From IMG/VR virus record IMGVR_UViG_3300023174_000042, positions 62,001 to 126,000 of that record: DNA of 64,000 nt. One strand, given 5' to 3'. The position numbers were made by a program, and so were the translations under genes. Below are positions 1-64,000 of this stretch, in pieces. The notes below the pieces were generated by a model. That model was not told the DNA's origin. It made no database searches and was given only the letters and a program-made list of their open reading frames with translations. The number at the start of each line of letters is the position of its first letter. The first letter of the stretch is position 1.

Positions 1-159
1 TGTGACACAGGTTTTACAAGTTGTATTTACATAAACACAATCGGTTTGGGTCAAATACCATATGTTTTTAACCTTCCATTTATTATGGAAGACATGCATT
101 CATATGTTGTAAAAGTTGTTGATAGTAATAACTGTATGGTAACACAAGAATTTACATAA
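1..159 (+). CDS. 3' end of a small Cys-containing structural/accessory protein (5' truncated by window edge)
   Basis: Frame 1 open from base 1 to TAA at 157-159: CDTGFTSCIYINTIGLGQIPYVFNLPFIMEDMHSYVVKVVDSNNCMVTQEFT; same C-D-x5-C-x-YI...LP...K-x-x-x-D-NxC pattern as ORF 8316-8540. Confidence 0.7.
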   Translation, partial: CDTGFTSCIYINTIGLGQIPYVFNLPFIMEDMHSYVVKVVDSNNCMVTQEFT

Positions 160-160
160 T

Positions 161-1963
161 ATGGCTTGTAGTGGTTTAGGTTTATTTGCGGTGGACACTA
201 GTCCAAATTATTCTTTGTGTTTTTCAGCACGAACAAGTCCCGTTTATGGGACTACATTAGGTTTAGGTAATTATCTTTATATCGATTCTGGATGCACTTT
301 CGCATATTCAACATCTTATTTAAGTGATGGTTCTAATATATATGTGACAAATGGACTTGGAAAAATTACTGAAATTACTGCCTGTGCTTGTAATTTCTTG
401 GGAACTTTCGCATCAGCATCAGACCCAAATTTATCTTGTATTTCTCCTTTGCTTTTTGATCTTTGGGGTCCAGGATTACTTGTTGGAAATGTGGTATACA
501 TTGACTCAGGTTGCACCACCCCTTCCACTAATACTTTTTATTCAGATGGAGTTACAATCTATGAAGTTGATTCATCAGGAACGATATTGTCAATTTCTAC
601 TTGTTCTTGTCCTGGTATTTTTTGTGTTCAAAATGATTCAAATTACGATGATACATATGTATATGCCGGAATGTATGGATCTTATACTTATTATACAGGT
701 CAGACAAACGGATATTCTATCTTTTATTCTACTGGTGAAACAAGATGGTGCTTGGCTCAAAATCTTGGGGATCCTTGTAATCAATTTGGTCCATATGGGA
801 GTGTTTCAACTTGTCCCGATTTAGATGATAGTGTTGTTTATTATGGTTCTTGTATAACAACCACAACGACCACAAATCCGTGTGTGGATTTTAATTTTGA
901 AGCGATTTTTGATTGTTATATTCCACCAACACCAAGTTTTAGTCCGACACCAACACATACACCAACGCCGACACCAACGCCAACAACTTCAAACATTTGT
1001 GGAGGAGTCTCTATGGTAGTTACATCAACCAAAGTTACTCCAACACCAACACCATCTTATTCTCCCACACCTACCCCAACACCTCAAGTTGAGCGTCCTT
1101 GTAATTTTTCGGGTGAAGTTGTGTTTAATACATTTTCCGAAATTATACAATGTGCTAATAGTAAAAAATTCCGTGATTGCTTTACAGGTATTGAATACTT
1201 TACTTCAGATCTCGTATTGGTTTCGGGATCAACGTCACCTAAAGAAAACTACGTTTATAACGCAACTATCAATGGATTAAATTATTGTGTAATTTATGAT
1301 GGTCTATTTGAAAATATCAGTGGTGTTGATAACATTACTTTAACAAATGAAGTAGGTTCTGCTATGGAAGGGTCTTGTTTAGAGTGTGTGCCATCTCCTA
1401 AAGAACCTGTAGCACAATGTTTGGTTATTCATGGAGAATGTGGCACAAGTAATGTAAGTCCAAACGTATTTATAAACGGCAAATTATCTTATATTTGGAG
1501 TTTTAGTTCATATCCTGCGGTATATAGAATATATTGGGATAATTTAAACGTAAGGTGGGTTGCTGAAAATTACGGAACAAACGTTTCTGGATCATATTTG
1601 TATAAGGACACTCAACTTCCGATTGGTTCAAGTATGGAGTGGGTTGATAATCCAAACCATGGTCCTGATGAAACTTGTTTGACTCAAAGCGTTGGATTTT
1701 ATACAACAGTGTTAGATGTTCCTTGTCCTACACCATCAGCAACACCAACACCAACGCCCACACCAAGTCCATGTGTTTCTAGTCAATATAGAATAACAAA
1801 TATTAGTCCTTCAAAAATTACGGCCAAATATTTTGACTGTGTAAAAGGTATGTTGTCAGTTTCAATAAGTCCAAATTCTTCTTTGATATTATGTTCAACA
1901 ACTACACCATCGACAGCAAACCCACAGAACTTACAAATCACAAACTTAGGAACTAGTTGTTAA
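161..1963 (+). CDS. Cys-rich, Pro/Thr-linker virion surface (fibre/adhesin-like) protein, 600 aa
   Basis: Two tandem ~73-aa repeats (LG.F...C...YIDSGCT...SDG..IY...G.I..I..C), a poly-Thr run, three PTPT tracts, many Cys; no catalytic motif. Confidence 0.65.
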   Translation: MACSGLGLFAVDTSPNYSLCFSARTSPVYGTTLGLGNYLYIDSGCTFAYSTSYLSDGSNIYVTNGLGKITEITACACNFLGTFASASDPNLSCISPLLFDLWGPGLLVGNVVYIDSGCTTPSTNTFYSDGVTIYEVDSSGTILSISTCSCPGIFCVQNDSNYDDTYVYAGMYGSYTYYTGQTNGYSIFYSTGETRWCLAQNLGDPCNQFGPYGSVSTCPDLDDSVVYYGSCITTTTTTNPCVDFNFEAIFDCYIPPTPSFSPTPTHTPTPTPTPTTSNICGGVSMVVTSTKVTPTPTPSYSPTPTPTPQVERPCNFSGEVVFNTFSEIIQCANSKKFRDCFTGIEYFTSDLVLVSGSTSPKENYVYNATINGLNYCVIYDGLFENISGVDNITLTNEVGSAMEGSCLECVPSPKEPVAQCLVIHGECGTSNVSPNVFINGKLSYIWSFSSYPAVYRIYWDNLNVRWVAENYGTNVSGSYLYKDTQLPIGSSMEWVDNPNHGPDETCLTQSVGFYTTVLDVPCPTPSATPTPTPTPSPCVSSQYRITNISPSKITAKYFDCVKGMLSVSISPNSSLILCSTTTPSTANPQNLQITNLGTSC

Positions 1964-1993
1964 AAAAAAATATCGGTTAAAAAACCGATATTT
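1962..1993 (-). terminator. Intrinsic terminator between convergent transcription units
   Basis: Perfect stem AAATATCGGTT (1968-1978)/AACCGATATTT (1983-1993) with 4-nt loop; A-run 1962-1970 gives a U-tract on the minus strand. Confidence 0.75.
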
Positions 1994-2018
1994 CAAATTA
2001 AATAATATGTAAAAAAGT

Positions 2019-2624
2019 TTATTCCCAAATTTCTTTATATTTCATAAATCCTAAAACACAGGTGTATGCATCTGTTTGATCAAAATTTTCCTTTTTAAGG
2101 GTGTTGTTTTTTGTATATAACCATTTTATCTGTGGTTCAAGTTTTGCGACTTTTTCCCAAATAACCATTTTTTTATCAACATCCTTTGGCATTCCACCAA
2201 ACAACACAAACTTTTTTTTGTCGTTCTCTTGAACTAACTCGGGAAAAGCATACTTTCGTGAATTGTATGTAGAAATAAATTCAGGAACAATTCCTAAAAT
2301 ATTATATATTTCTTTAAATACAAAACTATTAAAACGTAATAATGTTTGAATTGTATAAACATTGTTGGAATTAAGTAGGGGTTCTTCTATTATTACTCTT
2401 ACAATACCCAAAGTTTTATATTCTTTAAGTTTTTCTCCAAATATTTCAGATTTTAATAAAAGTTCTTTTATTTTATCATCATCACTATCAGTTTTTGGTC
2501 TTGGTGAAACATGTGTTAATTCGAGTAGCTCTTTTGTTTTAATATCAAACAGAGCCCATCCTATTGTTCGAGTGGAAATATCCAATCCTAAGACTTTGGG
2601 AGAATTTTTGAAGTTTTTTGCCAT
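2019..2624 (-). CDS. ruvC: RuvC-like Holliday junction resolvase
   Basis: RNase H-fold motifs VLGLDISTRTIGWA, IIEEP, and C-terminal DQTDA acidic pair; 201 aa. Confidence 0.75.
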   Translation of the reverse strand: MAKNFKNSPKVLGLDISTRTIGWALFDIKTKELLELTHVSPRPKTDSDDDKIKELLLKSEIFGEKLKEYKTLGIVRVIIEEPLLNSNNVYTIQTLLRFNSFVFKEIYNILGIVPEFISTYNSRKYAFPELVQENDKKKFVLFGGMPKDVDKKMVIWEKVAKLEPQIKWLYTKNNTLKKENFDQTDAYTCVLGFMKYKEIWE

Positions 2625-2679
2625 AAAATATTGTTATATTTTAATATTATAGGTTATAAAGTAAAAAATTAAAGTTTTT

Positions 2680-5178
2680 TTAAAAGTCCAACTTAATAAC
2701 ATATTGTTGTATCCCTTGTCTTAACACAGGTGATTGTAATTTTGACATAACAAGAATATCATCATTTTCATCCAAAAGCGCAATTTCTGTTACATAAGAT
2801 TTTGTTCCAAATGTCCATGTTGGGTTTTGAGAAACCAAAAACTCATTTGAAGATAGATTGATTTTATACTTCATTTCGTAGATTGTTGCCTGAATGTCTG
2901 TTTCTAAGTTGCCGTAGAAATAATATTCGTCACCAAAATTAAGGTTTGTTCCTGTGTCTCCTTTTGGAACCAAAGAAATGTAATCATTCAAATTATAATA
3001 AGGTGCTGATGAATAATTTTCTGAAGTAATGGTAAATGTGGTTGCCGTTAGTGATTCTTGTGTGACATAACCATTTACAAAAAATTGACTCGCTTGTTCT
3101 GTAAAATCAATTATTTTCCAGTTATCCGCAATAGGTCTTTGACCAAGAGGAACTTTTTGTGCCAATACCTGAAATTGATTAGCATAAAATCCAGCAGGAA
3201 CAACACAAGTCGGACAAGATGTTGTTGTTGTGGTTGTATATGGATTTGTTGTTGTTGTGGTTGTTGTGTTTGGAAAATAAGTTGTTGTTGTTGTCGTTGG
3301 TGAATATCCAGGTTGTACTAGACAAGGAAAATCTCCTCCAAATCTAACTGCAACATTTTTTGGTGTGCTTGGGCTACAAACATTTTCTGTTCCCACGACA
3401 CTTGTATAATAATTACAATGAAGTGAGTTGGTAAAGAAATATGAATTTGATAATCTATATGTGACCCAAAGAGTTTCACCACCACCAGTTAAAACTCCTG
3501 TTGTATTTGAAGTTCCACAAGTGTTTGGTGTTAATAAAGACACTTGAGGTGCCGGTAACGTCCAATTTCGATTTGACTTGTATGAAAGTGCCGCAACAAT
3601 TTCTTCGTCATCAATAATAATCAATTTAGAGTCTGGATAAACTTTTCCTATTCTACTTGGAAGTCCGTTTGGTTGTGGAAATGTATCCCAAAGATTGTAA
3701 TATCTCAAACCAGGTTTATTCATGTTTGAGGACACGTTTGATTTTGTGTATTGAACTTGAAATAAATTTTTTCCATCAAATCCTGGTGGATCAACATAAA
3801 ATGTTTGACCAAAACAACATTCGGGGTTTTTATGCCACATCAAAGTTGGAATATGTAGTTTGAAGTTTCTTGCCTGCCCTTGTGTGTTTTCAGGATTTTG
3901 ATTATCGTATGGTTGTAACGCAAATTTTTCTCCATAAAAGAAATCAATTGTTTGATTTGTATAATGAATAATAGCAATAGCCTTTTGATCTTGTGGTGTT
4001 ACAACTTGTTTTTCACCAAAAGAGTTATAATAATAAACATCATCAGTCGATGTTTGAGCACTTGTGGTGTAACCAAAATATTCTTTTTGACCTATATAAT
4101 TTATAGACCCGAAATTTGTGTAGTCTTGAAATTGATTTGATATTAAACCCGCAGGACTTTCAGTCCACGGAATATTCATATTCCAAATTTTAACATCAAA
4201 TTGGTCTGTATCACAAACAGATTCAAAATCAATAACACTTTGAGCCCAATGTGGTTCAGGAGTAAAACTATCATACAAAGGAACCATCTGTGGTGGGTAA
4301 ATTAAAGTTCTAGCAACACAATCACTTGCTAAGTTTGTAAAATCGGGCGTTGGTCTATCTAATGTTAACTTATTATTACAAACAGAAATAATTCTATAAG
4401 TCAAAATTGAAAAACAACTTACAACATCTTTCAGACAATCAGGTGGTGGTGGTAAAGGACATTGAGCGCTTGGTGTTGGTGTTAAACAAGGTGTATGTGT
4501 TGGTGAAGGAGTTGGTGTTGGTGACGCACAAGGTTCACTATTTGTCGATGATGGTGTTGGGGTGGGTGTTGGTGTTTGATTTACAGATGCGGTTGGTGTT
4601 GGTGTTGGGAAATTAGAACAAGAACAATCTGTTTTTGCTCTTCCGTCGTAATAAATTGTTATAAAATCCCCTATTTGCGGTGTGTTGTTATTTTGAACAT
4701 TACAATCCAATCTATAAACATTAATTTCATTTGTCCCATTCAAAGTGGACATATTTACAACGTAGTTTGGTGTGACAACATATTGATTATTTACTAAAGC
4801 TTTCCAATCTACAGTTGATGCTGTTGTGTTTCCTGTAAAAAATCCTCTCATTGCCGCCCTATTAAAAACAGATTCTATTTGTGAATCCATAAAAGGAATG
4901 CCATAAATATTTGTTTGTCCTTGATCAACCAAATACGGGTATTTAATATATTGTCTATTTGATTCTGGAACACCTGAACTATTTTGTGAATTAAATTGGG
5001 GTTCTAAAACAACCGTATTAGATTGATTATAAGTTTCGGGTAATTCGTTGTAAGAAATCTCACTATCACCAATAGCAAAATATGCTATGTTGAATCTACC
5101 TTCAGATAGTCTTTGTCTTCCCGTGTCAGTAACTCGGGTATTTACCAAACCTGATGTATTTTTAATTATATATGCCAT
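2680..5178 (-). CDS. Baseplate/tail-fibre attachment protein (tail-collar DUF3751-like ends) with a large Cys/Thr/Pro-rich insertion
   Basis: N-terminal TRVTDTGRQRLSEGRFNIAYFAIGD and C-terminal YVTEIALLDENDDILVMSKL resemble the two halves of tail-collar fibre N-domains; internal PTPT and TTTTTT tracts; located in the tail operon. Confidence 0.55.
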   Translation of the reverse strand: MAYIIKNTSGLVNTRVTDTGRQRLSEGRFNIAYFAIGDSEISYNELPETYNQSNTVVLEPQFNSQNSSGVPESNRQYIKYPYLVDQGQTNIYGIPFMDSQIESVFNRAAMRGFFTGNTTASTVDWKALVNNQYVVTPNYVVNMSTLNGTNEINVYRLDCNVQNNNTPQIGDFITIYYDGRAKTDCSCSNFPTPTPTASVNQTPTPTPTPSSTNSEPCASPTPTPSPTHTPCLTPTPSAQCPLPPPPDCLKDVVSCFSILTYRIISVCNNKLTLDRPTPDFTNLASDCVARTLIYPPQMVPLYDSFTPEPHWAQSVIDFESVCDTDQFDVKIWNMNIPWTESPAGLISNQFQDYTNFGSINYIGQKEYFGYTTSAQTSTDDVYYYNSFGEKQVVTPQDQKAIAIIHYTNQTIDFFYGEKFALQPYDNQNPENTQGQARNFKLHIPTLMWHKNPECCFGQTFYVDPPGFDGKNLFQVQYTKSNVSSNMNKPGLRYYNLWDTFPQPNGLPSRIGKVYPDSKLIIIDDEEIVAALSYKSNRNWTLPAPQVSLLTPNTCGTSNTTGVLTGGGETLWVTYRLSNSYFFTNSLHCNYYTSVVGTENVCSPSTPKNVAVRFGGDFPCLVQPGYSPTTTTTTYFPNTTTTTTTNPYTTTTTTSCPTCVVPAGFYANQFQVLAQKVPLGQRPIADNWKIIDFTEQASQFFVNGYVTQESLTATTFTITSENYSSAPYYNLNDYISLVPKGDTGTNLNFGDEYYFYGNLETDIQATIYEMKYKINLSSNEFLVSQNPTWTFGTKSYVTEIALLDENDDILVMSKLQSPVLRQGIQQYVIKLDF

Positions 5179-5207
5179 TTATATGATAAATATTGATTTT
5201 ATTAATT

Positions 5208-7283
5208 TTATATTATTGGTGGAACAGGATTTAATTTTGGATTATTTAAAATAACTTGACAACAATTACAATTACTAACCACAGGATTTGACATAAAAAG
5301 GTTGTATGATCCTAATGCCTTTTCACAAGACCCAGTTGGATTATTTATAATACTTGATGTTGTTGATCCTGTAATTACTTGTCCGCTACTAAATGTTAGA
5401 GTATTTGAATATGTTTTACTTGTTTGAACAACCGTTATTGGAAAATCAGCGGTGCAAGGACCCGATAATGGAACTGTGCCTGACGTGGTATTTACTAAAG
5501 TCATAGGTGTTGTTCCGTTGATTGTTGTTATATTGTTGTATGTTGGCACAGGACTTAAAGTACTAGGATAATAACTAAAAGTTGATGTCATGATTAGATT
5601 TAATGAAATTGTAACTCCACTAGGAAGAACGGGTGCGGTTATTGAAAAAGTTCCATTATTATAATTTACGTTCAATGCCAAAGTATATGTTGTGGGAAGA
5701 ATATTATTTACTTGAACTGATGTTAATGACCCTACTGTTGTTTGCGAATCTTTTACAAAAACTGAATATATTCCTGGAATTAAATTGTTAAAAATTGGTG
5801 ATGATTGATAGGAACCTCCACCATTAATCGAGTATTGGTATGGCGGAACTCCCCCAACGGCAGATACCGTAATACTTCCTTTTTGTTCGCAAGCAGCGTC
5901 ATTTACTGAAGCACTTACACTTATTGTATAACTTGTCAAACATTCACCTTGAGCCACGGCCATACTAAACACTTCAGGAGATCCTTGAACTTGCCAATTA
6001 CTTAATGGGGGTGATGTTGGGTCATTATTAATTAAACTAACGTAAGGACTTGAATAACCCGTCATTATCCATTGATTAGGTGTTGATCCTGTGTTCCAAT
6101 AAATAACGTATTGTCCTGTTGATGACGACCAACTTGGTTGTCCGTTTACGTCGTTGCTTGGGTCTAATTGAATTTGTTGACTTTGTGTTGCAACTCCTGG
6201 TTTTGGGCTTCTAACAACTAAAGTAACACATAAACTAGTTAAATCCTTTGGTATTGTTGGAATTTGACATGGTCCAACATAAGATTGTAATAAATAATAT
6301 GGTGAGTCAGAAATGTAATCCCAATCTCCAGTGTCTCCTGACGGATAAAATGTTGTTGTCATCAAATCGTTATAGTTTGATATATTTTGACATTCCAAAG
6401 TTTGACAAAAAGACCAATAGTTTAATTCTGAACTCCAAAAAACATATCCAATTGTTTCAACACCGTATTGAATTTTATAATATGGTTTTCCATTTTTTAA
6501 ACCAGAACTTTCACTATAAACATAAAAAGTCGTTTGATTTGAAACTCCACTAACAGCAAAACACATACCAGACAATGTTAATGTGTCCGCTGTTAACACG
6601 CATGTTGTGGTGGCAGTAAAATCACCATAATAATCTGTTACTGTTGCTTTATATTGTCCTACACCTAAATTTGTAAGAGCGGGAGCAAAACTACCTACTT
6701 CCCAAAAAATTGTGTATGGTGGTGTTCCTCCTGTTACAATCAAAGTTGTTGATCCATCAAAACTCTTATCATTTGTTGGCTGTAAAGTTAAACATTCAAT
6801 TGTCATGGGGAAAATAGTAATAACATCACATTCATTTGGTGGTTTTACTGTTGGTATTGTTGGTGGACACTGATTGTTTTGACAAATATCAGTTAATTTA
6901 ATTGGTATTTGAGTTTCTGTGTCAAATTGTGGAAATACTTTACTACAAATATTATATGTTTGCCCTTCTTGAATCGTGTCCACAACTATGGTGTCATTAC
7001 AATCAACATAAGTGACATCTGTTGTCTGAGTTGCCGATCTAATAAAATAACAATAACACTGACAAACACAAGTTGTTCCAGTATTAACATCTATGTTATA
7101 AGTTGGGGAACATTCCATCTCACCCAAACTTAAAACATAAAAACAAGTGTCAGGAGTTTCACCTAAGTCTATAATGTCTATTGAAACAAAAGTTTCTGAA
7201 TAAGCACTTAATCCACTAAAGTTTGAAACAATAGGGTCATAACTTCCGTCACAAGAATATAATATGTAGCAATTTTCAATCAT
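5208..7283 (-). CDS. Cys-rich SprB-repeat virion adhesin-like protein
   Basis: SprB-type units DGSTTLIVTGGTPPYTIFW...LGVGQYKATVTD and KGSITVSAVGGVPPYQYSING...FNNLIPGIYSVFVKD. Confidence 0.65.
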   Translation of the reverse strand: MIENCYILYSCDGSYDPIVSNFSGLSAYSETFVSIDIIDLGETPDTCFYVLSLGEMECSPTYNIDVNTGTTCVCQCYCYFIRSATQTTDVTYVDCNDTIVVDTIQEGQTYNICSKVFPQFDTETQIPIKLTDICQNNQCPPTIPTVKPPNECDVITIFPMTIECLTLQPTNDKSFDGSTTLIVTGGTPPYTIFWEVGSFAPALTNLGVGQYKATVTDYYGDFTATTTCVLTADTLTLSGMCFAVSGVSNQTTFYVYSESSGLKNGKPYYKIQYGVETIGYVFWSSELNYWSFCQTLECQNISNYNDLMTTTFYPSGDTGDWDYISDSPYYLLQSYVGPCQIPTIPKDLTSLCVTLVVRSPKPGVATQSQQIQLDPSNDVNGQPSWSSSTGQYVIYWNTGSTPNQWIMTGYSSPYVSLINNDPTSPPLSNWQVQGSPEVFSMAVAQGECLTSYTISVSASVNDAACEQKGSITVSAVGGVPPYQYSINGGGSYQSSPIFNNLIPGIYSVFVKDSQTTVGSLTSVQVNNILPTTYTLALNVNYNNGTFSITAPVLPSGVTISLNLIMTSTFSYYPSTLSPVPTYNNITTINGTTPMTLVNTTSGTVPLSGPCTADFPITVVQTSKTYSNTLTFSSGQVITGSTTSSIINNPTGSCEKALGSYNLFMSNPVVSNCNCCQVILNNPKLNPVPPII

Positions 7284-7300
7284 CTAATAGTTATAAATAA

Positions 7301-8281
7301 TCAAATTTCGTATTTTTTAATATAAGATTTCATATTCTCAATATATTTAATTGTTGAACTCTTAACATCAACATAGTCAAAGTGATTAGGAGTTTCTTTA
7401 AGTTTTGTTATTGGGTCAATATTAATATAATCCCCTTTATAAAATTTTGTAGTTTTAAGGTTTTCTGTGACTCCTGCCATGTGTAATATTGGTTTAGAAT
7501 TATAAACATCAATTGAGTCTGTTGCCCAAGAAAAATCCAACTCTTTTGTTATTTTTGTCTGATGATTATACAACCACAAATTCCAAAGAACCGACCACAT
7601 TTCGGCTGTCCAAAATTGTATTTCCCCTGGAGATATTGGAAATTTTTTTTGGTATGACATCATTCTATCATAAAGTTTAATAGAATCTTTATAGATCTTA
7701 TCCCACAACTCACAACTTGTGTTTTTTAAAAGGTATTGACCACCACCAGAATTTTCTTGGTTTAACTTTATTGTTTCAACATCAATACCAATAACTTCAG
7801 CCATTTCTTTTATCAATTGGCCTTTTTCTGAAGACGGATAGCGATTTTCATATCTATCACAACAATCCATAATATAATTATATCCAATATATCCAATGGT
7901 ATCAGATAGATAATTTACATCATCATTTAACAACCGATCAAAGCTCGGTAGTTCTCTAAAAATAATATCAGCATCATGTAAAAAAAATAATTCACCAAAT
8001 TTTGCTTTTGATTGAATCCATTTTGAAATTAAATATGGTTTTATTGACGGGATGTAATGTTTTTTTACTCTTTGGTCAACAAAATAATGAATATTTATAT
8101 TTAAGTTTTTTAACTCTTCAGATTCTTTTGATGGTTTTGTTTTTCCTTGGACAAGTCCTAAAACAACGTGAATTTGATTTGGCTTGATCCCTTTTTCAAT
8201 AAAATTATTTACATATAATTTAATTTGCCAAATAAAGTATGGAACGTCAGGTTGTGCAGAAACAAATAAAATTTCTTCCAT
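7301..8281 (-). CDS. GT-A fold glycosyltransferase resembling plant peptidyl-serine galactosyltransferase (GT96)/hydroxyproline arabinosyltransferase (GT95)
   Basis: Ordered motifs YFIWQ, Y-x4-KP-x5-W-x-Q, LHDADIIFR (DxD), GYIG, GGGQYLL, WTAEMWS, PILHMAG. Confidence 0.7.
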   Translation of the reverse strand: MEEILFVSAQPDVPYFIWQIKLYVNNFIEKGIKPNQIHVVLGLVQGKTKPSKESEELKNLNINIHYFVDQRVKKHYIPSIKPYLISKWIQSKAKFGELFFLHDADIIFRELPSFDRLLNDDVNYLSDTIGYIGYNYIMDCCDRYENRYPSSEKGQLIKEMAEVIGIDVETIKLNQENSGGGQYLLKNTSCELWDKIYKDSIKLYDRMMSYQKKFPISPGEIQFWTAEMWSVLWNLWLYNHQTKITKELDFSWATDSIDVYNSKPILHMAGVTENLKTTKFYKGDYINIDPITKLKETPNHFDYVDVKSSTIKYIENMKSYIKKYEI

Positions 8282-8315
8282 ACTTTAATTATATGAAAAA
8301 CTTAAAACAAGTGTA

Positions 8316-8540
8316 TTATGAGGTGCAGTTAATTGTTTCAATTTTTTCACATCCATTATCTTTGATTAATTTTAATCCTATCGCAGGGGCGGTGTTGAAT
8401 TGAATTGGTAGTGTTATTGTTGTTGGTAAACTGCTAATTATTCCAATATAAGAACATTGATTTCCATATACATCACAACAATATCCACTAAATGGGGTTG
8501 TTAAACCTGAAATGCTATTTATTGTTACTTGATTTGCCAT
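8316..8540 (-). CDS. Small Cys-containing beta-rich protein (74 aa), paralog of ORF 1-159
   Basis: CCDVYGNQCSYIG...LP...KLIKDNGC; tightly packed between neighbouring genes. Confidence 0.7.
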   Translation of the reverse strand: MANQVTINSISGLTTPFSGYCCDVYGNQCSYIGIISSLPTTITLPIQFNTAPAIGLKLIKDNGCEKIETINCTS

Positions 8541-8543
8541 AAC

Positions 8544-10730
8544 TTAAGAACACGAAACACAAGATATGTCAAAATCAATAATTAGATTTACAGTTATCTG
8601 TGTATCTTGTAAGGGGTTTATAGGTTCAATTTTACACCCTTTTGGTATGTCTTCGCAGGTTGTTTTGATTGTAATTCTATTTGAAATAATATCAACTGTT
8701 GTTCCTGATATTCCCAAAAAAGAATCTAATGTATTTGAAATTGTTTGTGCCCAAAGCGAATCACTAGGGTAATCTGTCGCTCCAGTTGAGACAAAAAATT
8801 GGGTTTGAGCAGACTGCGACCCAACTTGTGCAAATATTGAAAAAGTTGCTTCATTTATAATACAATTTGTATCTCCACTTGTAAGATCAGAAAATCCTTC
8901 CAAATACATAGATCTTATGTCTCTTTTGGTTATACTTCCACTATCTTTAAAAGTATTTTCACAAATATTATAATATCTGTAGTCGCTATATTTTTTTGTC
9001 CCTGACAATTTAATACTTTTAGTTAACGTGCAACCACTAGCATCCGTTATGGTTAATGAATATTTTCCAGAGGTTAAACCTGTTATTGTAGATCCTGTTT
9101 GTCCTGAAACACTTCCACTCCAACTTAAAGTAAATGGTGGTTCACCCGATGTAATAATTGTTGTTATTGACCCGTCATTTCCGTTAAAAGGCTGATTGGG
9201 GTAAAGGTTAAAAAATACGCTTTGACTATAATTAATGTAAACTGGAAAAGATTGAATACAAGCCGGAGATCCTGAGTCCTGCACGGTAAGAACATAATTT
9301 CCATATTTAAGATTTGTAAATGTTCCAATCGGTGTGGTTAATGAAACGGGCGCGTAAGATGGTCCAACTAACGTAAATAAATAAGGTAATGTCCCTCCAG
9401 TTGACACTAAAACTTGTAATACCCCATTACTAGACCCACAAGTCGTTCCTGTTGTTGATGCGGTTACAGTAAATAAGTTAACAGAAGTTATATTTGTAGT
9501 TGCGGTATAAACGCAACCTATTGTTTCTACTGAAATTAAATAAGTTCCGTTTGGTAATCCGTAGAACGTTTGACTTGGGTTTCCTAATGTTCCAATTTGT
9601 TGCGTTCCTGTTGATCCTGATACCGATATCAACAAACTTGGTTCAGTAGCAAGACCATTATCAATAATTACTTGAATTGTTCCATCGTTTGCAGAACAAT
9701 TTGATGGTGTTGTGTTAATCGCAACGGTGCTAAAAGAATTTGGAGTTATCAAAGAAACAGAATCATAAATTGTGCAAAGTCCTGAATCGGTAACCAAAAA
9801 ACTATATCCTCCAGACGAAAGTCCAGTGAAAATAACCGATTGGTTAAAAGTTATATCAACTTGACCTGATGATCCGCTAAAAAAATACGGAGCAGTTCCT
9901 CCTGTTATTATAAATTCAACAACTCCGTCATTAGAAAAACAAGTTGGTTGAGATATTGTAATGAATCCAGCGGAAGTTAATGCTCCCACAGAATTTACAG
10001 TAAATGAATTTGTTGTTGTGCAATTATTAGGATCTGTTATGGTTGCCAAATAAACGCCACTTGTTAATCCTGTTACGGTTGTTCCTGTTTGTGATCCAAC
10101 ATTCGGAGACCAAGTTATTGTATATGCCGATACGGGTAGTGTTAATCCTGTTATAAATATTTTTCCACTTGGGGTCCCTATACAACTTCCGTCGTCAACA
10201 ACGTATGCTCCAAATGTTAGTCCCGTTGATGGAGTTAAAATAACAGATGCTGTAATTCCTGTGCAACCCCCTCCGTCATTAGCAACAATATAATATGTTC
10301 CTGCCGATAAACTTGTAAAAGTATAATTTGAGTTTGGTGTTGTTGCAGAACTTATATAGTTATCGTCCCCATCGTAAAGTGTAAATGTTGCCGTGCCATA
10401 AACTCCTGATGTAAATCCTGTAACTTCACCATTATCTAAACCACAACTTGTATTTAATGAATCAATAGTGGCGGTTGTTCCTGATGATATATAAACGGAT
10501 TGTAAATAAGAATTAGAAGCACCATCAACAATTTGTAAGAAATAAGTTCCTGCAGATAAACTTGTTGCCGAATAACTTAAAGTGGCCGCTGATGTTGGTA
10601 ATGGACATCCAGAAGTAATACAAGTAATTGCAAATGGGGGTGTAGATCCTGTAATATTAAAAGACACACTCCCTGAATTTGTATTACTACAATCTCCAGT
10701 TACGTTTAGGTTATATATTGATATACTCAT
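8544..10730 (-). CDS. SprB-repeat adhesin-like structural protein (about 7 repeats)
   Basis: Repeated C-x3-(D/N)G.I....GG..PY..W.....TGL..G.Y...(V/I)TD..GC units, e.g. DGSITTIITSGEPPFTLSWSG...TGLTSGKYSLTITDASGC. Confidence 0.8.
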   Translation of the reverse strand: MSISIYNLNVTGDCSNTNSGSVSFNITGSTPPFAITCITSGCPLPTSAATLSYSATSLSAGTYFLQIVDGASNSYLQSVYISSGTTATIDSLNTSCGLDNGEVTGFTSGVYGTATFTLYDGDDNYISSATTPNSNYTFTSLSAGTYYIVANDGGGCTGITASVILTPSTGLTFGAYVVDDGSCIGTPSGKIFITGLTLPVSAYTITWSPNVGSQTGTTVTGLTSGVYLATITDPNNCTTTNSFTVNSVGALTSAGFITISQPTCFSNDGVVEFIITGGTAPYFFSGSSGQVDITFNQSVIFTGLSSGGYSFLVTDSGLCTIYDSVSLITPNSFSTVAINTTPSNCSANDGTIQVIIDNGLATEPSLLISVSGSTGTQQIGTLGNPSQTFYGLPNGTYLISVETIGCVYTATTNITSVNLFTVTASTTGTTCGSSNGVLQVLVSTGGTLPYLFTLVGPSYAPVSLTTPIGTFTNLKYGNYVLTVQDSGSPACIQSFPVYINYSQSVFFNLYPNQPFNGNDGSITTIITSGEPPFTLSWSGSVSGQTGSTITGLTSGKYSLTITDASGCTLTKSIKLSGTKKYSDYRYYNICENTFKDSGSITKRDIRSMYLEGFSDLTSGDTNCIINEATFSIFAQVGSQSAQTQFFVSTGATDYPSDSLWAQTISNTLDSFLGISGTTVDIISNRITIKTTCEDIPKGCKIEPINPLQDTQITVNLIIDFDISCVSCS

Positions 10731-13717
10731 TATCCGTTACAATATACCTCAAAGTTTATTCCAATATTAATTTGGAGTTCGTCAAAATTTGGTTGACAAT
10801 TATTGTTGAAAACAACAACTTCTTGGTTTGTTTCATCAATATTATAACTATACCCTTCTAGTTGTAAACCATCTAATGCTTCAGACAAAGCCGTAACCCA
10901 TTGTGTGTTATTTGGAAGACCATTTGTTCCAATACCTTCAAAGAACCCATATTGTGTTAGAATAGCACCATTTACTCTTATATCAACATACCAATCACTT
11001 ACTATCGTATTGATTTGACAATTATTAGGATCTAAACCTTGTGATGTAAAGAAATCCAACATGGTTATACCCAAAACGGCCCCAAACGAAGGTGTATTAG
11101 GGTCTGTCGTCCATGGATATAATCCACAAGTAACTTTTTGAACCGGACAATCCAAAACATATAGTTGGGTTGTAAGATTACAAGGTTTACAAGGGATTGG
11201 TAAAAACTTACAACCTTCTTGTCTTCTCCACACAAATTTTTGTCTATGAAATATTGAATTTTCTAATCTTGTTCCTGTGTTCCAAATTGTGGTTGCCGGA
11301 ACCATCTGTTCAATCATTTGAATCCAATAATCGCCCATCCCATTTACATAATCAATCATAGTCTGATATGTAAAGTTGTCGTTTGGAACTCCTGCCAATT
11401 TTTGTGATTCTAAATATCTCCAATATATTGATTGTAATGTTGGGTAACCTCCAGTTTTTCCATCAGTAATAAATTGACGATTTCTTGTATTTATCATATT
11501 TCGCCAAAAAGTTTGAGCGAATTCAAAAAAAGTTTTTTGTTTTGGTTTTGGAACTATTGTTGTCCAATCAACACCTCCCAATTTTGGATATGGGTTTGGG
11601 ACATAACACGGAGAAGGTGGTTGATAAAATAATCCTTGTTCTGGAATTGGGAAATTATATTTGTTTGACATATACCAAACATCGTAGGCCAATCCTTGAG
11701 CCGGATTCATCATTATGTCAACATTTTTAACATTCAATACCAAACATTCTTCTCCAACATTATAATATGAATTAAAACCACCATCAAAACTTGTTCTTAA
11801 AGTTGGATTTGTGTCTACCCAACTTTTTTTGTTATCAATAACATCTCTCAATTTGAATCCAAGATTCATATATGGAAAATGTCTATAAACTTGTAAATAT
11901 TCTTCACCGTAGTTAAAAGGTAAAAGTTGTGTTTGATAATTTGGGTTATTTCCTGTGAACACAGCATTTGTTGGGACCGCAAACTCAGGCATTCTATGTT
12001 GTGGTGTGGATTCAAACCATCCGCCACCTATTTGAAAAAAGTATGATTCTGTGGGTGTTGGCATTTGTGGGCAACCAAATTCATCCACGGGATAGTCCGA
12101 TCTTGTTGTTAAAACATTTGTGTTTGTTGCGGTTGTTGTGAATCCTGTATATGAAACTCCTTGAATTGAATAAACGTTTGTTGTTTCTAAAACAGGAGTT
12201 TGTGTTAAAATTGTTCCTGTGCTAATTTGAGCATATTGTTGGTTAAACTCGCTCATATTTATTCTTTGATCGGCAACATAAACGTATTCGTTAAATTCGG
12301 TTATTGCTTCAGGGGCTCCGATCATTCTTAATAAACATTCAATAGATTTTCTTGTCCCTTTTGATTTGAAAAGGTAGGCAGAATTAAGAATTAAATTTCT
12401 ATAAAACTGATAATTTATTTCTTCTGGTGTTTGTCCTATTTGAAGTCCAGGAAAAGTATTTGGTTGTGTTGTAAAAACTGCTTTTAACAATTCTTCATTA
12501 GATATTGGCGAAAAATTTGTAACCCATCCAAGTGTTTGTGCCAAGTTTTTTAATAATTGCGAAGGAATATCGTTTTGAATTGTATAGTGAATACTATTAA
12601 TATTTCCTAAAGCACTTATAAATGTTTTAGTCTCATCAAAACTTCTTCCGTATATTTGAAGTAATTTTTCAAATTTTTGGTCGGGAGTGTCAAATTCTTT
12701 TAATGCTCCTGTTGTTAAAAATCTTGATACAATATTTGTAGTGTATTGATCAAGATTGTAGGCAAAGTCATTAATTTTGGTTAAATAATTGTCAAAAGAA
12801 ACTGATCTAATATCTAAATTCCAAAATCCTGCCCTAGGCCAAGTTGCAGTCTCGTTAGTTAAAATAAAAGTCCCATTTTCTTGTTCTACAGGCACGGTAA
12901 ACGTTGCGGTATAAGCCGGAGTAATTTGTCTATTCAACAAAAAGTTTTCAACCGCATCAAAATCTAAATTAAAAACTTTGTTTGTTTCATAATCACTTGG
13001 TCTAATAACTAAATAATCATAAGAAATTTGATTTCCACTAAACGGATTTCCGTCAACAATAAGTTTCAAGGTTGTTGATGAACTATCTGTTGGGAATAAA
13101 TAATTTACAGGATATTGATTTCCGTTTATATATAAAACATACTTTTTATATTGTAGTTTCATATTTCTCAACGGAGAAACTTCCATTTCATTGAACATCA
13201 TGTTTATTTCTGAATTGATTGAATAATCAATTTCAAATGGGTTTTGAATCGATGATATATAAACCTCAAATGTTGTATCGTTTTCTACAGAATCGTATGA
13301 AATGTTGATTGCGGTTTCTTGTGTTATAAATTTTGGAGTTTTTGGTGGAACTTCTAATCCCGCGGGAAAAAAATTAATAATCTTAGTAACGGAGGTCGAT
13401 AATCTTTTTACTAAAGATCCATATTGTGTAAAATTTGTGACTTGTGATAAGTCGTAATTTGGATAAACCCTATAATTGTTGGCCAGAATTTCTGCAGACT
13501 CAATGTTGCTTTCCATATTCATGGTTTGCAAATTGATCGGGTCAGAAAAAGTTCCGATTGTAAAAGTTCGATTTTGTTTTTCTGAAATACCTGTTGTAAA
13601 ATTAAAATTTGCTTGCGTTAAACCACCACCGGTAACCAATTGAACTCCAACTAAATCGTTGGAAAATTGATTTGCCGCACTACTTTGGGGTGGACAAGTA
13701 AATTTATTTGTTGCCAT
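10730..13717 (-). CDS. Baseplate wedge subunit, T4 gp7/P2 gpI-like, enlarged (995 aa)
   Basis: LLKNLAQTLGW...YRNLILNSAYLFKSKGTRKSIECLLRMIG matches the gpI/gp7 wedge signature; TAATG stop-start coupling on both sides. Confidence 0.6.
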   Translation of the reverse strand: MATNKFTCPPQSSAANQFSNDLVGVQLVTGGGLTQANFNFTTGISEKQNRTFTIGTFSDPINLQTMNMESNIESAEILANNYRVYPNYDLSQVTNFTQYGSLVKRLSTSVTKIINFFPAGLEVPPKTPKFITQETAINISYDSVENDTTFEVYISSIQNPFEIDYSINSEINMMFNEMEVSPLRNMKLQYKKYVLYINGNQYPVNYLFPTDSSSTTLKLIVDGNPFSGNQISYDYLVIRPSDYETNKVFNLDFDAVENFLLNRQITPAYTATFTVPVEQENGTFILTNETATWPRAGFWNLDIRSVSFDNYLTKINDFAYNLDQYTTNIVSRFLTTGALKEFDTPDQKFEKLLQIYGRSFDETKTFISALGNINSIHYTIQNDIPSQLLKNLAQTLGWVTNFSPISNEELLKAVFTTQPNTFPGLQIGQTPEEINYQFYRNLILNSAYLFKSKGTRKSIECLLRMIGAPEAITEFNEYVYVADQRINMSEFNQQYAQISTGTILTQTPVLETTNVYSIQGVSYTGFTTTATNTNVLTTRSDYPVDEFGCPQMPTPTESYFFQIGGGWFESTPQHRMPEFAVPTNAVFTGNNPNYQTQLLPFNYGEEYLQVYRHFPYMNLGFKLRDVIDNKKSWVDTNPTLRTSFDGGFNSYYNVGEECLVLNVKNVDIMMNPAQGLAYDVWYMSNKYNFPIPEQGLFYQPPSPCYVPNPYPKLGGVDWTTIVPKPKQKTFFEFAQTFWRNMINTRNRQFITDGKTGGYPTLQSIYWRYLESQKLAGVPNDNFTYQTMIDYVNGMGDYWIQMIEQMVPATTIWNTGTRLENSIFHRQKFVWRRQEGCKFLPIPCKPCNLTTQLYVLDCPVQKVTCGLYPWTTDPNTPSFGAVLGITMLDFFTSQGLDPNNCQINTIVSDWYVDIRVNGAILTQYGFFEGIGTNGLPNNTQWVTALSEALDGLQLEGYSYNIDETNQEVVVFNNNCQPNFDELQINIGINFEVYCNG

Positions 13718-14622
13718 TAAGCCGTTATATTATTAAATGCCTTTGAAAAATCAATATTCTCACCACGATCTTGTCTAACTTCATAAAGAAGAGCGTTAAA
13801 CTGATCTTTAATTTCATACAAGTTGTATTGTTTGTATATATTGTTATTAGAATCGTAAATGGTGTAAATACCATCCTCAATAGATTTAGTTTGGTTTCCG
13901 TAAAGAGCAATTGCAAGTGTCGAAATATCTTGGTCAACAATTTCAATTTCTGTGCTTATTGGATTAAAATAAGTATTAGTTATAATAATACTTTGATTTG
14001 GTTGTCCAATATAGGGGGTCGCACTTGGTTTGTTAGTTGGTGATGATGAAGGAGACAATGTGCAAAACAACAAGTTAGTTGCTCCTTCAACATACTTATA
14101 TCTAATAGATTTTTGAATTGTGTTTGTAAGGTTTTGAACCACAGGTTCGCAATAAAAAGATGATGTAATAATTCTAAAAAAGTTTGGTATTTTTGTTCCG
14201 TCAGGATTTAAATATTCAACTCTAAATCCAACTAATCCTTGATTTACAAATTTATTTCGACTTTGTGCCGGAACATTATTCAAATCAATTACAATTCCTT
14301 TAACATTTGGTAATGCCGATAAGACACCACAATCAGTAATTATTGTTCTAATTTCCGCTGGTCGAATCATTAGAGTATAGATTCCCAATTTGTTAAATTG
14401 ATCTGCCGGTAATTTTAGATTATACAAACCACCAAGTATTTCTACCGAACTTCCTCCCGTGGCATTATTATTAAAATAAGGTCTAAGAACGTCTTGTGCG
14501 TTCAAAGTTGTTAAGGTAAAATTTTGTGTGTCGTCTCTCGATTGAGTGTAAACCAATACGATTTGAACATCTTCAGGGCTAACATCTGAAGGTCTTATTG
14601 TGCCATAATTGCCAGTTGCCAT
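13717..14622 (-). CDS. Hypothetical structural protein (301 aa)
   Basis: Long ORF in the baseplate operon preceded by TATTTAT motif (14642-14648); no recognised family. Confidence 0.6.
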   Translation of the reverse strand: MATGNYGTIRPSDVSPEDVQIVLVYTQSRDDTQNFTLTTLNAQDVLRPYFNNNATGGSSVEILGGLYNLKLPADQFNKLGIYTLMIRPAEIRTIITDCGVLSALPNVKGIVIDLNNVPAQSRNKFVNQGLVGFRVEYLNPDGTKIPNFFRIITSSFYCEPVVQNLTNTIQKSIRYKYVEGATNLLFCTLSPSSSPTNKPSATPYIGQPNQSIIITNTYFNPISTEIEIVDQDISTLAIALYGNQTKSIEDGIYTIYDSNNNIYKQYNLYEIKDQFNALLYEVRQDRGENIDFSKAFNNITA

Positions 14623-14649
14623 TTTTTTATATTACTTTTTTATAAATAG

Positions 14650-15825
14650 TTATGTTGATACTTTTTCTATTGTAAAATATTTGTATCCATATTTTTCTAA
14701 ATCACCCATGTTATCAACTTCACCAAGTCTCATAACATTTTCCAATGGGGCATACTTCCCCCTTTCAATATAAACATTAGTTATAATTTCTGGTTGGTCA
14801 ATAACATTTAACAAAGCCTCATTTTTTGTTAGTGCGGTTAACACTAAATCATCAGGAACTAATCCATACGAATCTGTAAAATATATTGTAAAATCTTCAT
14901 AATCGTGATAAATCGTTCCGTTCATAGTGTAAGCACTAAAAGTTCCTGTTGGGTCAACTCCATAGTAAGTTCCAATACCTCCTGTAGTTCCTGTTACTTG
15001 AACTCCTAATTTGTATTTCCCTCCTGCCAAATTAATTTTTGGTCCAAATTGTGCCAGATCATTTAATGTTGATTCTGTATAACCTGTAATTGGAAAAGGA
15101 ACTGAAGTATAGTTGTATGAATAATAGTCATTAATGTTTGTATTTGAATCTCCCGTAAAGATGTAGTCATAACTTATTGGGTTAGCAGACCACGATCCGC
15201 CCGCAGGATAGAATGTAATTGATCCTTGTGGATTTGGTATTGTGGCCGCACTATATGGTGTTAATACAGGTTTTTGAACTTTTGATATTCCCCAAGGCGA
15301 ATTGGCCGTTAAAGTTATTGTGTAGTTGTTATTTGCCGTAGAATAAGTATGTGAAATAGGTGTTATTCCCAAAACCGCCTGTGGTGGTGACCCATCACCC
15401 CAATCTAAGACATATGTTACAAGTTGTAAAAACTTAATAAACTCCAAATCTGATGTATTATAAAATGTATAGGTATAGGGATTTATTGTGTTTGCTGTAA
15501 CAATAAAATTATTTAACACATCGGCCTGTAATACTAAACCATCAAAGGGTGTATAATAACCAAAATCAACAGCGGATTCTGTAATCATTATATTAACCGA
15601 TAACCCTGTTAAAAACGAAGTTCCACCTGTATTTCCACTTAATACATAAGACATTGGAAGATAAACTCCGGTTGTTCCTGTTGTGGTTGCGCTAACAGTG
15701 GTTGCAGTTAAACAACATGGATCAATAATTGTTGTAATATCAGTATTTCCTGTATAATTAACAAAAATAAGATCACTTTTTATATTTTCGGGTGAAACAA
15801 TAAATTTATATTCTTGTAATTCCAT
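14650..15825 (-). CDS. PKD-like domain structural protein
   Basis: VLDWGDGS...ISHTYST...YTITLTA is the PKD signature; many (S/T)G-x-T motifs. Confidence 0.65.
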   Translation of the reverse strand: MELQEYKFIVSPENIKSDLIFVNYTGNTDITTIIDPCCLTATTVSATTTGTTGVYLPMSYVLSGNTGGTSFLTGLSVNIMITESAVDFGYYTPFDGLVLQADVLNNFIVTANTINPYTYTFYNTSDLEFIKFLQLVTYVLDWGDGSPPQAVLGITPISHTYSTANNNYTITLTANSPWGISKVQKPVLTPYSAATIPNPQGSITFYPAGGSWSANPISYDYIFTGDSNTNINDYYSYNYTSVPFPITGYTESTLNDLAQFGPKINLAGGKYKLGVQVTGTTGGIGTYYGVDPTGTFSAYTMNGTIYHDYEDFTIYFTDSYGLVPDDLVLTALTKNEALLNVIDQPEIITNVYIERGKYAPLENVMRLGEVDNMGDLEKYGYKYFTIEKVST

Positions 15826-16631
15826 TATGGGTTAACATATTCATACCAGATAATCGGTGAAATCGCATCTCCAACCCTTAAAGTTGTTGATGTTGAAAAC
15901 ACTTCGTAAGTTTTGTTGTTATAATCCAAGTCCACCTTATAATAAAAATAGTCCGCATTATTAAATTGAAATTTATTTGGTGTAATTAAATCTTGTCTTG
16001 TGTTTGTCATTTGTTTAAAAACACCCAATCTTCCATCAAAAAACTTTGCGGTCATATAAAATGTTGAGATATCAATAAAATTTCTACTTCTTAACCAATA
16101 AATAAAAAATCCTTCCTTATCGTTTCCAATATAATCTAAGACCATTTTTGGTTTTTTAATTTCAACTGGAGGAATTTGGGGCGATAAAACTGCGGTTTGC
16201 GTAAGTCCTTGTTGAACGGGAAGTATGACCGATAAATAAATTTGTTGTGTTTTTTCTTCTGTTGTATTGTAAAAATCCAATTTGAAAAAGGACTTTGTGA
16301 AAGGTTTTGAAAAATAATAAATGTCTTGAACCGAAAAATTGTTATTCAAATATGTTGATGACCAATTTCCAACAGTGTTTGCTGTTATTGGTTGCGAATC
16401 GTCATAAAAGTTAAATTCATAATTTATCGCAGAATCTTGATTGTAAAATACGTTATGGGCAAATCTTGCGATTTCAAAATCTGGAGCAATTCCTGTGACT
16501 TGTTTAATGGCATCAACCTCATATTCCGAAATACTTTCGTCTCGACCCATAAAATCCCATTGCATGTTAATTGGTATATTAACAAACTTATTTATGTCGT
16601 CTTTTACTATTTTAATTCTATTCGCATTCAT
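15825..16631 (-). CDS. Hypothetical structural protein (268 aa)
   Basis: ORF translationally coupled to both neighbours in the tail operon. Confidence 0.6.
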   Translation of the reverse strand: MNANRIKIVKDDINKFVNIPINMQWDFMGRDESISEYEVDAIKQVTGIAPDFEIARFAHNVFYNQDSAINYEFNFYDDSQPITANTVGNWSSTYLNNNFSVQDIYYFSKPFTKSFFKLDFYNTTEEKTQQIYLSVILPVQQGLTQTAVLSPQIPPVEIKKPKMVLDYIGNDKEGFFIYWLRSRNFIDISTFYMTAKFFDGRLGVFKQMTNTRQDLITPNKFQFNNADYFYYKVDLDYNNKTYEVFSTSTTLRVGDAISPIIWYEYVNP

Positions 16632-18420
16632 CGGCCGCTGGATCTGCTATCGTTGTTATGTTTATAGGAACCGCTCCCGTTTGAGCATAATCGCTTGGTA
16701 TATTGTAATTTTCTGGTGTAACTCTAAATATTGTGTTTGTAAACGGATAATGGGAATCATTTAAAAAAGGAAAATCAACACCAACTCCATCGGTGTCAAT
16801 AAACCCATAAGGATATAAATCTCTCCATCTAAAAAGAGCGTTCATTGTGGAATAATATGCGTAATCAGGTATTCCCACAACATTTATTGAACTTCCTTCT
16901 TCTATGTAATCAGAAAAAGCTCTAATTTGAATTGGGCTATGTGGTTGATAAAAATAACCATATTGATTGTTTGGTGTTAAAGTTGTTGCTGATAAACTAA
17001 ACCAATTTTCATTGTATGTTATTTTATGTTGATATAAGGAAATTACCCTTTCTAATTGCTCAAAGTTATTCCACTCACAATAGTCTCCGTCTATTGTATC
17101 TCCTGTGTTTAATAGTTCGTTATAAAAAAATGGTCCTTGATTTGTTAAAGAAGTATATTGATTTTGAATTATGCTTGTATTAGAATCAGGATTATTTTGA
17201 TCCCACCAAATTTGTGGTTTTGTTTGATCTAAATATGTATTAAAATACCAACCTTGTTTTAATTTTTGTGTCCAACCAAAATAACCTCTCCAAACTGTTG
17301 TAAAAAATAATTCACTAACGGGTCTGTTTTCGTTATCCAATAAATCAAGAATATCAACATCACAATTAAAAGATAAAGTATATGATCTTGCACCTTCTTT
17401 AACAGATGTCCTACGTGTTTGATTTGGTGTTAATGACTTTATTTCACACTTAGTTTTATTGTTATAGATATTTTGTTCGAATCCCGCATTTACCAAAACC
17501 GCACATTCGGGTTTAGTTAATATTTTATGTTTTCTAACATAATATTTACTAATCGTATCGGCAGAATTTGCCAAATTTATAACCCTTTTGAAAGTTCCTT
17601 GTGTTAAGGTTAAAAATGTGTTTCCTGTATAACCAACATTTCTAATATTAAAGATGTATTCATCTGACCCCGATGAAGGGTCACCCAAACTTGTTACCTG
17701 AAAAAATTGATTTCCATTGTAGTTGGTCGATAATTGAACAAATTCTCCAACAGATAAACCATGCATAACTGGGCATTTAAAACTTATAATTCTTGTTGTT
17801 TGATCGCTTCCAACTATCACAAAATATGGAAGTCCGTCTGAAGCAACCCAATTCCAAGAAATATTTGTATTTGGTTGAACTGTATAAAGATTTTTGTTAT
17901 AATCATTTTGATATACATAACTTATGTAATGGGACCAGTTGTATGTTGTTGCGCTAACGGATTTGAAATCTAAGTGTCTTCCGTTTCCGATTGTATACCC
18001 CAATACGTCAAAATCAGTTCTTATAAAATCAAATTCGGGATATTGGGGAAATCCATCCCAAGCCGCGTTTTGATTTGTTGGTTGTGGTGGGACTGATGGA
18101 TTATTTCCAGAAGGGTAATAGGAAATTGCGTTTGCTACCGCATTTGTGTAATATAAATTATCTCTAAACGGAGGATAAATCGTAGATCCTGTATAAGCAT
18201 TTTCAAATATAACGGTATATTTGGTTACAGGTCTAAATATTGTAGATTGTTGTCTTTCATCATCAAAAACTGTAACCAAGTTTAAATCAACACTTCTATC
18301 AAATTCAATAATTTCTTTATTACTTTGAGCAAAAGGAACATTAATAAACTGATCTGTTTTTGGGGCTCCTTTATATCTTTGAGTTGATAAAATAATATTT
18401 GTTGTTGGGTCTACTATCAT
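16618..18420 (-). CDS. Hypothetical structural protein (600 aa)
   Basis: ORF with ATGA overlap to the upstream gene; aromatic and beta-rich composition. Confidence 0.6.
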   Translation of the reverse strand: MIVDPTTNIILSTQRYKGAPKTDQFINVPFAQSNKEIIEFDRSVDLNLVTVFDDERQQSTIFRPVTKYTVIFENAYTGSTIYPPFRDNLYYTNAVANAISYYPSGNNPSVPPQPTNQNAAWDGFPQYPEFDFIRTDFDVLGYTIGNGRHLDFKSVSATTYNWSHYISYVYQNDYNKNLYTVQPNTNISWNWVASDGLPYFVIVGSDQTTRIISFKCPVMHGLSVGEFVQLSTNYNGNQFFQVTSLGDPSSGSDEYIFNIRNVGYTGNTFLTLTQGTFKRVINLANSADTISKYYVRKHKILTKPECAVLVNAGFEQNIYNNKTKCEIKSLTPNQTRRTSVKEGARSYTLSFNCDVDILDLLDNENRPVSELFFTTVWRGYFGWTQKLKQGWYFNTYLDQTKPQIWWDQNNPDSNTSIIQNQYTSLTNQGPFFYNELLNTGDTIDGDYCEWNNFEQLERVISLYQHKITYNENWFSLSATTLTPNNQYGYFYQPHSPIQIRAFSDYIEEGSSINVVGIPDYAYYSTMNALFRWRDLYPYGFIDTDGVGVDFPFLNDSHYPFTNTIFRVTPENYNIPSDYAQTGAVPINITTIADPAADECE

Positions 18421-21400
18421 TCTTCTACTGTTGCAACATAAAGTTTATAAAATCTATCAACGGCAGTTTTTCCGTTGTTTAATCCGAAGTAAAAGTGGTA
18501 TGGAGCACCAACTATAACCGCTTGATTCGGATTGCCAGTAGGTTGTCCTTGTATTATTGTATTCATTGGTGGTTGTGGGTTGGGATTTCCATTAATATCA
18601 TAATTTGTAATATACCCTAATTTGGTGGTTGATGTAATATATTTTTCACTTAAGGTTGTAAAATCCAAATCTTGATATTTTTTCTTGAAAAATCCTCCTG
18701 AACTGATTGTATTTGTATACCAATTATTATCTTCTGTTCCAAAAATGTTTGATGATGGATTACTTTGTTTTAACGACCATTTATAATTTGGGACAACTTG
18801 AGACTTTGTGTAACCAAATTTTTCTTCAATCAAAGGGGTAAAATTATAGGTTTCAATTCCTGGAGATTCTATTTTTCGATATCTTAAATTAGTTGTTGGT
18901 GTTTGGAAAAATAATCCCATAACAGGTTTAAGTTGATTTCCTGATGCTCCGTTATCTCCAAAATAGATGTAATTGGCCGCTGGAACATTTTCTGTTATAA
19001 AAGGTAAAACTTTCCATTCTGAATTTATCGACAGCATTTGGGCCCAATCCCCGTCAATTCTATATCCCCCTCTTGTGCTGTTGAAAAATTGAACTATCCC
19101 TTTTCCTTCGCTTGAATTTCCTCCATTTGTGATTGGTATCATTCTCTGTCTAACACCATCGTTAAGTATTCGTGATAAAAACCCAAGTTGTATAATATCA
19201 GAGTTGTCTTGATATGAAGTTGCTTTTAGTTGATCGGCGTAGTATGATCCAAAACCATCCACACCACCAGTACAACAAACTTCATTTATAAAATAATCTC
19301 TAGGTCCTAAATCAACAACCGTTGTTGGAAATTGTATTTGTTTTTCGTTATATCCAAATCCAGGGAATTTAGCCAAGGAACTTTGTGAATTGTAACTTGG
19401 CGAATCTTTTCCAATAAACTCTTGAGTTGTATTATTCCAAGGTGATGATCTATAATAAAAATTGTTTGTTAGTTCATTAAAAACAATAACATTTTCACAA
19501 TAATTATAATTAGGTTTGGTTGGGTTTAGACCAAAAGTTGTGGTTTTATTAAAGTTAAACATATACAAAACACCATTTATCCAATTGTTTTGAAACACCT
19601 GAGCAAAAACACCTCTACAGGCAGCAAAATTCATTGTAAATCTAACTTTCCATTCTAAAAACAATCTAGCGTCTTCACCATACTCTTTTAAGTATGTTTT
19701 ATTCAATAAACAGTAACATCCATTAATCATTCTGTTTTCAGGAACAGAACATTGACCTGAAGGAACAACGCCAACATTACTTCCTGATCCAGTATAACAA
19801 GCCAAAGGAACCATACCCTCACAAGTAAGAGTTTCTGTAAGTCCAGAAGTTATTGAATCATTATCTTGATGTTCGCCAGTTGCTAAATCACCACCTGCGG
19901 TTACTACAGGTTCAGTTTGTGTTCCGTTTACGATATAAAAAGCAAAATTGTCATTTTGGTGTAAAGCATAACCTGTTTGTGTTCCTGATGGTCCATTTTC
20001 GATACCTGTAGAAGTTGGAAGTCTATCTGACCTCATCACAACACGGTTGCTGTTTGCCACAGGAAATGAAATTGGGGATAAATTTTGTCTGTAATATGCA
20101 GGAGAATAAAGTGCCGATAAATTACCCATGTTGTTAATTCCTGTATAAAAAGTAGAACTAGTGTCAAAATATTCGCCTATCTGACAATTAGAATTACAAG
20201 GTGGGTTACTATTACTATTTCCTGTTTGCATGTAAATACTTGTAGTATTAAAATCATTAACCCACCTTAAATAAGTTCCACCAACAGTGTAATTTGATAA
20301 AGGGGGTAGTGTTGGTATGTTGAATCCGTTTGGAATGGTTTGTTGTAATAAAGTTGTGCTTTGTTGATTTGTTTTCCATTGACCTGGATATGGTGAATAT
20401 CCATTAGACACTGAAGTGTCGTCGGTGCTCAAATAATAGTATGGTAAGTTTGAAGTAAATGCAGTGTATTGTGTTGGGTCAGGTGTAAAAGTAAATGATG
20501 GAAAATATAACGTTTGATTTCCATTATTTACGGTATTATGTGTTGTCGGTTTTAATGATGTGTTTAATCCTTGTATTGGAATGTTTAAATAATAATCTCC
20601 TTGTATTATAAAATTTCCATATGATGTTCCAAATATTTTAGACACGTCATATGAAATTGTTTGTTTTGCGGTGAACGGATCTACCCCTCTGACAAAGATA
20701 CAAATTTCGTAAGTTTGATATCCTTGCATTGATTGGATTATATTATAAAGAGAATTACTTGCTCCACAAGGGGCGGTATAATTTATATCATGATACAAAT
20801 ATTCGTCAGGGAAGAAACCTGCGGTAAAACTTGCCTGATTAACAAAATCCGTATAAGTTATTCCTGTAATTAATTGAAAGTATTCAATATCTGTTGGGTA
20901 TTGAAGGTATGACTGCTCAACTTGGGGATTACCTATTACAGGTTTTTGACTCACTTGTGGTGAATTAAGGACGATCGTAGCAGGCAATGAACCTGAAGGA
21001 TTGTTAGGATTTGCATAATTGATTGATATAGATGTTTGACCTGTTAATGTTGTTCCTGTTATTGAGTTATTTTGAAATTGGTTTGTTGTTGCTCCAGTCA
21101 AATTTACCATTCTTAAAGAAGATCCTGAATCCATATAATTTGGATTTTGGAATGTTACAATGTTTCCAACTCCTAAAGATGATGTAGATCCTGCATTCAT
21201 CAGAACTACAACAACCTGATCTTCAAATGGTGTTGATCCTGATGTTGGGTTTACTAACGTTTTTATCCTATTTACACCAGTTCCATATGCTGAAGTTGTA
21301 TTACTTTTAAAGTATTTGTCTCTTGTGTTAAATTCATTTAATTTTTGTGAAAAGGTTACAGAAGTAGGATAAGCAAAATATCTATCATCTTTACCTGCGT

Positions 21401-23975
21401 TTTTGGCGGCCGTAAACAAAAATGGTTGTGGTGCTTTTAATAAGTAAGCTTCGTTTGGTATATACTTGTTTGGGTCTGTAGAACTTAAAACATCATATCC
21501 TGATGCAATTCTTTTAAAATCTAAAGAGGCCCTAACGGCAACATCAGTAGTAATGTCAGGATTATTGGAGCCAAGTAACGTTGTTAACGATTTACATGGA
21601 GGATAAGGATCGTTGCCGGCAGAGTCATTATTGAAATTTGGGTGGTCTATTAAATACGATCCAGAAGAGTTTAGAGGTGCAATAATGGTTTGTGATGTTG
21701 CTAAAATTGTATTGTTTGGTCCTGTTGATGATTGTGTTTCGGCGTTAACTTGTGCTTGCACTGAATTAGAATCAAAATTATCGTCTTGTTCTGCATTTTT
21801 ACAATCACAATCGCAACTTGTACAGTCAGGATATGATATCATTGGTAATCCAATTCTTGGGAAACCTTTGACTTTTATAGCCGCAAGGGTGGCAAATGCG
21901 GTAAATGTTGCCGCCAATGCTATTTTGAACGCGGCAATTGCGATTTGTGCAATTCCCCATAATAAATTTCTTATAGTTTCTGCCAATAATCCGGCATTTA
22001 TGACAACACCAAGTCCAGTACTAAGAACACCCGCAGCGTCGTTTATTGCTGCCAATCCTGTTTGGATTGCCTCCAATCCAGACACAACAGCATCATAAGT
22101 TAAATAAATTCCAAGTATTATCAAAACATATTTGAGTACTGGCCACATAAATGAAATTAAGTGAGCAACAAATAAAAGAGTTAATATTGGAAATGTTAAA
22201 ATGTTTATAAGAATATTAAAAACAAAAAATATTGCATCAAAATTTCTTATAATATCATTTACAGGAAAAGTATTTACTGTGGATTTACAAGATCTATTAT
22301 CAATTTCTTTAATCCCCAAATGTCTTGCTCTACCAATACCTTTTTTATAACGATCCAAAAACATGGCAGTGGTGTAAACTTTATTATAATGAAATTCATA
22401 AAATGTGTCTTCACATTTAAGGGCTTCTTGTGTATTGGCATAATCATCCCAATCTGTACTAAACGCATATGATCTTAGCAAATTAAATAATTCTTCTGGA
22501 TATGATGTAAATACGATTGATTGAGATTGTGAAGAATCAATAGGTGTTGCAACAATTTGTATGGTATCTCCAACATTAAAGGGTATTGAATTTATACTTC
22601 CAATATAGAGTTGTCCATTAAGATAAATTGAATATGAACTAACATTGTTTGTTGTCGGTTGTGATAATCCAAAATTCACACCAAAAATATTAGTCGCTGT
22701 TATTCCACTTGTTGATCCGGCCGGTATTGATGGATATGTGTAAGTTCCTGACGATGAGTTTATAAATGGATCGTTTCCTGAATTATATGTGTTGTTCCAT
22801 CCATATTCTTTAACATTAGGAACTAAAAAATTTGCTCTCTGAAAGCTTCCTTGTAATCCTTGTTCGTTTTGCCATTTAAACTTGAACCTATACCTCCCTT
22901 TTGTTGGTATACCTTTTTTTGGATCATTTGATATAACCTGTTGTCCGAATTCGTTTGTATAAACATAGTCCAAATTCATTGGGACGTTAAGTAAATAAGT
23001 TCCGTCAGAATCAATAACTTTCCCTTCTTGTTCAATTTGATATCTTTCTAAGATTGGGAGTCCTTTGTCGTCTGAGTATATTGTATGTCTAATGGCTTGA
23101 ATTTCTCCTGGACCCGCAACTAATTCACATAAATTACCTGTGTTATTTTTTGGTTTACATTTAACCTTTAAGGCGTCGTCATCACTTGTTGAGATGATTG
23201 ATCCCATAAAAATTGCTGTGGGTTGGATGTTGATATTTGCTTGTTTTGTTAAGTCAAAATCAACCCTTGTTATACCAATTTGACAAAGGTCCGCATCTCC
23301 CCAAAAAGGTCTAACATCAACATCAAAAACTAAATTTTTAATTTGGGGTAATTCTCTAAGGTTTGTGGACGATTTAAATCTAGCACCATTTACTTGACTT
23401 TCAGTTGCCAAACCTTGTTGAATTAAATCTTGTGGTGATAATGAAAAACAACCTATATCTGATAAATCAACGTCCATAACAATCGTTTGAGTCCCGATTG
23501 GAACTCCAAAAAACATAAAATCACCACTTTCATTTGTTGTAACGGTGAACCTATAATATTTGTCGTATACCTCAATATACGACCCATCCATCAAAACATC
23601 CGCCTTATTAGGAAATGAACCGGTTGATACGTGACCTTTATATGATGGCAGTTTGGGTAATAAATTATATCTATAACCATCAGCGTTGGTTTCAGTTATC
23701 GTTTTATATGGATATAGTTCTGAAATTACTGGATTTAATTCATCAGCAGCCTCTAATGGTATAAAAACCGATACTTTAGCGTTTGGCAATCCAAATCCTC
23801 CGTTTACAAAAACTCTACCCGTCACAACTCCATAATCAGAACAAAAACGAGTATACACATCGTTTGCCAAAATCTTTAAAGATAATATCTCCAAAGATTC
23901 CCAATCCTGTTCTAAATTAACGTTTATGTATTTGTCTACACCAACTTGGGTTCTTATTCTATATGATTTAGGCAT
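18417..23975 (-). CDS. Very large baseplate-associated protein with carboxypeptidase-regulatory-like domain and an internal hydrophobic (TM-like) segment
   Basis: VVTGRVFVNGGFGLPNAKVSVFIP and TTNESGDFMFFGVPIGTQTIVMD (prealbumin/CarboxypepD_reg-like); ~120-aa hydrophobic stretch at ~21875-22240. Confidence 0.6.
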   Translation of the reverse strand: MPKSYRIRTQVGVDKYINVNLEQDWESLEILSLKILANDVYTRFCSDYGVVTGRVFVNGGFGLPNAKVSVFIPLEAADELNPVISELYPYKTITETNADGYRYNLLPKLPSYKGHVSTGSFPNKADVLMDGSYIEVYDKYYRFTVTTNESGDFMFFGVPIGTQTIVMDVDLSDIGCFSLSPQDLIQQGLATESQVNGARFKSSTNLRELPQIKNLVFDVDVRPFWGDADLCQIGITRVDFDLTKQANINIQPTAIFMGSIISTSDDDALKVKCKPKNNTGNLCELVAGPGEIQAIRHTIYSDDKGLPILERYQIEQEGKVIDSDGTYLLNVPMNLDYVYTNEFGQQVISNDPKKGIPTKGRYRFKFKWQNEQGLQGSFQRANFLVPNVKEYGWNNTYNSGNDPFINSSSGTYTYPSIPAGSTSGITATNIFGVNFGLSQPTTNNVSSYSIYLNGQLYIGSINSIPFNVGDTIQIVATPIDSSQSQSIVFTSYPEELFNLLRSYAFSTDWDDYANTQEALKCEDTFYEFHYNKVYTTAMFLDRYKKGIGRARHLGIKEIDNRSCKSTVNTFPVNDIIRNFDAIFFVFNILINILTFPILTLLFVAHLISFMWPVLKYVLIILGIYLTYDAVVSGLEAIQTGLAAINDAAGVLSTGLGVVINAGLLAETIRNLLWGIAQIAIAAFKIALAATFTAFATLAAIKVKGFPRIGLPMISYPDCTSCDCDCKNAEQDDNFDSNSVQAQVNAETQSSTGPNNTILATSQTIIAPLNSSGSYLIDHPNFNNDSAGNDPYPPCKSLTTLLGSNNPDITTDVAVRASLDFKRIASGYDVLSSTDPNKYIPNEAYLLKAPQPFLFTAAKNAGKDDRYFAYPTSVTFSQKLNEFNTRDKYFKSNTTSAYGTGVNRIKTLVNPTSGSTPFEDQVVVVLMNAGSTSSLGVGNIVTFQNPNYMDSGSSLRMVNLTGATTNQFQNNSITGTTLTGQTSISINYANPNNPSGSLPATIVLNSPQVSQKPVIGNPQVEQSYLQYPTDIEYFQLITGITYTDFVNQASFTAGFFPDEYLYHDINYTAPCGASNSLYNIIQSMQGYQTYEICIFVRGVDPFTAKQTISYDVSKIFGTSYGNFIIQGDYYLNIPIQGLNTSLKPTTHNTVNNGNQTLYFPSFTFTPDPTQYTAFTSNLPYYYLSTDDTSVSNGYSPYPGQWKTNQQSTTLLQQTIPNGFNIPTLPPLSNYTVGGTYLRWVNDFNTTSIYMQTGNSNSNPPCNSNCQIGEYFDTSSTFYTGINNMGNLSALYSPAYYRQNLSPISFPVANSNRVVMRSDRLPTSTGIENGPSGTQTGYALHQNDNFAFYIVNGTQTEPVVTAGGDLATGEHQDNDSITSGLTETLTCEGMVPLACYTGSGSNVGVVPSGQCSVPENRMINGCYCLLNKTYLKEYGEDARLFLEWKVRFTMNFAACRGVFAQVFQNNWINGVLYMFNFNKTTTFGLNPTKPNYNYCENVIVFNELTNNFYYRSSPWNNTTQEFIGKDSPSYNSQSSLAKFPGFGYNEKQIQFPTTVVDLGPRDYFINEVCCTGGVDGFGSYYADQLKATSYQDNSDIIQLGFLSRILNDGVRQRMIPITNGGNSSEGKGIVQFFNSTRGGYRIDGDWAQMLSINSEWKVLPFITENVPAANYIYFGDNGASGNQLKPVMGLFFQTPTTNLRYRKIESPGIETYNFTPLIEEKFGYTKSQVVPNYKWSLKQSNPSSNIFGTEDNNWYTNTISSGGFFKKKYQDLDFTTLSEKYITSTTKLGYITNYDINGNPNPQPPMNTIIQGQPTGNPNQAVIVGAPYHFYFGLNNGKTAVDRFYKLYVATVEE

Positions 23976-24050
23976 TAAAAATCGTTTTTTTCATAAATAG
24001 TTTATTTGCTATTTTGATAAAAATAGTTATAGTTTGAAAAAAATAAATTG

Positions 24051-25892
24051 CTACGAAAAGTTTACCGATCTGAGGTTTAAAACTCTGACATTTATATCTT
24101 TGTTTGGGTATCTAATTTGATATGTTTGTGTAGGTGTTGCAAACAAGGTGTCTGCGGTTGGTTGAATTTGTCTTGTGGCAGGGTCTGCATACGGCATAGA
24201 TGTTTGACTAGATGAATATTGTCCCCCAACTTGATTAAAGAATAAAATATCTGTAATACTTACAATTCCATTTTCTGACTGAATTAATCTTCTGAGTTCA
24301 GAAATATTAACATTTTGACCAAGGTTTCTAACTAGCGGGTTGAAGAAGTCGGTAATAATTTGAATTGTTTTTGAGATAATCGCTCCTTGATTTTGACTAT
24401 TGTCTAAAACAACATCAACTGTTACGGCCAAGTCTATTGTTTCTGCGGCTTCAATAGATATGTAGTCATTTATCATTCGATAGTTTGATAAATAATTTGC
24501 AACATTTTGTTTTAAAGTGTTTGACACAACATTTGTTAAAGTTCCGCTTGAATCATAAGACAACATTTTAATTTTTATCTTGTTGTTTTCTTCAGTTATG
24601 GCAACTTTTGCTGGTGCCCCAAATTGAGAAGGCATTGTTCTAATTAACGAATTGTAATCATTTACTGTTACGGCCCTGTTTTGTGCTGCGAAGTTAAATG
24701 CCACCAAATTTCTAACATCTTCAGTTGTTGGTGGATTTGCCCCACCAATGGCAGCAGTTACATTGTTACATTGTAAACTATTTATTACACTATTGTTTAC
24801 AGTTTGTGATGGTCCATTAACCGCAAATGAAACGGTTCCAATTTGGTTGATTGTATTAATACCTAAATTACTTGATAAACCACCACCAATTCTATATTGA
24901 ACAAATAATGTCGTGTTTGGCGAAAGAGCGGCACCTAAAGCATAATTATTTGTATATCTACTTAAATCAAACCCTTTCCCATCAATTGCAAATTGTCTTA
25001 ATTGTTCATCGGCAGAAATATTTCCCCCACCAAAAGTCATTTTACAAAATCCTTCAGGTGTATATTCAGAAATGAATTTGTTTGATGTTGTAATATATCT
25101 TCCCACTTTAATACCTGGTTGATCTGAAGTTTTGGTTGGGTCTTCAATAAAAACTCTATCTTGAACTAACGCATCAACTTCATACCATCTTTCGGGACCT
25201 AAACTTAAAAAATCTTGTGGGTTTGGAATTGTCGAATATTGTGTTCCAGGTTTTAATAAAACACTTGTAATACCCAAAACATTTTTTTCTGGTAAGAACA
25301 ATTCTAAATAAGGTTTTGAGTCATTTGGTGTAATTACTCTTTTATATACTTTTGTAATACCATTTACAACAACTTCTCTTTTTACGATCGTATAATTTAA
25401 TAATTTACCGCTAGAATCAAAGTTGGGAATTTTTACTCTGTTTGGTGATCCTTCGGCATTAATTGGTGATGCAAAGTCAATATCGTATACGGTTTCAAAC
25501 GGCTGTCCTCCACCATTAACTTGTGAACCCCTTCTTAAAACACCACAATATCTTAAATCTTCTCTATCTCCGAAGGCAGGAACTGTAATTGAAAAATCAA
25601 TTAAGGCAACTGATGGTCTTTGACCAGGAACTTTAAGACCATATGTTCTTGCAATATTATATACAGAATTTTTTTGTTGTGCGAATTGTAATACAGTTTC
25701 TTGTATACTTCGATCAATTTGATAATTTAAATTATCGGTGACCGCAGCATTCAAATCCAACATAACAGAAAAAATACCTGCGTCATTAAAATTTTGGACT
25801 AAGTCAGGATAATAGGCTCGTGTAAAGTTAATCAACTCGGTTCTTACACCTTGAAAGTCCCTTGCAACGTATGATATTTTCTTTTCTGCCAT
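24051..25892 (-). CDS. Baseplate wedge protein, T4 gp6/baseplate J-like
   Basis: ARDFQGVRTELINF...FNDAGIFSVMLDLNA...AQQKNSVYNIARTYG N-domain; GGANPPTTEDVR...AQNRAVTVNDY. Confidence 0.85.
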   Translation of the reverse strand: MAEKKISYVARDFQGVRTELINFTRAYYPDLVQNFNDAGIFSVMLDLNAAVTDNLNYQIDRSIQETVLQFAQQKNSVYNIARTYGLKVPGQRPSVALIDFSITVPAFGDREDLRYCGVLRRGSQVNGGGQPFETVYDIDFASPINAEGSPNRVKIPNFDSSGKLLNYTIVKREVVVNGITKVYKRVITPNDSKPYLELFLPEKNVLGITSVLLKPGTQYSTIPNPQDFLSLGPERWYEVDALVQDRVFIEDPTKTSDQPGIKVGRYITTSNKFISEYTPEGFCKMTFGGGNISADEQLRQFAIDGKGFDLSRYTNNYALGAALSPNTTLFVQYRIGGGLSSNLGINTINQIGTVSFAVNGPSQTVNNSVINSLQCNNVTAAIGGANPPTTEDVRNLVAFNFAAQNRAVTVNDYNSLIRTMPSQFGAPAKVAITEENNKIKIKMLSYDSSGTLTNVVSNTLKQNVANYLSNYRMINDYISIEAAETIDLAVTVDVVLDNSQNQGAIISKTIQIITDFFNPLVRNLGQNVNISELRRLIQSENGIVSITDILFFNQVGGQYSSSQTSMPYADPATRQIQPTADTLFATPTQTYQIRYPNKDINVRVLNLRSVNFS

Positions 25893-25898
25893 ATAATG

Positions 25899-26357
25899 TT
25901 AAATATTGATAATGATAAAATCTTGAGATTCAAAAGCCGAGTCGGTTATTTTATAGTCGATTTTGATTTTTGCGGTGTGCTCTAAAGTTGCTATATTAGT
26001 AACTTTGAACTCTCTTTCACCTTCTTTGTTTATTGTATAACCTTTATCCTCTAAACCTGCGGATGCTGGTTCTACACTTATATTGGTTACCTGTAAATTT
26101 GGCATATAAGTTCCAATGGTGCTTCTTATTTCGGCTTCAATATCTGAAAAAGTTGGTCCATCTAAAGGTTCAAATATAAACTCATAAAGACGAGTTCCAA
26201 AATCAGGTAAAAAATATCTAGATCCCTTTCTTGTTAATAATAAATGAACTAAATTTGCTCTTATTTCTCCCTCAGTTGAATTTGTTACGTCCAAATAACG
26301 ACCTGTAAAAGAGTCAACAAAAGGAAAAGAAATTCCATAAGTAATACCATTTGCCAT
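25899..26357 (-). CDS. Baseplate wedge subunit gp25-like (GPW/gp25)
   Basis: IRANLVHLLLTRKGSRYFLPDFGTRLYEFIFEP is the gp25 signature. Confidence 0.9.
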   Translation of the reverse strand: MANGITYGISFPFVDSFTGRYLDVTNSTEGEIRANLVHLLLTRKGSRYFLPDFGTRLYEFIFEPLDGPTFSDIEAEIRSTIGTYMPNLQVTNISVEPASAGLEDKGYTINKEGEREFKVTNIATLEHTAKIKIDYKITDSAFESQDFIIINI

Positions 26358-26425
26358 ATCACATATAAATATAGGTTAGGTTTTTTTTAAGTAAAAATTA
26401 CAGAAAAACTTTATTTACCTATACT

Positions 26426-26614
26426 TTATATTAGTGCGATAATTTTCCCGTTCAATAGTTTGACGTTACTTTTTTCATATTCAAACTCAACAAATTTTTG
26501 ATTAATTATGTAATCTTTAATATTATCGTTAATTGGATAACAATTCAAACAATCAACCATTGGTGTTGTCGATGATTTATATTTATAATAACCAATTTCA
26601 TAACCCCATATCAT
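26426..26614 (-). CDS. Small hypothetical protein (probable true extent of track ORF 26426-26848)
   Basis: ATG at 26614 overlaps the end of the flavoprotein gene; MIWGYEIGYYKYKSSTTPMVDCLNC...; the upstream 230 nt of the track ORF overlap a clearly real gene. Confidence 0.35.
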   Translation of the reverse strand: MIWGYEIGYYKYKSSTTPMVDCLNCYPINDNIKDYIINQKFVEFEYEKSNVKLLNGKIIALI

Positions 26615-27365
26615 CAATGAATTTTTTGTGGGATTTTTTGTAAGAAGATTTACTTTCGTCATAAGCGTCGGTTGTGTATTGCCAATTCCAATATAGTTTT
26701 TTATTAGGTTTAAATCCATAAAATTTATGAACTTCCATTTGTGTTTTTGTAACATTTTCTCCATTCCAATTTTGTCCAACACAAATAAAACCAGTTTCAA
26801 CATCCTTAACGATATTTTTTTCACCATAAGTGGTGTGTCTATTTTCAATCCAATTTAGTCTTTCTATTAAATTTTGATAGAACATATTTGCCTGTCCCCA
26901 TCTTACTGAACTAAAAAATACCACAGCATCTGATTCAAATAATTCCTTACTTACCTTCCAAAGTTCATCTGTTTTATTATTCAAACTTGCCCAACACCTA
27001 TGATAACCTGATGGATTTTTTTTATCATCTTTGAGTAATGACTTTAATATACCACAACTATTTCCTTCTTTTCTTGAAACATTTCCTTCGCAAGGAAATA
27101 TTTTAAGTTCTGACACGTCCATAAACACAGATTTTTTTCCAAGTTCTTCATTCAAATACATTCCAAGAATCTTAGATTTAGGAACGTCTACATTTTTTGG
27201 ATCCCAATTAAATCTGTTTGAGCAACTTAAAAGTAAAACTTTATCTTTTTTTTGTAGAATGTCTAAAGTTTGTTTTAATTTTTTAGCACCGTCTTCTTGG
27301 ACAAGTTCTTCCAAGAGCATCATTTTTCTGATTTTTTGAATTTCTTCTGAAATTAGGTTTGACAT
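26598..27365 (-). CDS. Flavodoxin-fold NAD(P)H-dependent FMN reductase/iron-sulfur-flavoprotein-like protein with N-terminal I/L-x-E leader
   Basis: VLLLSCSNR (FMN phosphate loop), DVSELKIFPCEG, SDAVVFFSSVRWGQAN...LIERL; leader MSNLISEEIQKIRKMMLLEE. Confidence 0.7.
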   Translation of the reverse strand: MSNLISEEIQKIRKMMLLEELVQEDGAKKLKQTLDILQKKDKVLLLSCSNRFNWDPKNVDVPKSKILGMYLNEELGKKSVFMDVSELKIFPCEGNVSRKEGNSCGILKSLLKDDKKNPSGYHRCWASLNNKTDELWKVSKELFESDAVVFFSSVRWGQANMFYQNLIERLNWIENRHTTYGEKNIVKDVETGFICVGQNWNGENVTKTQMEVHKFYGFKPNKKLYWNWQYTTDAYDESKSSYKKSHKKFIDDMGL

Positions 27366-27405
27366 AAAAATAAATAGTTTGTGTGACTAAAAAAATTATA
27401 AAACG

Positions 27406-27436
27406 AAAAAACCCTCCTTTTTGGGGAGGGTTTTTT
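27406..27436. terminator. Bidirectional-type intrinsic terminator
   Basis: AAAAAACCCTCC/GGAGGGTTTTTT perfect 12-bp inverted repeat with 7-nt loop just after the 27451 stop. Confidence 0.85.
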
Positions 27437-27450
27437 ATTTATTGTCTTAA

Positions 27451-27981
27451 TTAACCTTTATAAGTGTTATCACCATAAGTGTTATCACCCATACGCATTA
27501 CTTTATCTGCTGTAAATTGTCCAAATCTTTTATCATAATCATCTCTCATTCTAGCCTGATCTGAAAAATCATGTGCAACTTCAGATTTTAACATTCTTTC
27601 AATTTTTTGAGGATTGTCTCCTTTGAATAATAAAACTTTTCTTTCTCTAAATCCTTCGTCTCTTGTCATATCAGTAGTATCTATACCCCAATATATTTCA
27701 CCTGTATTGTTGTCACGGTACTCTTTCATAGTAAAGAAGTTACCTTCTTGGTCACCACCAGTTGATTTTTTAACATTACCTGTTGGTGTCATTTTGTTTA
27801 TTAATAATCTATTAGTTACGTAATCATAAGCTTTCTTAACAATAGCTCCACCAAGAGCAAGTCCTCCTAATGTCATCAAAACACCTTCATTGAGGTTTTT
27901 GTTATTTTTTTGCTCCTCATTAATCACTCTTTTAACGATACGAACAAGATCTGATTCAGTTAATTTTATAATTCTTTTCAT
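27451..27981 (-). CDS. Putative capsid-packaged protein with propeptide and hydrophobic helix
   Basis: MKRIIKLTESDLVRIVKRVINE...LNE followed by GVLMTLGGLALGGAIVKK; own TATTTAT motif (28001-28007) and own terminator. Confidence 0.6.
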   Translation of the reverse strand: MKRIIKLTESDLVRIVKRVINEEQKNNKNLNEGVLMTLGGLALGGAIVKKAYDYVTNRLLINKMTPTGNVKKSTGGDQEGNFFTMKEYRDNNTGEIYWGIDTTDMTRDEGFRERKVLLFKGDNPQKIERMLKSEVAHDFSDQARMRDDYDKRFGQFTADKVMRMGDNTYGDNTYKG

Positions 27982-28014
27982 AACTTTTTTTAATTTACTA
28001 ATAAATATATCAAT

Positions 28015-28046
28015 AAAAAAAAAATCACTAATTTCTTAGTGATTTT
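28015..28046 (-). terminator. Intrinsic terminator ending the replication/nrdJ transcript
   Basis: AAAATCACTAA/TTAGTGATTTT stem with TTTC loop plus an A-run giving a U-tract on minus. Confidence 0.75.
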
Positions 28047-28254
28047 CTACAATTTTATTTCCTTTAACATATTTTGGTTCGTATGGACAATTTAAACATT
28101 TTGATCCACAACAAAAACCCCTTTTTATATGATAAGATTTGGTCATAACAATTTTCCCGTTTTCATTTTCGTAAAAATCAGGTTCAGGAGATTTTTTTAG
28201 TGTCTCCTGAACATATAATTGTTGTATCCAATCGTTTGATGCTTTTATTGTCAT
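28036..28254 (-). CDS. DUF5522-like small Cys-rich metal-binding protein
   Basis: DFYENENGKIVMTKSYHIKRGFCCGSKCLNCPYEP matches the recalled DUF5522 pattern HxxRGxCCxxxCxxCPY. Confidence 0.7.
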   Translation of the reverse strand: MTIKASNDWIQQLYVQETLKKSPEPDFYENENGKIVMTKSYHIKRGFCCGSKCLNCPYEPKYVKGNKIVENH

Positions 28255-28259
28255 TTGTA

Positions 28260-29039
28260 TTAAGTATTTTCTTTTTTATTTTCAACAACTAATTTAAATG
28301 TAAACATATAATAATTCTTACCTTTTTTAACACATTTATAAGGTTCACCGTTTTTAGCTTTAACTCTAACAGTATGTGCTGGAATCCCTAAATGTTTATT
28401 AACCTCAACAGCACTTTCGTATCTACCATATTCAACACCATTATTATCGTAAACAATAATATAACCTAACCATCTTCCGTTTTTATTCCCACTTTTTACT
28501 TCAGACCACAATTTCCTTTTTTCTGGATCTTCTAAACTTTTTTTTACACCCATAGATAATTTATCTTTGTGTTCTTTTGTATTTACAACTTTCTTTAAAC
28601 CATTTAAAACTTTTACCCTATAATCTTTGTTTTCCCATTTTTTTCTTGTTAAATCACTCATTTTTTTTCTATAATCATCTGTTAAATTTTTTTTTGCCGT
28701 TTCAGATAATTTTTTACGAGTAATTTCTTTTAGTTCATCACATTTGTTTGTGAATGTGTCTCCACCAGTACCACCGATAGTGTAATTATATCCATTTAAA
28801 ACTGTATCATATTGTTCTATATATTGAACTTCTAAATCGTTTATTTTATCTGAAGTTGTTTGATTGAGAATTATAAACTCAAAATTATCCCATCCATAGT
28901 GTAGAATTGCATCATAAAGTTTGTGTCTTTTTTTTCCAACCAACATTTTATGTTCGGTTAATCTTTTATTTGGTCTTTTTGTTTTTCCAATGTATAGTTT
29001 ACCATTAATTTTATTTTTTATACAATATATATATTCCAT
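28260..29039 (-). mobile_element. Free-standing GIY-YIG homing endonuclease (Seg-like)
   Basis: YIYCIKNKINGKLYIGKT...RLTEH...YGWDNF...LE...GYN-x3-GG, then basic NUMOD-like repeats and a C-terminal HTH-like segment; start placed at ATG 29039 behind GGAGG (track uses ATG 29051). Confidence 0.9.
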
Positions 29040-29041
29040 AG

Positions 29042-29076
29042 AACCTCCCATTTATTTAATAAATATCTGGGAGGTT
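29042..29076 (-). promoter_or_regulatory. RBS-sequestering hairpin with a late promoter in its loop
   Basis: AACCTCCCA (29076-29068) pairs with TGGGAGGTT (29050-29042); loop contains TATTTAT (29065-29059). Confidence 0.8.
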
Positions 29077-29099
29077 GTGAAATTAAGTAAAAATCATTT

Positions 29100-30965
29100 T
29101 TAAAATTCTGAAACAGTACAAGCTCCACCAGCACAAGCCGCTTCACCACTAAGATTTGTATTGTCTTGTAATTCAATTACTTTTGTTAGATCAACATTAT
29201 TTAATGTTTTTAACAAGTTTTCGAATTGTTCTTTGGTGCAATCTTCAAAAGGTGCTTGTGTGTAAGTTCCTCCGTTATAAGGTAATACCGATAATCCATT
29301 ATAAAATTTTCTTGATTTCCACATCCATTCTCCAACTTTTTCCCACTCATCTTCTTTAATTGATACAGTTGCAGAAACGTTATGTGTGTTTTGTCCTGAT
29401 CTATGTCCAGGTTTAATCCACTCTTTAGATACTTTTTTAACTCTTTCTAACATTTGAAAAACAGATTCATATCGTAGAATCGATCCTTCTGGTGCCTTTT
29501 GAGGAATTGTAATTACTGCCGTATCATGTGGTCTGAAATATTCATCTTCAATAAGTTCGGGGTGGTTGATTGCAAGATAAGAATAAATTGCTTCATTTTT
29601 TCCAACACGAATTCTTCTTAAATAATAGTCATTGTGCCAAGCGTGAATTCCTGATGAGGTTCCTAAAACCAAAGATGAAGTTCCTGATGGTTTAACTGTG
29701 GTTGTTCTTGCCGCTTTATTAATTCCAATAATTTCAGATACTCTTTCGTTTTCATCTTTAACTGCTTGAGCCGCCGCTTCCATATCATAACCTAAAACAA
29801 CTCCCGAACCAATTCCTGTCATACCTACACCGATAAGAGCATCTTTTTCTGTTGTTCTTTTCCATACATCACGAAGATAATGAAAATCTGTATATCCTGC
29901 TTGTAATGTTCCAATGAACGCCGCTCCTTTAACTCTTTTTTCAAAATCTTCTTGTGATTTGATGTCTGACGCATTTACTTCACACAAATTACAGAATTGA
30001 TAAGGACGAAGACCGATTTCACAACAAGGATTTGTTCCCCAATCTTTATCGTTTGATAAATAAATTCCAGGTTCTCCTGCTCCTGATAATTCAATTCTTT
30101 TCCACAAGTCCATAAAATATTCTTGTGTTACTTTGTGACGAAGAAGAACCGCTGAATTATTTGCTCTTCCTCGTTGTGGATTTTGTTCCCACCAACTTCC
30201 ACTTTTACATGAAATCATATCATCATCATCGGCAGAAAATAACGAAATAAGAGCCGCTCTTCTGATACCTCCAGCCAATACTGCGTCTGCAATATGACAA
30301 ACAATATCATGAGTTTCAATTGGTGTAAGTTTTTCTCCTTCAGTTTTATTTTCAAACACTTTTGTAATATGGTGAATACAATCTTTAAGTGGTTGTGGAC
30401 CTGGAGCCTTTCCTCCTGATGTTACTAACAAAGCCCCTTTTTGTCTAATGTCTGAAAAATCAAAAATTGGTGTTGAAGATTTTAATCCAAAATAGGATTC
30501 TACTAATACTTTAATTGCGTCTGCCCATCCTTCAATAGAATCACCAATCAAATATCTTCTTGTTCTACTTGGGTTAGGTTTTTTTATTTCAGGTAATTTA
30601 TCAACATGATGTTTTTGAACTGAAAATCCTACTCCGGTTCCTCCTAAAAGTAAAAACATTGTTTCTGAAAAAGCATCCGGATGGTCAATTGGTAAATAGG
30701 CGCAATTATAAACCCTATTTGGCGAAATTTCAATTGGTTTTCCTCCAAATTGTAAAGATCTCATAGAAGGAAGAATTTTTTTGTCATATACCATTTTATA
30801 AACTTCCTCAATTTCTTCTTTAATTTGTGGATATTTTTTTTGATGCATTTCTTTGTTTCTTGTAACCAACTCTTCCCACGTTTCTCTTCTGTTTAAGTCA
30901 GGAACAAATTTTGCGTATTTCATATACACCGTAATGTCGCTCAATATTCTTTGTGAAATGTCCAT
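29100..30965 (-). CDS. nrdJ: Class II (adenosylcobalamin-dependent) ribonucleotide reductase, monomeric RTPR type
   Basis: LPSMRSLQFGG, YNCA, GGIRRAALISL, TNPCCEI (NxCxE), TTVKPSGT, C-terminal CAGGAC redox pair; no ATP cone. Confidence 0.92.
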   Translation of the reverse strand: MDISQRILSDITVYMKYAKFVPDLNRRETWEELVTRNKEMHQKKYPQIKEEIEEVYKMVYDKKILPSMRSLQFGGKPIEISPNRVYNCAYLPIDHPDAFSETMFLLLGGTGVGFSVQKHHVDKLPEIKKPNPSRTRRYLIGDSIEGWADAIKVLVESYFGLKSSTPIFDFSDIRQKGALLVTSGGKAPGPQPLKDCIHHITKVFENKTEGEKLTPIETHDIVCHIADAVLAGGIRRAALISLFSADDDDMISCKSGSWWEQNPQRGRANNSAVLLRHKVTQEYFMDLWKRIELSGAGEPGIYLSNDKDWGTNPCCEIGLRPYQFCNLCEVNASDIKSQEDFEKRVKGAAFIGTLQAGYTDFHYLRDVWKRTTEKDALIGVGMTGIGSGVVLGYDMEAAAQAVKDENERVSEIIGINKAARTTTVKPSGTSSLVLGTSSGIHAWHNDYYLRRIRVGKNEAIYSYLAINHPELIEDEYFRPHDTAVITIPQKAPEGSILRYESVFQMLERVKKVSKEWIKPGHRSGQNTHNVSATVSIKEDEWEKVGEWMWKSRKFYNGLSVLPYNGGTYTQAPFEDCTKEQFENLLKTLNNVDLTKVIELQDNTNLSGEAACAGGACTVSEF

Positions 30966-30994
30966 TTTTTTTACTTTAATTATTATTTATTTAT

Positions 30995-32374
30995 TTAATT
31001 TTGAGAGTCTTTTTGTTTTCTTTTTTCAAGTAACTCTCTAACTCTTTGTCTTTGTCTTTCTTCTTTTTGTTCTTCCAAACCTAAAAAAGTCATAGAACTT
31101 TCAGTATCTATCTCTAACATGGCGTTATCAAATTTACAATTTTCAAATACAACACCATCATCACCTATTCGAGACTTTGTAATTGCTATTGTTGCCAATT
31201 TTAATTCTTTTTGTTGTAATGTTTTTGCCACCGAAATAATTACGTGACCAACTTGTGCTTTTTTAATTGATCCTCCCATTTGATCTGTCGTTACAACTTC
31301 AGATGATATTGAAGATCTATTTCCTTGAGTTGCTGTCCATCCAACTAAGTTCATTTCGTGACACATTGCTTCAAATGCTCTCATTACAGATCCTTCACTT
31401 TTCCATTCATCACCTAAGTTTTTGTCAGGAACAATACAATCAATATAATCTAAAACAACCATATCAATTTTAATACCATCTGAAACCATTTTTCTGATTT
31501 GATTTTTAATTTGTAACATCGTCAGAGTATCAGAAGGAAGTTTTTTCAAAATCAATTTGTTTGGCATTGTTTCTTCAATTTCTTTAACTTTTGACATGAC
31601 ATCATCTTTTTTTTCTGACAAATCGTCAGGGTGTATCTTTGTCCAAAGTGTAAAATGCTTTCGTTGAATTACTTTCGAATTGTCTTCAAAAAACACTTGA
31701 AGAACGTTAAATCCGAGATTAAATGCGTGGTTTGATATTTTGGTTAAAATGGTTGATTTACCCACACCAGTTGGGGCTAAGATAACACCAATTTCTCCTT
31801 TGGCTAAACCACCTTTTAGTAGTCTATCAATACCAGGTATTCCCATCGGAATTGGGTGTCTGTAATCTTCTTCAAGCACTTGATCGAGGTTTGAAAATAC
31901 ATCTAAAATTGATGTATCTTTTGACCCCACCTGAAGAGCGGTTTTAACCATTTCTTCAAGGGTGTCATAGTTTTCAAACTCTCCACCATCAATGATCTTT
32001 TGAGCCTTCCCCATTACCTTTTGAAGTTCTTGTTGTTTACAAAATTTTAAGGCCTTTTCTTGAACGAAAGCCACGCCATCGATAGGTGCATCTTTAATTT
32101 TCTTAATTGTATCTAAAACAATTTTGGATGCTAATGCTTGTTGTAGTTCTGATTTTGTAATTTGTTCTAACGTTTCAAATGATGGTGTGTGATCGTATTT
32201 TACATAATACTCGCGGACCATTTGAATTATAATTTTGAAATATTTGTTTTCAAAATAATTGTTATCAATCACATCAATTATAGATTGTGAAAAGTCTTTA
32301 TCTACAATAATTTGATTTAATAATTGTAATTGAAAAGTGTTTCCTAAGTATTCAAAATTTTTTGTTGTCGCCAT
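30995..32374 (-). CDS. dnaB: Replicative helicase, DnaB/gp41 family
   Basis: Walker A LAPTGVGKST, VVLDYID, WTATQGNR, KSRIG. Confidence 0.92.
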   Translation of the reverse strand: MATTKNFEYLGNTFQLQLLNQIIVDKDFSQSIIDVIDNNYFENKYFKIIIQMVREYYVKYDHTPSFETLEQITKSELQQALASKIVLDTIKKIKDAPIDGVAFVQEKALKFCKQQELQKVMGKAQKIIDGGEFENYDTLEEMVKTALQVGSKDTSILDVFSNLDQVLEEDYRHPIPMGIPGIDRLLKGGLAKGEIGVILAPTGVGKSTILTKISNHAFNLGFNVLQVFFEDNSKVIQRKHFTLWTKIHPDDLSEKKDDVMSKVKEIEETMPNKLILKKLPSDTLTMLQIKNQIRKMVSDGIKIDMVVLDYIDCIVPDKNLGDEWKSEGSVMRAFEAMCHEMNLVGWTATQGNRSSISSEVVTTDQMGGSIKKAQVGHVIISVAKTLQQKELKLATIAITKSRIGDDGVVFENCKFDNAMLEIDTESSMTFLGLEEQKEERQRQRVRELLEKRKQKDSQN

Positions 32375-32404
32375 GTTTTTCTTTTTTCGTATTGATAAAT
32401 ACTA

Positions 32405-32854
32405 CTAGTTTTTGATAAAAGTCGGATAATAATAATTAAAATTTTTACCTGAAAAAATGTCAGTCAAACCAGCCATGATTGATTTTAACTTTGGGCGTAG
32501 GTCTACGGTGTATCTGACCTTTGGTGGGTATGGTTTTGCATCAAACTGCCTATGACAAATTGTCAGGTCGGCGACCTTTATTATTATGTTAAAGTTTTCT
32601 GGCCCATCGGTTATTGACGTATTAAGGATTTCTGGATTTTCCAAAATTTCATATTGGTTTTCCAACATGTATGATACAGACCTCATCTTTAAGTCATACA
32701 TAAGTTGATTTGTCAACATTCTAATATGATCATAAAACTCTACAGATTTATGAGCATTTTTGTTAAAACCTCTGACATTAAAAAACCTTTGAACTACGAT
32801 GTTCTCATTACACATTAACAAAAACTCTACTTTTGTTATATCTTGCTCTTTCAT
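32405..32854 (-). CDS. Hypothetical protein (149 aa) in the replication block
   Basis: Clean ORF between exonuclease and helicase with an A-rich leader. Confidence 0.7.
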   Translation of the reverse strand: MKEQDITKVEFLLMCNENIVVQRFFNVRGFNKNAHKSVEFYDHIRMLTNQLMYDLKMRSVSYMLENQYEILENPEILNTSITDGPENFNIIIKVADLTICHRQFDAKPYPPKVRYTVDLRPKLKSIMAGLTDIFSGKNFNYYYPTFIKN

Positions 32855-32870
32855 TTGTTTTTTTTTGTTT

Positions 32871-33878
32871 TTACTTTTTGTTTCGAAATTTACTTTTTTC
32901 TTTTCTTGTCAACTTTAAAAATGGTTTTAGAAAACTCACCCAAGCGTCGTCACCCTTCGGCAAGTATTTGAAAAAACCATCTTCCATCATCATTCGAATT
33001 AGATTTCTATGTCCTCTTCCATCGGGATCCATCGATTCGGAGTGATATAGTTTCACTAACTCTTTTTCTTCTTCGGTTAAGAGTGGATTTTCTAAATCTA
33101 CAAGTTTCTCGTTAATTTGAAAAAACTCATCGCCGAATATACCTTCTTTAGTTTTACCACTTAGAAGATTTTGAAGTGTGATATTTCCTTTATCTTCTGT
33201 TAAAAGTTTTTCACTCTTTTGTAAAATATAAGTTAATTCTACTTTTTGTTCAAGTAGTTCAGGAAACATTTTAATTAAAGTTTTCTCACCTAAATAAAAA
33301 ATCCCGTCAATATTATCGGAACTATCTCCAGTAAGAATTTTAACTATTTTTACATTATAGTAGGGGACTTCAATATCGTGTAATTTTATTTTATCTCCTA
33401 GTTTATAATATTTTTTTGTTGTTGGTGAATATATAGACACCTTTTCAGAAATAAGTTGAGTTAAGTCTCTGTCGCTTGAAAATATTGTTTTTTCTTCGTC
33501 TACAGAAACTTTACAATAATGCGCAATCAAATCATCGGCTTCAGCATTTTCAGTCTCTAATTGTCTTACAAACATCTCCTCGAGGTATTGTTTAACCCTT
33601 TGTTTTTGTTCTAAAAAAGATTCTTCTTTTGATTCTGTTTCAGAAGATTTACGATTTAACTTATATTTTGGGTATAACAATCTTCTTTTGGAAGACGATG
33701 TTTTAGAATCCCAAAAAACAACAACTTTATTGTAATTATGTTCATCTAAAAATTTTCTAAGAGTATTTAAAAAATGCCAAATGCCACCAACATGATTACC
33801 TTTATGGTAAAAATCTCTAACCCCATGGAATCCAACTTTTAGTAAGTTATTTCCATCAACTAATAATGTTTTTGACAA
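32871..33878 (-). CDS. 5'-3' exonuclease/flap endonuclease (T4 RNase H/PolI N-domain family)
   Basis: LLVDGNN, VVFWDS, YPKYKLNR, EADDLIA, SSDRDLTQL, LTGDSSDNIDG; TTG start. Confidence 0.9.
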   Translation of the reverse strand: MSKTLLVDGNNLLKVGFHGVRDFYHKGNHVGGIWHFLNTLRKFLDEHNYNKVVVFWDSKTSSSKRRLLYPKYKLNRKSSETESKEESFLEQKQRVKQYLEEMFVRQLETENAEADDLIAHYCKVSVDEEKTIFSSDRDLTQLISEKVSIYSPTTKKYYKLGDKIKLHDIEVPYYNVKIVKILTGDSSDNIDGIFYLGEKTLIKMFPELLEQKVELTYILQKSEKLLTEDKGNITLQNLLSGKTKEGIFGDEFFQINEKLVDLENPLLTEEEKELVKLYHSESMDPDGRGHRNLIRMMMEDGFFKYLPKGDDAWVSFLKPFLKLTRKEKSKFRNKK

Positions 33879-33899
33879 TTTTTTATTTATTAAAAATTA

Positions 33900-34907
33900 C
33901 TACTCTATTTCTTCTTTTTCTTCTTTCAAATCAAAATCACCTTCCATACCAATAATGTCTTTCCAATATTCAGCATAATCTTTTTTATATTTTTCAATAT
34001 TAGTTTTTTCTTCAACGGTATCTTTACCAGCAATAAATCCGTGTGGTGTTACGATAATTTTACCATCATCATATCCCAAACCATTGATATGGTTTTTCAT
34101 TACAGAAATTTTTGTTCTTGATGCAAATTTAATTGTTCGTTTATCTTTAGTTGCGGTAATTTTAGTAGTGCCAGCATCTTTTTGATTTCCAAATAAAAAT
34201 ACTAATGATGAGTTTAACCAAATTGCTTCACCACCCTTGCTTTTTATTTTAGGTTGTCCAAAAGGATTATCCGGAAGTTGGACCCAAGGTTGGTTGACAA
34301 CAATCAATGTATTTTCATACTTTGATTCCGATTTTCTTGATCCTGAAATACGTTGATTAATACCCATACCAATTTTATCTGCCAACGCCGCCGCATTGTG
34401 TTGTTTTCCTCCACGACCTTCAAAAGTCATTTTACAAGGAACGCTCCCAACTGAATCCCACATTATACAAAGTGAATAATCTAATTCACCTTTTTCTTGC
34501 GCATCCAATAGATCATTAATATAGTCAGTAATTTGTTCAATATAACTAAAGTTATTATTAAACAAAAAGAATCCATCCCAAGTTAATTCACCTGTTTCTT
34601 CATCAACAACTTCTTCACATTCAAATCCCATAAGTTTAGCATGTTCAAAAGACCATTTTTGTTCTGTAATAATAAACACAGGTAAAATACCTTTCTTTTG
34701 AGCATCCACGGCCGTTTTAACCAATGCTGTTGTTTTTCCTGTGTCTGAATGACCTAAATACATGTTAAGGTGTCCTATTGCGGGTCCAGGTAAACCAACC
34801 GCATCCAAGAAATCAGGACCAAGATCAAAAAATCTTTGTGGTTTGTATTTTGCGTCCGAAGAAAACTTTTTCTTTAACGAACTAAAATCATTTTTTTTAA
34901 GTGCCAT
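33900..34907 (-). CDS. uvsX: RecA/UvsX-like recombinase
   Basis: Walker A GHSDTGKTT, Walker B WDSVG, VVNQ, GGEAI, KNHING. Confidence 0.88.
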   Translation of the reverse strand: MALKKNDFSSLKKKFSSDAKYKPQRFFDLGPDFLDAVGLPGPAIGHLNMYLGHSDTGKTTALVKTAVDAQKKGILPVFIITEQKWSFEHAKLMGFECEEVVDEETGELTWDGFFLFNNNFSYIEQITDYINDLLDAQEKGELDYSLCIMWDSVGSVPCKMTFEGRGGKQHNAAALADKIGMGINQRISGSRKSESKYENTLIVVNQPWVQLPDNPFGQPKIKSKGGEAIWLNSSLVFLFGNQKDAGTTKITATKDKRTIKFASRTKISVMKNHINGLGYDDGKIIVTPHGFIAGKDTVEEKTNIEKYKKDYAEYWKDIIGMEGDFDLKEEKEEIE

Positions 34908-35128
34908 TATAGATCGTAAATTTTAAAGTTTTTAATTGTTTCTAATTTGTCATTAGCATTTGTTAGTTGTTCAACTAAATTATCCATTTCTTCGGTGTGT
35001 TGTGGATGTTCTCCAATTCCGACCGAATTTGTGAAATAAACATATAGTCTTGCTTCAGCATCTGCGATTTCTGCCTCATATTTTTTTATAAGGGCTTCTT
35101 TTAATTTTTCTGCAATAAATGAATTCAT
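34907..35128 (-). CDS. Small helical hypothetical protein (GIGEH motif)
   Basis: 73 aa, coiled-coil-like, coupled to uvsX by a TAATG overlap. Confidence 0.7.
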   Translation of the reverse strand: MNSFIAEKLKEALIKKYEAEIADAEARLYVYFTNSVGIGEHPQHTEEMDNLVEQLTNANDKLETIKNFKIYDL

Positions 35129-35152
35129 AATCTTTTTTTTAAAAATATAGAT

Positions 35153-35183
35153 AAAAAAACGGGAACAATAAACTGCTCCCGTT
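35153..35183 (-). terminator. Intrinsic terminator after the SSB gene
   Basis: Minus strand AACGGGAGCA-GTTTAT-TGTTCCCGTT followed by TTTTT. Confidence 0.8.
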
Positions 35184-35202
35184 AAAATTTTCTTTAATTA
35201 AA

Positions 35203-36066
35203 TTAGAAAGGTAAATCTCCGTCTACTTCATCTGACATCTGCGGATCTTCGATCTCATTGATGGATTTTGTTTTAGATGAACCTCCGATAGAAAGTTCTG
35301 CCGTTTCATCATTAGAATAAACATATCCACCTTTTTCTGAATCCCAACGTGGAGTTTCTCCTCTTGCGATTGCTTCAAGATATTCAACAGGTTTTTTTGA
35401 ATAAACATCTTCCCATGTCATTTCATCTGAAACCCATTCTGTTAATTGATCTTCATCTTTAGAAATTGGTGATGGGTCATCATACATTACAGTTTGAATA
35501 ACTGTGTAAAATGCTCCTTTTGGTGTTTTGGCTTTGGTTAGTTCCAAAATTAGATCTCGTCCTGTTGTTGGGTCTGTGATATCTCCTTTTGCTTTCCAAA
35601 TTGGAATGACTTTGTCTAAGATTCCTTCTTGTTTGTAGTTATGTTTGAATCTCCAAAATTTAACTCCATCTTGCTCGTTGTCTCGGTCAATAACTTTTAC
35701 AATGTAAAACTTACGAGCCTTGTATTGTTTAGCAAGTTCTTTGTCGGATTCTTTTCCTGTTGACATAAGTTCTTCATAAACTTCGTTAAGTGGTGAACGT
35801 TCGTTGTCGTTTTTAGCCGGATCATAAAACTTTTGCCACTTTCCGTCTACTTGAATTTCGTGAAACCAGACCTCTTTAAAAGGTGAAGATCCGTCTGTTG
35901 TAGGAAGAATACGAACTCGTCTCTGTCCTTGTTTTTCATTGTCTTTTAGAAGTGCCGCGAAATATTTTTTCATTCGGTCTTCTGAAGACATTTTTGTTGT
36001 AGTGTTTGAACTACTTTGTGATTTTTCGTACTGTGCTAGTACCGCGTCTAATGAATTTGTCGCCAT
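35203..36066 (-). CDS. ssb: Single-stranded DNA-binding protein, T4 gp32-like
   Basis: RVRILPT...PFKEVWFH, YIVKVIDRD...GVKFWRF, DITDPTTGRDL, acidic C-tail ending DGDLPF. Confidence 0.85.
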   Translation of the reverse strand: MATNSLDAVLAQYEKSQSSSNTTTKMSSEDRMKKYFAALLKDNEKQGQRRVRILPTTDGSSPFKEVWFHEIQVDGKWQKFYDPAKNDNERSPLNEVYEELMSTGKESDKELAKQYKARKFYIVKVIDRDNEQDGVKFWRFKHNYKQEGILDKVIPIWKAKGDITDPTTGRDLILELTKAKTPKGAFYTVIQTVMYDDPSPISKDEDQLTEWVSDEMTWEDVYSKKPVEYLEAIARGETPRWDSEKGGYVYSNDETAELSIGGSSKTKSINEIEDPQMSDEVDGDLPF

Positions 36067-36099
36067 TTGTAAATAAAAATTAAAGGTTTATGTGTTAAA

Positions 36100-36128
36100 A
36101 TTATAAGAGTAAGTAAATATATTGTCAA
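36100..36128 (-). promoter_or_regulatory. Consensus sigma70-type promoter for the ssb/replication block
   Basis: TTGACA (36128-36123), exactly 17 nt, TATAAT (36105-36100). Confidence 0.8.
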
Positions 36129-36140
36129 ATGTTGGATGTC

Positions 36141-36180
36141 AAAAAAAGTATTATAAGGTCACAGATTGTGACCTTATAAT
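36141..36180 (-). terminator. Intrinsic terminator
   Basis: Perfect 14-bp stem ATTATAAGGTCACA/TGTGACCTTATAAT with 3-nt loop, then a T7 run on minus. Confidence 0.8.
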
Positions 36181-36858
36181 TTAAGAATTATATCTGTTTA
36201 ATAAAATGTCGTCTTCATCTTCCATTGGTTCATTAAATGATTTTTCAATTTCGGATGGACTAAAATTTTCAACTTCGTCTTGTGTTAAAACGTATTCATT
36301 TTTTCCAGTTTTTTCCATTTCAGATTCTTTGTCTTTGAAAAAGTCTGCCAAGTTTTGCTTGAATGGTCCTGAATCTAAACTTCTTAACTGAAGTTTTTCT
36401 TGTGCTGTTTTTGGTCTATATTTTTCATACTTGGCATCCAAAGCATCAATTTTTTGAACCAAACTATCCATTTCGGACAATTTTTCTTCCATTTTTTTAA
36501 TTTGACCAAAAAGATTTTCAAAGTATTCTTCTTGTTTGTCTGCCATTGTTTTTTGTGAATCAACTAAGTCTGTAATATCTAATTCTTCAGTTTCTTCTTC
36601 ACCTTCTTTTCCAACTTCTTCAACGTCAGGATCTTTTTCAACATCAACAGGTTGTCCTTCGGGGGCTGCCGGTGGTGTTGGGGCTGCTCCTGCCGCGGGT
36701 GCCGGGGCCGCTCCTGCATCAGGTGCGGGAGCCGCAGCGGGACCACCAGGAGGTGGTGGAATGTCACCAGGTGCTGGTGGAGCGTCTTGTTCTAAAATAT
36801 AGTTATTGATCGATCTATATCTTCTAATTTCTTCTAATATTTTTTCATCTAATTTCAT
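36181..36858 (-). CDS. Pro/Ala-rich, acidic, coiled-coil protein (prohead core/scaffold-like)
   Basis: MKLDEKILEE...YILEQ leader, PAPA low-complexity tract, E/D-rich block, coiled coil. Confidence 0.55.
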   Translation of the reverse strand: MKLDEKILEEIRRYRSINNYILEQDAPPAPGDIPPPPGGPAAAPAPDAGAAPAPAAGAAPTPPAAPEGQPVDVEKDPDVEEVGKEGEEETEELDITDLVDSQKTMADKQEEYFENLFGQIKKMEEKLSEMDSLVQKIDALDAKYEKYRPKTAQEKLQLRSLDSGPFKQNLADFFKDKESEMEKTGKNEYVLTQDEVENFSPSEIEKSFNEPMEDEDDILLNRYNS

Positions 36859-36859
36859 A

Positions 36860-37084
36860 TTATCCGTTTAATAATGTTTTTATACCATTTTTGGTTTCCA
36901 CTTGAATTTTTTTAAAAGAATTTTTTGTGTTATCAACTCTTTCAATTAACCCATCTTTCATTCTTATTGTATAGCAATCTCCAGTGTCCAAGTCACAAAC
37001 TTCTTTATAGCCATCACCTTGATCTTTTTCTGAAACTCTTGTGTTTTTTCCCAAGTAGTTATCTAATATAAGTTTAGTATTCAT
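36860..37084 (-). CDS. Small hypothetical late protein (74 aa)
   Basis: TATTTAT at 37099-37105 upstream; VCDLDTGDCY Cys pair. Confidence 0.65.
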   Translation of the reverse strand: MNTKLILDNYLGKNTRVSEKDQGDGYKEVCDLDTGDCYTIRMKDGLIERVDNTKNSFKKIQVETKNGIKTLLNG

Positions 37085-37120
37085 ATTTAATTTTTATTAT
37101 AAATATCTGTATTATTTTAT

Positions 37121-40100
37121 TTAGGACCACAATGATGTAAAAATTTGATAAGCCCTCTTGAATTCTGTATTTAATGCTCCAATTTGTTCTGGATCTTGTG
37201 TAATTTTTGTGTAAACATCATCATTTTGATTAATAGGATAATGTAATACATATTGTTTCGCCAAATTTGCAGGAACATCCTCTTCGGTTGGGAATTGGTT
37301 TGAATCTTGAATTAAAAATGTTGGGACATTTCCAACCTTTATTAAAACAAAATTTATAAAATCTTTTAAAGATCTAAAAGCGACAATTGGTAGATTTTTA
37401 TCTGTTCCTCTTGAAACGCAAAAATACTTTCTGTTTATGTATTCAAAAAACGAATCTCCGTAAACTTCCTTTAGGTTTATTGTGCTGTAATTATTTTCAT
37501 AAGCACTTATTTCTGTTCCGTTATTATTTCCTGAATCAACAAAAACAAATGTAAAAACAGATGCGGCAGTTTGGTAAGTGGTATTTGCCGTCATATCATA
37601 TTTTAATTCAATTAAATTATTTCTTAATTCAGTTAAGAATGTTTTTACTGAAACAGTTGTTGATTGTGGAGTATCTACTCCTGTAAAATTATTATATCTA
37701 GTGTTCAATTGATTTGCACAATCTTGATTTTTAGTTAAAGTGTCTTGGGATTGTAAGTTTGCTATTGTATTTTGTGCCTGAAACAATATATTAGCAGAAT
37801 CTTCTTTTTGTTTTGATTCATTTTCTTGAATTTTGCTTTGTAATTGTGAAAGAATTTTAACATTTAACGTTTGTAAAAAGTTATCTACCGTTGGCAGACT
37901 ATAAAAAGGTTGTCGTATTCCTTCAAAAACAGTGCTAAAACCATTTTCATTAACGTCATGACTTACTTTTGTAATCATGTATGGTCCAGAAAACATTGGT
38001 ATATTTCTAATATTAAAATACATCATCGGTTGTATTAAAGCACATCCCATCATATCTACAGAACAACTATAACTTCTGTTTTTATATAAATTGTATAATG
38101 AAACGCTCTGAGTTGATGATCGTCTATTTTTTTCAACATTCGCCATTTGATCCAAAATCTGTAAAGATTCGCTTGTTGGTTTACCTGGATCTTGTGAAAC
38201 ACTAAATGATTTAAATATTTGTTGGTTTTCTTTTGTTGGGTCAACATTAAACCCAACAACTTTATTTGATTTATCCCAATCTATTTTTTTTGCTTGGTTT
38301 TCTGTTAAAGGGTTATCACTTGCTCTTCTTAAATCAAAGGCATCATCTCTGAATCTATAGTCTATATTGTTGTTCAAGTTCAAATGTTCACTAGGTTTAC
38401 TTACATAGTAGCACAAAAATTTTGGGGAACTCTGTCTATAATCAACATTTAAAAAAGTCCCAAACAACATATTACCAAATTCCATAGTGCCGTCAGGTCG
38501 TGGTGTTGGGTTTTTTTGTGCGTCTTGGACGTTATAGAAATTGACATACGACGGAAGCATAAAATGTTGAAAATTGTTTTCAATTAAGATTGTTGTGACC
38601 ATATCTAAAAGAGTGTTCTTATACGAACTACTACCATTATTTTTTTCTGTTGATCCGTCTTCCAACAATTTGATAACTCCGTAAATATCAACTAAAACTT
38701 TATCGCCAACATTTCTACTTGCCCTATCAACTAACATGACATCTTCAAATAAAGTTTTGTTTTGAAAATCAAATCCTGCTATCCATGTATCGTTTAAGGC
38801 TTTAAATGTGTTCCATAATTCTGTTCTTGTTTGTTCTGTAAATCCTGCCTCTAAATTGGCTCTATTTGACGACCCATCTTCACTTATAAAAATATTTGGT
38901 AATTCTTTTCTAACCATAGGCAACATGGTGTTCAACACGTTATCAACATATTTATTTGAATCGTCAATATAGGTGTCCATTAGTTGATAAAAACTTTTTA
39001 AGTTTAAATTTTTGTTAGCTAATTTTTGAGTGGCATAAATTTTTATAAGGGGGGCAAAATCCTGAACGTTCTTTTCGTTAAAAGCAACGTTAAGGTCAAT
39101 AAAAAAATCTGTTATATATGAACCATTATTTTTATAAACAAGTTCTGGTATGGATGAATTACCAACATAATATTCTAAAGCATCCCATGTTTTGGGATTT
39201 TGTTGTTTGGATTGTGATAAACTTACTTCAGGTGGTAAATTTCCTTGTTGATATGGGCTATATATTATTGGGTTTTCAATATACCTTGTAGAAAAAGTAT
39301 AAAACAATCTTCTATCAAAATTTGATGGGTTTCCGATCTTGAAACAAACATCATAATTTATAAATCCGCCCAAAATTTGTTGGAAAGTGTCATTCTGATT
39401 CGAAATTATATTTTCAAGTTTTGTTTCTGGCGAATCTCCTGTTGGTTTATTTATCACAAGTAATTGTCTCATCAAGTAATGAAAATTTTTATATCCTTTT
39501 TCAGTGTTTGAGTCTGTGGTAACTAATCCTTGGTTTTCCGTTGGTTTTTCTTCTTTACTACTTGAATTTGGTAAAGTGTCGACATAATCATATAATGACC
39601 GACTAAAATTTAAAAATTCTGATTCAAAATTATCTAAAACTGAAATGTCAAAAGTTGTAAATAGTTCTTCTATACTTGTGTATTCAGTGTCATCACCTGT
39701 TATTAAAAAGTTTTGTTGATCTTTTTGTTCGTTTAATATCTTTTTAAGATATGTTTCTGGATTATTTTTTTTCAGTTTTGAATTATCAAACCAACCATAT
39801 TGCGAAACATTCCAAAATAACCTAACCGTCCCGTTAAACATTGCAGGATTATTAGAGAGTTCAACTTTCATAGTTCCATTTTTAAAAGCCTCTTCTTTAG
39901 CCTGATTGATATTAGAACCAAAAGATGGTAAAACATAATATAAATCAGGTTGGGTTGATGAACTAACAATTACTGACCAAGGACTAACTCTCATAGATCT
40001 AGTATTATTATTTGGGTCAAATCCTGGTAATTCAAAAATGGTTGAGTTAGTTGTGTTTAATAAAACTAATTTTTCATTGTTTATTAAGTTTTGTATTTGT

Positions 40101-43100
40101 TGTGACCCAATTCCTTGGACGTAAGCACCCTGCACTACAAATGGTGATGTTGTTGGTGGTTGTATTGTTGATATAGAATAAAGTCCAACACCTCCTGTTG
40201 TTCCTGAGATTTGTGACGATATAATGAGATTACCATTTAGATTAGATCCGTTAAGTGTTGTTCCTCCCGAAATAACATTAGAACCTATTGATGTTACTTG
40301 TAATGGTGGATTTAATACTGTATAGGTAAATGTTTCCGCAGAAGTTTTACTAACTTCAAAAATTGAAGTTGTTCCTGTTGAAGCGCTAAAAACACTTTGT
40401 ATCGTAGTTGTTGATATTGATGAACTTCCGCTCAATATTTGTCCTACTTGTAATGGGTAGGGCGCTGTGTTTGTTATATTAGCAAATGTCCCCAATACAA
40501 AATCTAAACCGGTAAATGCGGCATTAAAGTTTAATGGTGTTGTATAATAACCTGTTCCCCCTGTTATTCCATTTACTTGTGAAACAAGTTGTATATTAGC
40601 ATTTAATGAGGGTAAATATATTGTGTGTGGAACTTTGATATAATTTTTAGATATAGAATTAATTGTAATTCCTGTTCCATTTGTAGAACATGTTCCTGTA
40701 ACTTGGAAAGTTTCACAAGTTCCTGTAACATTTTGACTAACACAAGTTCCAGTTACTTGTGTTTGACCACTAAATAATTTTAATCCTTGTAAAAAAACAT
40801 TAAAATCATCAACCAATTGTGGATAAAATCCTGTATTTATATCTGTTAATGGAGGTGTTCCAGTGGTATTATCTAAAACTAAATTTCTTGGAGTTCCATC
40901 TATTAAAAGATTATAGGAATATGTAGTTGCTGAATTTGCCGGATCCCAATTTTTTTTGTAATTAAAATCTTGCCAAACTTCATCTAAAATATCCACACCA
41001 GTTTCTTTGTAAATTTTGTAACGATGCCATATTGATCCATATTTTAAAATCCAAGAATATGGTAATTTATGAACCGCACCAAATTTTTTCATTGTAGACA
41101 GAATATAATCCAAATCTGTGGTTGCCTGACCTGAACTGGTTTTATACCTTTCTCTAAGCGTTGATAAAGGTAAACTATTCAAAAACAAATAAGCACCTAA
41201 CTTATATGGTGCTAAATCAGTTTGTTTGTATCTAAAGTTAAAAACCCCTTTTTGAATTGCGTTAATAAAATATGGTGTGTTCAACATAGATGTTGTCTGA
41301 CTAGCATCGAGATAGTTAGAATAATTACTATAATATAGGTTACCCTCCGTTATAAGTTGGTTAGAATAAGTTCTTGTGTTATAAAAAGTTTTTAAATTTG
41401 TTGTGTCAGGTGTAACATTTAAGTTTTGAAAATTAAAATACGTAAATGGTCTAATATCATCTGCGGTGGTTGCTAAACCAAAATTTGTAATTGTTTTATG
41501 TATATTATTATATTGTAAAACTTTTTTTGTGTCGAAAGCTTCTTTTGAGTTGTTTAAACTTTTACCATTTGCCAAATTGTTTCTATCCCAATTTAAATCA
41601 ACCAAGGGGTAAGTATCAATAAATTCAAATTCATTGGATTGTGAACTTCCTGTTAAATATTGATTTATATTTATTAAGTTTTTTGGATTTGATAAAGAAA
41701 CATCAGGTTGTGATTTTAAAGAATTAAATATCGATGCGTTTATTAAAATGTTTGGATTTTGAACTTCGTTTTTGATATATGGCGTAACAAACTCACCTTT
41801 GATGTATGTTTGCCAACTTTCACCTTGTCCTTCATTGGATATATGTTTTAAAAATGAAACATAGTTATTTGAATCCAAAAGGTATTCTTTTAATATTTTG
41901 CTTAAAAATGGATTATCGCTTCCCAAACTTTGAAGGACGTTGATTGCTTCATCTTCGGATTCGACCTCATATATCGCTAAAGGGTATCCACTTTTTCTGT
42001 TAAAATTACTGTAAAAAGAGTTTAATAACAATCTTTCATATATTTCATAAAAATATTTTGATTCTTCTTTGTTTTGAAATATTTGATTTGTTGCGGGAAA
42101 ATCTATCGCGTTTAAAGAAATTCGTAGTGGTTTTAGATTTGTTTCAAAAACTTTTGAGTCATTATTGTTTAACTGCCTTTCTGTAAAACCCTTTATAAAT
42201 TGTTCCACAAACTCAACTTCTGGCCAAACTTCAGGACTATATGCTCTATAAGTGTTTGCAACAGTTTGGTCTCCTGGGTATATTATTTCAAATTTTTCTT
42301 TATTATCTTCACCAACAGATTCTTTTAATACTTGTGGCCAAGGATAAATTGGTTCATTATTTTGTGTAGATGTTTTCAAGTCAACACTTGGTGCCGTTGA
42401 TGAGTTTCCAAAAATTGCCGCTCTTCTGTATTGATTTTCTCTTTGATCCCATGCCTTTTTATGAACCTCGTCAAGTAATCTTAAAAACGCTTCTCCTTGA
42501 CAATAAAAAACCGCCAATATATTTCTTATAGAAGGAATAAACCCCAAACCACCATTTCCCTGTGAATTAAATTTTGAAGACAAACTTGCGGTTATTTCTG
42601 TTTCGACTTTTTTTCTTGTTTCAGAAGCGGTTTTTGCTATGTTATCAGTTATACTCATAAATGAGTCTTGTCCTTCAAAAAAGTAAGTAATGTTTTCATT
42701 AACAAGAAGTTGTGCTTGTAATGTTTGTTTGAATTGAATTATCACATCGTCTGACTCTTTATAATTTCCTTTTGGTGCGTTTTTTTGTGCGGTGTATGTT
42801 TTTACAAGATCAATATCGGATAGTGTGATTTTTTTTTGAAGTGTTTTTAAACTTATTGGAACGTCAATATTTGATTTTGTCGTAATTCCACCTACGGTAT
42901 ATTTTCCGTTTATACCAAAAACTCCGTTTTGATTTAATACGTCATTGTATTGTTCAATATCTCCTTTTAACTTTGTAACCCCTTCGGATCTTTTGTCGGC
43001 ATCTAATTCTTTTTTAAAAATATAAACATTTTGTGAATTTTCTTTTAGAACTATTGGATTATCTCTATCCATAAAGGTTCCATACCAAGAAGCATTTGTA

Positions 43101-44170
43101 TATAAAAAAACTTTTTGTTGATAAGACAACAAATTATTGGTATACAAAGTCATATCGGATAATATTCCCATATTTTCTTTTTCAAATTGACTTAAAACAT
43201 CATCAATAAATTTCTGTAAACGGTATTTTAATTGATTTAATGTGATTTCAGGAAAATCATCCGGTATAAGACCTTTTGATTTATAGTCTGAATAAACTTC
43301 TTTCATTTTTTGATATCCTCTACTAACACTTGAAGTTGTGGTCAAGGTATTGGAACTTGATTGTTGGTTTCCTTGTGTTTTAGAAACAGGAGTTTGTGTT
43401 ACGTTATTTCTATACATTTGGGGAACTGCCATTAGAGCACCAAAATTAACGTATGAAAGTAAGGTATATTTATACCCGTAAAATTTTAATTTAATTTGAA
43501 AATTATGTGTTGAAGGATCAAACGTTGACGTAAACGATTGAAGCATTATTGGAAATTTTATTGCCTTTCCATAATATCCTTTTAACGTCAATGTAAATTG
43601 GGGATAGGGTAATTGAAAAAATGCCGAGTATGGAGAATTGTTACCGCCTTCAAAAAGAGCTCTTCCCTTAACGTCTTCTAATTCAACATCTATTTGTGGT
43701 AAAAAGTCGGTTCCAATTGACATTCTTATTGATTTCATTCCCAAAAATCCATTATCAACAGCACCAGGTGTCCCGTTTGACCATAAGTTTTGAGTAATAT
43801 AATAATCATTAGTTTGATTTGGGTTTTTAACTGCCGTTTGTCTTGGTTGATTAACCCCTTTACCTTGTAAAGTTCCTTTACCTGTTAGTTCATCTGACCA
43901 AGCGGTGTCTAAAAATGTTTTATTTCCAGGATTTAAAAAATTAATTTTAGCAACAGATATTGTTCTTTGCGAATCGTTCATCGCAGAACCTACTGATAGT
44001 TTTGTTCTTGGTAAAACATTACACTCCAAGTTAGCATAATACACTAAGTCTTCTTGTTTAACTAATCTATCTTTAACATTTCCTTGTTGGTCAATAACTT
44101 TGTTAGGATCAATAAGGCTTATGTTATCATAGTCAAGTTCTACTAATATATTTTCTTGATTATCTACCAT
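37121..44170 (-). CDS. Giant baseplate hub protein (gp27/VgrG/GpD-like termini), 2349 aa
   Basis: N-terminal IDVELEDVKG...FTLTLKGYYG beta barrel; C-terminal GCALIQPMMYF...SGPYMITKVSH...FSTVFEGIR typical of hub proteins; located after LysM/gp53 gene. Confidence 0.6.
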   Translation of the reverse strand: MVDNQENILVELDYDNISLIDPNKVIDQQGNVKDRLVKQEDLVYYANLECNVLPRTKLSVGSAMNDSQRTISVAKINFLNPGNKTFLDTAWSDELTGKGTLQGKGVNQPRQTAVKNPNQTNDYYITQNLWSNGTPGAVDNGFLGMKSIRMSIGTDFLPQIDVELEDVKGRALFEGGNNSPYSAFFQLPYPQFTLTLKGYYGKAIKFPIMLQSFTSTFDPSTHNFQIKLKFYGYKYTLLSYVNFGALMAVPQMYRNNVTQTPVSKTQGNQQSSSNTLTTTSSVSRGYQKMKEVYSDYKSKGLIPDDFPEITLNQLKYRLQKFIDDVLSQFEKENMGILSDMTLYTNNLLSYQQKVFLYTNASWYGTFMDRDNPIVLKENSQNVYIFKKELDADKRSEGVTKLKGDIEQYNDVLNQNGVFGINGKYTVGGITTKSNIDVPISLKTLQKKITLSDIDLVKTYTAQKNAPKGNYKESDDVIIQFKQTLQAQLLVNENITYFFEGQDSFMSITDNIAKTASETRKKVETEITASLSSKFNSQGNGGLGFIPSIRNILAVFYCQGEAFLRLLDEVHKKAWDQRENQYRRAAIFGNSSTAPSVDLKTSTQNNEPIYPWPQVLKESVGEDNKEKFEIIYPGDQTVANTYRAYSPEVWPEVEFVEQFIKGFTERQLNNNDSKVFETNLKPLRISLNAIDFPATNQIFQNKEESKYFYEIYERLLLNSFYSNFNRKSGYPLAIYEVESEDEAINVLQSLGSDNPFLSKILKEYLLDSNNYVSFLKHISNEGQGESWQTYIKGEFVTPYIKNEVQNPNILINASIFNSLKSQPDVSLSNPKNLININQYLTGSSQSNEFEFIDTYPLVDLNWDRNNLANGKSLNNSKEAFDTKKVLQYNNIHKTITNFGLATTADDIRPFTYFNFQNLNVTPDTTNLKTFYNTRTYSNQLITEGNLYYSNYSNYLDASQTTSMLNTPYFINAIQKGVFNFRYKQTDLAPYKLGAYLFLNSLPLSTLRERYKTSSGQATTDLDYILSTMKKFGAVHKLPYSWILKYGSIWHRYKIYKETGVDILDEVWQDFNYKKNWDPANSATTYSYNLLIDGTPRNLVLDNTTGTPPLTDINTGFYPQLVDDFNVFLQGLKLFSGQTQVTGTCVSQNVTGTCETFQVTGTCSTNGTGITINSISKNYIKVPHTIYLPSLNANIQLVSQVNGITGGTGYYTTPLNFNAAFTGLDFVLGTFANITNTAPYPLQVGQILSGSSSISTTTIQSVFSASTGTTSIFEVSKTSAETFTYTVLNPPLQVTSIGSNVISGGTTLNGSNLNGNLIISSQISGTTGGVGLYSISTIQPPTTSPFVVQGAYVQGIGSQQIQNLINNEKLVLLNTTNSTIFELPGFDPNNNTRSMRVSPWSVIVSSSTQPDLYYVLPSFGSNINQAKEEAFKNGTMKVELSNNPAMFNGTVRLFWNVSQYGWFDNSKLKKNNPETYLKKILNEQKDQQNFLITGDDTEYTSIEELFTTFDISVLDNFESEFLNFSRSLYDYVDTLPNSSSKEEKPTENQGLVTTDSNTEKGYKNFHYLMRQLLVINKPTGDSPETKLENIISNQNDTFQQILGGFINYDVCFKIGNPSNFDRRLFYTFSTRYIENPIIYSPYQQGNLPPEVSLSQSKQQNPKTWDALEYYVGNSSIPELVYKNNGSYITDFFIDLNVAFNEKNVQDFAPLIKIYATQKLANKNLNLKSFYQLMDTYIDDSNKYVDNVLNTMLPMVRKELPNIFISEDGSSNRANLEAGFTEQTRTELWNTFKALNDTWIAGFDFQNKTLFEDVMLVDRASRNVGDKVLVDIYGVIKLLEDGSTEKNNGSSSYKNTLLDMVTTILIENNFQHFMLPSYVNFYNVQDAQKNPTPRPDGTMEFGNMLFGTFLNVDYRQSSPKFLCYYVSKPSEHLNLNNNIDYRFRDDAFDLRRASDNPLTENQAKKIDWDKSNKVVGFNVDPTKENQQIFKSFSVSQDPGKPTSESLQILDQMANVEKNRRSSTQSVSLYNLYKNRSYSCSVDMMGCALIQPMMYFNIRNIPMFSGPYMITKVSHDVNENGFSTVFEGIRQPFYSLPTVDNFLQTLNVKILSQLQSKIQENESKQKEDSANILFQAQNTIANLQSQDTLTKNQDCANQLNTRYNNFTGVDTPQSTTVSVKTFLTELRNNLIELKYDMTANTTYQTAASVFTFVFVDSGNNNGTEISAYENNYSTINLKEVYGDSFFEYINRKYFCVSRGTDKNLPIVAFRSLKDFINFVLIKVGNVPTFLIQDSNQFPTEEDVPANLAKQYVLHYPINQNDDVYTKITQDPEQIGALNTEFKRAYQIFTSLWS
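40688..40756. repeat. 27-nt coding tandem repeat x3 (xxVTGTCxx)
   Basis: ACA(T/A)GTTCC(T/A)GT(A/T)AC units start at 40688, 40715 and 40742. Confidence 0.8.
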
Positions 44171-44483
44171 AATAGAAGAAATAGTTTTCGTAAGAGTTTT
44201 TATAATCTTGTAATGAAGCTACTAAAGGAAATGGAATTGTCAATACCGCACCATCAGGTATTGCATATTCGTTTCCTGAATATTGCGGATTTGCCGCTTG
44301 GATCAACCATCCAAAATACGGAGATCCATAAAATTGTTGTGAAATTTTGTCCAACCTAGACTGACCAATAATATATATATAATTTTTGTCTGAAGTCTTT
44401 GAAGGCAACTGAACATACGGAACAACAGTTTGTTGTCCATTAATTAAAAAATCTGTATATCTATTCCAATATTGTAATCCCAT
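44160..44483 (-). CDS. LysM/gp53-like baseplate wedge protein
   Basis: SRLDKISQQFYGSPYFGWLIQAANP...IPDGAVLTIP. Confidence 0.8.
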   Translation of the reverse strand: MGLQYWNRYTDFLINGQQTVVPYVQLPSKTSDKNYIYIIGQSRLDKISQQFYGSPYFGWLIQAANPQYSGNEYAIPDGAVLTIPFPLVASLQDYKNSYENYFFYYGR

Positions 44484-44485
44484 GT

Positions 44486-47400
44486 TTAGTTAAATGTTAC
44501 TTTTCCGTTGAATGATTTTTTATCATCATTTAAATTAATGTTTGAGTAAAGGTCCTTTATCCTTTTAGTTTTTTGTTTTATATCCCCTTCAGCAGGTGTT
44601 ACATATGAACACGTTTTAATTGTGTTATCAGGTATTTTCCAAGTTGTTACTGTTTTATATACCTGATCGTCAATAATCTTTTTTAATTGATCTGTCCAAA
44701 ATTTTTGAAAACTTTCATATTCTTTTTTCAAGTCATTACATGCCTCTTTTATCTGATCGGTCAGTCCTTTAGTATCTCCTTTAACTTCAGGACCACTAAT
44801 TAATTCATTGACCATATTTTGAAATTTTTCAGAGTTTGTAAAGTATGGACACATCAAACTATAATATCTATTGGTGGGGCAGTTTATTAAATATCCCTGA
44901 TTGTTTCCTTCAACAAAACTACACCCGTTTCCGTTGTCTAACGTTGAATTAGATTTTTTAAAGAAGTCTGGATTAAAATCGGAACTTAGAATTAATTTAT
45001 TGAAATCTTCAATTGTTTTGGGAACTTTATTTGTAAAAACATCAAAAATAGATCCACTATTTTCCGTAGGATCAAAAAATGTGTTGCCGCTTAAGTCATA
45101 CAATACTGGTTCATTGGATTGTAATAAACTTCCGTCCAGTTTTGAGGCAACAACATCAAGTTGTCTAAAAATATAATTAAGATCAGTTTCTACTTGAACA
45201 ATATTTGTATTATTGTTTGTTATTGTATTTGAAATATCAATTTGACCTTTTGATACTTGTGATTTTAACTTTTCTTGTAGTTCTCTTTTTTGTTTTCCTG
45301 TAATACCACCTGATCTATCGCTCACAACTTTAAGTATTGGATTATCTCCTTGATTAATATCTTTTTGAACTTCTTTTACAAGATTGTCTATAAATCCTTG
45401 ATACTCATTTGATTTACCATAGAGGATTGTTTTTGTTTTTTGGCTTGTATATTGGGATAATTCACCTTCAGTATAATTTTTATTTTTTAACGATATAAGT
45501 GTTGCCCCATAAGAATAATCCGTAGTTGTTTTATTTATAGTATCATAATATGCTTTGAAATATTCTTGTAGTTTTGATTGTAAAGAATCGTATAGTCCCG
45601 AATAGTTCATAGTTGTTGTGTCTACAATTGTTCCAACAGTGTTTCCCCCTTTTTTTGGTTGAACACTGTTAATTACCGCCTGTTGTTGTTGTGTCACCGG
45701 TGGAAGTCCTCCTGTTATTTTTTCAACAACATAATTATCTAATTTACTTGTATCGTAGGTCGAAACCGCTCTTTCGTCAAAAATTTCTGTGTTTGCATAA
45801 TAATTAAATGACAGAGCATTTTGTAGTTCTTGAACTGGTTCTTTTAATCCCATTCCTCCAATTATGTTAAAACTTAAACTTATGTTTGCCAACATTGGTT
45901 GAACTCCGATTCCTTCGGGATTCATATCCAATAATAATGGTTCATATGTTATACCTAAAGATGTTGGAACGATTTTAGTGTGGTAAAAGTCACCAACTCT
46001 TAATACCAAAATTGGGGGTGCTCCAAAAGAAGTATTTAAAGCGTCATTATATTTTGGTCGTCCGTCAGGTCCTATAATTGGTATTGTTTGACCTGGTCTT
46101 GTGCATTGCTGTAAAAACGTTAGTCTTGAATTTAAACCTTCAGGTGTCATGGAGTGAAAAGCAGGATTGAAATACTTAATACTATCTTTTATAGTATCAA
46201 ACACGGTGGGGTCTGTTTGTTTTATTATTTCAAAATAATCACATTCGGTAAAAAGATTTCTTAATATTTTTTTTGAAATGCCTTCTCTAACTTTTTGTTC
46301 TACCGTAATTTGAGGTTCAGGTTTAATACTCTGAGTGGTTGCTGTTAATATATTCTGAGAGTTATTAGTTTTATTTTGTGTTGTATCTTTTGTTTCTACA
46401 GGATTTGGTGTTACAGGATTTGTTGGGATAACTGCAGTAATTTTTTGAATTGCAACTCGTCGACAAGCCATCGCAGGAATACTATACCACTGCGCTTCGT
46501 TTGGTTTTGTTTGATCGGGTATTTTTACTCCTTTATCTGTCACAGCATAACTATCAACAGTACAATTGATGCTTGCAGATAAGATGTCTCCTCCTTTTGA
46601 ATTTGCAACACTAATATCATTTGTTTCTGAAGTTCCTGACGCAATTGCTCTTGTTTGAGGAATTACGGTTTCTTCTCCTTGAGGATTTAAATTCATTTTG
46701 AATTTGTCTCCATATTCTTGTATTGTTTTATTATCAGATAATTTATAAGCTAAAAACCATTTTTTAACTGAATCATTTCTTCTTTCTGATAATTTAACGT
46801 TATACGCTTTTTCTTGTGGTGCTGATGCCGATCCTAACATATCTAAAGTAATACTCCCCTTTTGTTTTACCAAAACATCATCAATTTTTTTCATTAGGTC
46901 ATTTTGAACCGTATTAAAGTTTCCTTCAATAACTTCACTAAAAAAGTTTGGAATTGCGGCCTTGTTAAATATTTCTCCGTTTGAATTTACGTATTCTGGT
47001 GCCTTTGCGTTGTAAACGCTCTTTAAACCAATATATTGATTATAATAAACATCAAAATTACTTGCTGATGTTCCCAAAGTTTTGTTTTCACCAGGTTTTG
47101 TTCCGTTTGGTCCACCAGGGACATCGTTTTCGAAATAAAACCCAAGTCCTTCGTATGAACTCCAATTGTAATCTGGAGGTGTATTATCTTGTGTTTGATT
47201 TCCCTCCCCTGTTGTGTTTAAGTTTGTGTCAGCACCTGATGAACTATTTGAGTTTGAATTACTTTGATTAACAGGTAAACTTTGTAAAACTTGAACTTGC
47301 TCTTCTGATGTAAGTCTTGGGTTATTTAGAATTTGTTGATATGTGTATAAATCTTTAGTTGGGATCGTGTTAAATTTAATTCCCAATTCATACATGTCGT

Positions 47401-49585
47401 ATTTTGTACAACCAGCAAAAAAGGAATCAACCACACTTTGTACTCTTTCTTTGGCAACCCCTTTCATTTGTTTTTCAATTATTGTGTTTAGCATTGATGG
47501 ATTATCAACAATAATTGTCCAACTTAATTGTCCAGACCTACTTGTATTTTTGTATGTGTAGATAGGTTCTGACCTTCCAAGAAAAGAAGTTGAATTGAAG
47601 TCTGGTTTTGAATCATCTGAAAATTTCAAGTTGTAAGGTGGAAACCACATGATTCTTCCACCGTTTGGTCCTTTTTCACAAACAGGAAGGTCGTCGTATG
47701 TATATCCTGGTCTATCGGAAGTTCTCCATGCCAAGTTTTCGATTGAAAACATATATTTTTTTACTTTTCCGTCCACAATATTGGTTGAACCTGGATTTCT
47801 TAATGGGGCAATATTCAGATTATAAGTGTTATCAAATATTGAATAATCCGCTCTTCTTCCTGCGGTTGTAATACCATCAGTTTTTTGTAAATCGGCGTAA
47901 GTGTAATATGGAGTATCTTTTTGAAATACTCTACAATATTCTAACCCTGCTTGTGTTCCATCTGCTTGATTGACATATGACAAAACTCTTGATCCTTTTG
48001 TTAATTCTTTGTAACCATCGTTGAAAACTTTTGAAACTTGATTGATTGCCGTTCCTACATGTTTTAGTCTTGTTTGTCCTTGGACTTGGTCTGCGGAATT
48101 TACTAATTGTTGTGTTTCATACAAAATAGACCCAGGTCTAAATTCAACATCTGTTGATTGATATTGTAAATAATCTGCTGATATTTGATTAAAGTCGTCG
48201 TTTAAACTTCCGGCACCTCCTCCTTCTGTTGCTCTAAAACCTGCGTTTGGTTTATACTTTGGTGATGTCCAAACCATTTGTCCCGAAGTTCCACCCCCAT
48301 CGGTATAAGCCTTTCCTTTTAGACCAAATTTAATTTTTTCTTCGTTACCCTCATATAGTATTCCCAATTCTTGTGGTCCATAAACTATACTTTGTTGTTG
48401 AACTCCAAATTGATTTGTTGGTAGTTGGTTTGGTGGTCCGTCTATTTGTGATGGTTCAGCATTTTCACTTCCGACATAATATCCCGAAGATTGGGATTTG
48501 TCTTGGTTGAACAATCTATTAACGGCCGCAGAAGCATTTGCAATAACTCCTCCGATAAGACCTCTGTTATATGCCGGTCTAAATAAGTTATAATCCAAGG
48601 CCGAAAATAATGCAGATCTTTGTCCGTTTCCTGTGTTTGCGACAAACACTTCGGATGGATTTCTATATTTGTTTAATATTGGTGCTAATAACCCACCAGT
48701 CAAACTATTTGCAACACCAAGAGCGGCTTCGGTTTGTGGTTTGTCAATAGGATTATCATTACTAAAGTAATCGCCAGGAATAAAAGAAACAGGAAAATAA
48801 GTTCCCGTTAATCTATTTGCTAATGAAACTGCCGCTAACGCAGGGTTTTCAGGAACTGTAATTTTCCAATCTCTAATAAAAAAAGGTTGTTGTCCTGTTG
48901 CTAATAAACTAGCAGAAAACGGATCACTTATGGTATCTAAGTTTATAACTCCTATGGTTGCTTGTTGTATTTCTTGAGACACTCTTTCGTTGAAAGCAAA
49001 TTTTAGTTGTGCCGCACCTATTTGAGCAATAAAACTATCTGACGATAAAGGTCCGTTTGATCCAATAGGATCGTCTTGAAAGACCACATTAAAAGTGGGA
49101 TATAATGAATAATTGTAGTAACCCGGATCCCAATAAGGTTGGTAAATGTTTCCAGCATTTTGTAAATCTGTTATAATTATTAAATCCTTATATCCACCAC
49201 TTGGTCCCCATTTATTTGTAACATAAGCAGTTTCGATATAAAATTCATTAACAACATCTAAAACAGTGTCGTTTGGTTGATATGGACCTTGATTTGTTCC
49301 TTGGGGATTATTAGTGGATGCAATGCTATTAACACTTATTGGGTTTCCAAAACCACCTTCAGGTCCATATTCATTTAATGGATATAGATCGGTGGCAAAT
49401 AAGTTTGTCGATACATAGTTGTTTGGAGAATCAATTACGTTAGATACCGTCAAGTTTGTTTCATAATTAATTGGGTTTCCTGGCGCCGTGTATGCTCCTG
49501 GCACACCATATGGTACTAGATTTCTAACTAATAATTGTTTTCTAAATGATTCTGAATTACCAAAAGATAAAAAACTTTCAGCCAT
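44486..49585 (-). CDS. Tail-tube initiator (gp48/gp54-like) with an inserted OmpA-like domain, 1699 aa
   Basis: FPPYNLKFSD...FLGRSEPIYTYKNTSRSGQLSW and FGAPPILVLRVGDFY...SLGITYEP tube-initiator motifs flank LGSASA...YNVKLSERRNDSVKKW...CRRVAI. Confidence 0.6.
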   Translation of the reverse strand: MAESFLSFGNSESFRKQLLVRNLVPYGVPGAYTAPGNPINYETNLTVSNVIDSPNNYVSTNLFATDLYPLNEYGPEGGFGNPISVNSIASTNNPQGTNQGPYQPNDTVLDVVNEFYIETAYVTNKWGPSGGYKDLIIITDLQNAGNIYQPYWDPGYYNYSLYPTFNVVFQDDPIGSNGPLSSDSFIAQIGAAQLKFAFNERVSQEIQQATIGVINLDTISDPFSASLLATGQQPFFIRDWKITVPENPALAAVSLANRLTGTYFPVSFIPGDYFSNDNPIDKPQTEAALGVANSLTGGLLAPILNKYRNPSEVFVANTGNGQRSALFSALDYNLFRPAYNRGLIGGVIANASAAVNRLFNQDKSQSSGYYVGSENAEPSQIDGPPNQLPTNQFGVQQQSIVYGPQELGILYEGNEEKIKFGLKGKAYTDGGGTSGQMVWTSPKYKPNAGFRATEGGGAGSLNDDFNQISADYLQYQSTDVEFRPGSILYETQQLVNSADQVQGQTRLKHVGTAINQVSKVFNDGYKELTKGSRVLSYVNQADGTQAGLEYCRVFQKDTPYYTYADLQKTDGITTAGRRADYSIFDNTYNLNIAPLRNPGSTNIVDGKVKKYMFSIENLAWRTSDRPGYTYDDLPVCEKGPNGGRIMWFPPYNLKFSDDSKPDFNSTSFLGRSEPIYTYKNTSRSGQLSWTIIVDNPSMLNTIIEKQMKGVAKERVQSVVDSFFAGCTKYDMYELGIKFNTIPTKDLYTYQQILNNPRLTSEEQVQVLQSLPVNQSNSNSNSSSGADTNLNTTGEGNQTQDNTPPDYNWSSYEGLGFYFENDVPGGPNGTKPGENKTLGTSASNFDVYYNQYIGLKSVYNAKAPEYVNSNGEIFNKAAIPNFFSEVIEGNFNTVQNDLMKKIDDVLVKQKGSITLDMLGSASAPQEKAYNVKLSERRNDSVKKWFLAYKLSDNKTIQEYGDKFKMNLNPQGEETVIPQTRAIASGTSETNDISVANSKGGDILSASINCTVDSYAVTDKGVKIPDQTKPNEAQWYSIPAMACRRVAIQKITAVIPTNPVTPNPVETKDTTQNKTNNSQNILTATTQSIKPEPQITVEQKVREGISKKILRNLFTECDYFEIIKQTDPTVFDTIKDSIKYFNPAFHSMTPEGLNSRLTFLQQCTRPGQTIPIIGPDGRPKYNDALNTSFGAPPILVLRVGDFYHTKIVPTSLGITYEPLLLDMNPEGIGVQPMLANISLSFNIIGGMGLKEPVQELQNALSFNYYANTEIFDERAVSTYDTSKLDNYVVEKITGGLPPVTQQQQAVINSVQPKKGGNTVGTIVDTTTMNYSGLYDSLQSKLQEYFKAYYDTINKTTTDYSYGATLISLKNKNYTEGELSQYTSQKTKTILYGKSNEYQGFIDNLVKEVQKDINQGDNPILKVVSDRSGGITGKQKRELQEKLKSQVSKGQIDISNTITNNNTNIVQVETDLNYIFRQLDVVASKLDGSLLQSNEPVLYDLSGNTFFDPTENSGSIFDVFTNKVPKTIEDFNKLILSSDFNPDFFKKSNSTLDNGNGCSFVEGNNQGYLINCPTNRYYSLMCPYFTNSEKFQNMVNELISGPEVKGDTKGLTDQIKEACNDLKKEYESFQKFWTDQLKKIIDDQVYKTVTTWKIPDNTIKTCSYVTPAEGDIKQKTKRIKDLYSNINLNDDKKSFNGKVTFN

Positions 49586-49635
49586 ACTTTTGTTTTATAA
49601 ATAGATGTTATGCTATTTTTTTTTATAGTGTATGA

Positions 49636-51480
49636 TTACTTATTTTTAGAACCAGTTGCCGCACTAACACCTTTATCATCTGCACTTTTTGAATTAAGAG
49701 CTGTTCTTACATTGGGATCATCAATACCGTTGATAACAGCATCTATTGCTTGTTTTCCGTCTATTTTATTTAATGTATTTGGATCTCCGGTTAAATTTAT
49801 ATTAAGGTTGATATTTTTTGTTTCTTTGACTTCAGTGTTTCCTTTACTTTGATAAGTTTCTGAAAAGATTTTTGCGACATCTTTTCCGGTATTTTGAATT
49901 ACCTCTTGCGCTGTTGGTATTATTTTTCCAACAATGTCTCCTAAGTTAGATCCAAGTTTGTCAAAGTTAGTTGCAAGACTTGCGGCATTACCTTCGGCTA
50001 ATGATTTTACTATATCTTCTATAGGTCCTCCGATTTTTTCAACATTTTCTCTAACACCTTTAGTTGTGCCTGCCGCTTCACTTATGTTTTTAGCAGCCGA
50101 CATATTACTTTTAGCGAGTGCTCCATAAAATTTACTAAGACTTGGAGCAGTTGCCTTTCCCATTTTAAGGGCCAACTCTCCACTTTTGAAATAATTCAAA
50201 GTTTGTTCTTGTATTGATAACTGTTCTGCTGCCAATTGTTCCAAAGATTTGGAAGATTCTTCATTTGCTTTTTTCAATTCGGCAATATCTTGTGGTGTCA
50301 ATTCTTCAACCTTTCTTTCTTCCCCTTTGATCTGAACGGTTGCGACACCTCCTTTTAATTGAGACATCGACGCGATTAGTTGTTTTGTTTCTTCATCACC
50401 TTCGGCCAATGAAGGGAATTTAATTTGTTTCATTTTCATGTCAAAATCTGCAGCGTTAATTGACATTTTTGCTAATTCATCTGCATTCATACCCATCTCT
50501 TTGGCAATTTCTCTCAACCTTCTTTTAGAACCTGGAAGTATTTCAAATTTACCATTTTTTTCATTAAATGTTGTAAACTCTTTTGTTATGTTGATCATTT
50601 CTTTTTGTAGACCTTCAGGATCATTTGCTGCCAAATCCATCGCTCTTAATGGATCTAATAATCCACTAGCGGTTACACCAAGTCTTTGTAACCCTGCCGC
50701 CATTTCTATTGCACCTTCAGGATTATATATTTTTTCAGAAAATTCAAAAACATCACGCATCTGTAAACCTATTCTTTGCGAGGTGGCTGCCATAGTTGCT
50801 AAACCTTTGATTCCGTTGTCAAAGTTGTATAGATTCATTTTGTTCAAATTAGAAACTACATCACTCGATACTCCTTTTACTGAAACTCCGACATTTTTAG
50901 CGTAATCAATTACTGTTTTCATTTCTGAACCAACATCATTGATTGATACACCGACTTCTTTAAATTTTGACGCTAAATCATCTTCATCTTGTGCCGTTAT
51001 TTTTGATACTGCGGCCAGTTCAGTAATGGCCTTTGTGCTTAGACTTGCAGTTGTTCCTAATCCTGTCATTATATCGGAAATATGTGTCGCAACGTTTTCT
51101 TCTTCTATTCCTAATTTTTTCAATTCGGGAGCAACATCGGCTATAGTTAATTTGAATTCTTCAATTCTATCTTTTCCTAATCCAAAAGTGGATTGTAGTT
51201 TTGTTCCGTAGTCATCTAAATTGGCAAATGCTTTAGAGTCAAATGGATCTATGGCTTCACCATATTCTTTGGCCGTTGATAATAACTTATTTGATATTCC
51301 GTCTACATTTGCCACCCATACATTATAAGAGTCTGCGCTTGCATCAAGCGATGAAGTTTGACTTGAATATTGATCTCGTTGAAGTTTTTTGATTCTACCA
51401 TCTTGATAATCTATGGTTGCATCTTTTTCTTTAAGAGCTTTAATTAATTTATCTGTGCTGAGATTGTCGTAACTAGGCAT
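49636..51480 (-). CDS. Tape measure protein
   Basis: 614 aa helical and Ala/Lys/Glu-rich, directly after the tail assembly chaperone; length similar to T4 gp29. Confidence 0.75.
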   Translation of the reverse strand: MPSYDNLSTDKLIKALKEKDATIDYQDGRIKKLQRDQYSSQTSSLDASADSYNVWVANVDGISNKLLSTAKEYGEAIDPFDSKAFANLDDYGTKLQSTFGLGKDRIEEFKLTIADVAPELKKLGIEEENVATHISDIMTGLGTTASLSTKAITELAAVSKITAQDEDDLASKFKEVGVSINDVGSEMKTVIDYAKNVGVSVKGVSSDVVSNLNKMNLYNFDNGIKGLATMAATSQRIGLQMRDVFEFSEKIYNPEGAIEMAAGLQRLGVTASGLLDPLRAMDLAANDPEGLQKEMINITKEFTTFNEKNGKFEILPGSKRRLREIAKEMGMNADELAKMSINAADFDMKMKQIKFPSLAEGDEETKQLIASMSQLKGGVATVQIKGEERKVEELTPQDIAELKKANEESSKSLEQLAAEQLSIQEQTLNYFKSGELALKMGKATAPSLSKFYGALAKSNMSAAKNISEAAGTTKGVRENVEKIGGPIEDIVKSLAEGNAASLATNFDKLGSNLGDIVGKIIPTAQEVIQNTGKDVAKIFSETYQSKGNTEVKETKNINLNINLTGDPNTLNKIDGKQAIDAVINGIDDPNVRTALNSKSADDKGVSAATGSKNK

Positions 51481-51508
51481 TAAGTATTATTTTACAATAA
51501 ATACTGTT

Positions 51509-51664
51509 TTATTTTTTTTCACTTTCAGTAACAAATTTATTTATAAGATATTTTCTTACATACGTTGGCATATTCAAAAACTCAGAGTATTGAGTTCTAA
51601 ATATTTTGGAAAAATAATAGAATTCGTCCAAAATTGTTGTTTTATATTGATAAGAAAGGCCGAA
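51509..51664 (-). CDS. Tail assembly chaperone C-terminal extension (gp51/TAC-C-like), probably reached by +1 frameshift
   Basis: Frame open from 51664 to TAA 51511-51509: FGLSYQYKTTILDEFYYFSKIFRTQYSEFLNMPTYVRKYLINKFVTESEKK; no ATG before the last 20 codons; not in the track. Confidence 0.7.
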   Translation of the reverse strand, partial: FGLSYQYKTTILDEFYYFSKIFRTQYSEFLNMPTYVRKYLINKFVTESEKK

Positions 51665-52412
51665 AAAACTCCACCCCAAAAGTAATGTCGACCATTACTC
51701 TTTCTCCTGACGGGGCTATTACTTCTTTTGATAGATCTAATCTTGGTTCATTTTCTGTTAAAAACTTTCTTATGTATTTGGAATCTGCAATTGGCATTTT
51801 TTCTATAAACATAGCAATATTTCCTTTGTCTGTATCTCCATCAATCTCAACAATTTGTTTTAGTAGTCTTGTTGTTATAGTTGGAATCGTTCTTCCAGCA
51901 GGATATAATTTTAAGGTATTTTCGATTTCAAATTTTTCTCCCATGTTTAAAATTTTCAGTTTTACATGATTTTTTGACACAGGAAGTATAGTCTCGAATA
52001 AACCTTCTTCGTTTGGTTGGAAATTGACTTTTTTATAGTTAAGTTCTTCTAAACTAATGGTAGTTTGAAATCTTTTGTCTGTTTCAGGGTCTACCGCTGT
52101 AATCGTGTATTCGGGGCCAAATGATGTATTTCGTAAAAATAAAAGAATTGCTTCAACATCCCCGTCTATTAATTCATCAGGTCTTAAATCTTTTTCATAG
52201 ATTTTATTTCTTAATAACGGAAATATAATGCTTTCAGTTATACTTTTTTTATAATCTGCCTCAGCAATTATGTTTTCATCAAAAGCGGTTAAATAACCAA
52301 CTTTTACTGATTTCTTTTTTGATTTATAAAATTTACCTTGACTTGGTAATTGTATTACATCGTGTGGTAAATTAAATTCGGCTTGACCGGCTTGATAAAC
52401 ATCTTGTTCCAT
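51642..52412 (-). CDS. T4 gp26-like baseplate hub/tail assembly chaperone (TAC-N)
   Basis: LPSQGKFY...VGYLTAFDENII...DVEAILLFLRNTSFG; ends ...GVEFFRPFLSI; lies between tube and tape measure genes. Confidence 0.8.
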   Translation of the reverse strand: MEQDVYQAGQAEFNLPHDVIQLPSQGKFYKSKKKSVKVGYLTAFDENIIAEADYKKSITESIIFPLLRNKIYEKDLRPDELIDGDVEAILLFLRNTSFGPEYTITAVDPETDKRFQTTISLEELNYKKVNFQPNEEGLFETILPVSKNHVKLKILNMGEKFEIENTLKLYPAGRTIPTITTRLLKQIVEIDGDTDKGNIAMFIEKMPIADSKYIRKFLTENEPRLDLSKEVIAPSGERVMVDITFGVEFFRPFLSI

Positions 52413-52478
52413 ACTTTATTTATTTTAATTAAAAAATACATAAAAATTGTAGTTAGTAAATATTTTTATATCTAAATG

Positions 52479-52522
52479 AAAAAATCCACACATTTGAGTA
52501 TAAACTCTAAACATGTGGATTT
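52479..52522 (-). terminator. Intrinsic terminator after the tail tube gene
   Basis: AAATCCACA/TGTGGATTT outer stem, inner GAGT/ACTC stem, U-tract on minus. Confidence 0.7.
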
Positions 52523-52543
52523 AAATACTAAAAAAATATGTGA

Positions 52544-53032
52544 TTAATAAACTAATATACAACGGTCCATTCTCATCTGACAAGATATTTTTGCAACACC
52601 ATCTGATGAATATGTTAATGATCCCCCATCATACCCCAAAAGAAAAGTCCCTTCTAAAATCCATTTCTCGACAACAACACCAGTAGGGTCTAACATTTCA
52701 AGATCGACGTTTTTCTTATATCCCGCAGCATAACCCATACGACCTGTTACTGACTCAGCACATAATCTAATCCATTCCATAACCGCTTGTGATGCCGAAG
52801 GACCAATCGGGTCACGAAACGTTACGGGAAGTTCACCCCAATTGAATCTTCCTGCAACGAAAGTTGATGTATTTAAAAACTGAATCTCTGTAGATGCAAT
52901 TGTAAGTTTTGGTCTAGACGTTGTCTCAACATACCACTCATTTATTCCAAGTGACGATGGGAAACGTAGTATCCATCGGTTCTCCCTTTTCGGTTCGTAA
53001 GGGATAGGCATTTTCATTAATAAATCAGCCAT
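52544..53032 (-). CDS. Tail tube protein, T4 gp19-like
   Basis: EPKRENRWILRF, RPKLT, FVAGRFNWGELPVTFRD, YKKNVDLEMLDPTG...WILEG. Confidence 0.9.
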   Translation of the reverse strand: MADLLMKMPIPYEPKRENRWILRFPSSLGINEWYVETTSRPKLTIASTEIQFLNTSTFVAGRFNWGELPVTFRDPIGPSASQAVMEWIRLCAESVTGRMGYAAGYKKNVDLEMLDPTGVVVEKWILEGTFLLGYDGGSLTYSSDGVAKISCQMRMDRCILVY

Positions 53033-53138
53033 GTTAGTTTTTTGTTTTTTTTTGTTTTATTTTATTATAAATACTATCTTATGAAAAAATTTTTCTATTT
53101 ACTTTTATTTTTTTTAAAATAATCTATAACTAGATTTA

Positions 53139-53969
53139 TTATTCATATTTAGTTTTACCTTCTTTACCAGTATGATAAATTTTTAATTTGTCTTCGTCAT
53201 TAAAATATTTTCTCATTGTTTGAACATTTTTTAGATCATCATCTGAAAAACCAATATAAGGTAAAAAATAATTACTTATTTTATTTTTCATAAATGCCTT
53301 CTCTTGAAGTTGTCTTGACAGTTTTTGAACGTAAGTCATAAACTCTGTCATTGCTTCCACTTTTAGTTTTTCAGGGTTTGCTGCCGACCCCTGACCAAAA
53401 GTAACCGGATAAAATTTACACATGTCTAAATAATATCTGATTATTTCATCATCTGTTAAGATATCTTCATCGGCTAACTCTCTATATTTCTTTAGATTTC
53501 TAACAATAGTTTTTTCGTTCAATCCGTGTTTATTTTTCTTAATTAAATTATATACCGCATTTTTTAACACACTTGGGGTATGTCCTCGTGCCGTAATGAT
53601 TGAAAAAATTGATCCTTGATTAACGGCTTCCACAAAATCGTCCCATGAAGGTCCTGTTTCTGATGACATTGCGTCTTTAACAAATTCTTTATCACCTGGA
53701 ACCTTAAAATCTCTAAACGCTTCGTCGTCAAAACCAACAATCTTGTGTCCTTTGTAATTAAAAGGTTCTTTACCAATTTCAGTTCTGTATTCAGCAAAAT
53801 CTTCAGTTGACATACCAACACTTTTTCCTTTATCGTCTTTCAAATAAATTTTGGTCGGCATATACATTAAGTTATCATCCCAATCAAAAGCATAATACTT
53901 CATTGTTGGTTTTAACTGATCACTAATAATTTCTGTAATTATATCTTTTACAAAAGTTTTGTAATTCAT
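53139..53969 (-). CDS. HAD-superfamily phosphatase-like protein with N-terminal ITE leader
   Basis: Motif I FDWDDN, motif II ITARG, conserved Lys (EKLKV), motif IV GFSDDD. Confidence 0.75.
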   Translation of the reverse strand: MNYKTFVKDIITEIISDQLKPTMKYYAFDWDDNLMYMPTKIYLKDDKGKSVGMSTEDFAEYRTEIGKEPFNYKGHKIVGFDDEAFRDFKVPGDKEFVKDAMSSETGPSWDDFVEAVNQGSIFSIITARGHTPSVLKNAVYNLIKKNKHGLNEKTIVRNLKKYRELADEDILTDDEIIRYYLDMCKFYPVTFGQGSAANPEKLKVEAMTEFMTYVQKLSRQLQEKAFMKNKISNYFLPYIGFSDDDLKNVQTMRKYFNDEDKLKIYHTGKEGKTKYE

Positions 53970-53989
53970 AACAATAAATATCTTAAATT

Positions 53990-54018
53990 AAAAAAAGGGG
54001 GAACTAATGTCCCCCCTT
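53990..54018 (-). terminator. Intrinsic terminator after the tail sheath gene
   Basis: Minus strand AAGGGGGGAC-ATTA-GTTCCCCCTT followed by a T run. Confidence 0.85.
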
Positions 54019-54036
54019 ATTTATGATCTGATAAAT

Positions 54037-57000
54037 TTAGATATTTTCAAACGACGCTCCTGTTGGAGTGATGTAGAAAGTAATATCAATAAATTCAAGA
54101 GCTCTTGTAGGTTTGATATAGATTTTTCCTGTTAATTGGTTTCTATCTAAATCTTCAGGAGAAGACGAAACGGTTACACGGAAGTCATATAAACCACGGT
54201 CTCTTCTAATGGCATCCAAGATAGGATTAACAGCGTTTAAGAAGTCTTGTCTAACTTGTGCGTCATTTTGTTCAAACAACAATCGAATAGATACTGCAGA
54301 AATCAATTTACGTGCTTGTAATAACAATCTTCTTACGTTAATTCTGTCAAGGGCCGACTCTCTAATTTGTAGAGTTTTGTTACCCCAAATTACAGTTCCC
54401 ACATCAGAGAAAGTAGCAATTGGGTTAATTCTACCAACATAAAGGATATCTCTGTCTTCTTGAGTTAGTTTCTTACGTGCTTTAATACAATTAACAATAC
54501 CACGAGTGTAACCAGCCGCCGCAAACCAAGGGAACGCGATGTTGTCTGTTAATGCTAAGTTTCTTGTAACTTCAGCCGTAGGTGGAATATAAATTTGGGT
54601 ATTATTCACACTATCTCTTGTTAACACCCAAGGATAATAAGTTGCCGTGTAGTTTGAGTCAATTCCTGTATTATCCAAGTTATTAACCGCCTCTGTAGGA
54701 TAAATGAAACCATCTATACCTGTAGTTGTTGGTAAATATAAGTCATAGTCAGGTGTCGTACAAACATAAAGTGAATCGGCTCTATTGAACTCAATCATTT
54801 GAACTGCGTCTTCAACTAAGTTACTGTTGTTTACATAGTCAATACCAGGTGTTACAAAAACGTTGATGTTTGTTGCTTCAGGATTGGCAAAAGTTTGTTG
54901 TCCTAATAAGTAAGCGTAATAGTCGGTATTTGCAAAATTTTGTGTTCCGTCGCCTAATGATATTTCTTTAAATGCACCCCAACCAACCGCAGTTGGATAT
55001 CTCGGTGAAGGACAAGCACCATTTAAGAAACCTCTTCTACCAATTTGGTATTCGTCAGTATTGGTTCTCCATTCTCTGTAAATATCCCATCCATCAAATC
55101 CACCTTGAACTAAGAATGTGAATTTACGTGCGAATAATCTGTAATAAACATTTGTAGGTGATTCAGGTTCTGTAATGAAAGATGAATTACCACAAACAAA
55201 TCTTGGTTCGCCACTTGTAGAGAACTCAGGTCCGATTGTAAGTCCACTGGCATTTACGTCCATGTGGAACCCTTCAGATCTGAAATTGAAAGGTAATCCT
55301 TCTATATCACAAGAATTAATTGGGTTTCTTTTTCCAACATACTCAAAGAATGATGGATCCCATCCATAAGAATTTGAAATACCTAAGTAAACTCTTCTTA
55401 CATTGTCACCAGGACTTGTAAGAGCATTATCATTTCCGGAAGACAAACCAAAAGGTGGGTTGTAAATTACTTCACCAGGGAAGTCATATTTCCCTTTGAT
55501 AATTGGGAATGGTGAATTAGCACCTGCGTAATTTCTAAAGTTAAACCCGTTAAACCCACAAGGGAGTGTGTCAATTGGAGCATCTTCACTCATTTCTACC
55601 ATTACATATTTTGAGTTAAGCATATATTCCCCATTTAGGGTTCCAATTTTATTTCCAATAAAATTGTTTTGACCCGGATCCATACCGCAGTTAGTGAATT
55701 TTTCTAAAACAACAGGGTTTGAATCAGTGTCAAAGTAATCACGAATTAAAACATCAAATGTTAAATTGTTATATGATTGATTAACAATTGAAATTTTAAT
55801 CAATGTGTTTGCTGCGTCACCGTCAGAAATTGTGTAAAATCTAAATAGGTCATAAACTTTATTACCCCTTAATTCTGAAACAACAAATGGAGATACTGGT
55901 GTTTGCCATTTATCTAAATACCAACCAATTGAATTTGGATCACCGCTTTGTGCCGAATCAAGAGCAATTAAATTAGGATTTAAACCTCTAATATAACCCT
56001 TCTTCCAAGAATAATTTAACCAAGATTGGAAGTTTTCTTCAGCAAAGACAGGAACTTCAATTCTAGGTTTTTGAAAGTTAGTAACTCCAAATACCTTAGT
56101 CCAATATTCAGGATCATTTTGTGTAAAAGAAGTTTCAAATGAGTAGTGAGTTCCAAAGTGGTCAACAACATTTACACCAAATGTGGAGTAAGGGTTTTTC
56201 AATACTGCTGAGTATTGACCGGTCATGTTAAGAGTGACATCTGATGTCCCTGTTACTGAATATTTTGGATTAGTAGCGTTTGTATAAGTCGAAATACCCC
56301 TTGATCTTAAAGTTCCTACAACTACATTGTCGTAATTTACATATGATGTTCCGGTATAGTAATAAATTTTACCAACAATCGTTCCTGAATAACAATCAAT
56401 ATTAACAGGAGTTGGTGTTGGAGTTGGGGATGTAAACGGTGAAGGTGTAATACAAGGATTTACAAATGAAGGAGTTGGTGTTGGAGATGCTGTTGCTTGT
56501 GGTGTTGGTGTTGGGTTTGGATAATAAGGTGTCAAACCTGAAACGTAAGTAAAGAATGAGTAACCACTATAGTGAGTATTTCCTGTATTTGTGAATAAAG
56601 CATAATACCAAGCATCATTTAATGGTGAAGTTAAACTTGTATCGTCAAGTGAAACTGAAGGAACATTAAAGACGTTAGTTGCTGCTGTCCATCCAGCACC
56701 TTCTAAAGTATTATAATCCATAGTATCTATTGAACCAAAATATGAAATATATTCATCTTCTGCCATATATGGATTAGAATCTGTTATTACATCAAAAATT
56801 AAATTTCTAATTTGTGAATCCAAGGTCGACGTTGATCCATTGAATTGTTCAAATTGAGAATAAAGAATGTCTTGAATTTCATCTGGAAAATCAGCATTGT
56901 ATCCAATTGTTGTCACAGAATTTGTACAAGCGGTAAAAGGAACTGTAAATGCCAATTCTTTAGGAGTAACACAAGTAGTTTCACAAGTTGTATAATCTGT

Positions 57001-57387
57001 AACTGAACTTAAACACCAAACACCAATAGTTGATGGGTTTACGTTAGCCACAGTTGTTACAGACCAAGATGGTCCTGCGTCATAACCCGATAAACCAAGG
57101 ATTCTTGTAACAAATAATTGATTAGATTGTTGCAAGTATGCTTTAGCGATATAAGATGCTTCATATTTAGGAATTTGAGTGTTTACAAATTTTTCTGGTG
57201 AAGTCCCACCAAACACCGTTTCAAATTCCGTGAAATTTGTTATAAAAATAGGTTCGAAAGCCGGACCTATTAAAGTTTCACCAACAATACCTAATGTAGT
57301 TACACCAACACTTTGAGCCACAAAGCTTAGGTCAACTTCAGAAGTATACACACCGGGCGAAACAAAAACCTTACTGTTAGTTGCCAT
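54037..57387 (-). CDS. Tail sheath protein (gp18-like) with a large insertion, 1116 aa
   Basis: SPGVYTSEVDLS, FGGTSPE, ATYYPW, PWFAAAG..RG, INPI, VIWGNKTL...DRINVRRL, IKPTRALEFI. Confidence 0.93.
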   Translation of the reverse strand: MATNSKVFVSPGVYTSEVDLSFVAQSVGVTTLGIVGETLIGPAFEPIFITNFTEFETVFGGTSPEKFVNTQIPKYEASYIAKAYLQQSNQLFVTRILGLSGYDAGPSWSVTTVANVNPSTIGVWCLSSVTDYTTCETTCVTPKELAFTVPFTACTNSVTTIGYNADFPDEIQDILYSQFEQFNGSTSTLDSQIRNLIFDVITDSNPYMAEDEYISYFGSIDTMDYNTLEGAGWTAATNVFNVPSVSLDDTSLTSPLNDAWYYALFTNTGNTHYSGYSFFTYVSGLTPYYPNPTPTPQATASPTPTPSFVNPCITPSPFTSPTPTPTPVNIDCYSGTIVGKIYYYTGTSYVNYDNVVVGTLRSRGISTYTNATNPKYSVTGTSDVTLNMTGQYSAVLKNPYSTFGVNVVDHFGTHYSFETSFTQNDPEYWTKVFGVTNFQKPRIEVPVFAEENFQSWLNYSWKKGYIRGLNPNLIALDSAQSGDPNSIGWYLDKWQTPVSPFVVSELRGNKVYDLFRFYTISDGDAANTLIKISIVNQSYNNLTFDVLIRDYFDTDSNPVVLEKFTNCGMDPGQNNFIGNKIGTLNGEYMLNSKYVMVEMSEDAPIDTLPCGFNGFNFRNYAGANSPFPIIKGKYDFPGEVIYNPPFGLSSGNDNALTSPGDNVRRVYLGISNSYGWDPSFFEYVGKRNPINSCDIEGLPFNFRSEGFHMDVNASGLTIGPEFSTSGEPRFVCGNSSFITEPESPTNVYYRLFARKFTFLVQGGFDGWDIYREWRTNTDEYQIGRRGFLNGACPSPRYPTAVGWGAFKEISLGDGTQNFANTDYYAYLLGQQTFANPEATNINVFVTPGIDYVNNSNLVEDAVQMIEFNRADSLYVCTTPDYDLYLPTTTGIDGFIYPTEAVNNLDNTGIDSNYTATYYPWVLTRDSVNNTQIYIPPTAEVTRNLALTDNIAFPWFAAAGYTRGIVNCIKARKKLTQEDRDILYVGRINPIATFSDVGTVIWGNKTLQIRESALDRINVRRLLLQARKLISAVSIRLLFEQNDAQVRQDFLNAVNPILDAIRRDRGLYDFRVTVSSSPEDLDRNQLTGKIYIKPTRALEFIDITFYITPTGASFENI

Positions 57388-57510
57388 ATTGTAAAATACT
57401 TTTAATTATTTATTTTTTTTTTATAAATACTTTGATTTTTATCAAAAACTTTACTTGGTAAAAAGTATTTATATCTTGGTATGATTTTATTCTGCCTTTT
57501 TTCTACCACT

Positions 57511-57675
57511 ATGGATAAAGACGTAAAGACGATAAAAAATTTAAAAATAGACGCTAAGGTCCATGATATCCTAAAAAAATATTGTGACAAACGGGGTATT
57601 AAAATGTATAAGTTTTTAGAAAATCTTATTGTGGAAAAGTGTAAAGAAAAAAAAGATATATACGGAGAAATTTAA
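57511..57675 (+). CDS. Small ribbon-helix-helix-like transcriptional regulator
   Basis: MDKDVKTIKNLKIDAKVHDILKKYCDKRGIKMYKFLENLI: beta strand plus two helices; divergent from the sheath gene; second ATG preferred over track start 57481. Confidence 0.6.
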   Translation: MDKDVKTIKNLKIDAKVHDILKKYCDKRGIKMYKFLENLIVEKCKEKKDIYGEI

Positions 57676-58712
57676 ATAAGTTTTCTTGTATAAACCAATG
57701 TTGGGGTTTCGTTTGTTAAACCTATTGTTATATCAACTCTTAACTTATCTCCATCATTTATCTGAATCAAATCAACATCATCCCCATAATAATTGTCATT
57801 AATAAACACAGAATAATTTTCAATGTTGATAGATTTTTCAAAAAATAAATTACATGTGTAGTCAAAATGATATTCTGTAGTTGTTGCACTATTTGGGTAT
57901 TCTAAAGTAATTGACCCCAATTTGACAGGTTCTTGTTTTTTTTGTCGTCCTTTTACAGGACGAGAATCCACTTCAAACATTTGAAATGTTCTTGACAAAG
58001 CAGGAAATACTTCAAATTGTTCTTCATCAATTAAAAAACCCATCATAGTAAAATCGTATTTTTGAATGTAGTATTTTCTTTTCTCTAAATCTAAAACAGA
58101 TTCGTCTGAAAACGAATCATTAATAATAGGAATATAATGTCCATTTATAGTTTGATAAGCTTGTCGAGAAGCAAAAGTTTCCATGACTCTTTGATTTAAG
58201 GTATTTGCTTCTCTCATTCTGTTACAAACAATTGCCACCGTATATTTCAGATCAATTGGAACTGGTTGAGGTATTTTATAAATGTCGGCCCCTTCTCTAT
58301 TTCCATCCCAAGTCGGAACTTCCATGTAATAATACATCCTTCTAACTGGTATATTATATAAAACAGAAGGGTTATTTCCATATTTTACTTCAGGATTTCT
58401 AATGATTACCAAAAAGGGTGGTTCAACGTTTTTGTCAATATTTTGAAAATCCCATGTTTCAACAAATTGAGACCAATTTTGTGTTGTTATCAAAATATCA
58501 ACCACAGGTATTTTTTTTCCTTCAGAAACAATATTGAATTTTTCTTTAACAAAATCTAAAAACCCTTTATCTAAATCGGCATGAAGTAAGGATTTAGGAA
58601 GATAAGTTCCATCTTTAGTAATCATATCCTTTATTTGTTCTCTTCTTGGTAAAAGAGTTTTTGGATAATTTAAAGGTATAGATGGTTTAACTTGTTTTTT
58701 TGGTAATCCCAT
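57672..58712 (-). CDS. Tail terminator/sheath stabiliser, gp15-like
   Basis: DLDKGFLDF...KIPV...PVPIDLKYTVAI...LNQRVMETF; position between neck and sheath genes. Confidence 0.55.
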   Translation of the reverse strand: MGLPKKQVKPSIPLNYPKTLLPRREQIKDMITKDGTYLPKSLLHADLDKGFLDFVKEKFNIVSEGKKIPVVDILITTQNWSQFVETWDFQNIDKNVEPPFLVIIRNPEVKYGNNPSVLYNIPVRRMYYYMEVPTWDGNREGADIYKIPQPVPIDLKYTVAIVCNRMREANTLNQRVMETFASRQAYQTINGHYIPIINDSFSDESVLDLEKRKYYIQKYDFTMMGFLIDEEQFEVFPALSRTFQMFEVDSRPVKGRQKKQEPVKLGSITLEYPNSATTTEYHFDYTCNLFFEKSINIENYSVFINDNYYGDDVDLIQINDGDKLRVDITIGLTNETPTLVYTRKLI

Positions 58713-58729
58713 TATTTTATTTTAATATT

Positions 58730-59242
58730 TTATAATCCTCTAAATTCATTTGGACCAACAGGTGCCGCAATAATAGTGCGATAGAATGGTTTATAGCCTT
58801 TATATGTGTGTTTTATGTCTGAAATAACACGTCCATCATTTACTACGGTGTAATATCTAACAAAGTTTTCACTATCATAGTATCCTACATAATCCCCAAA
58901 ATCTATATCGATATTAAGGTCAGTTAATGTCTTCAAATAAACAGACATAGTAATGTTTCCTGGCTCTACTTGATCCAATTTTGTGGTTCCAAGTAATTTA
59001 TTTTCGGGGGACGCTATACCAACGTAAGCATTAAACTCAACTGGAGGTAAAAACTTAATACCATCTTCAACAACTTCACCGTAAACATCATCAGTCTTAA
59101 TCTTATTTCTATCAATCTTGTATAATATACAAGTGTAGTTCATATCACCAATTAACCATTCTTGACCCATTTCAATTTCCAACTCAAAATCACGGTCACC
59201 AAAAAATTTACCAAGTCTTGTAATAGGGACATTATTTCGCAT
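58730..59242 (-). CDS. Neck/head-completion protein, gp14-like
   Basis: ILYKID...DDVYGE...F.PPVEFNAYV, DIDFGD; position upstream of the gp15-like gene. Confidence 0.55.
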   Translation of the reverse strand: MRNNVPITRLGKFFGDRDFELEIEMGQEWLIGDMNYTCILYKIDRNKIKTDDVYGEVVEDGIKFLPPVEFNAYVGIASPENKLLGTTKLDQVEPGNITMSVYLKTLTDLNIDIDFGDYVGYYDSENFVRYYTVVNDGRVISDIKHTYKGYKPFYRTIIAAPVGPNEFRGL

Positions 59243-59256
59243 AAAAAAGGTTTTTC

Positions 59257-59285
59257 TTGATAAATATACAATTATTGATTATCTT
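59257..59285 (+). promoter_or_regulatory. Sigma70-like promoter overlapping a divergent late promoter
   Basis: TTGATA (59257-59262)-17 nt-TATCTT (59280-59285) on plus; TATTTAT on minus at 59266-59260. Confidence 0.5.
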
Positions 59286-59301
59286 TTTTAAAAGACTAAC
59301 T

Positions 59302-61062
59302 TTGGAAACTCAAAAGTCGCTTATAGAGTATAAAGCCATAGATATACTTGCCACTTATAGTGGTTCCAATAACTATATATTATATTTAAAAAACAAAAAA
59401 GAGTCTTCTTCAAAATTTTTTCCAACAAGAACACAAGCAGAATACATCGTAAATTATTCAAACACTGTTCCCAAAATCGCAAGAAAATGGGTTGAATTGG
59501 ATTCGTATTTTTCTAAGAAATTTGCGGAGGAAAAATATTTTATACAAACACCAAAAGAAATTTATATTGAGAAGTTATTAGTAGAAAAAGAAAAATCTTA
59601 TCATGTTTGGGCTAAATTTTTTGAAAAAGATCAACTATCGGAGTTTTGGATACCAAAATCCGCTCTTATTAAAAGTCATAACACCCAATCTGTTAATGTT
59701 GATTATTTGAAATATTCACATAGACCTCCTTTAGATCATCAAAAAATAGCAATTGAAAAACTAGCAGGGTCTAAAAGATTTATTTTGGCAGACGACATGG
59801 GTTTGGGGAAAACCACATCAACAATTATTGCGGCTCTTGAGACCGGAGCAAAAAAAATATTAATTGTTTGTCCTGCGTCTTTAAAGATAAATTGGCAAAG
59901 AGAAATCGAAAATTATTCCAATAGACCAGTTTTTATCGCAGAAGGAAAAAAATTTTCAACGGACCATGATTTTGTAATAATAAATTATGACATCTTAAAA
60001 AACTTTCATGACACAAAAGAAAAAGAAAATTCGTTATTAGAAAAATCTAATTTTGATTTAGTAATACTTGATGAAGCCCACATGATATCAAATGGTCAGG
60101 CTCAAAGAACAAAAATTATAAATAGTTTTGTAAAAAAAATAGATAAAGTTTGGTTATTAACAGGAACACCAATGACATCTCGACCTATGAATTATTATAA
60201 TCTATTAAACATAATAGAAAGTCCTGTTGCTCAAAATTGGAAGGCTTATGCGATTCGTTATTGTCAGGGATTTCAGTTTACGGCTGGTAAAAGAAAAGTA
60301 TGGAATGTATCGGGAGCGTCTAATTTAGAAGAATTAAGAGATAGAACTTCAAAACAAATATTAAGAAGACTTAAAGAAGATGTGTTAGATCTACCTGACA
60401 AAATTATAACACCAGTTTATTTGAGATTGAAATCAAAAGAATACGAAGAACTGATGGGTGATTATTATGATTGGTATGATAAAAACCCCGAAGAGTCATC
60501 ATCACTTACGGTTCAGTTTTCAAAGTTAATGAAAGTTAGAAAAGTAATCGCGAATGAAAAAACAAAACAAACTATTGAGTTTGCTGAAAACATAATAGAT
60601 CAAGGAAAAAAAGTTATTATATTTACAAACTTCACAGACACACTTCAGACAATACACCATCATTTTGGAAAACAATCTGTTTATCTTGACGGAAGTTGTT
60701 CTAATTCAGTTCGCCAACAAGCCGTCGACTTATTTCAAAATGATGAAAAAATTAAAGTCTTTGTTGGAAATTTAAAAGCGGCGGGAGTTGGTTTAACTCT
60801 AACAAGAGCAGAGGCGGTTATTATGAACGACTTATCTTTTGTTCCCGCAGAACATGCGCAAGCCGAGGACAGAGCATATCGTTATGGTCAAAAATCAAAC
60901 GTATTGGTTTATTATCCTTTGTTTGAAAATACTATTGAAGGGGTTATTTATGATATATTAAATAAGAAAAAACAAATCATTAGAACCGTTATGGGTGATG
61001 AAATACAAGAAAATGTTGGTGATGTTGCCGAGGAAATATTAAATCTAATCAACAAAAGGTGA
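59302..61062 (+). CDS. SNF2-family (HARP/SMARCAL1-like) helicase/annealing ATPase
   Basis: ILADDMGLGKT, LIVCPASLKINW, VILDEAH, LTGTP, RRLKEDVL, GVGLTL, QAEDRAYRYGQ; start placed at TTG 59302. Confidence 0.9.
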   Translation: METQKSLIEYKAIDILATYSGSNNYILYLKNKKESSSKFFPTRTQAEYIVNYSNTVPKIARKWVELDSYFSKKFAEEKYFIQTPKEIYIEKLLVEKEKSYHVWAKFFEKDQLSEFWIPKSALIKSHNTQSVNVDYLKYSHRPPLDHQKIAIEKLAGSKRFILADDMGLGKTTSTIIAALETGAKKILIVCPASLKINWQREIENYSNRPVFIAEGKKFSTDHDFVIINYDILKNFHDTKEKENSLLEKSNFDLVILDEAHMISNGQAQRTKIINSFVKKIDKVWLLTGTPMTSRPMNYYNLLNIIESPVAQNWKAYAIRYCQGFQFTAGKRKVWNVSGASNLEELRDRTSKQILRRLKEDVLDLPDKIITPVYLRLKSKEYEELMGDYYDWYDKNPEESSSLTVQFSKLMKVRKVIANEKTKQTIEFAENIIDQGKKVIIFTNFTDTLQTIHHHFGKQSVYLDGSCSNSVRQQAVDLFQNDEKIKVFVGNLKAAGVGLTLTRAEAVIMNDLSFVPAEHAQAEDRAYRYGQKSNVLVYYPLFENTIEGVIYDILNKKKQIIRTVMGDEIQENVGDVAEEILNLINKR

Positions 61063-61083
61063 TATTTATTTAATAAAAAAATT

Positions 61084-61791
61084 ATGCCAACTAAATTAGA
61101 TCAAAATCAAATATCAGGATTGAATGAAGAACTAAGTTCATTAGATTCAATAGACGCGTCTTTAGAAAAAAAAATTTCAGTAGAAGACTCTATCAATGAT
61201 GCGGTTGATGTGACATTAACAAATACAATATCTTTAAAACAAGACAAATTAGTTAGTGGGACAAATATAAAAACAATCAACGGAAATTCTTTACTTGGGA
61301 GTGGAAATTTGTCTGTTACAGCAACATCACCTATAACTCAAATTGGATATGGAACAGGAACTTCTGTTTCTAACACCACAACTGTTACTATATCAGCATC
61401 TTTATTAATACCCGCAGGAACTTTATCCACAGATCAAGTTTTAATGATTAGAGCAAAATCCATTAAGACCGCAGGAACAGGAACAAGTTGTGCTCGAATT
61501 CATATTAACACATCAAATAGTTTGGTTGGAGCAACTCAAATTGCTATTGCCGCAGCTCAATCGGGGGGGTCAACTTATATACAATCTTTTTGGAGAGACA
61601 TTTATTTTGACGGAACTTATTTACAATGTTATAACCCTTCAAACGCAATATCATCAGACATTACGTCAGGAAACATACAGCCAATTTCATTTAATAAAAA
61701 CGTAGATAATTATCTTATTTTTAGTGTAGGACATGCCGCTACAACAGATTCAATGAGCATAAAAAAATATAGCGTATTCAAATATGATTAA
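61084..61791 (+). CDS. Short fibre-like structural protein
   Basis: N-terminal coiled coil, KQDKLVSGTNIKTINGNSLLGSGNL fibre-type motif, beta-rich C-domain; TATTTAT at 61063-61069. Confidence 0.55.
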   Translation: MPTKLDQNQISGLNEELSSLDSIDASLEKKISVEDSINDAVDVTLTNTISLKQDKLVSGTNIKTINGNSLLGSGNLSVTATSPITQIGYGTGTSVSNTTTVTISASLLIPAGTLSTDQVLMIRAKSIKTAGTGTSCARIHINTSNSLVGATQIAIAAAQSGGSTYIQSFWRDIYFDGTYLQCYNPSNAISSDITSGNIQPISFNKNVDNYLIFSVGHAATTDSMSIKKYSVFKYD

Positions 61792-61984
61792 TTTAACAAA
61801 AACACAAAATGGATTTACTGTAAATGGTGTTGATTACATACTAAGTGGTGAGTCAGAAGTTTTTAATGAACAACAAGCAAATTTCCCAACAAATAAAGGT
61901 GTGTTATTTCTTGACACATCAGTATCAATAGACAACAGAAAATTTGACAACATTCAAAGTTTTATTGAAGAGTTATACAAATGA
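61784..61984 (+). CDS. Small hypothetical protein (possible fibre partner/chaperone)
   Basis: 66 aa, overlaps the stop of the preceding fibre-like gene. Confidence 0.6.
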   Translation: MINLTKTQNGFTVNGVDYILSGESEVFNEQQANFPTNKGVLFLDTSVSIDNRKFDNIQSFIEELYK

Positions 61985-62006
61985 TAAATTATAAATATTT
62001 ATCATT

Positions 62007-64000
62007 ATGAAAGTATCATTTCAATACGAAAATAAAGACTTTAAGAAATATTCAAATTTTGTTAACAGGTTTATAAAACTCCTACAAAAAGAATTTCCTT
62101 TAAAAAACGATGTAAAAATCTTTTTTTTAAATGACAAAAAGGGGGAAATGTCCACTGGAAGTAGAATGCCAAATAACATAATTAAGGTTTTGGTCGCCAA
62201 CAGATTAAATCGCGACATTATGAGAACTTTGGCTCACGAATGGGTTCATGAATATCAAATGGATGTTCAGAAAAGAAAACAAGGTCCTAATATTGGTGGT
62301 AAAAACGAAGATGAAGCAAATGCGTTTGCTGGTAGACTTATTAAAATGTTTGAAAAAGACAACCCTAACTTAGAGGAAATGATGTATGAACAAAAAGGTA
62401 TCAGAGGTAAAATTAGTTTAATTAACGAAGAAATAATAACTGAAGAGAAAAAAACGATAAAAGAAAACTTTTTGGTTGAGATGAAAAAAATTGGAATTGA
62501 AAAATTACCATATTCATACTCTTCCTTGTCAAGATTTATTGATTCTAAAACAATGAACGTCCATTACAATAAACATTACAAAGGATATGTTGACAAATTA
62601 AATAAAGCCATAAAAAAAATTGATGGAGATATGGATTTAGAAGAAATTATTAGATCCATATCAAAATTTGACAAAAATATTAGAAATAACGCAGGAGGTT
62701 CTTTTAATCACGCTTTATTTTGGAAAATGTTGTCACCAAAAAAACAATTACCAAAAGGGGAAATTCTTAAAAAGATAAACAAAGACTTTGGAAACATAAA
62801 AAAAATGAAAGACGAGTTTAATCAAGCGGCAAAAGATCGTTTTGGATCAGGTTGGGCTTGGTTATACCTTAGCAAAGACGGAAAATTGAAAATAATGTCC
62901 ACCCCAAATCAGGATAATCCACTTATGAATGTTGTTAAAAAAGGTGGATTTCCATTATTGGGTTTAGATGTTTGGGAACATGCTTATTATTTGAAATATC
63001 AAAACAAACGAGATGAATATATCAATAACTTTTGGAATGTTGTAAATTGGGAGTTTGTAAATGATTTATATTTGTCAAAAACAAAAAAAGAAAACATTAA
63101 AGAAAATGTTGAGTCTAAAGAAATTATAAATGAGATCAGCTCAACATTTGCATTTCCATACACAGCAAAACAATTAAGAGAATTAATTCATTCGCAGTAT
63201 GTAGGATGCCATGGTCAACAATATAAAAATGGATGTATAGGAAAGATCCAAACAAAAAAATGTAAAACAGATATTGGTGTTTTAGGCGGTGATTATGCAG
63301 AAAAAAAACACGGAGGAACAAGTCAATGGTCTGTAATCAATCGTTTTGACACCAATGGCAAAGTCAAAAAAGAGATTTACAATATTTGGCAAGAAGAAAC
63401 AGAAGGAGTAACAGATTTTAAAACATGGATTAAAGAACATGCATACGATCTTTTTTCAAATGAAGGAATGTATTTAGATAGATTGGCCGAAATAAACGTT
63501 GGGACTATAGAAATTGGTAAAGAAAATGAGGGATACGCAACAAGTATCATCAAACAAATATATAAATTAAATCCTGATGAAGAAGGTATAACTTACGAAA
63601 TATATGAACATTGTTCGGGAGATGTTAATGATAGAAAAAAAGGTCAAGATATAGTTTTAAAAATTAAAGGTCACGACACAATTTATTTTCAAGTCAAACC
63701 ATTTTTAAATCAAAATAACGATATTCAATATTTTGATGGTGGAGATAGAGGACATTATTTCAAAGTAAATTCTTGGAACACAAACAAAAAATATAAAGAA
63801 GAAAATGTTGATGTAATAGTGTATGTTGATAGATCTGAACAAAAATATATTATGTTTAGAAACGATCATAGTAAAATTTTAACAATAGGAACCTCAAGAA
63901 AAAACATACCATATTTTATATATTATTATGAAATGCCGCTCAAAAGTAATTTCCAAGTTCCATTACAAAAAGAAACATCAAGTGCTCCCGTAAAACAATT
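62007..64000 (+). CDS. sodA: Three-domain fusion (3' truncated): IrrE/ImmA-like HExxH metallopeptidase + Mn-type superoxide dismutase + PD-(D/E)xK nuclease-like domain
   Basis: Hand-translated ORF open from ATG 62007 to the window end (664 codons; absent from the track because it has no stop). LAHEWVHE...EDEANAFA; LPYSY...HYNKH..GYV, GGSFNHALFW, FGSGWAWL, NQDNP, DVWEHAYY; GKENE...DRKKGQD-x13-QVK. The symbol applies to the SOD domain only. Confidence 0.88.
   Translation, partial: MKVSFQYENKDFKKYSNFVNRFIKLLQKEFPLKNDVKIFFLNDKKGEMSTGSRMPNNIIKVLVANRLNRDIMRTLAHEWVHEYQMDVQKRKQGPNIGGKNEDEANAFAGRLIKMFEKDNPNLEEMMYEQKGIRGKISLINEEIITEEKKTIKENFLVEMKKIGIEKLPYSYSSLSRFIDSKTMNVHYNKHYKGYVDKLNKAIKKIDGDMDLEEIIRSISKFDKNIRNNAGGSFNHALFWKMLSPKKQLPKGEILKKINKDFGNIKKMKDEFNQAAKDRFGSGWAWLYLSKDGKLKIMSTPNQDNPLMNVVKKGGFPLLGLDVWEHAYYLKYQNKRDEYINNFWNVVNWEFVNDLYLSKTKKENIKENVESKEIINEISSTFAFPYTAKQLRELIHSQYVGCHGQQYKNGCIGKIQTKKCKTDIGVLGGDYAEKKHGGTSQWSVINRFDTNGKVKKEIYNIWQEETEGVTDFKTWIKEHAYDLFSNEGMYLDRLAEINVGTIEIGKENEGYATSIIKQIYKLNPDEEGITYEIYEHCSGDVNDRKKGQDIVLKIKGHDTIYFQVKPFLNQNNDIQYFDGGDRGHYFKVNSWNTNKKYKEENVDVIVYVDRSEQKYIMFRNDHSKILTIGTSRKNIPYFIYYYEMPLKSNFQVPLQKETSSAPVKQ

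What the first reader, a model, noticed from the sequence alone, without database searches (positions are those of the whole stretch)
62007..64000. Unannotated polyprotein: IrrE-like peptidase + Mn-SOD + PD-(D/E)xK nuclease joined by protease-site linkers
Seen: one uninterrupted frame. Domain 1 has HEWVHE (62235-62252) and EDEANAFA. Domain 2 keeps all SOD metal ligands (DVWEHAYY at 62967-62990) plus the GG and NQD residues typical of Mn-specific enzymes. Domain 3 has GKENE...D(63630)RKKGQD...QVK(63690-63698). Both linkers are packed with I/L-x-E sites: SLINE-EIITE-EKKTIKE-NFLVE and NIKE-NVESKEIINE. Known: T4 prohead protease gp21 cuts after I/L-x-E; IrrE/ImmA/CapP (M78) peptidases cleave stress or defence repressors. 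Inference: a late-expressed polyprotein (TATTTAT 4 nt before ATG) is packaged and cut in the head into three effectors delivered with the DNA: an antioxidant, a regulator-cleaving protease and a nuclease. SOD is normally a stand-alone dimer or tetramer, so this fusion is unusual.
Basis: partly seen in the sequence, partly recalled or inferred. Interest (0 to 1): 0.9.

Follow-up and report, generated by a model that had tools for sequence, protein, structure and literature searches.

The report
Modular phage superoxide dismutase with swappable partners
An uncultured giant lake phage makes one 714-residue protein that joins a small zinc-protease-like domain, a manganese-type superoxide dismutase and an exchangeable nuclease-like end piece, with conserved Leu/Ile-x-Glu motifs at both joints that look like cutting sites, though neither cutting nor packaging into the virus particle has been shown.

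Summary
Window 62007-64000 is an uninterrupted frame. The source contig (272,576 bp) shows a 714-aa gene, so only 50 residues lie beyond the window.

- **Domains.** Domain 2 is a clear Fe/Mn SOD with all four metal ligands and Mn-type markers. Domain 1 folds as a minimal HExxH+Glu zincin (pLDDT 87). It cannot be assigned to IrrE/M78. Domain 3 has a restriction-endonuclease-like core; the best fold match is the PD-(D/E)xK enzyme I-Ssp6803I.
- **Not a chimera.** There are 209 relatives in IMG/VR and more than 1,000 protein clusters.
- **Architecture.** The SOD is the invariant core, the zincin is optional, and the C-terminus is a swappable cassette: at least three unrelated classes, a distant relative of the window's class, or none. 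Two genomes about 99% identical on both sides differ only in this cassette.
- **Domain 1 family.** Its 1,669 hits occur alone or inside large multi-enzyme phage proteins, one of which also carries a SOD. This fits the "polyvalent protein" pattern.
- **Junction motif.** Both junctions keep [IL]-x-E. After the SOD, 84 of 85 distinct junction strings have it.
- **Context.** The gene has a conserved TATTTAT promoter-like motif, shared with tail genes, and lies next to a gp13-like neck gene.

Cleavage, head packaging and the protease responsible remain untested.

The parts
61990..62002 (+). Promoter-like element: ATATTTAT (61995-62002), overlapped by TATAAATA (61990-61997), 4 nt before the ATG
   Evidence: TATTTAT lies in sense orientation within 45 nt upstream of 17/38 window genes, against 5/38 in antisense. 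It is kept at the same position before this gene in 29/38 distinct relatives while the flanks diverge. It also precedes the downstream gp13-like gene.
62007..64000 (+). Open reading frame of the fusion protein (residues 1-664 of 714; it continues 145 nt beyond the window)
   Evidence: Translation without stops. The full ORF is L001:10001-12145 on the source contig IMGVR_UViG_3300023174_000042 / Ga0214921_10000035.
62007..62399 (+). Domain 1: minimal gluzincin metallopeptidase-like domain (residues 1-131). HExxH is H77/E78/H81 (62235-62249); the candidate third ligand lies in E101-D-E103 (62307-62315).
   Evidence: AlphaFold model pLDDT 87, with zincin topology: strand, helix, three strands, HExxH helix, Glu helix. 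Foldseek matches are Wss1 (prob 0.99), M61, PprI/IrrE, YbeY, BepA and thermolysin. Invariant residues include H77, E78, H81, E101, D102, E103 and N105. The profile finds 1,669 relatives. No Pfam, PHROG, NCBIfam or PADLOC family matches.
62400..62486 (+). Linker 1: amphipathic helix (residues 132-160) ending in L156-V-E158 | M159-K-K (62472-62483)
   Evidence: Predicted helix 132-159, pLDDT 62-82. [IL]xE at 156-158 occurs in 52/58 relatives, and E158, M159 and K160 are invariant in A1. A homologous N-terminal helix is kept in SOD proteins that lack domain 1. M159 aligns within a few residues of the normal SOD N-terminus.
62487..63077 (+). Domain 2: Fe/Mn-family superoxide dismutase, Mn-type (residues 161-357). 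Ligands are H186, H235, D321 and H325.
   Evidence: Pfam Sod_Fe_N 1.4e-21 and Sod_Fe_C 1e-41. PDB MnSODs match at E 4e-66 with the ligand motifs aligned. The NCBIfam Mn model scores 205 bits against 167 for the Fe model.
63078..63146 (+). Linker 2 (residues 358-380): Lys-rich, predicted disordered, with I364-K-E366 (63096-63104) and I374-N-E376 (63126-63134). The cassette breakpoint lies after codon 360 (63086).
   Evidence: pLDDT is 28-30 for residues 359-380. E366 and E376 are the only invariant residues in this stretch. The motif is present in cassette classes A, B, C and D and in 84/85 distinct junction strings. The nucleotide breakpoint is at L001:11080.
63147..63473 (+). Domain 3, N-terminal subdomain (residues 381-489): Cys-rich, with invariant C401, C410, C419 and an NRFDTN motif
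   Evidence: Invariant columns of alignment A2. Modelled at pLDDT about 75-95. No family assignment.
63474..63980 (+). Domain 3 core (residues 490-658): restriction-endonuclease-like (PD-(D/E)xK-type) fold. Candidate catalytic set is E508 (63528-63530), D548 (63648-63650) and Q562-V-K564 (63690-63698).
   Evidence: Foldseek PDB matches: I-Ssp6803I E 1.6e-3, prob 1.0, target TM 0.47-0.52; also 3ijm, PvuII and SPARDA. BFVD matches: a 1,113-aa marine phage protein at E 6e-8, and proteins labelled NOV_C, RecU and Cas4. Residues are invariant. It is a separate ORF in one relative.
63981..64000 (+). Start of the C-terminal tail: a disordered segment, then a helical hairpin (residues 670-714) that lies mostly beyond the window
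   Evidence: Model helices 312-332 and 338-355 of the domain-3 model. The sequence comes from L001.

Best explanation
**Shown.** This is a genuine single gene of an uncultured ~273-kb myovirus-type jumbo phage with T4-like sheath, tube, gp25, gp6 and gp13 homologues. It encodes a modular protein.
- The invariant core is a Mn-type superoxide dismutase with an intact active site.
- In front sits a small HExxH+Glu zincin. Its family is widespread in aquatic phages, both as a ~130-aa stand-alone gene and as a module inside large proteins that string together unrelated enzymes.
- Behind the SOD sits an exchangeable cassette. In this phage it is a restriction-endonuclease-fold domain with a Cys-rich head and a coiled-coil tail.
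- Each of the genes here has its own copy of the phage's TATTTAT promoter-like element, which also precedes tail and neck genes.

**Inferred.** The protein is a polyvalent-type effector.
- The SOD removes superoxide in the infected cell, protecting phage DNA and proteins.
- The zincin and the nuclease-like cassette act on host or competitor macromolecules.
- The conserved Lys-rich [IL]-[KN]-E-[SN] motif at the SOD-cassette joint and the [IL]-x-E before M159 are cutting sites for a Glu-specific protease, so the modules are released as separate polypeptides.

**My estimates**
- Domain identities: about 0.9.
- Polyvalent-type modular effector: about 0.6.
- Cut at one or both joints: about 0.45.
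- Packaged in the capsid and delivered with the DNA: about 0.3.
For: - The ORF and its full length.
- The SOD.
- The zincin fold and invariant catalytic residues.
- The domain-1 family has 1,669 hits. Members are fused to P-loop kinases, poly(A)-polymerase-type nucleotidyltransferases and an RNase T exonuclease. In the 1,547-aa P0158 it is fused to a SOD plus a second HExxH domain, a kinase and a HAD-like end.
- The REase-like fold of domain 3.
- Architectures: 33 loci of class A, 24 of class B, 1 of class C and 13 with no cassette. SOD proteins lacking the zincin also exist.
- Domain 3 is a separate ORF in L080.
- A clean cassette swap between genomes about 99% identical, with the breakpoint upstream of the motif, so each cassette carries its own.
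- Junction motif: E366 and E376 are the only invariant residues in the disordered linker. 84/85 distinct junction strings have the motif. The positional shuffle product is 2e-4 over five classes. Similar IKED and LNES motifs occur at the P0158 joints.
- [IL]xE[SEDNG] lies upstream of domain 1 in 12/32 multidomain relatives, against a 14.5% background.
- The promoter-like motif and the gp13-like neighbour.
- Literature: polyvalent proteins with zincin hubs (PMC5512222); prohead proteases of T4, phiKZ and SPN3US cut after Glu (PMC5694885, PMC9958956); ROS-defence genes, including SODs, in freshwater phages (PMC6802176).
Against: - There is no experimental or proteomic evidence for cleavage, packaging or any of the three activities.
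- Domain 1 matches no curated family, including Pfam's polyvalent-protein peptidase model, so its link to the published polyvalent-protein peptidases is by analogy.
- With three domains the protein sits at the small end of that class.
- [IL]xE is compositionally favoured in I/L/E/K-rich linkers of an AT-rich genome. The position window for the shuffle test was chosen after seeing the data.
- Linker 1 is a predicted helix, and relatives lacking domain 1 keep it.
- The TATTTAT motif also precedes a DnaB-like helicase and a GIY-YIG gene. The gene lies between an SNF2 helicase and DNA polymerase B as much as next to gp13.
- Domain 3 has Gln where the classic motif has Asp/Glu. Its fold matches are only moderate (E about 1e-3, target TM about 0.5).
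Confidence: 0.5

Rival explanations
1. The protein is a late product that is loaded into the prohead and cut there after Glu by a T4 gp21-type protease. This yields a zincin, a SOD and a nuclease that are injected with the DNA at the next infection.
For: - Conserved [IL]-x-E at both joints, matching the T4-type preference (from my own knowledge) and the general rule that these proteases cut after Glu (PMC5694885).
- T4-like virion genes in the phage: sheath, tube, gp25, gp6, gp13.
- A promoter-like motif shared with those genes.
- Giant-phage ejection proteins can carry N-terminal propeptides of more than 100 residues (PMC5694885).
- The separately encoded domain-3 homologue still starts with a ~20-aa leader containing INE.
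Against: - No gp21-like protease, scaffold or capsid gene was recognised in contig positions 52-155 kb. The other 170 kb could not be read.
- The N-terminus is a folded strand, not a short targeting peptide.
- The zincin has a fully conserved active site, which is odd for a mere propeptide.
- No virion data exist.
Confidence: 0.27
2. The protein is an uncleaved, cytoplasmic multi-domain enzyme. An auxiliary antioxidant SOD, as described for freshwater phages, works as an intact dimer with accessory domains. Possible themes are DNA-damage tolerance (a Wss1/SprT-like protease for DNA-protein crosslinks plus a nuclease) or the SOD acting simply as a dimerisation scaffold. The linkers are ordinary spacers.
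For: - Phage SODs are known ROS-defence genes in lake phages (PMC6802176).
- The best fold match of domain 1 is the crosslink protease Wss1.
- The neighbours include an SNF2 helicase and DNA polymerase B.
- Linker 1 is helical and is retained without domain 1.
- [IL]xE is expected fairly often from composition.
Against: - Only the two Glu residues are invariant in an otherwise free-drifting disordered linker.
- The same motif is brought in by unrelated cassettes.
- Domain 3 also works as a separate gene.
- Partners of domain 1 elsewhere (kinases, nucleotidyltransferases, an exonuclease) do not fit a single repair pathway.
Confidence: 0.33
3. Self-processing. Domain 1 is the protease that cuts its own polyprotein at the [IL]-x-E-[SN] joints, in cis or in trans. 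This is what has been proposed for zincin domains of polyvalent proteins.
For: - The catalytic residues are invariant.
- Domain 1 recurs in multidomain proteins, and a similar motif is enriched just upstream of it (12/32 against a 14.5% background, p about 0.001).
- IKED and LNES motifs occur at P0158 joints.
- The autoproteolysis proposal is in PMC5512222.
Against: - Relatives with SOD plus cassette but no domain 1 keep the junction motif.
- Most family members are stand-alone ~130-aa proteins with nothing to process.
- The 364-aa variants keep domain 1 with no cassette to release.
- The enrichment is modest and some of the sequences are related.
Confidence: 0.15
4. Artefact: an assembly chimera or a read-through of adjacent genes.
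For: - One relative (L035) has the frame interrupted at codon 190.
- One lineage has domain 3 as a separate ORF.
Against: - The same fusion occurs on 209 IMG/VR stretches from many samples and in more than 1,000 protein clusters at 90% identity, with complete ORFs of 702-738 aa.
- The same 714-aa product lies on two contigs of about 272.6 kb, with JGI/IMG and ENA as sources.
Confidence: 0.01

Closest known systems
Polyvalent proteins of phages and conjugative elements (Iyer, Burroughs, Anand, de Souza, Aravind 2017; PMC5512222)
   Same: - Phage-encoded.
- Unrelated enzymatic domains in one polypeptide.
- A zincin-like HExxH+Glu metallopeptidase domain acts as the recurrent hub.
- Variable domain combinations.
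- Proposed proteolytic release of the modules.
   Different: - Only three domains here.
- The invariant core is a SOD, a domain not mentioned in that paper (0 occurrences of 'superoxide').
- Domain 1 matches no Pfam family.
- A defined junction motif and clean cassette swapping are seen here.
- Delivery with the DNA is unproven.
Phage-encoded ROS-defence auxiliary genes in freshwater phages (Kavagutti et al. 2019; PMC6802176)
   Same: - Lake phages carry superoxide dismutases and other antioxidant genes.
- These are thought to protect the infected cell and the phage's own DNA and proteins.
   Different: - The text I read lists SODs only among ROS-defence genes and says nothing of their architecture.
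- Here the SOD is embedded between a zincin and a swappable cassette.
- It is driven by the motif shared with virion genes.
T4 internal proteins and Alt, and ejection proteins of phiKZ/SPN3US-type giant phages, processed by the prohead protease (PMC9958956, PMC5694885)
   Same: - Enzymes made late, cut C-terminal to Glu at a short x-X-E motif, carried in the head and injected.
- Long propeptides exist in giant phages.
- The motif here, [IL]-x-E, matches the T4-type preference (my own knowledge: Black, Showe and Steven 1994).
   Different: - No N-terminal targeting peptide.
- No protease gene identified.
- No virion evidence.
- Cuts would be internal, between folded enzymes, rather than the removal of a propeptide.
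ImmA/IrrE (M78) and CapP regulator-cleaving metallopeptidases
   Same: - HExxH followed about 20 residues later by a Glu in an 'E-x-E-A-N-x-F-A'-like helix. The resemblance of this motif to M78 is recalled from memory.
- Weak fold matches to PprI, IrrE and CapP.
   Different: - No Pfam M78 hit, even at E up to 1, and no PADLOC hit.
- No sequence match to solved IrrE/PprI structures.
- No partner HTH repressor or sensor domain.
- Wss1 and M61 score better.
Wss1/SprT-type minimal zincins
   Same: Best fold match (prob 0.99, TM 0.48/0.57), with similar size and topology.
   Different: - The third metal ligand is probably Glu, not the His of the HExxHx5H motif (my own knowledge of the Wss1 motif).
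- No DNA-binding or SUMO/ubiquitin-binding parts.
- 15% identity.
I-Ssp6803I and other PD-(D/E)xK restriction-endonuclease-fold nucleases
   Same: Core fold, with the Glu on a helix, the Asp before a strand and x-K on the next strand.
   Different: - Gln replaces the acidic residue of the (D/E)xK triad.
- There is a large Cys-rich N-terminal subdomain and a coiled-coil tail.
- No sequence-level family match.
Virion-packaged Cu,Zn-SODs of giant eukaryotic viruses (Megavirus chilensis, chlorovirus PBCV-1; recalled from memory, not checked here)
   Same: A virus carrying its own SOD into the next host cell: a precedent for the idea.
   Different: - A different SOD family and different hosts.
- Stand-alone enzymes.
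- Packaging is demonstrated there and not here.

Membership tests
Fe/Mn superoxide dismutase (Pfam PF00081 + PF02777) | Both Pfam domains score above the gathering threshold | tested here: met
   Sod_Fe_N 77 bits (cut-off 27) and Sod_Fe_C 141 bits (cut-off 20.9).
Fe/Mn superoxide dismutase (Pfam PF00081 + PF02777) | Four metal ligands (His, His, Asp, His) | tested here: met
   H186, H235, D321 and H325 lie in motifs that align residue for residue with solved MnSODs.
Fe/Mn superoxide dismutase (Pfam PF00081 + PF02777) | Mn-type rather than Fe-type | tested here: inconclusive
   The GG and the Gln of NQD are present. The Mn model scores 205 bits against 167 for Fe, but both are far below the equivalog cut-offs of 363 and 348. 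Top PDB matches are MnSODs. Metal specificity needs an assay.
Fe/Mn superoxide dismutase (Pfam PF00081 + PF02777) | Superoxide dismutase activity | not testable with these tools
   Needs an enzyme assay or complementation of a laboratory sodA sodB strain.
Peptidase M78 (ImmA/IrrE) | Match to the family profile (Pfam PF06114) | tested here: not met
   No hit at E up to 1 for the domain alone or for the whole protein. None in PADLOC or NCBIfam.
Peptidase M78 (ImmA/IrrE) | HExxH plus a downstream Glu ligand | tested here: met
   H77, E78, H81 and E101/E103 are invariant. This feature is shared by all gluzincins and is not specific to M78.
Peptidase M78 (ImmA/IrrE) | Specific structural similarity to IrrE/PprI/ImmA | tested here: inconclusive
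   PprI prob 0.41 and IrrE prob 0.25-0.54 rank below Wss1 (0.99) and M61 (0.95).
Peptidase M78 (ImmA/IrrE) | Partner repressor (HTH) gene, or a sensor domain in the same protein | tested here: not met
   Neither the protein nor its neighbours show one.
Zincin-like metallopeptidase hub of polyvalent proteins (PMC5512222) | Zincin core: three-stranded sheet, N-terminal helix, HExxH helix, Glu helix | tested here: met
   Secondary-structure order of the model and its Foldseek matches.
Zincin-like metallopeptidase hub of polyvalent proteins (PMC5512222) | Recurs in phage proteins that combine several unrelated enzymatic domains | tested here: met
   Relatives are fused to AAA_33/Zeta-type kinases, PolyA_pol, RNase_T and an adenylate-cyclase-N-like domain. 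P0158 combines SOD, kinase and a HAD-like end. The contexts are phage-like contigs.
Zincin-like metallopeptidase hub of polyvalent proteins (PMC5512222) | Belongs to one of the 12 published clades or to the Pfam polyvalent-peptidase model | tested here: not met
   No Pfam family covers domain 1 in this protein or in 20 relatives scanned. The published alignments were not available for comparison.
Zincin-like metallopeptidase hub of polyvalent proteins (PMC5512222) | Delivered with the DNA and/or autoprocessing | not testable with these tools
   Needs virion proteomics and expression of wild type against E78A.
PD-(D/E)xK restriction-endonuclease-like nucleases | Core alpha-beta-beta-beta-alpha-beta fold | tested here: met
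   I-Ssp6803I at E 1.6e-3, prob 1.0, target TM 0.47-0.52. Other REase-fold entries appear lower in the list. Proteins labelled NOV_C, RecU and Cas4 appear in BFVD. Model pLDDT is 80.
PD-(D/E)xK restriction-endonuclease-like nucleases | Catalytic E ... D ... (D/E)xK residues on the right elements | tested here: inconclusive
   E508 lies on the long helix, D548 just before a strand and Q562-V-K564 on the next strand, and all are invariant. Gln replaces the acidic residue, and no residue-level superposition was available.
PD-(D/E)xK restriction-endonuclease-like nucleases | Match to a curated nuclease family | tested here: not met
   No hit in Pfam, PHROGs, NCBIfam, PADLOC or PDB sequences.
Substrates of T4-type prohead proteases (internal or ejection proteins) | Conserved x-X-Glu cleavage motif at the processing points | tested here: met
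   [IL]xE occurs at 156-158 in 52/58 relatives. E366 and E376 are invariant. 84/85 distinct junction strings carry the motif. The motif is present; cleavage was not tested.
Substrates of T4-type prohead proteases (internal or ejection proteins) | N-terminal capsid-targeting propeptide | tested here: not met
   Residues 3-7 already form the first strand of the folded zincin.
Substrates of T4-type prohead proteases (internal or ejection proteins) | A prohead protease of that type encoded by the phage | tested here: inconclusive
   None was recognised in contig positions 52-155 kb.
Substrates of T4-type prohead proteases (internal or ejection proteins) | Presence in virions as processed fragments | not testable with these tools
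   No isolate exists; this needs proteomics.

The most novel reading that the evidence does not exclude
A very abundant clade of freshwater jumbo phages loads its capsid with a cut-apart 'kit': an antioxidant enzyme (Mn-SOD), a zinc protease and an exchangeable warhead. The parts are released at a conserved [IL]-[KN]-E-[SN] site by a Glu-specific protease and injected with the DNA. This would be the first packaged SOD in a bacteriophage. It would also be a natural plug-and-play system in which C-terminal effector cassettes, each bringing its own cleavage site, are swapped between near-identical genomes.
Probability: 0.27. Interest if true: 0.8.

Novelty: new variant of a known kind. Interest (0 to 1): 0.6.

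Why it matters
SODs in phages have been treated as simple auxiliary genes. Here the SOD is the fixed centre of a modular protein family that is very common in lake metagenomes: more than 1,000 clusters at 90% identity, on contigs up to about 296 kb.

- **Diversifying selection.** The exchangeable end pieces, together with the near-identical genomes that differ only in the cassette, point to strong diversifying selection of the kind seen in conflict systems.
- **A testable handle.** The conserved junction motif allows a direct test of how multi-enzyme phage proteins are taken apart. For polyvalent proteins this has been proposed but rarely shown.
- **Uncharacterised domains.** The zincin family (about 1,700 hits, no curated model) and at least two cassette classes have no known function.
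- **If the SOD is delivered with the DNA.** This would link oxidative stress to the first minutes of infection in bacteria, as proposed for giant viruses of eukaryotes.
- **Possible tool.** The junction could become a practical linker for protein cargo in T4-like capsids.

Tried and rejected
**Searches that found nothing**
- Pfam, PHROGs, NCBIfam and PADLOC gave no family for domain 1, domain 3, cassette classes B, C and D, or the neighbouring 235-aa ORF. The only hints were weak: DUF6055 at 5e-4 for domain 1, and a type II REase model at 0.024 for class B.
- Sequence searches of PDB with single sequences and with profiles found nothing for domains 1 and 3.
- tblastn against 50,697 GenBank phage records found only stand-alone SODs and no fusion. 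The DNA polymerase has no close cultured relative; the best matches are 22-31% identical, from Salinibacter and Nostoc phages.
- Walking the source contig with exact-protein look-ups covered positions 52-155 kb. No portal, protease, scaffold or capsid gene with a Pfam hit appeared. Two large unknown ORFs had no capsid or portal match in PDB. One look-up failed because I gave wrong coordinates.
- The scan of 185,579 species genomes gave only MAG-binned contigs (Polynucleobacter, Crocinitomicaceae, Woesearchaeota, Firmicutes), which look like phage contigs or stand-alone SODs. The host is unresolved.
- The window holds no tRNA genes.
- The 103 kb read holds no paralogues of the three domains.

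**Ideas rejected**
- Class B is not a fusion with the downstream 374-aa gene. That gene is conserved and separate in all architectures.
- Assembly chimera.
- Membership of M78/IrrE.
- The mere density of [IL]xE as evidence: composition makes it likely.
- TATTTAT as a strictly late signal: it also precedes the DnaB-like and GIY-YIG genes.

Full report
**1. The observation**

The frame starting at ATG 62007 runs without a stop to the window end, 664 codons. A scan of IMG/VR returned the source contig, IMGVR_UViG_3300023174_000042, which is JGI Ga0214921_10000035 and 272,576 bp long. The window corresponds to contig positions 62,001-126,000. The ORF there is 714 aa (L001:10001-12145), so only 50 residues were missing.

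**2. Genomic setting**

- GC content is about 31%.
- The window carries T4-like tail genes:
  - a sheath gene at 54037-57387;
  - a weak gp19-like tube hit at 52544-53032;
  - a baseplate hub at 51642-52412;
  - a gp25-like gene at 25899-26357;
  - a wedge gene at 24051-25892.
- Replication and recombination genes are interleaved with them: DnaB-like, UvsX-like, SSB, an exonuclease, ribonucleotide reductase and a RuvC-like resolvase.
- The gene of interest lies in a short plus-strand cluster: an SNF2 helicase, a 235-aa ORF, a 66-aa ORF, the fusion, a 374-aa gene and a 115-aa gene. DNA polymerase B follows on the other strand.
- The 374-aa gene is T4 gp13-like, a neck protein (precomputed PF26809; PHROG adaptor hit).
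- No cultured relative exists in GenBank phages.
- Three hints point to a Bacteroidota host, unproven:
  - there are no Shine-Dalgarno sequences and the leaders are A-rich;
  - a neighbouring ORF carries SprB repeats;
  - the closest solved SODs are entries I recall as Sphingobacterium enzymes (the organism is from memory).

**3. The three domains**

*SOD, residues 161-357.* Both Pfam SOD domains score far above threshold. Solved MnSODs match at E 4e-66, with the ligand motifs aligned (H186, H235, D321, H325). The Mn model outscores the Fe model in NCBIfam, 205 bits against 167.

*Domain 1, residues 1-131.* No curated family matches. An AlphaFold model built from 22 relatives has pLDDT 87. Its order of elements is the classical zincin one: strand, helix, three strands, HExxH helix, Glu helix. 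Foldseek returns only zincins: Wss1 (prob 0.99), an M61 peptidase, PprI/IrrE, YbeY, BepA, thermolysin and, weakly, CapP. H77, E78, H81, E101, D102, E103 and N105 are invariant. It is therefore a probably active minimal gluzincin. The specific 'IrrE-like' label is not supported.

*Domain 3, residues 381-714.* The model has pLDDT 80. It shows:
- a Cys-rich subdomain;
- a core whose best PDB match is the PD-(D/E)xK homing endonuclease I-Ssp6803I (E 1.6e-3, prob 1.0, target TM about 0.5), with other restriction-fold entries lower in the list;
- a C-terminal helical hairpin.

In BFVD it matches a 1,113-aa marine phage protein (E 6e-8) and small phage proteins labelled NOV_C, RecU or Cas4. The invariant E508, D548 and Q562-x-K564 sit on the expected helix and strands.

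**4. The fusion is real, and the SOD is its fixed point**

IMG/VR holds 209 related stretches, and I examined 79 loci.

| Architecture | Loci | Length (aa) |
|---|---|---|
| As in the window (class A) | 33 | 702-716 |
| Unrelated ~375-aa C-terminus (class B) | 24 | 729-738 |
| Third C-terminus (class C) | 1 | 699 |
| Stop right after the SOD | 13 | 362-367 |

- The remaining 8 of the 79 loci are 6 ORFs cut by a contig end, one interrupted ORF (L035) and one 344-aa hit whose match begins at residue 19 (L075).
- The downstream gp13-like and 115-aa genes are conserved and separate in every architecture.
- Two further relatives with the same synteny lack the zincin. They keep a 25-38-residue N-terminal helix before the SOD. 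They also carry a shorter C-terminus (class D) that is a distant homologue of domain 3.
- In one of these relatives, a 57%-identical homologue of domain 3 is a separate ORF starting one base after the stop.
- The large protein database holds 1,293 clusters of SOD-containing proteins of 393-1,250 aa at E below 1e-10. Nearly all of the 120 best listed belong to this family, mostly 684-741 aa long, and their sources name them only 'Fe-Mn family superoxide dismutase'.

**5. Cassette swapping**

Protein P0182 is 358/360 identical to the window protein up to residue 360 and then unrelated. At nucleotide level, L001 and L093 are 98.9% identical up to L001:11080 (window 63086, after codon 360). The identity resumes at 98.1% six bases after the stop codon. 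The unit exchanged is therefore exactly 'linker 2 + C-terminal domain + stop', and the left breakpoint lies in an A-rich Lys-coding tract.

**6. Domain 1 belongs to a large phage family with polyvalent-type architectures**

A profile search of 1.84 billion representatives gave 1,669 hits, 270 of them below 1e-10. Many are stand-alone proteins of 125-135 aa on phage-like contigs. Others are embedded in large proteins alongside:
- P-loop (AAA_33/Zeta-type) kinases;
- a poly(A)-polymerase-type nucleotidyltransferase;
- an RNase T exonuclease;
- adenylate-cyclase-N-like domains.

P0158 is a 1,547-aa protein from a Tara Oceans contig. It combines an HxGH-type nucleotidyltransferase-like start, a second HExxH domain, a SOD (617-813), domain 1 (972-1086), a kinase and a HAD-like end. 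The nucleotidyltransferase-like start, the second HExxH domain and the HAD-like end are my reading of sequence motifs. The SOD and the kinase have Pfam hits, and domain 1 comes from the profile search.

This is the architecture theme described for polyvalent proteins, in which a zincin is the hub domain and autoproteolysis was proposed (PMC5512222). That paper does not mention superoxide dismutase.

**7. The junction motifs**

Position and conservation are stronger.

- *Linker 2 is probably disordered.* Residues 359-380 have pLDDT around 30. In the 14-sequence class-A alignment the only invariant residues in this stretch are E366 and E376, the Glu of the two motifs.
- *Every long variant of classes A, B and C has the motif.* An [IL]xE lies 12-17 residues after the last conserved SOD motif, VNWEFV.
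- *The wider database agrees.* Among 116 clusters, 84 of 85 distinct junction strings have it, and the exception has VNE. The consensus is Lys-rich, then [IL]-[KN]-E-[SN].
- *Each cassette brings its own copy.* The recombination breakpoint lies upstream of the motif.
- *A positional shuffle test gives a product of 2e-4 over five classes.* I chose the position window after seeing the data.
- *At the zincin-SOD joint,* [IL]xE at 156-158 is kept in 52/58 relatives, and E158, M159 and K160 are invariant.
- *Two facts weaken the linker-1 case.* This linker is a predicted helix that persists without the zincin. M159 also aligns near the ancestral SOD start, so structure or an internal start could explain its conservation.
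- *Similar motifs occur in more distant relatives.* IKED, IKED and LNES lie at three joints of P0158. [IL]xE[SEDNG] is enriched in the 30 residues before domain 1 in multidomain relatives: 12/32 against a 14.5% background, p about 0.001, with some of the sequences related.

**8. Expression signal**

TATTTAT, usually ATATTTAT, lies 4-35 nt upstream of 17/38 window genes in sense orientation, against 5/38 in antisense. These genes include the sheath, tube-like and gp25-like genes, but also the DnaB-like helicase and a GIY-YIG gene.

Before this gene the motif is kept at the same place in 29/38 distinct relatives while the flanks diverge. The gp13-like gene has its own copy. The element is real and is shared with virion genes. 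'Late' remains an inference.

**9. Mechanism**

Prohead proteases of T4, phiKZ and SPN3US cut C-terminal to Glu at short x-X-E motifs. They process proteins that are then injected, and some of these carry propeptides of more than 100 residues (PMC5694885; PMC9958956). A conserved Glu motif in a disordered, Lys-rich joint of a T4-like-tailed phage fits such a protease, or the protein's own zincin.

Against packaging:
- the N-terminus has no targeting peptide;
- no protease or capsid gene was seen in the 103 kb I could read;
- there are no proteomic data.

My reading is a polyvalent-type modular effector with the SOD at its core. I put the probability of cutting at the joints at about 0.45 and of capsid delivery at about 0.3. 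The ordinary alternative is an intact cytoplasmic antioxidant enzyme with accessory domains, in line with the ROS-defence genes of lake phages (PMC6802176). That alternative remains nearly as likely.

**10. Novelty**

Phage SODs, polyvalent proteins and Glu-specific head proteases are all known. Four things are new here:
- a SOD as the fixed core of a modular family;
- an uncurated zincin family of about 1,700 hits;
- clean exchange of C-terminal cassettes between near-identical genomes;
- a defined junction motif carried by each cassette.

I rate this a new variant of a known kind, with interest 0.6. No step had to be referred.

Noticed in passing
window, e.g. 5186-5192(-), 26365-26371(-), 53974-53980(-), 57423-57429(-), 61063-61069(+), 61996-62002(+): A phage-specific promoter-like motif, (A)TATTTAT, lies 4-35 nt upstream of 17 of 38 genes in sense orientation. 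With such short spacing to the ATG and no Shine-Dalgarno sequence, the transcripts may be nearly leaderless.
   Followed up: partly
L001:12174-13298 (just beyond the window end); L093:6123-7247: The gene immediately downstream of the fusion is a T4 gp13-like neck protein (PF26809), followed by a conserved 115-aa gene. Both are syntenic in all relatives.
   Followed up: partly
window 59257-61062 (+) versus L093:195-3056: The SNF2-type helicase is 601 aa here (TTG start) but 953 aa in a ~99%-identical relative. The extra part hits Hom_end_hint and LAGLIDADG, which suggests an intein insertion.
   Followed up: no
L001:11081-12150 versus L093:5081-6099: Two genomes 98-99% identical on both sides carry unrelated C-terminal cassettes. 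The left breakpoint lies in an A-rich tract after codon 360, and the right one six bases after the stop.
   Followed up: yes
L082:1831-6474 (P0158, Tara Oceans contig): A 1,547-aa phage protein combines a nucleotidyltransferase-like start, two HExxH domains, a SOD, a P-loop kinase and a HAD-like end (T4 Pnk-like arrangement). It sits next to primase-like and PD-(D/E)xK genes.
   Followed up: partly
L080:4245-5774 and 5776-6852; L087:5959-7512: Relatives in which the SOD protein lacks the zincin, keeps an N-terminal helix and carries a shorter nuclease-like end. In L080 both adjacent ORFs begin MKYI and have an [IL]xE within the first ~25 residues.
   Followed up: partly
L035:10001-10573 and 10625-12145: In one relative the fusion frame is interrupted at codon 190 and a 506-aa ORF follows. 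This is a frameshift, a pseudogene or a sequencing error.
   Followed up: no
window 5208-7283 (-): A 691-aa ORF in the tail-fibre region carries SprB repeats, a Bacteroidota gliding-adhesin motif. This is a host hint.
   Followed up: no
window 28260-29051 (-): A GIY-YIG endonuclease gene with its own TATTTAT motif sits between the ribonucleotide reductase and baseplate genes. It is probably a homing endonuclease.
   Followed up: no
L094 / L095 (contig 136-155 kb): A cluster of glycosyltransferases (Glycos_transf_1, GlcNAc, HtrL_YibB, DUF2827) and a Laminin_G_3 protein lies downstream of the polymerase. Their function in the phage is unknown.
   Followed up: no
L076:11066-12097 (class C cassette); L040:10814-11941 (class B cassette): Class C contains a GFEFEG ... 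YDIITP ... ISCK pattern reminiscent of restriction-fold nucleases. Class B has a weak hit to a type II restriction enzyme model (E 0.024).
   Followed up: no
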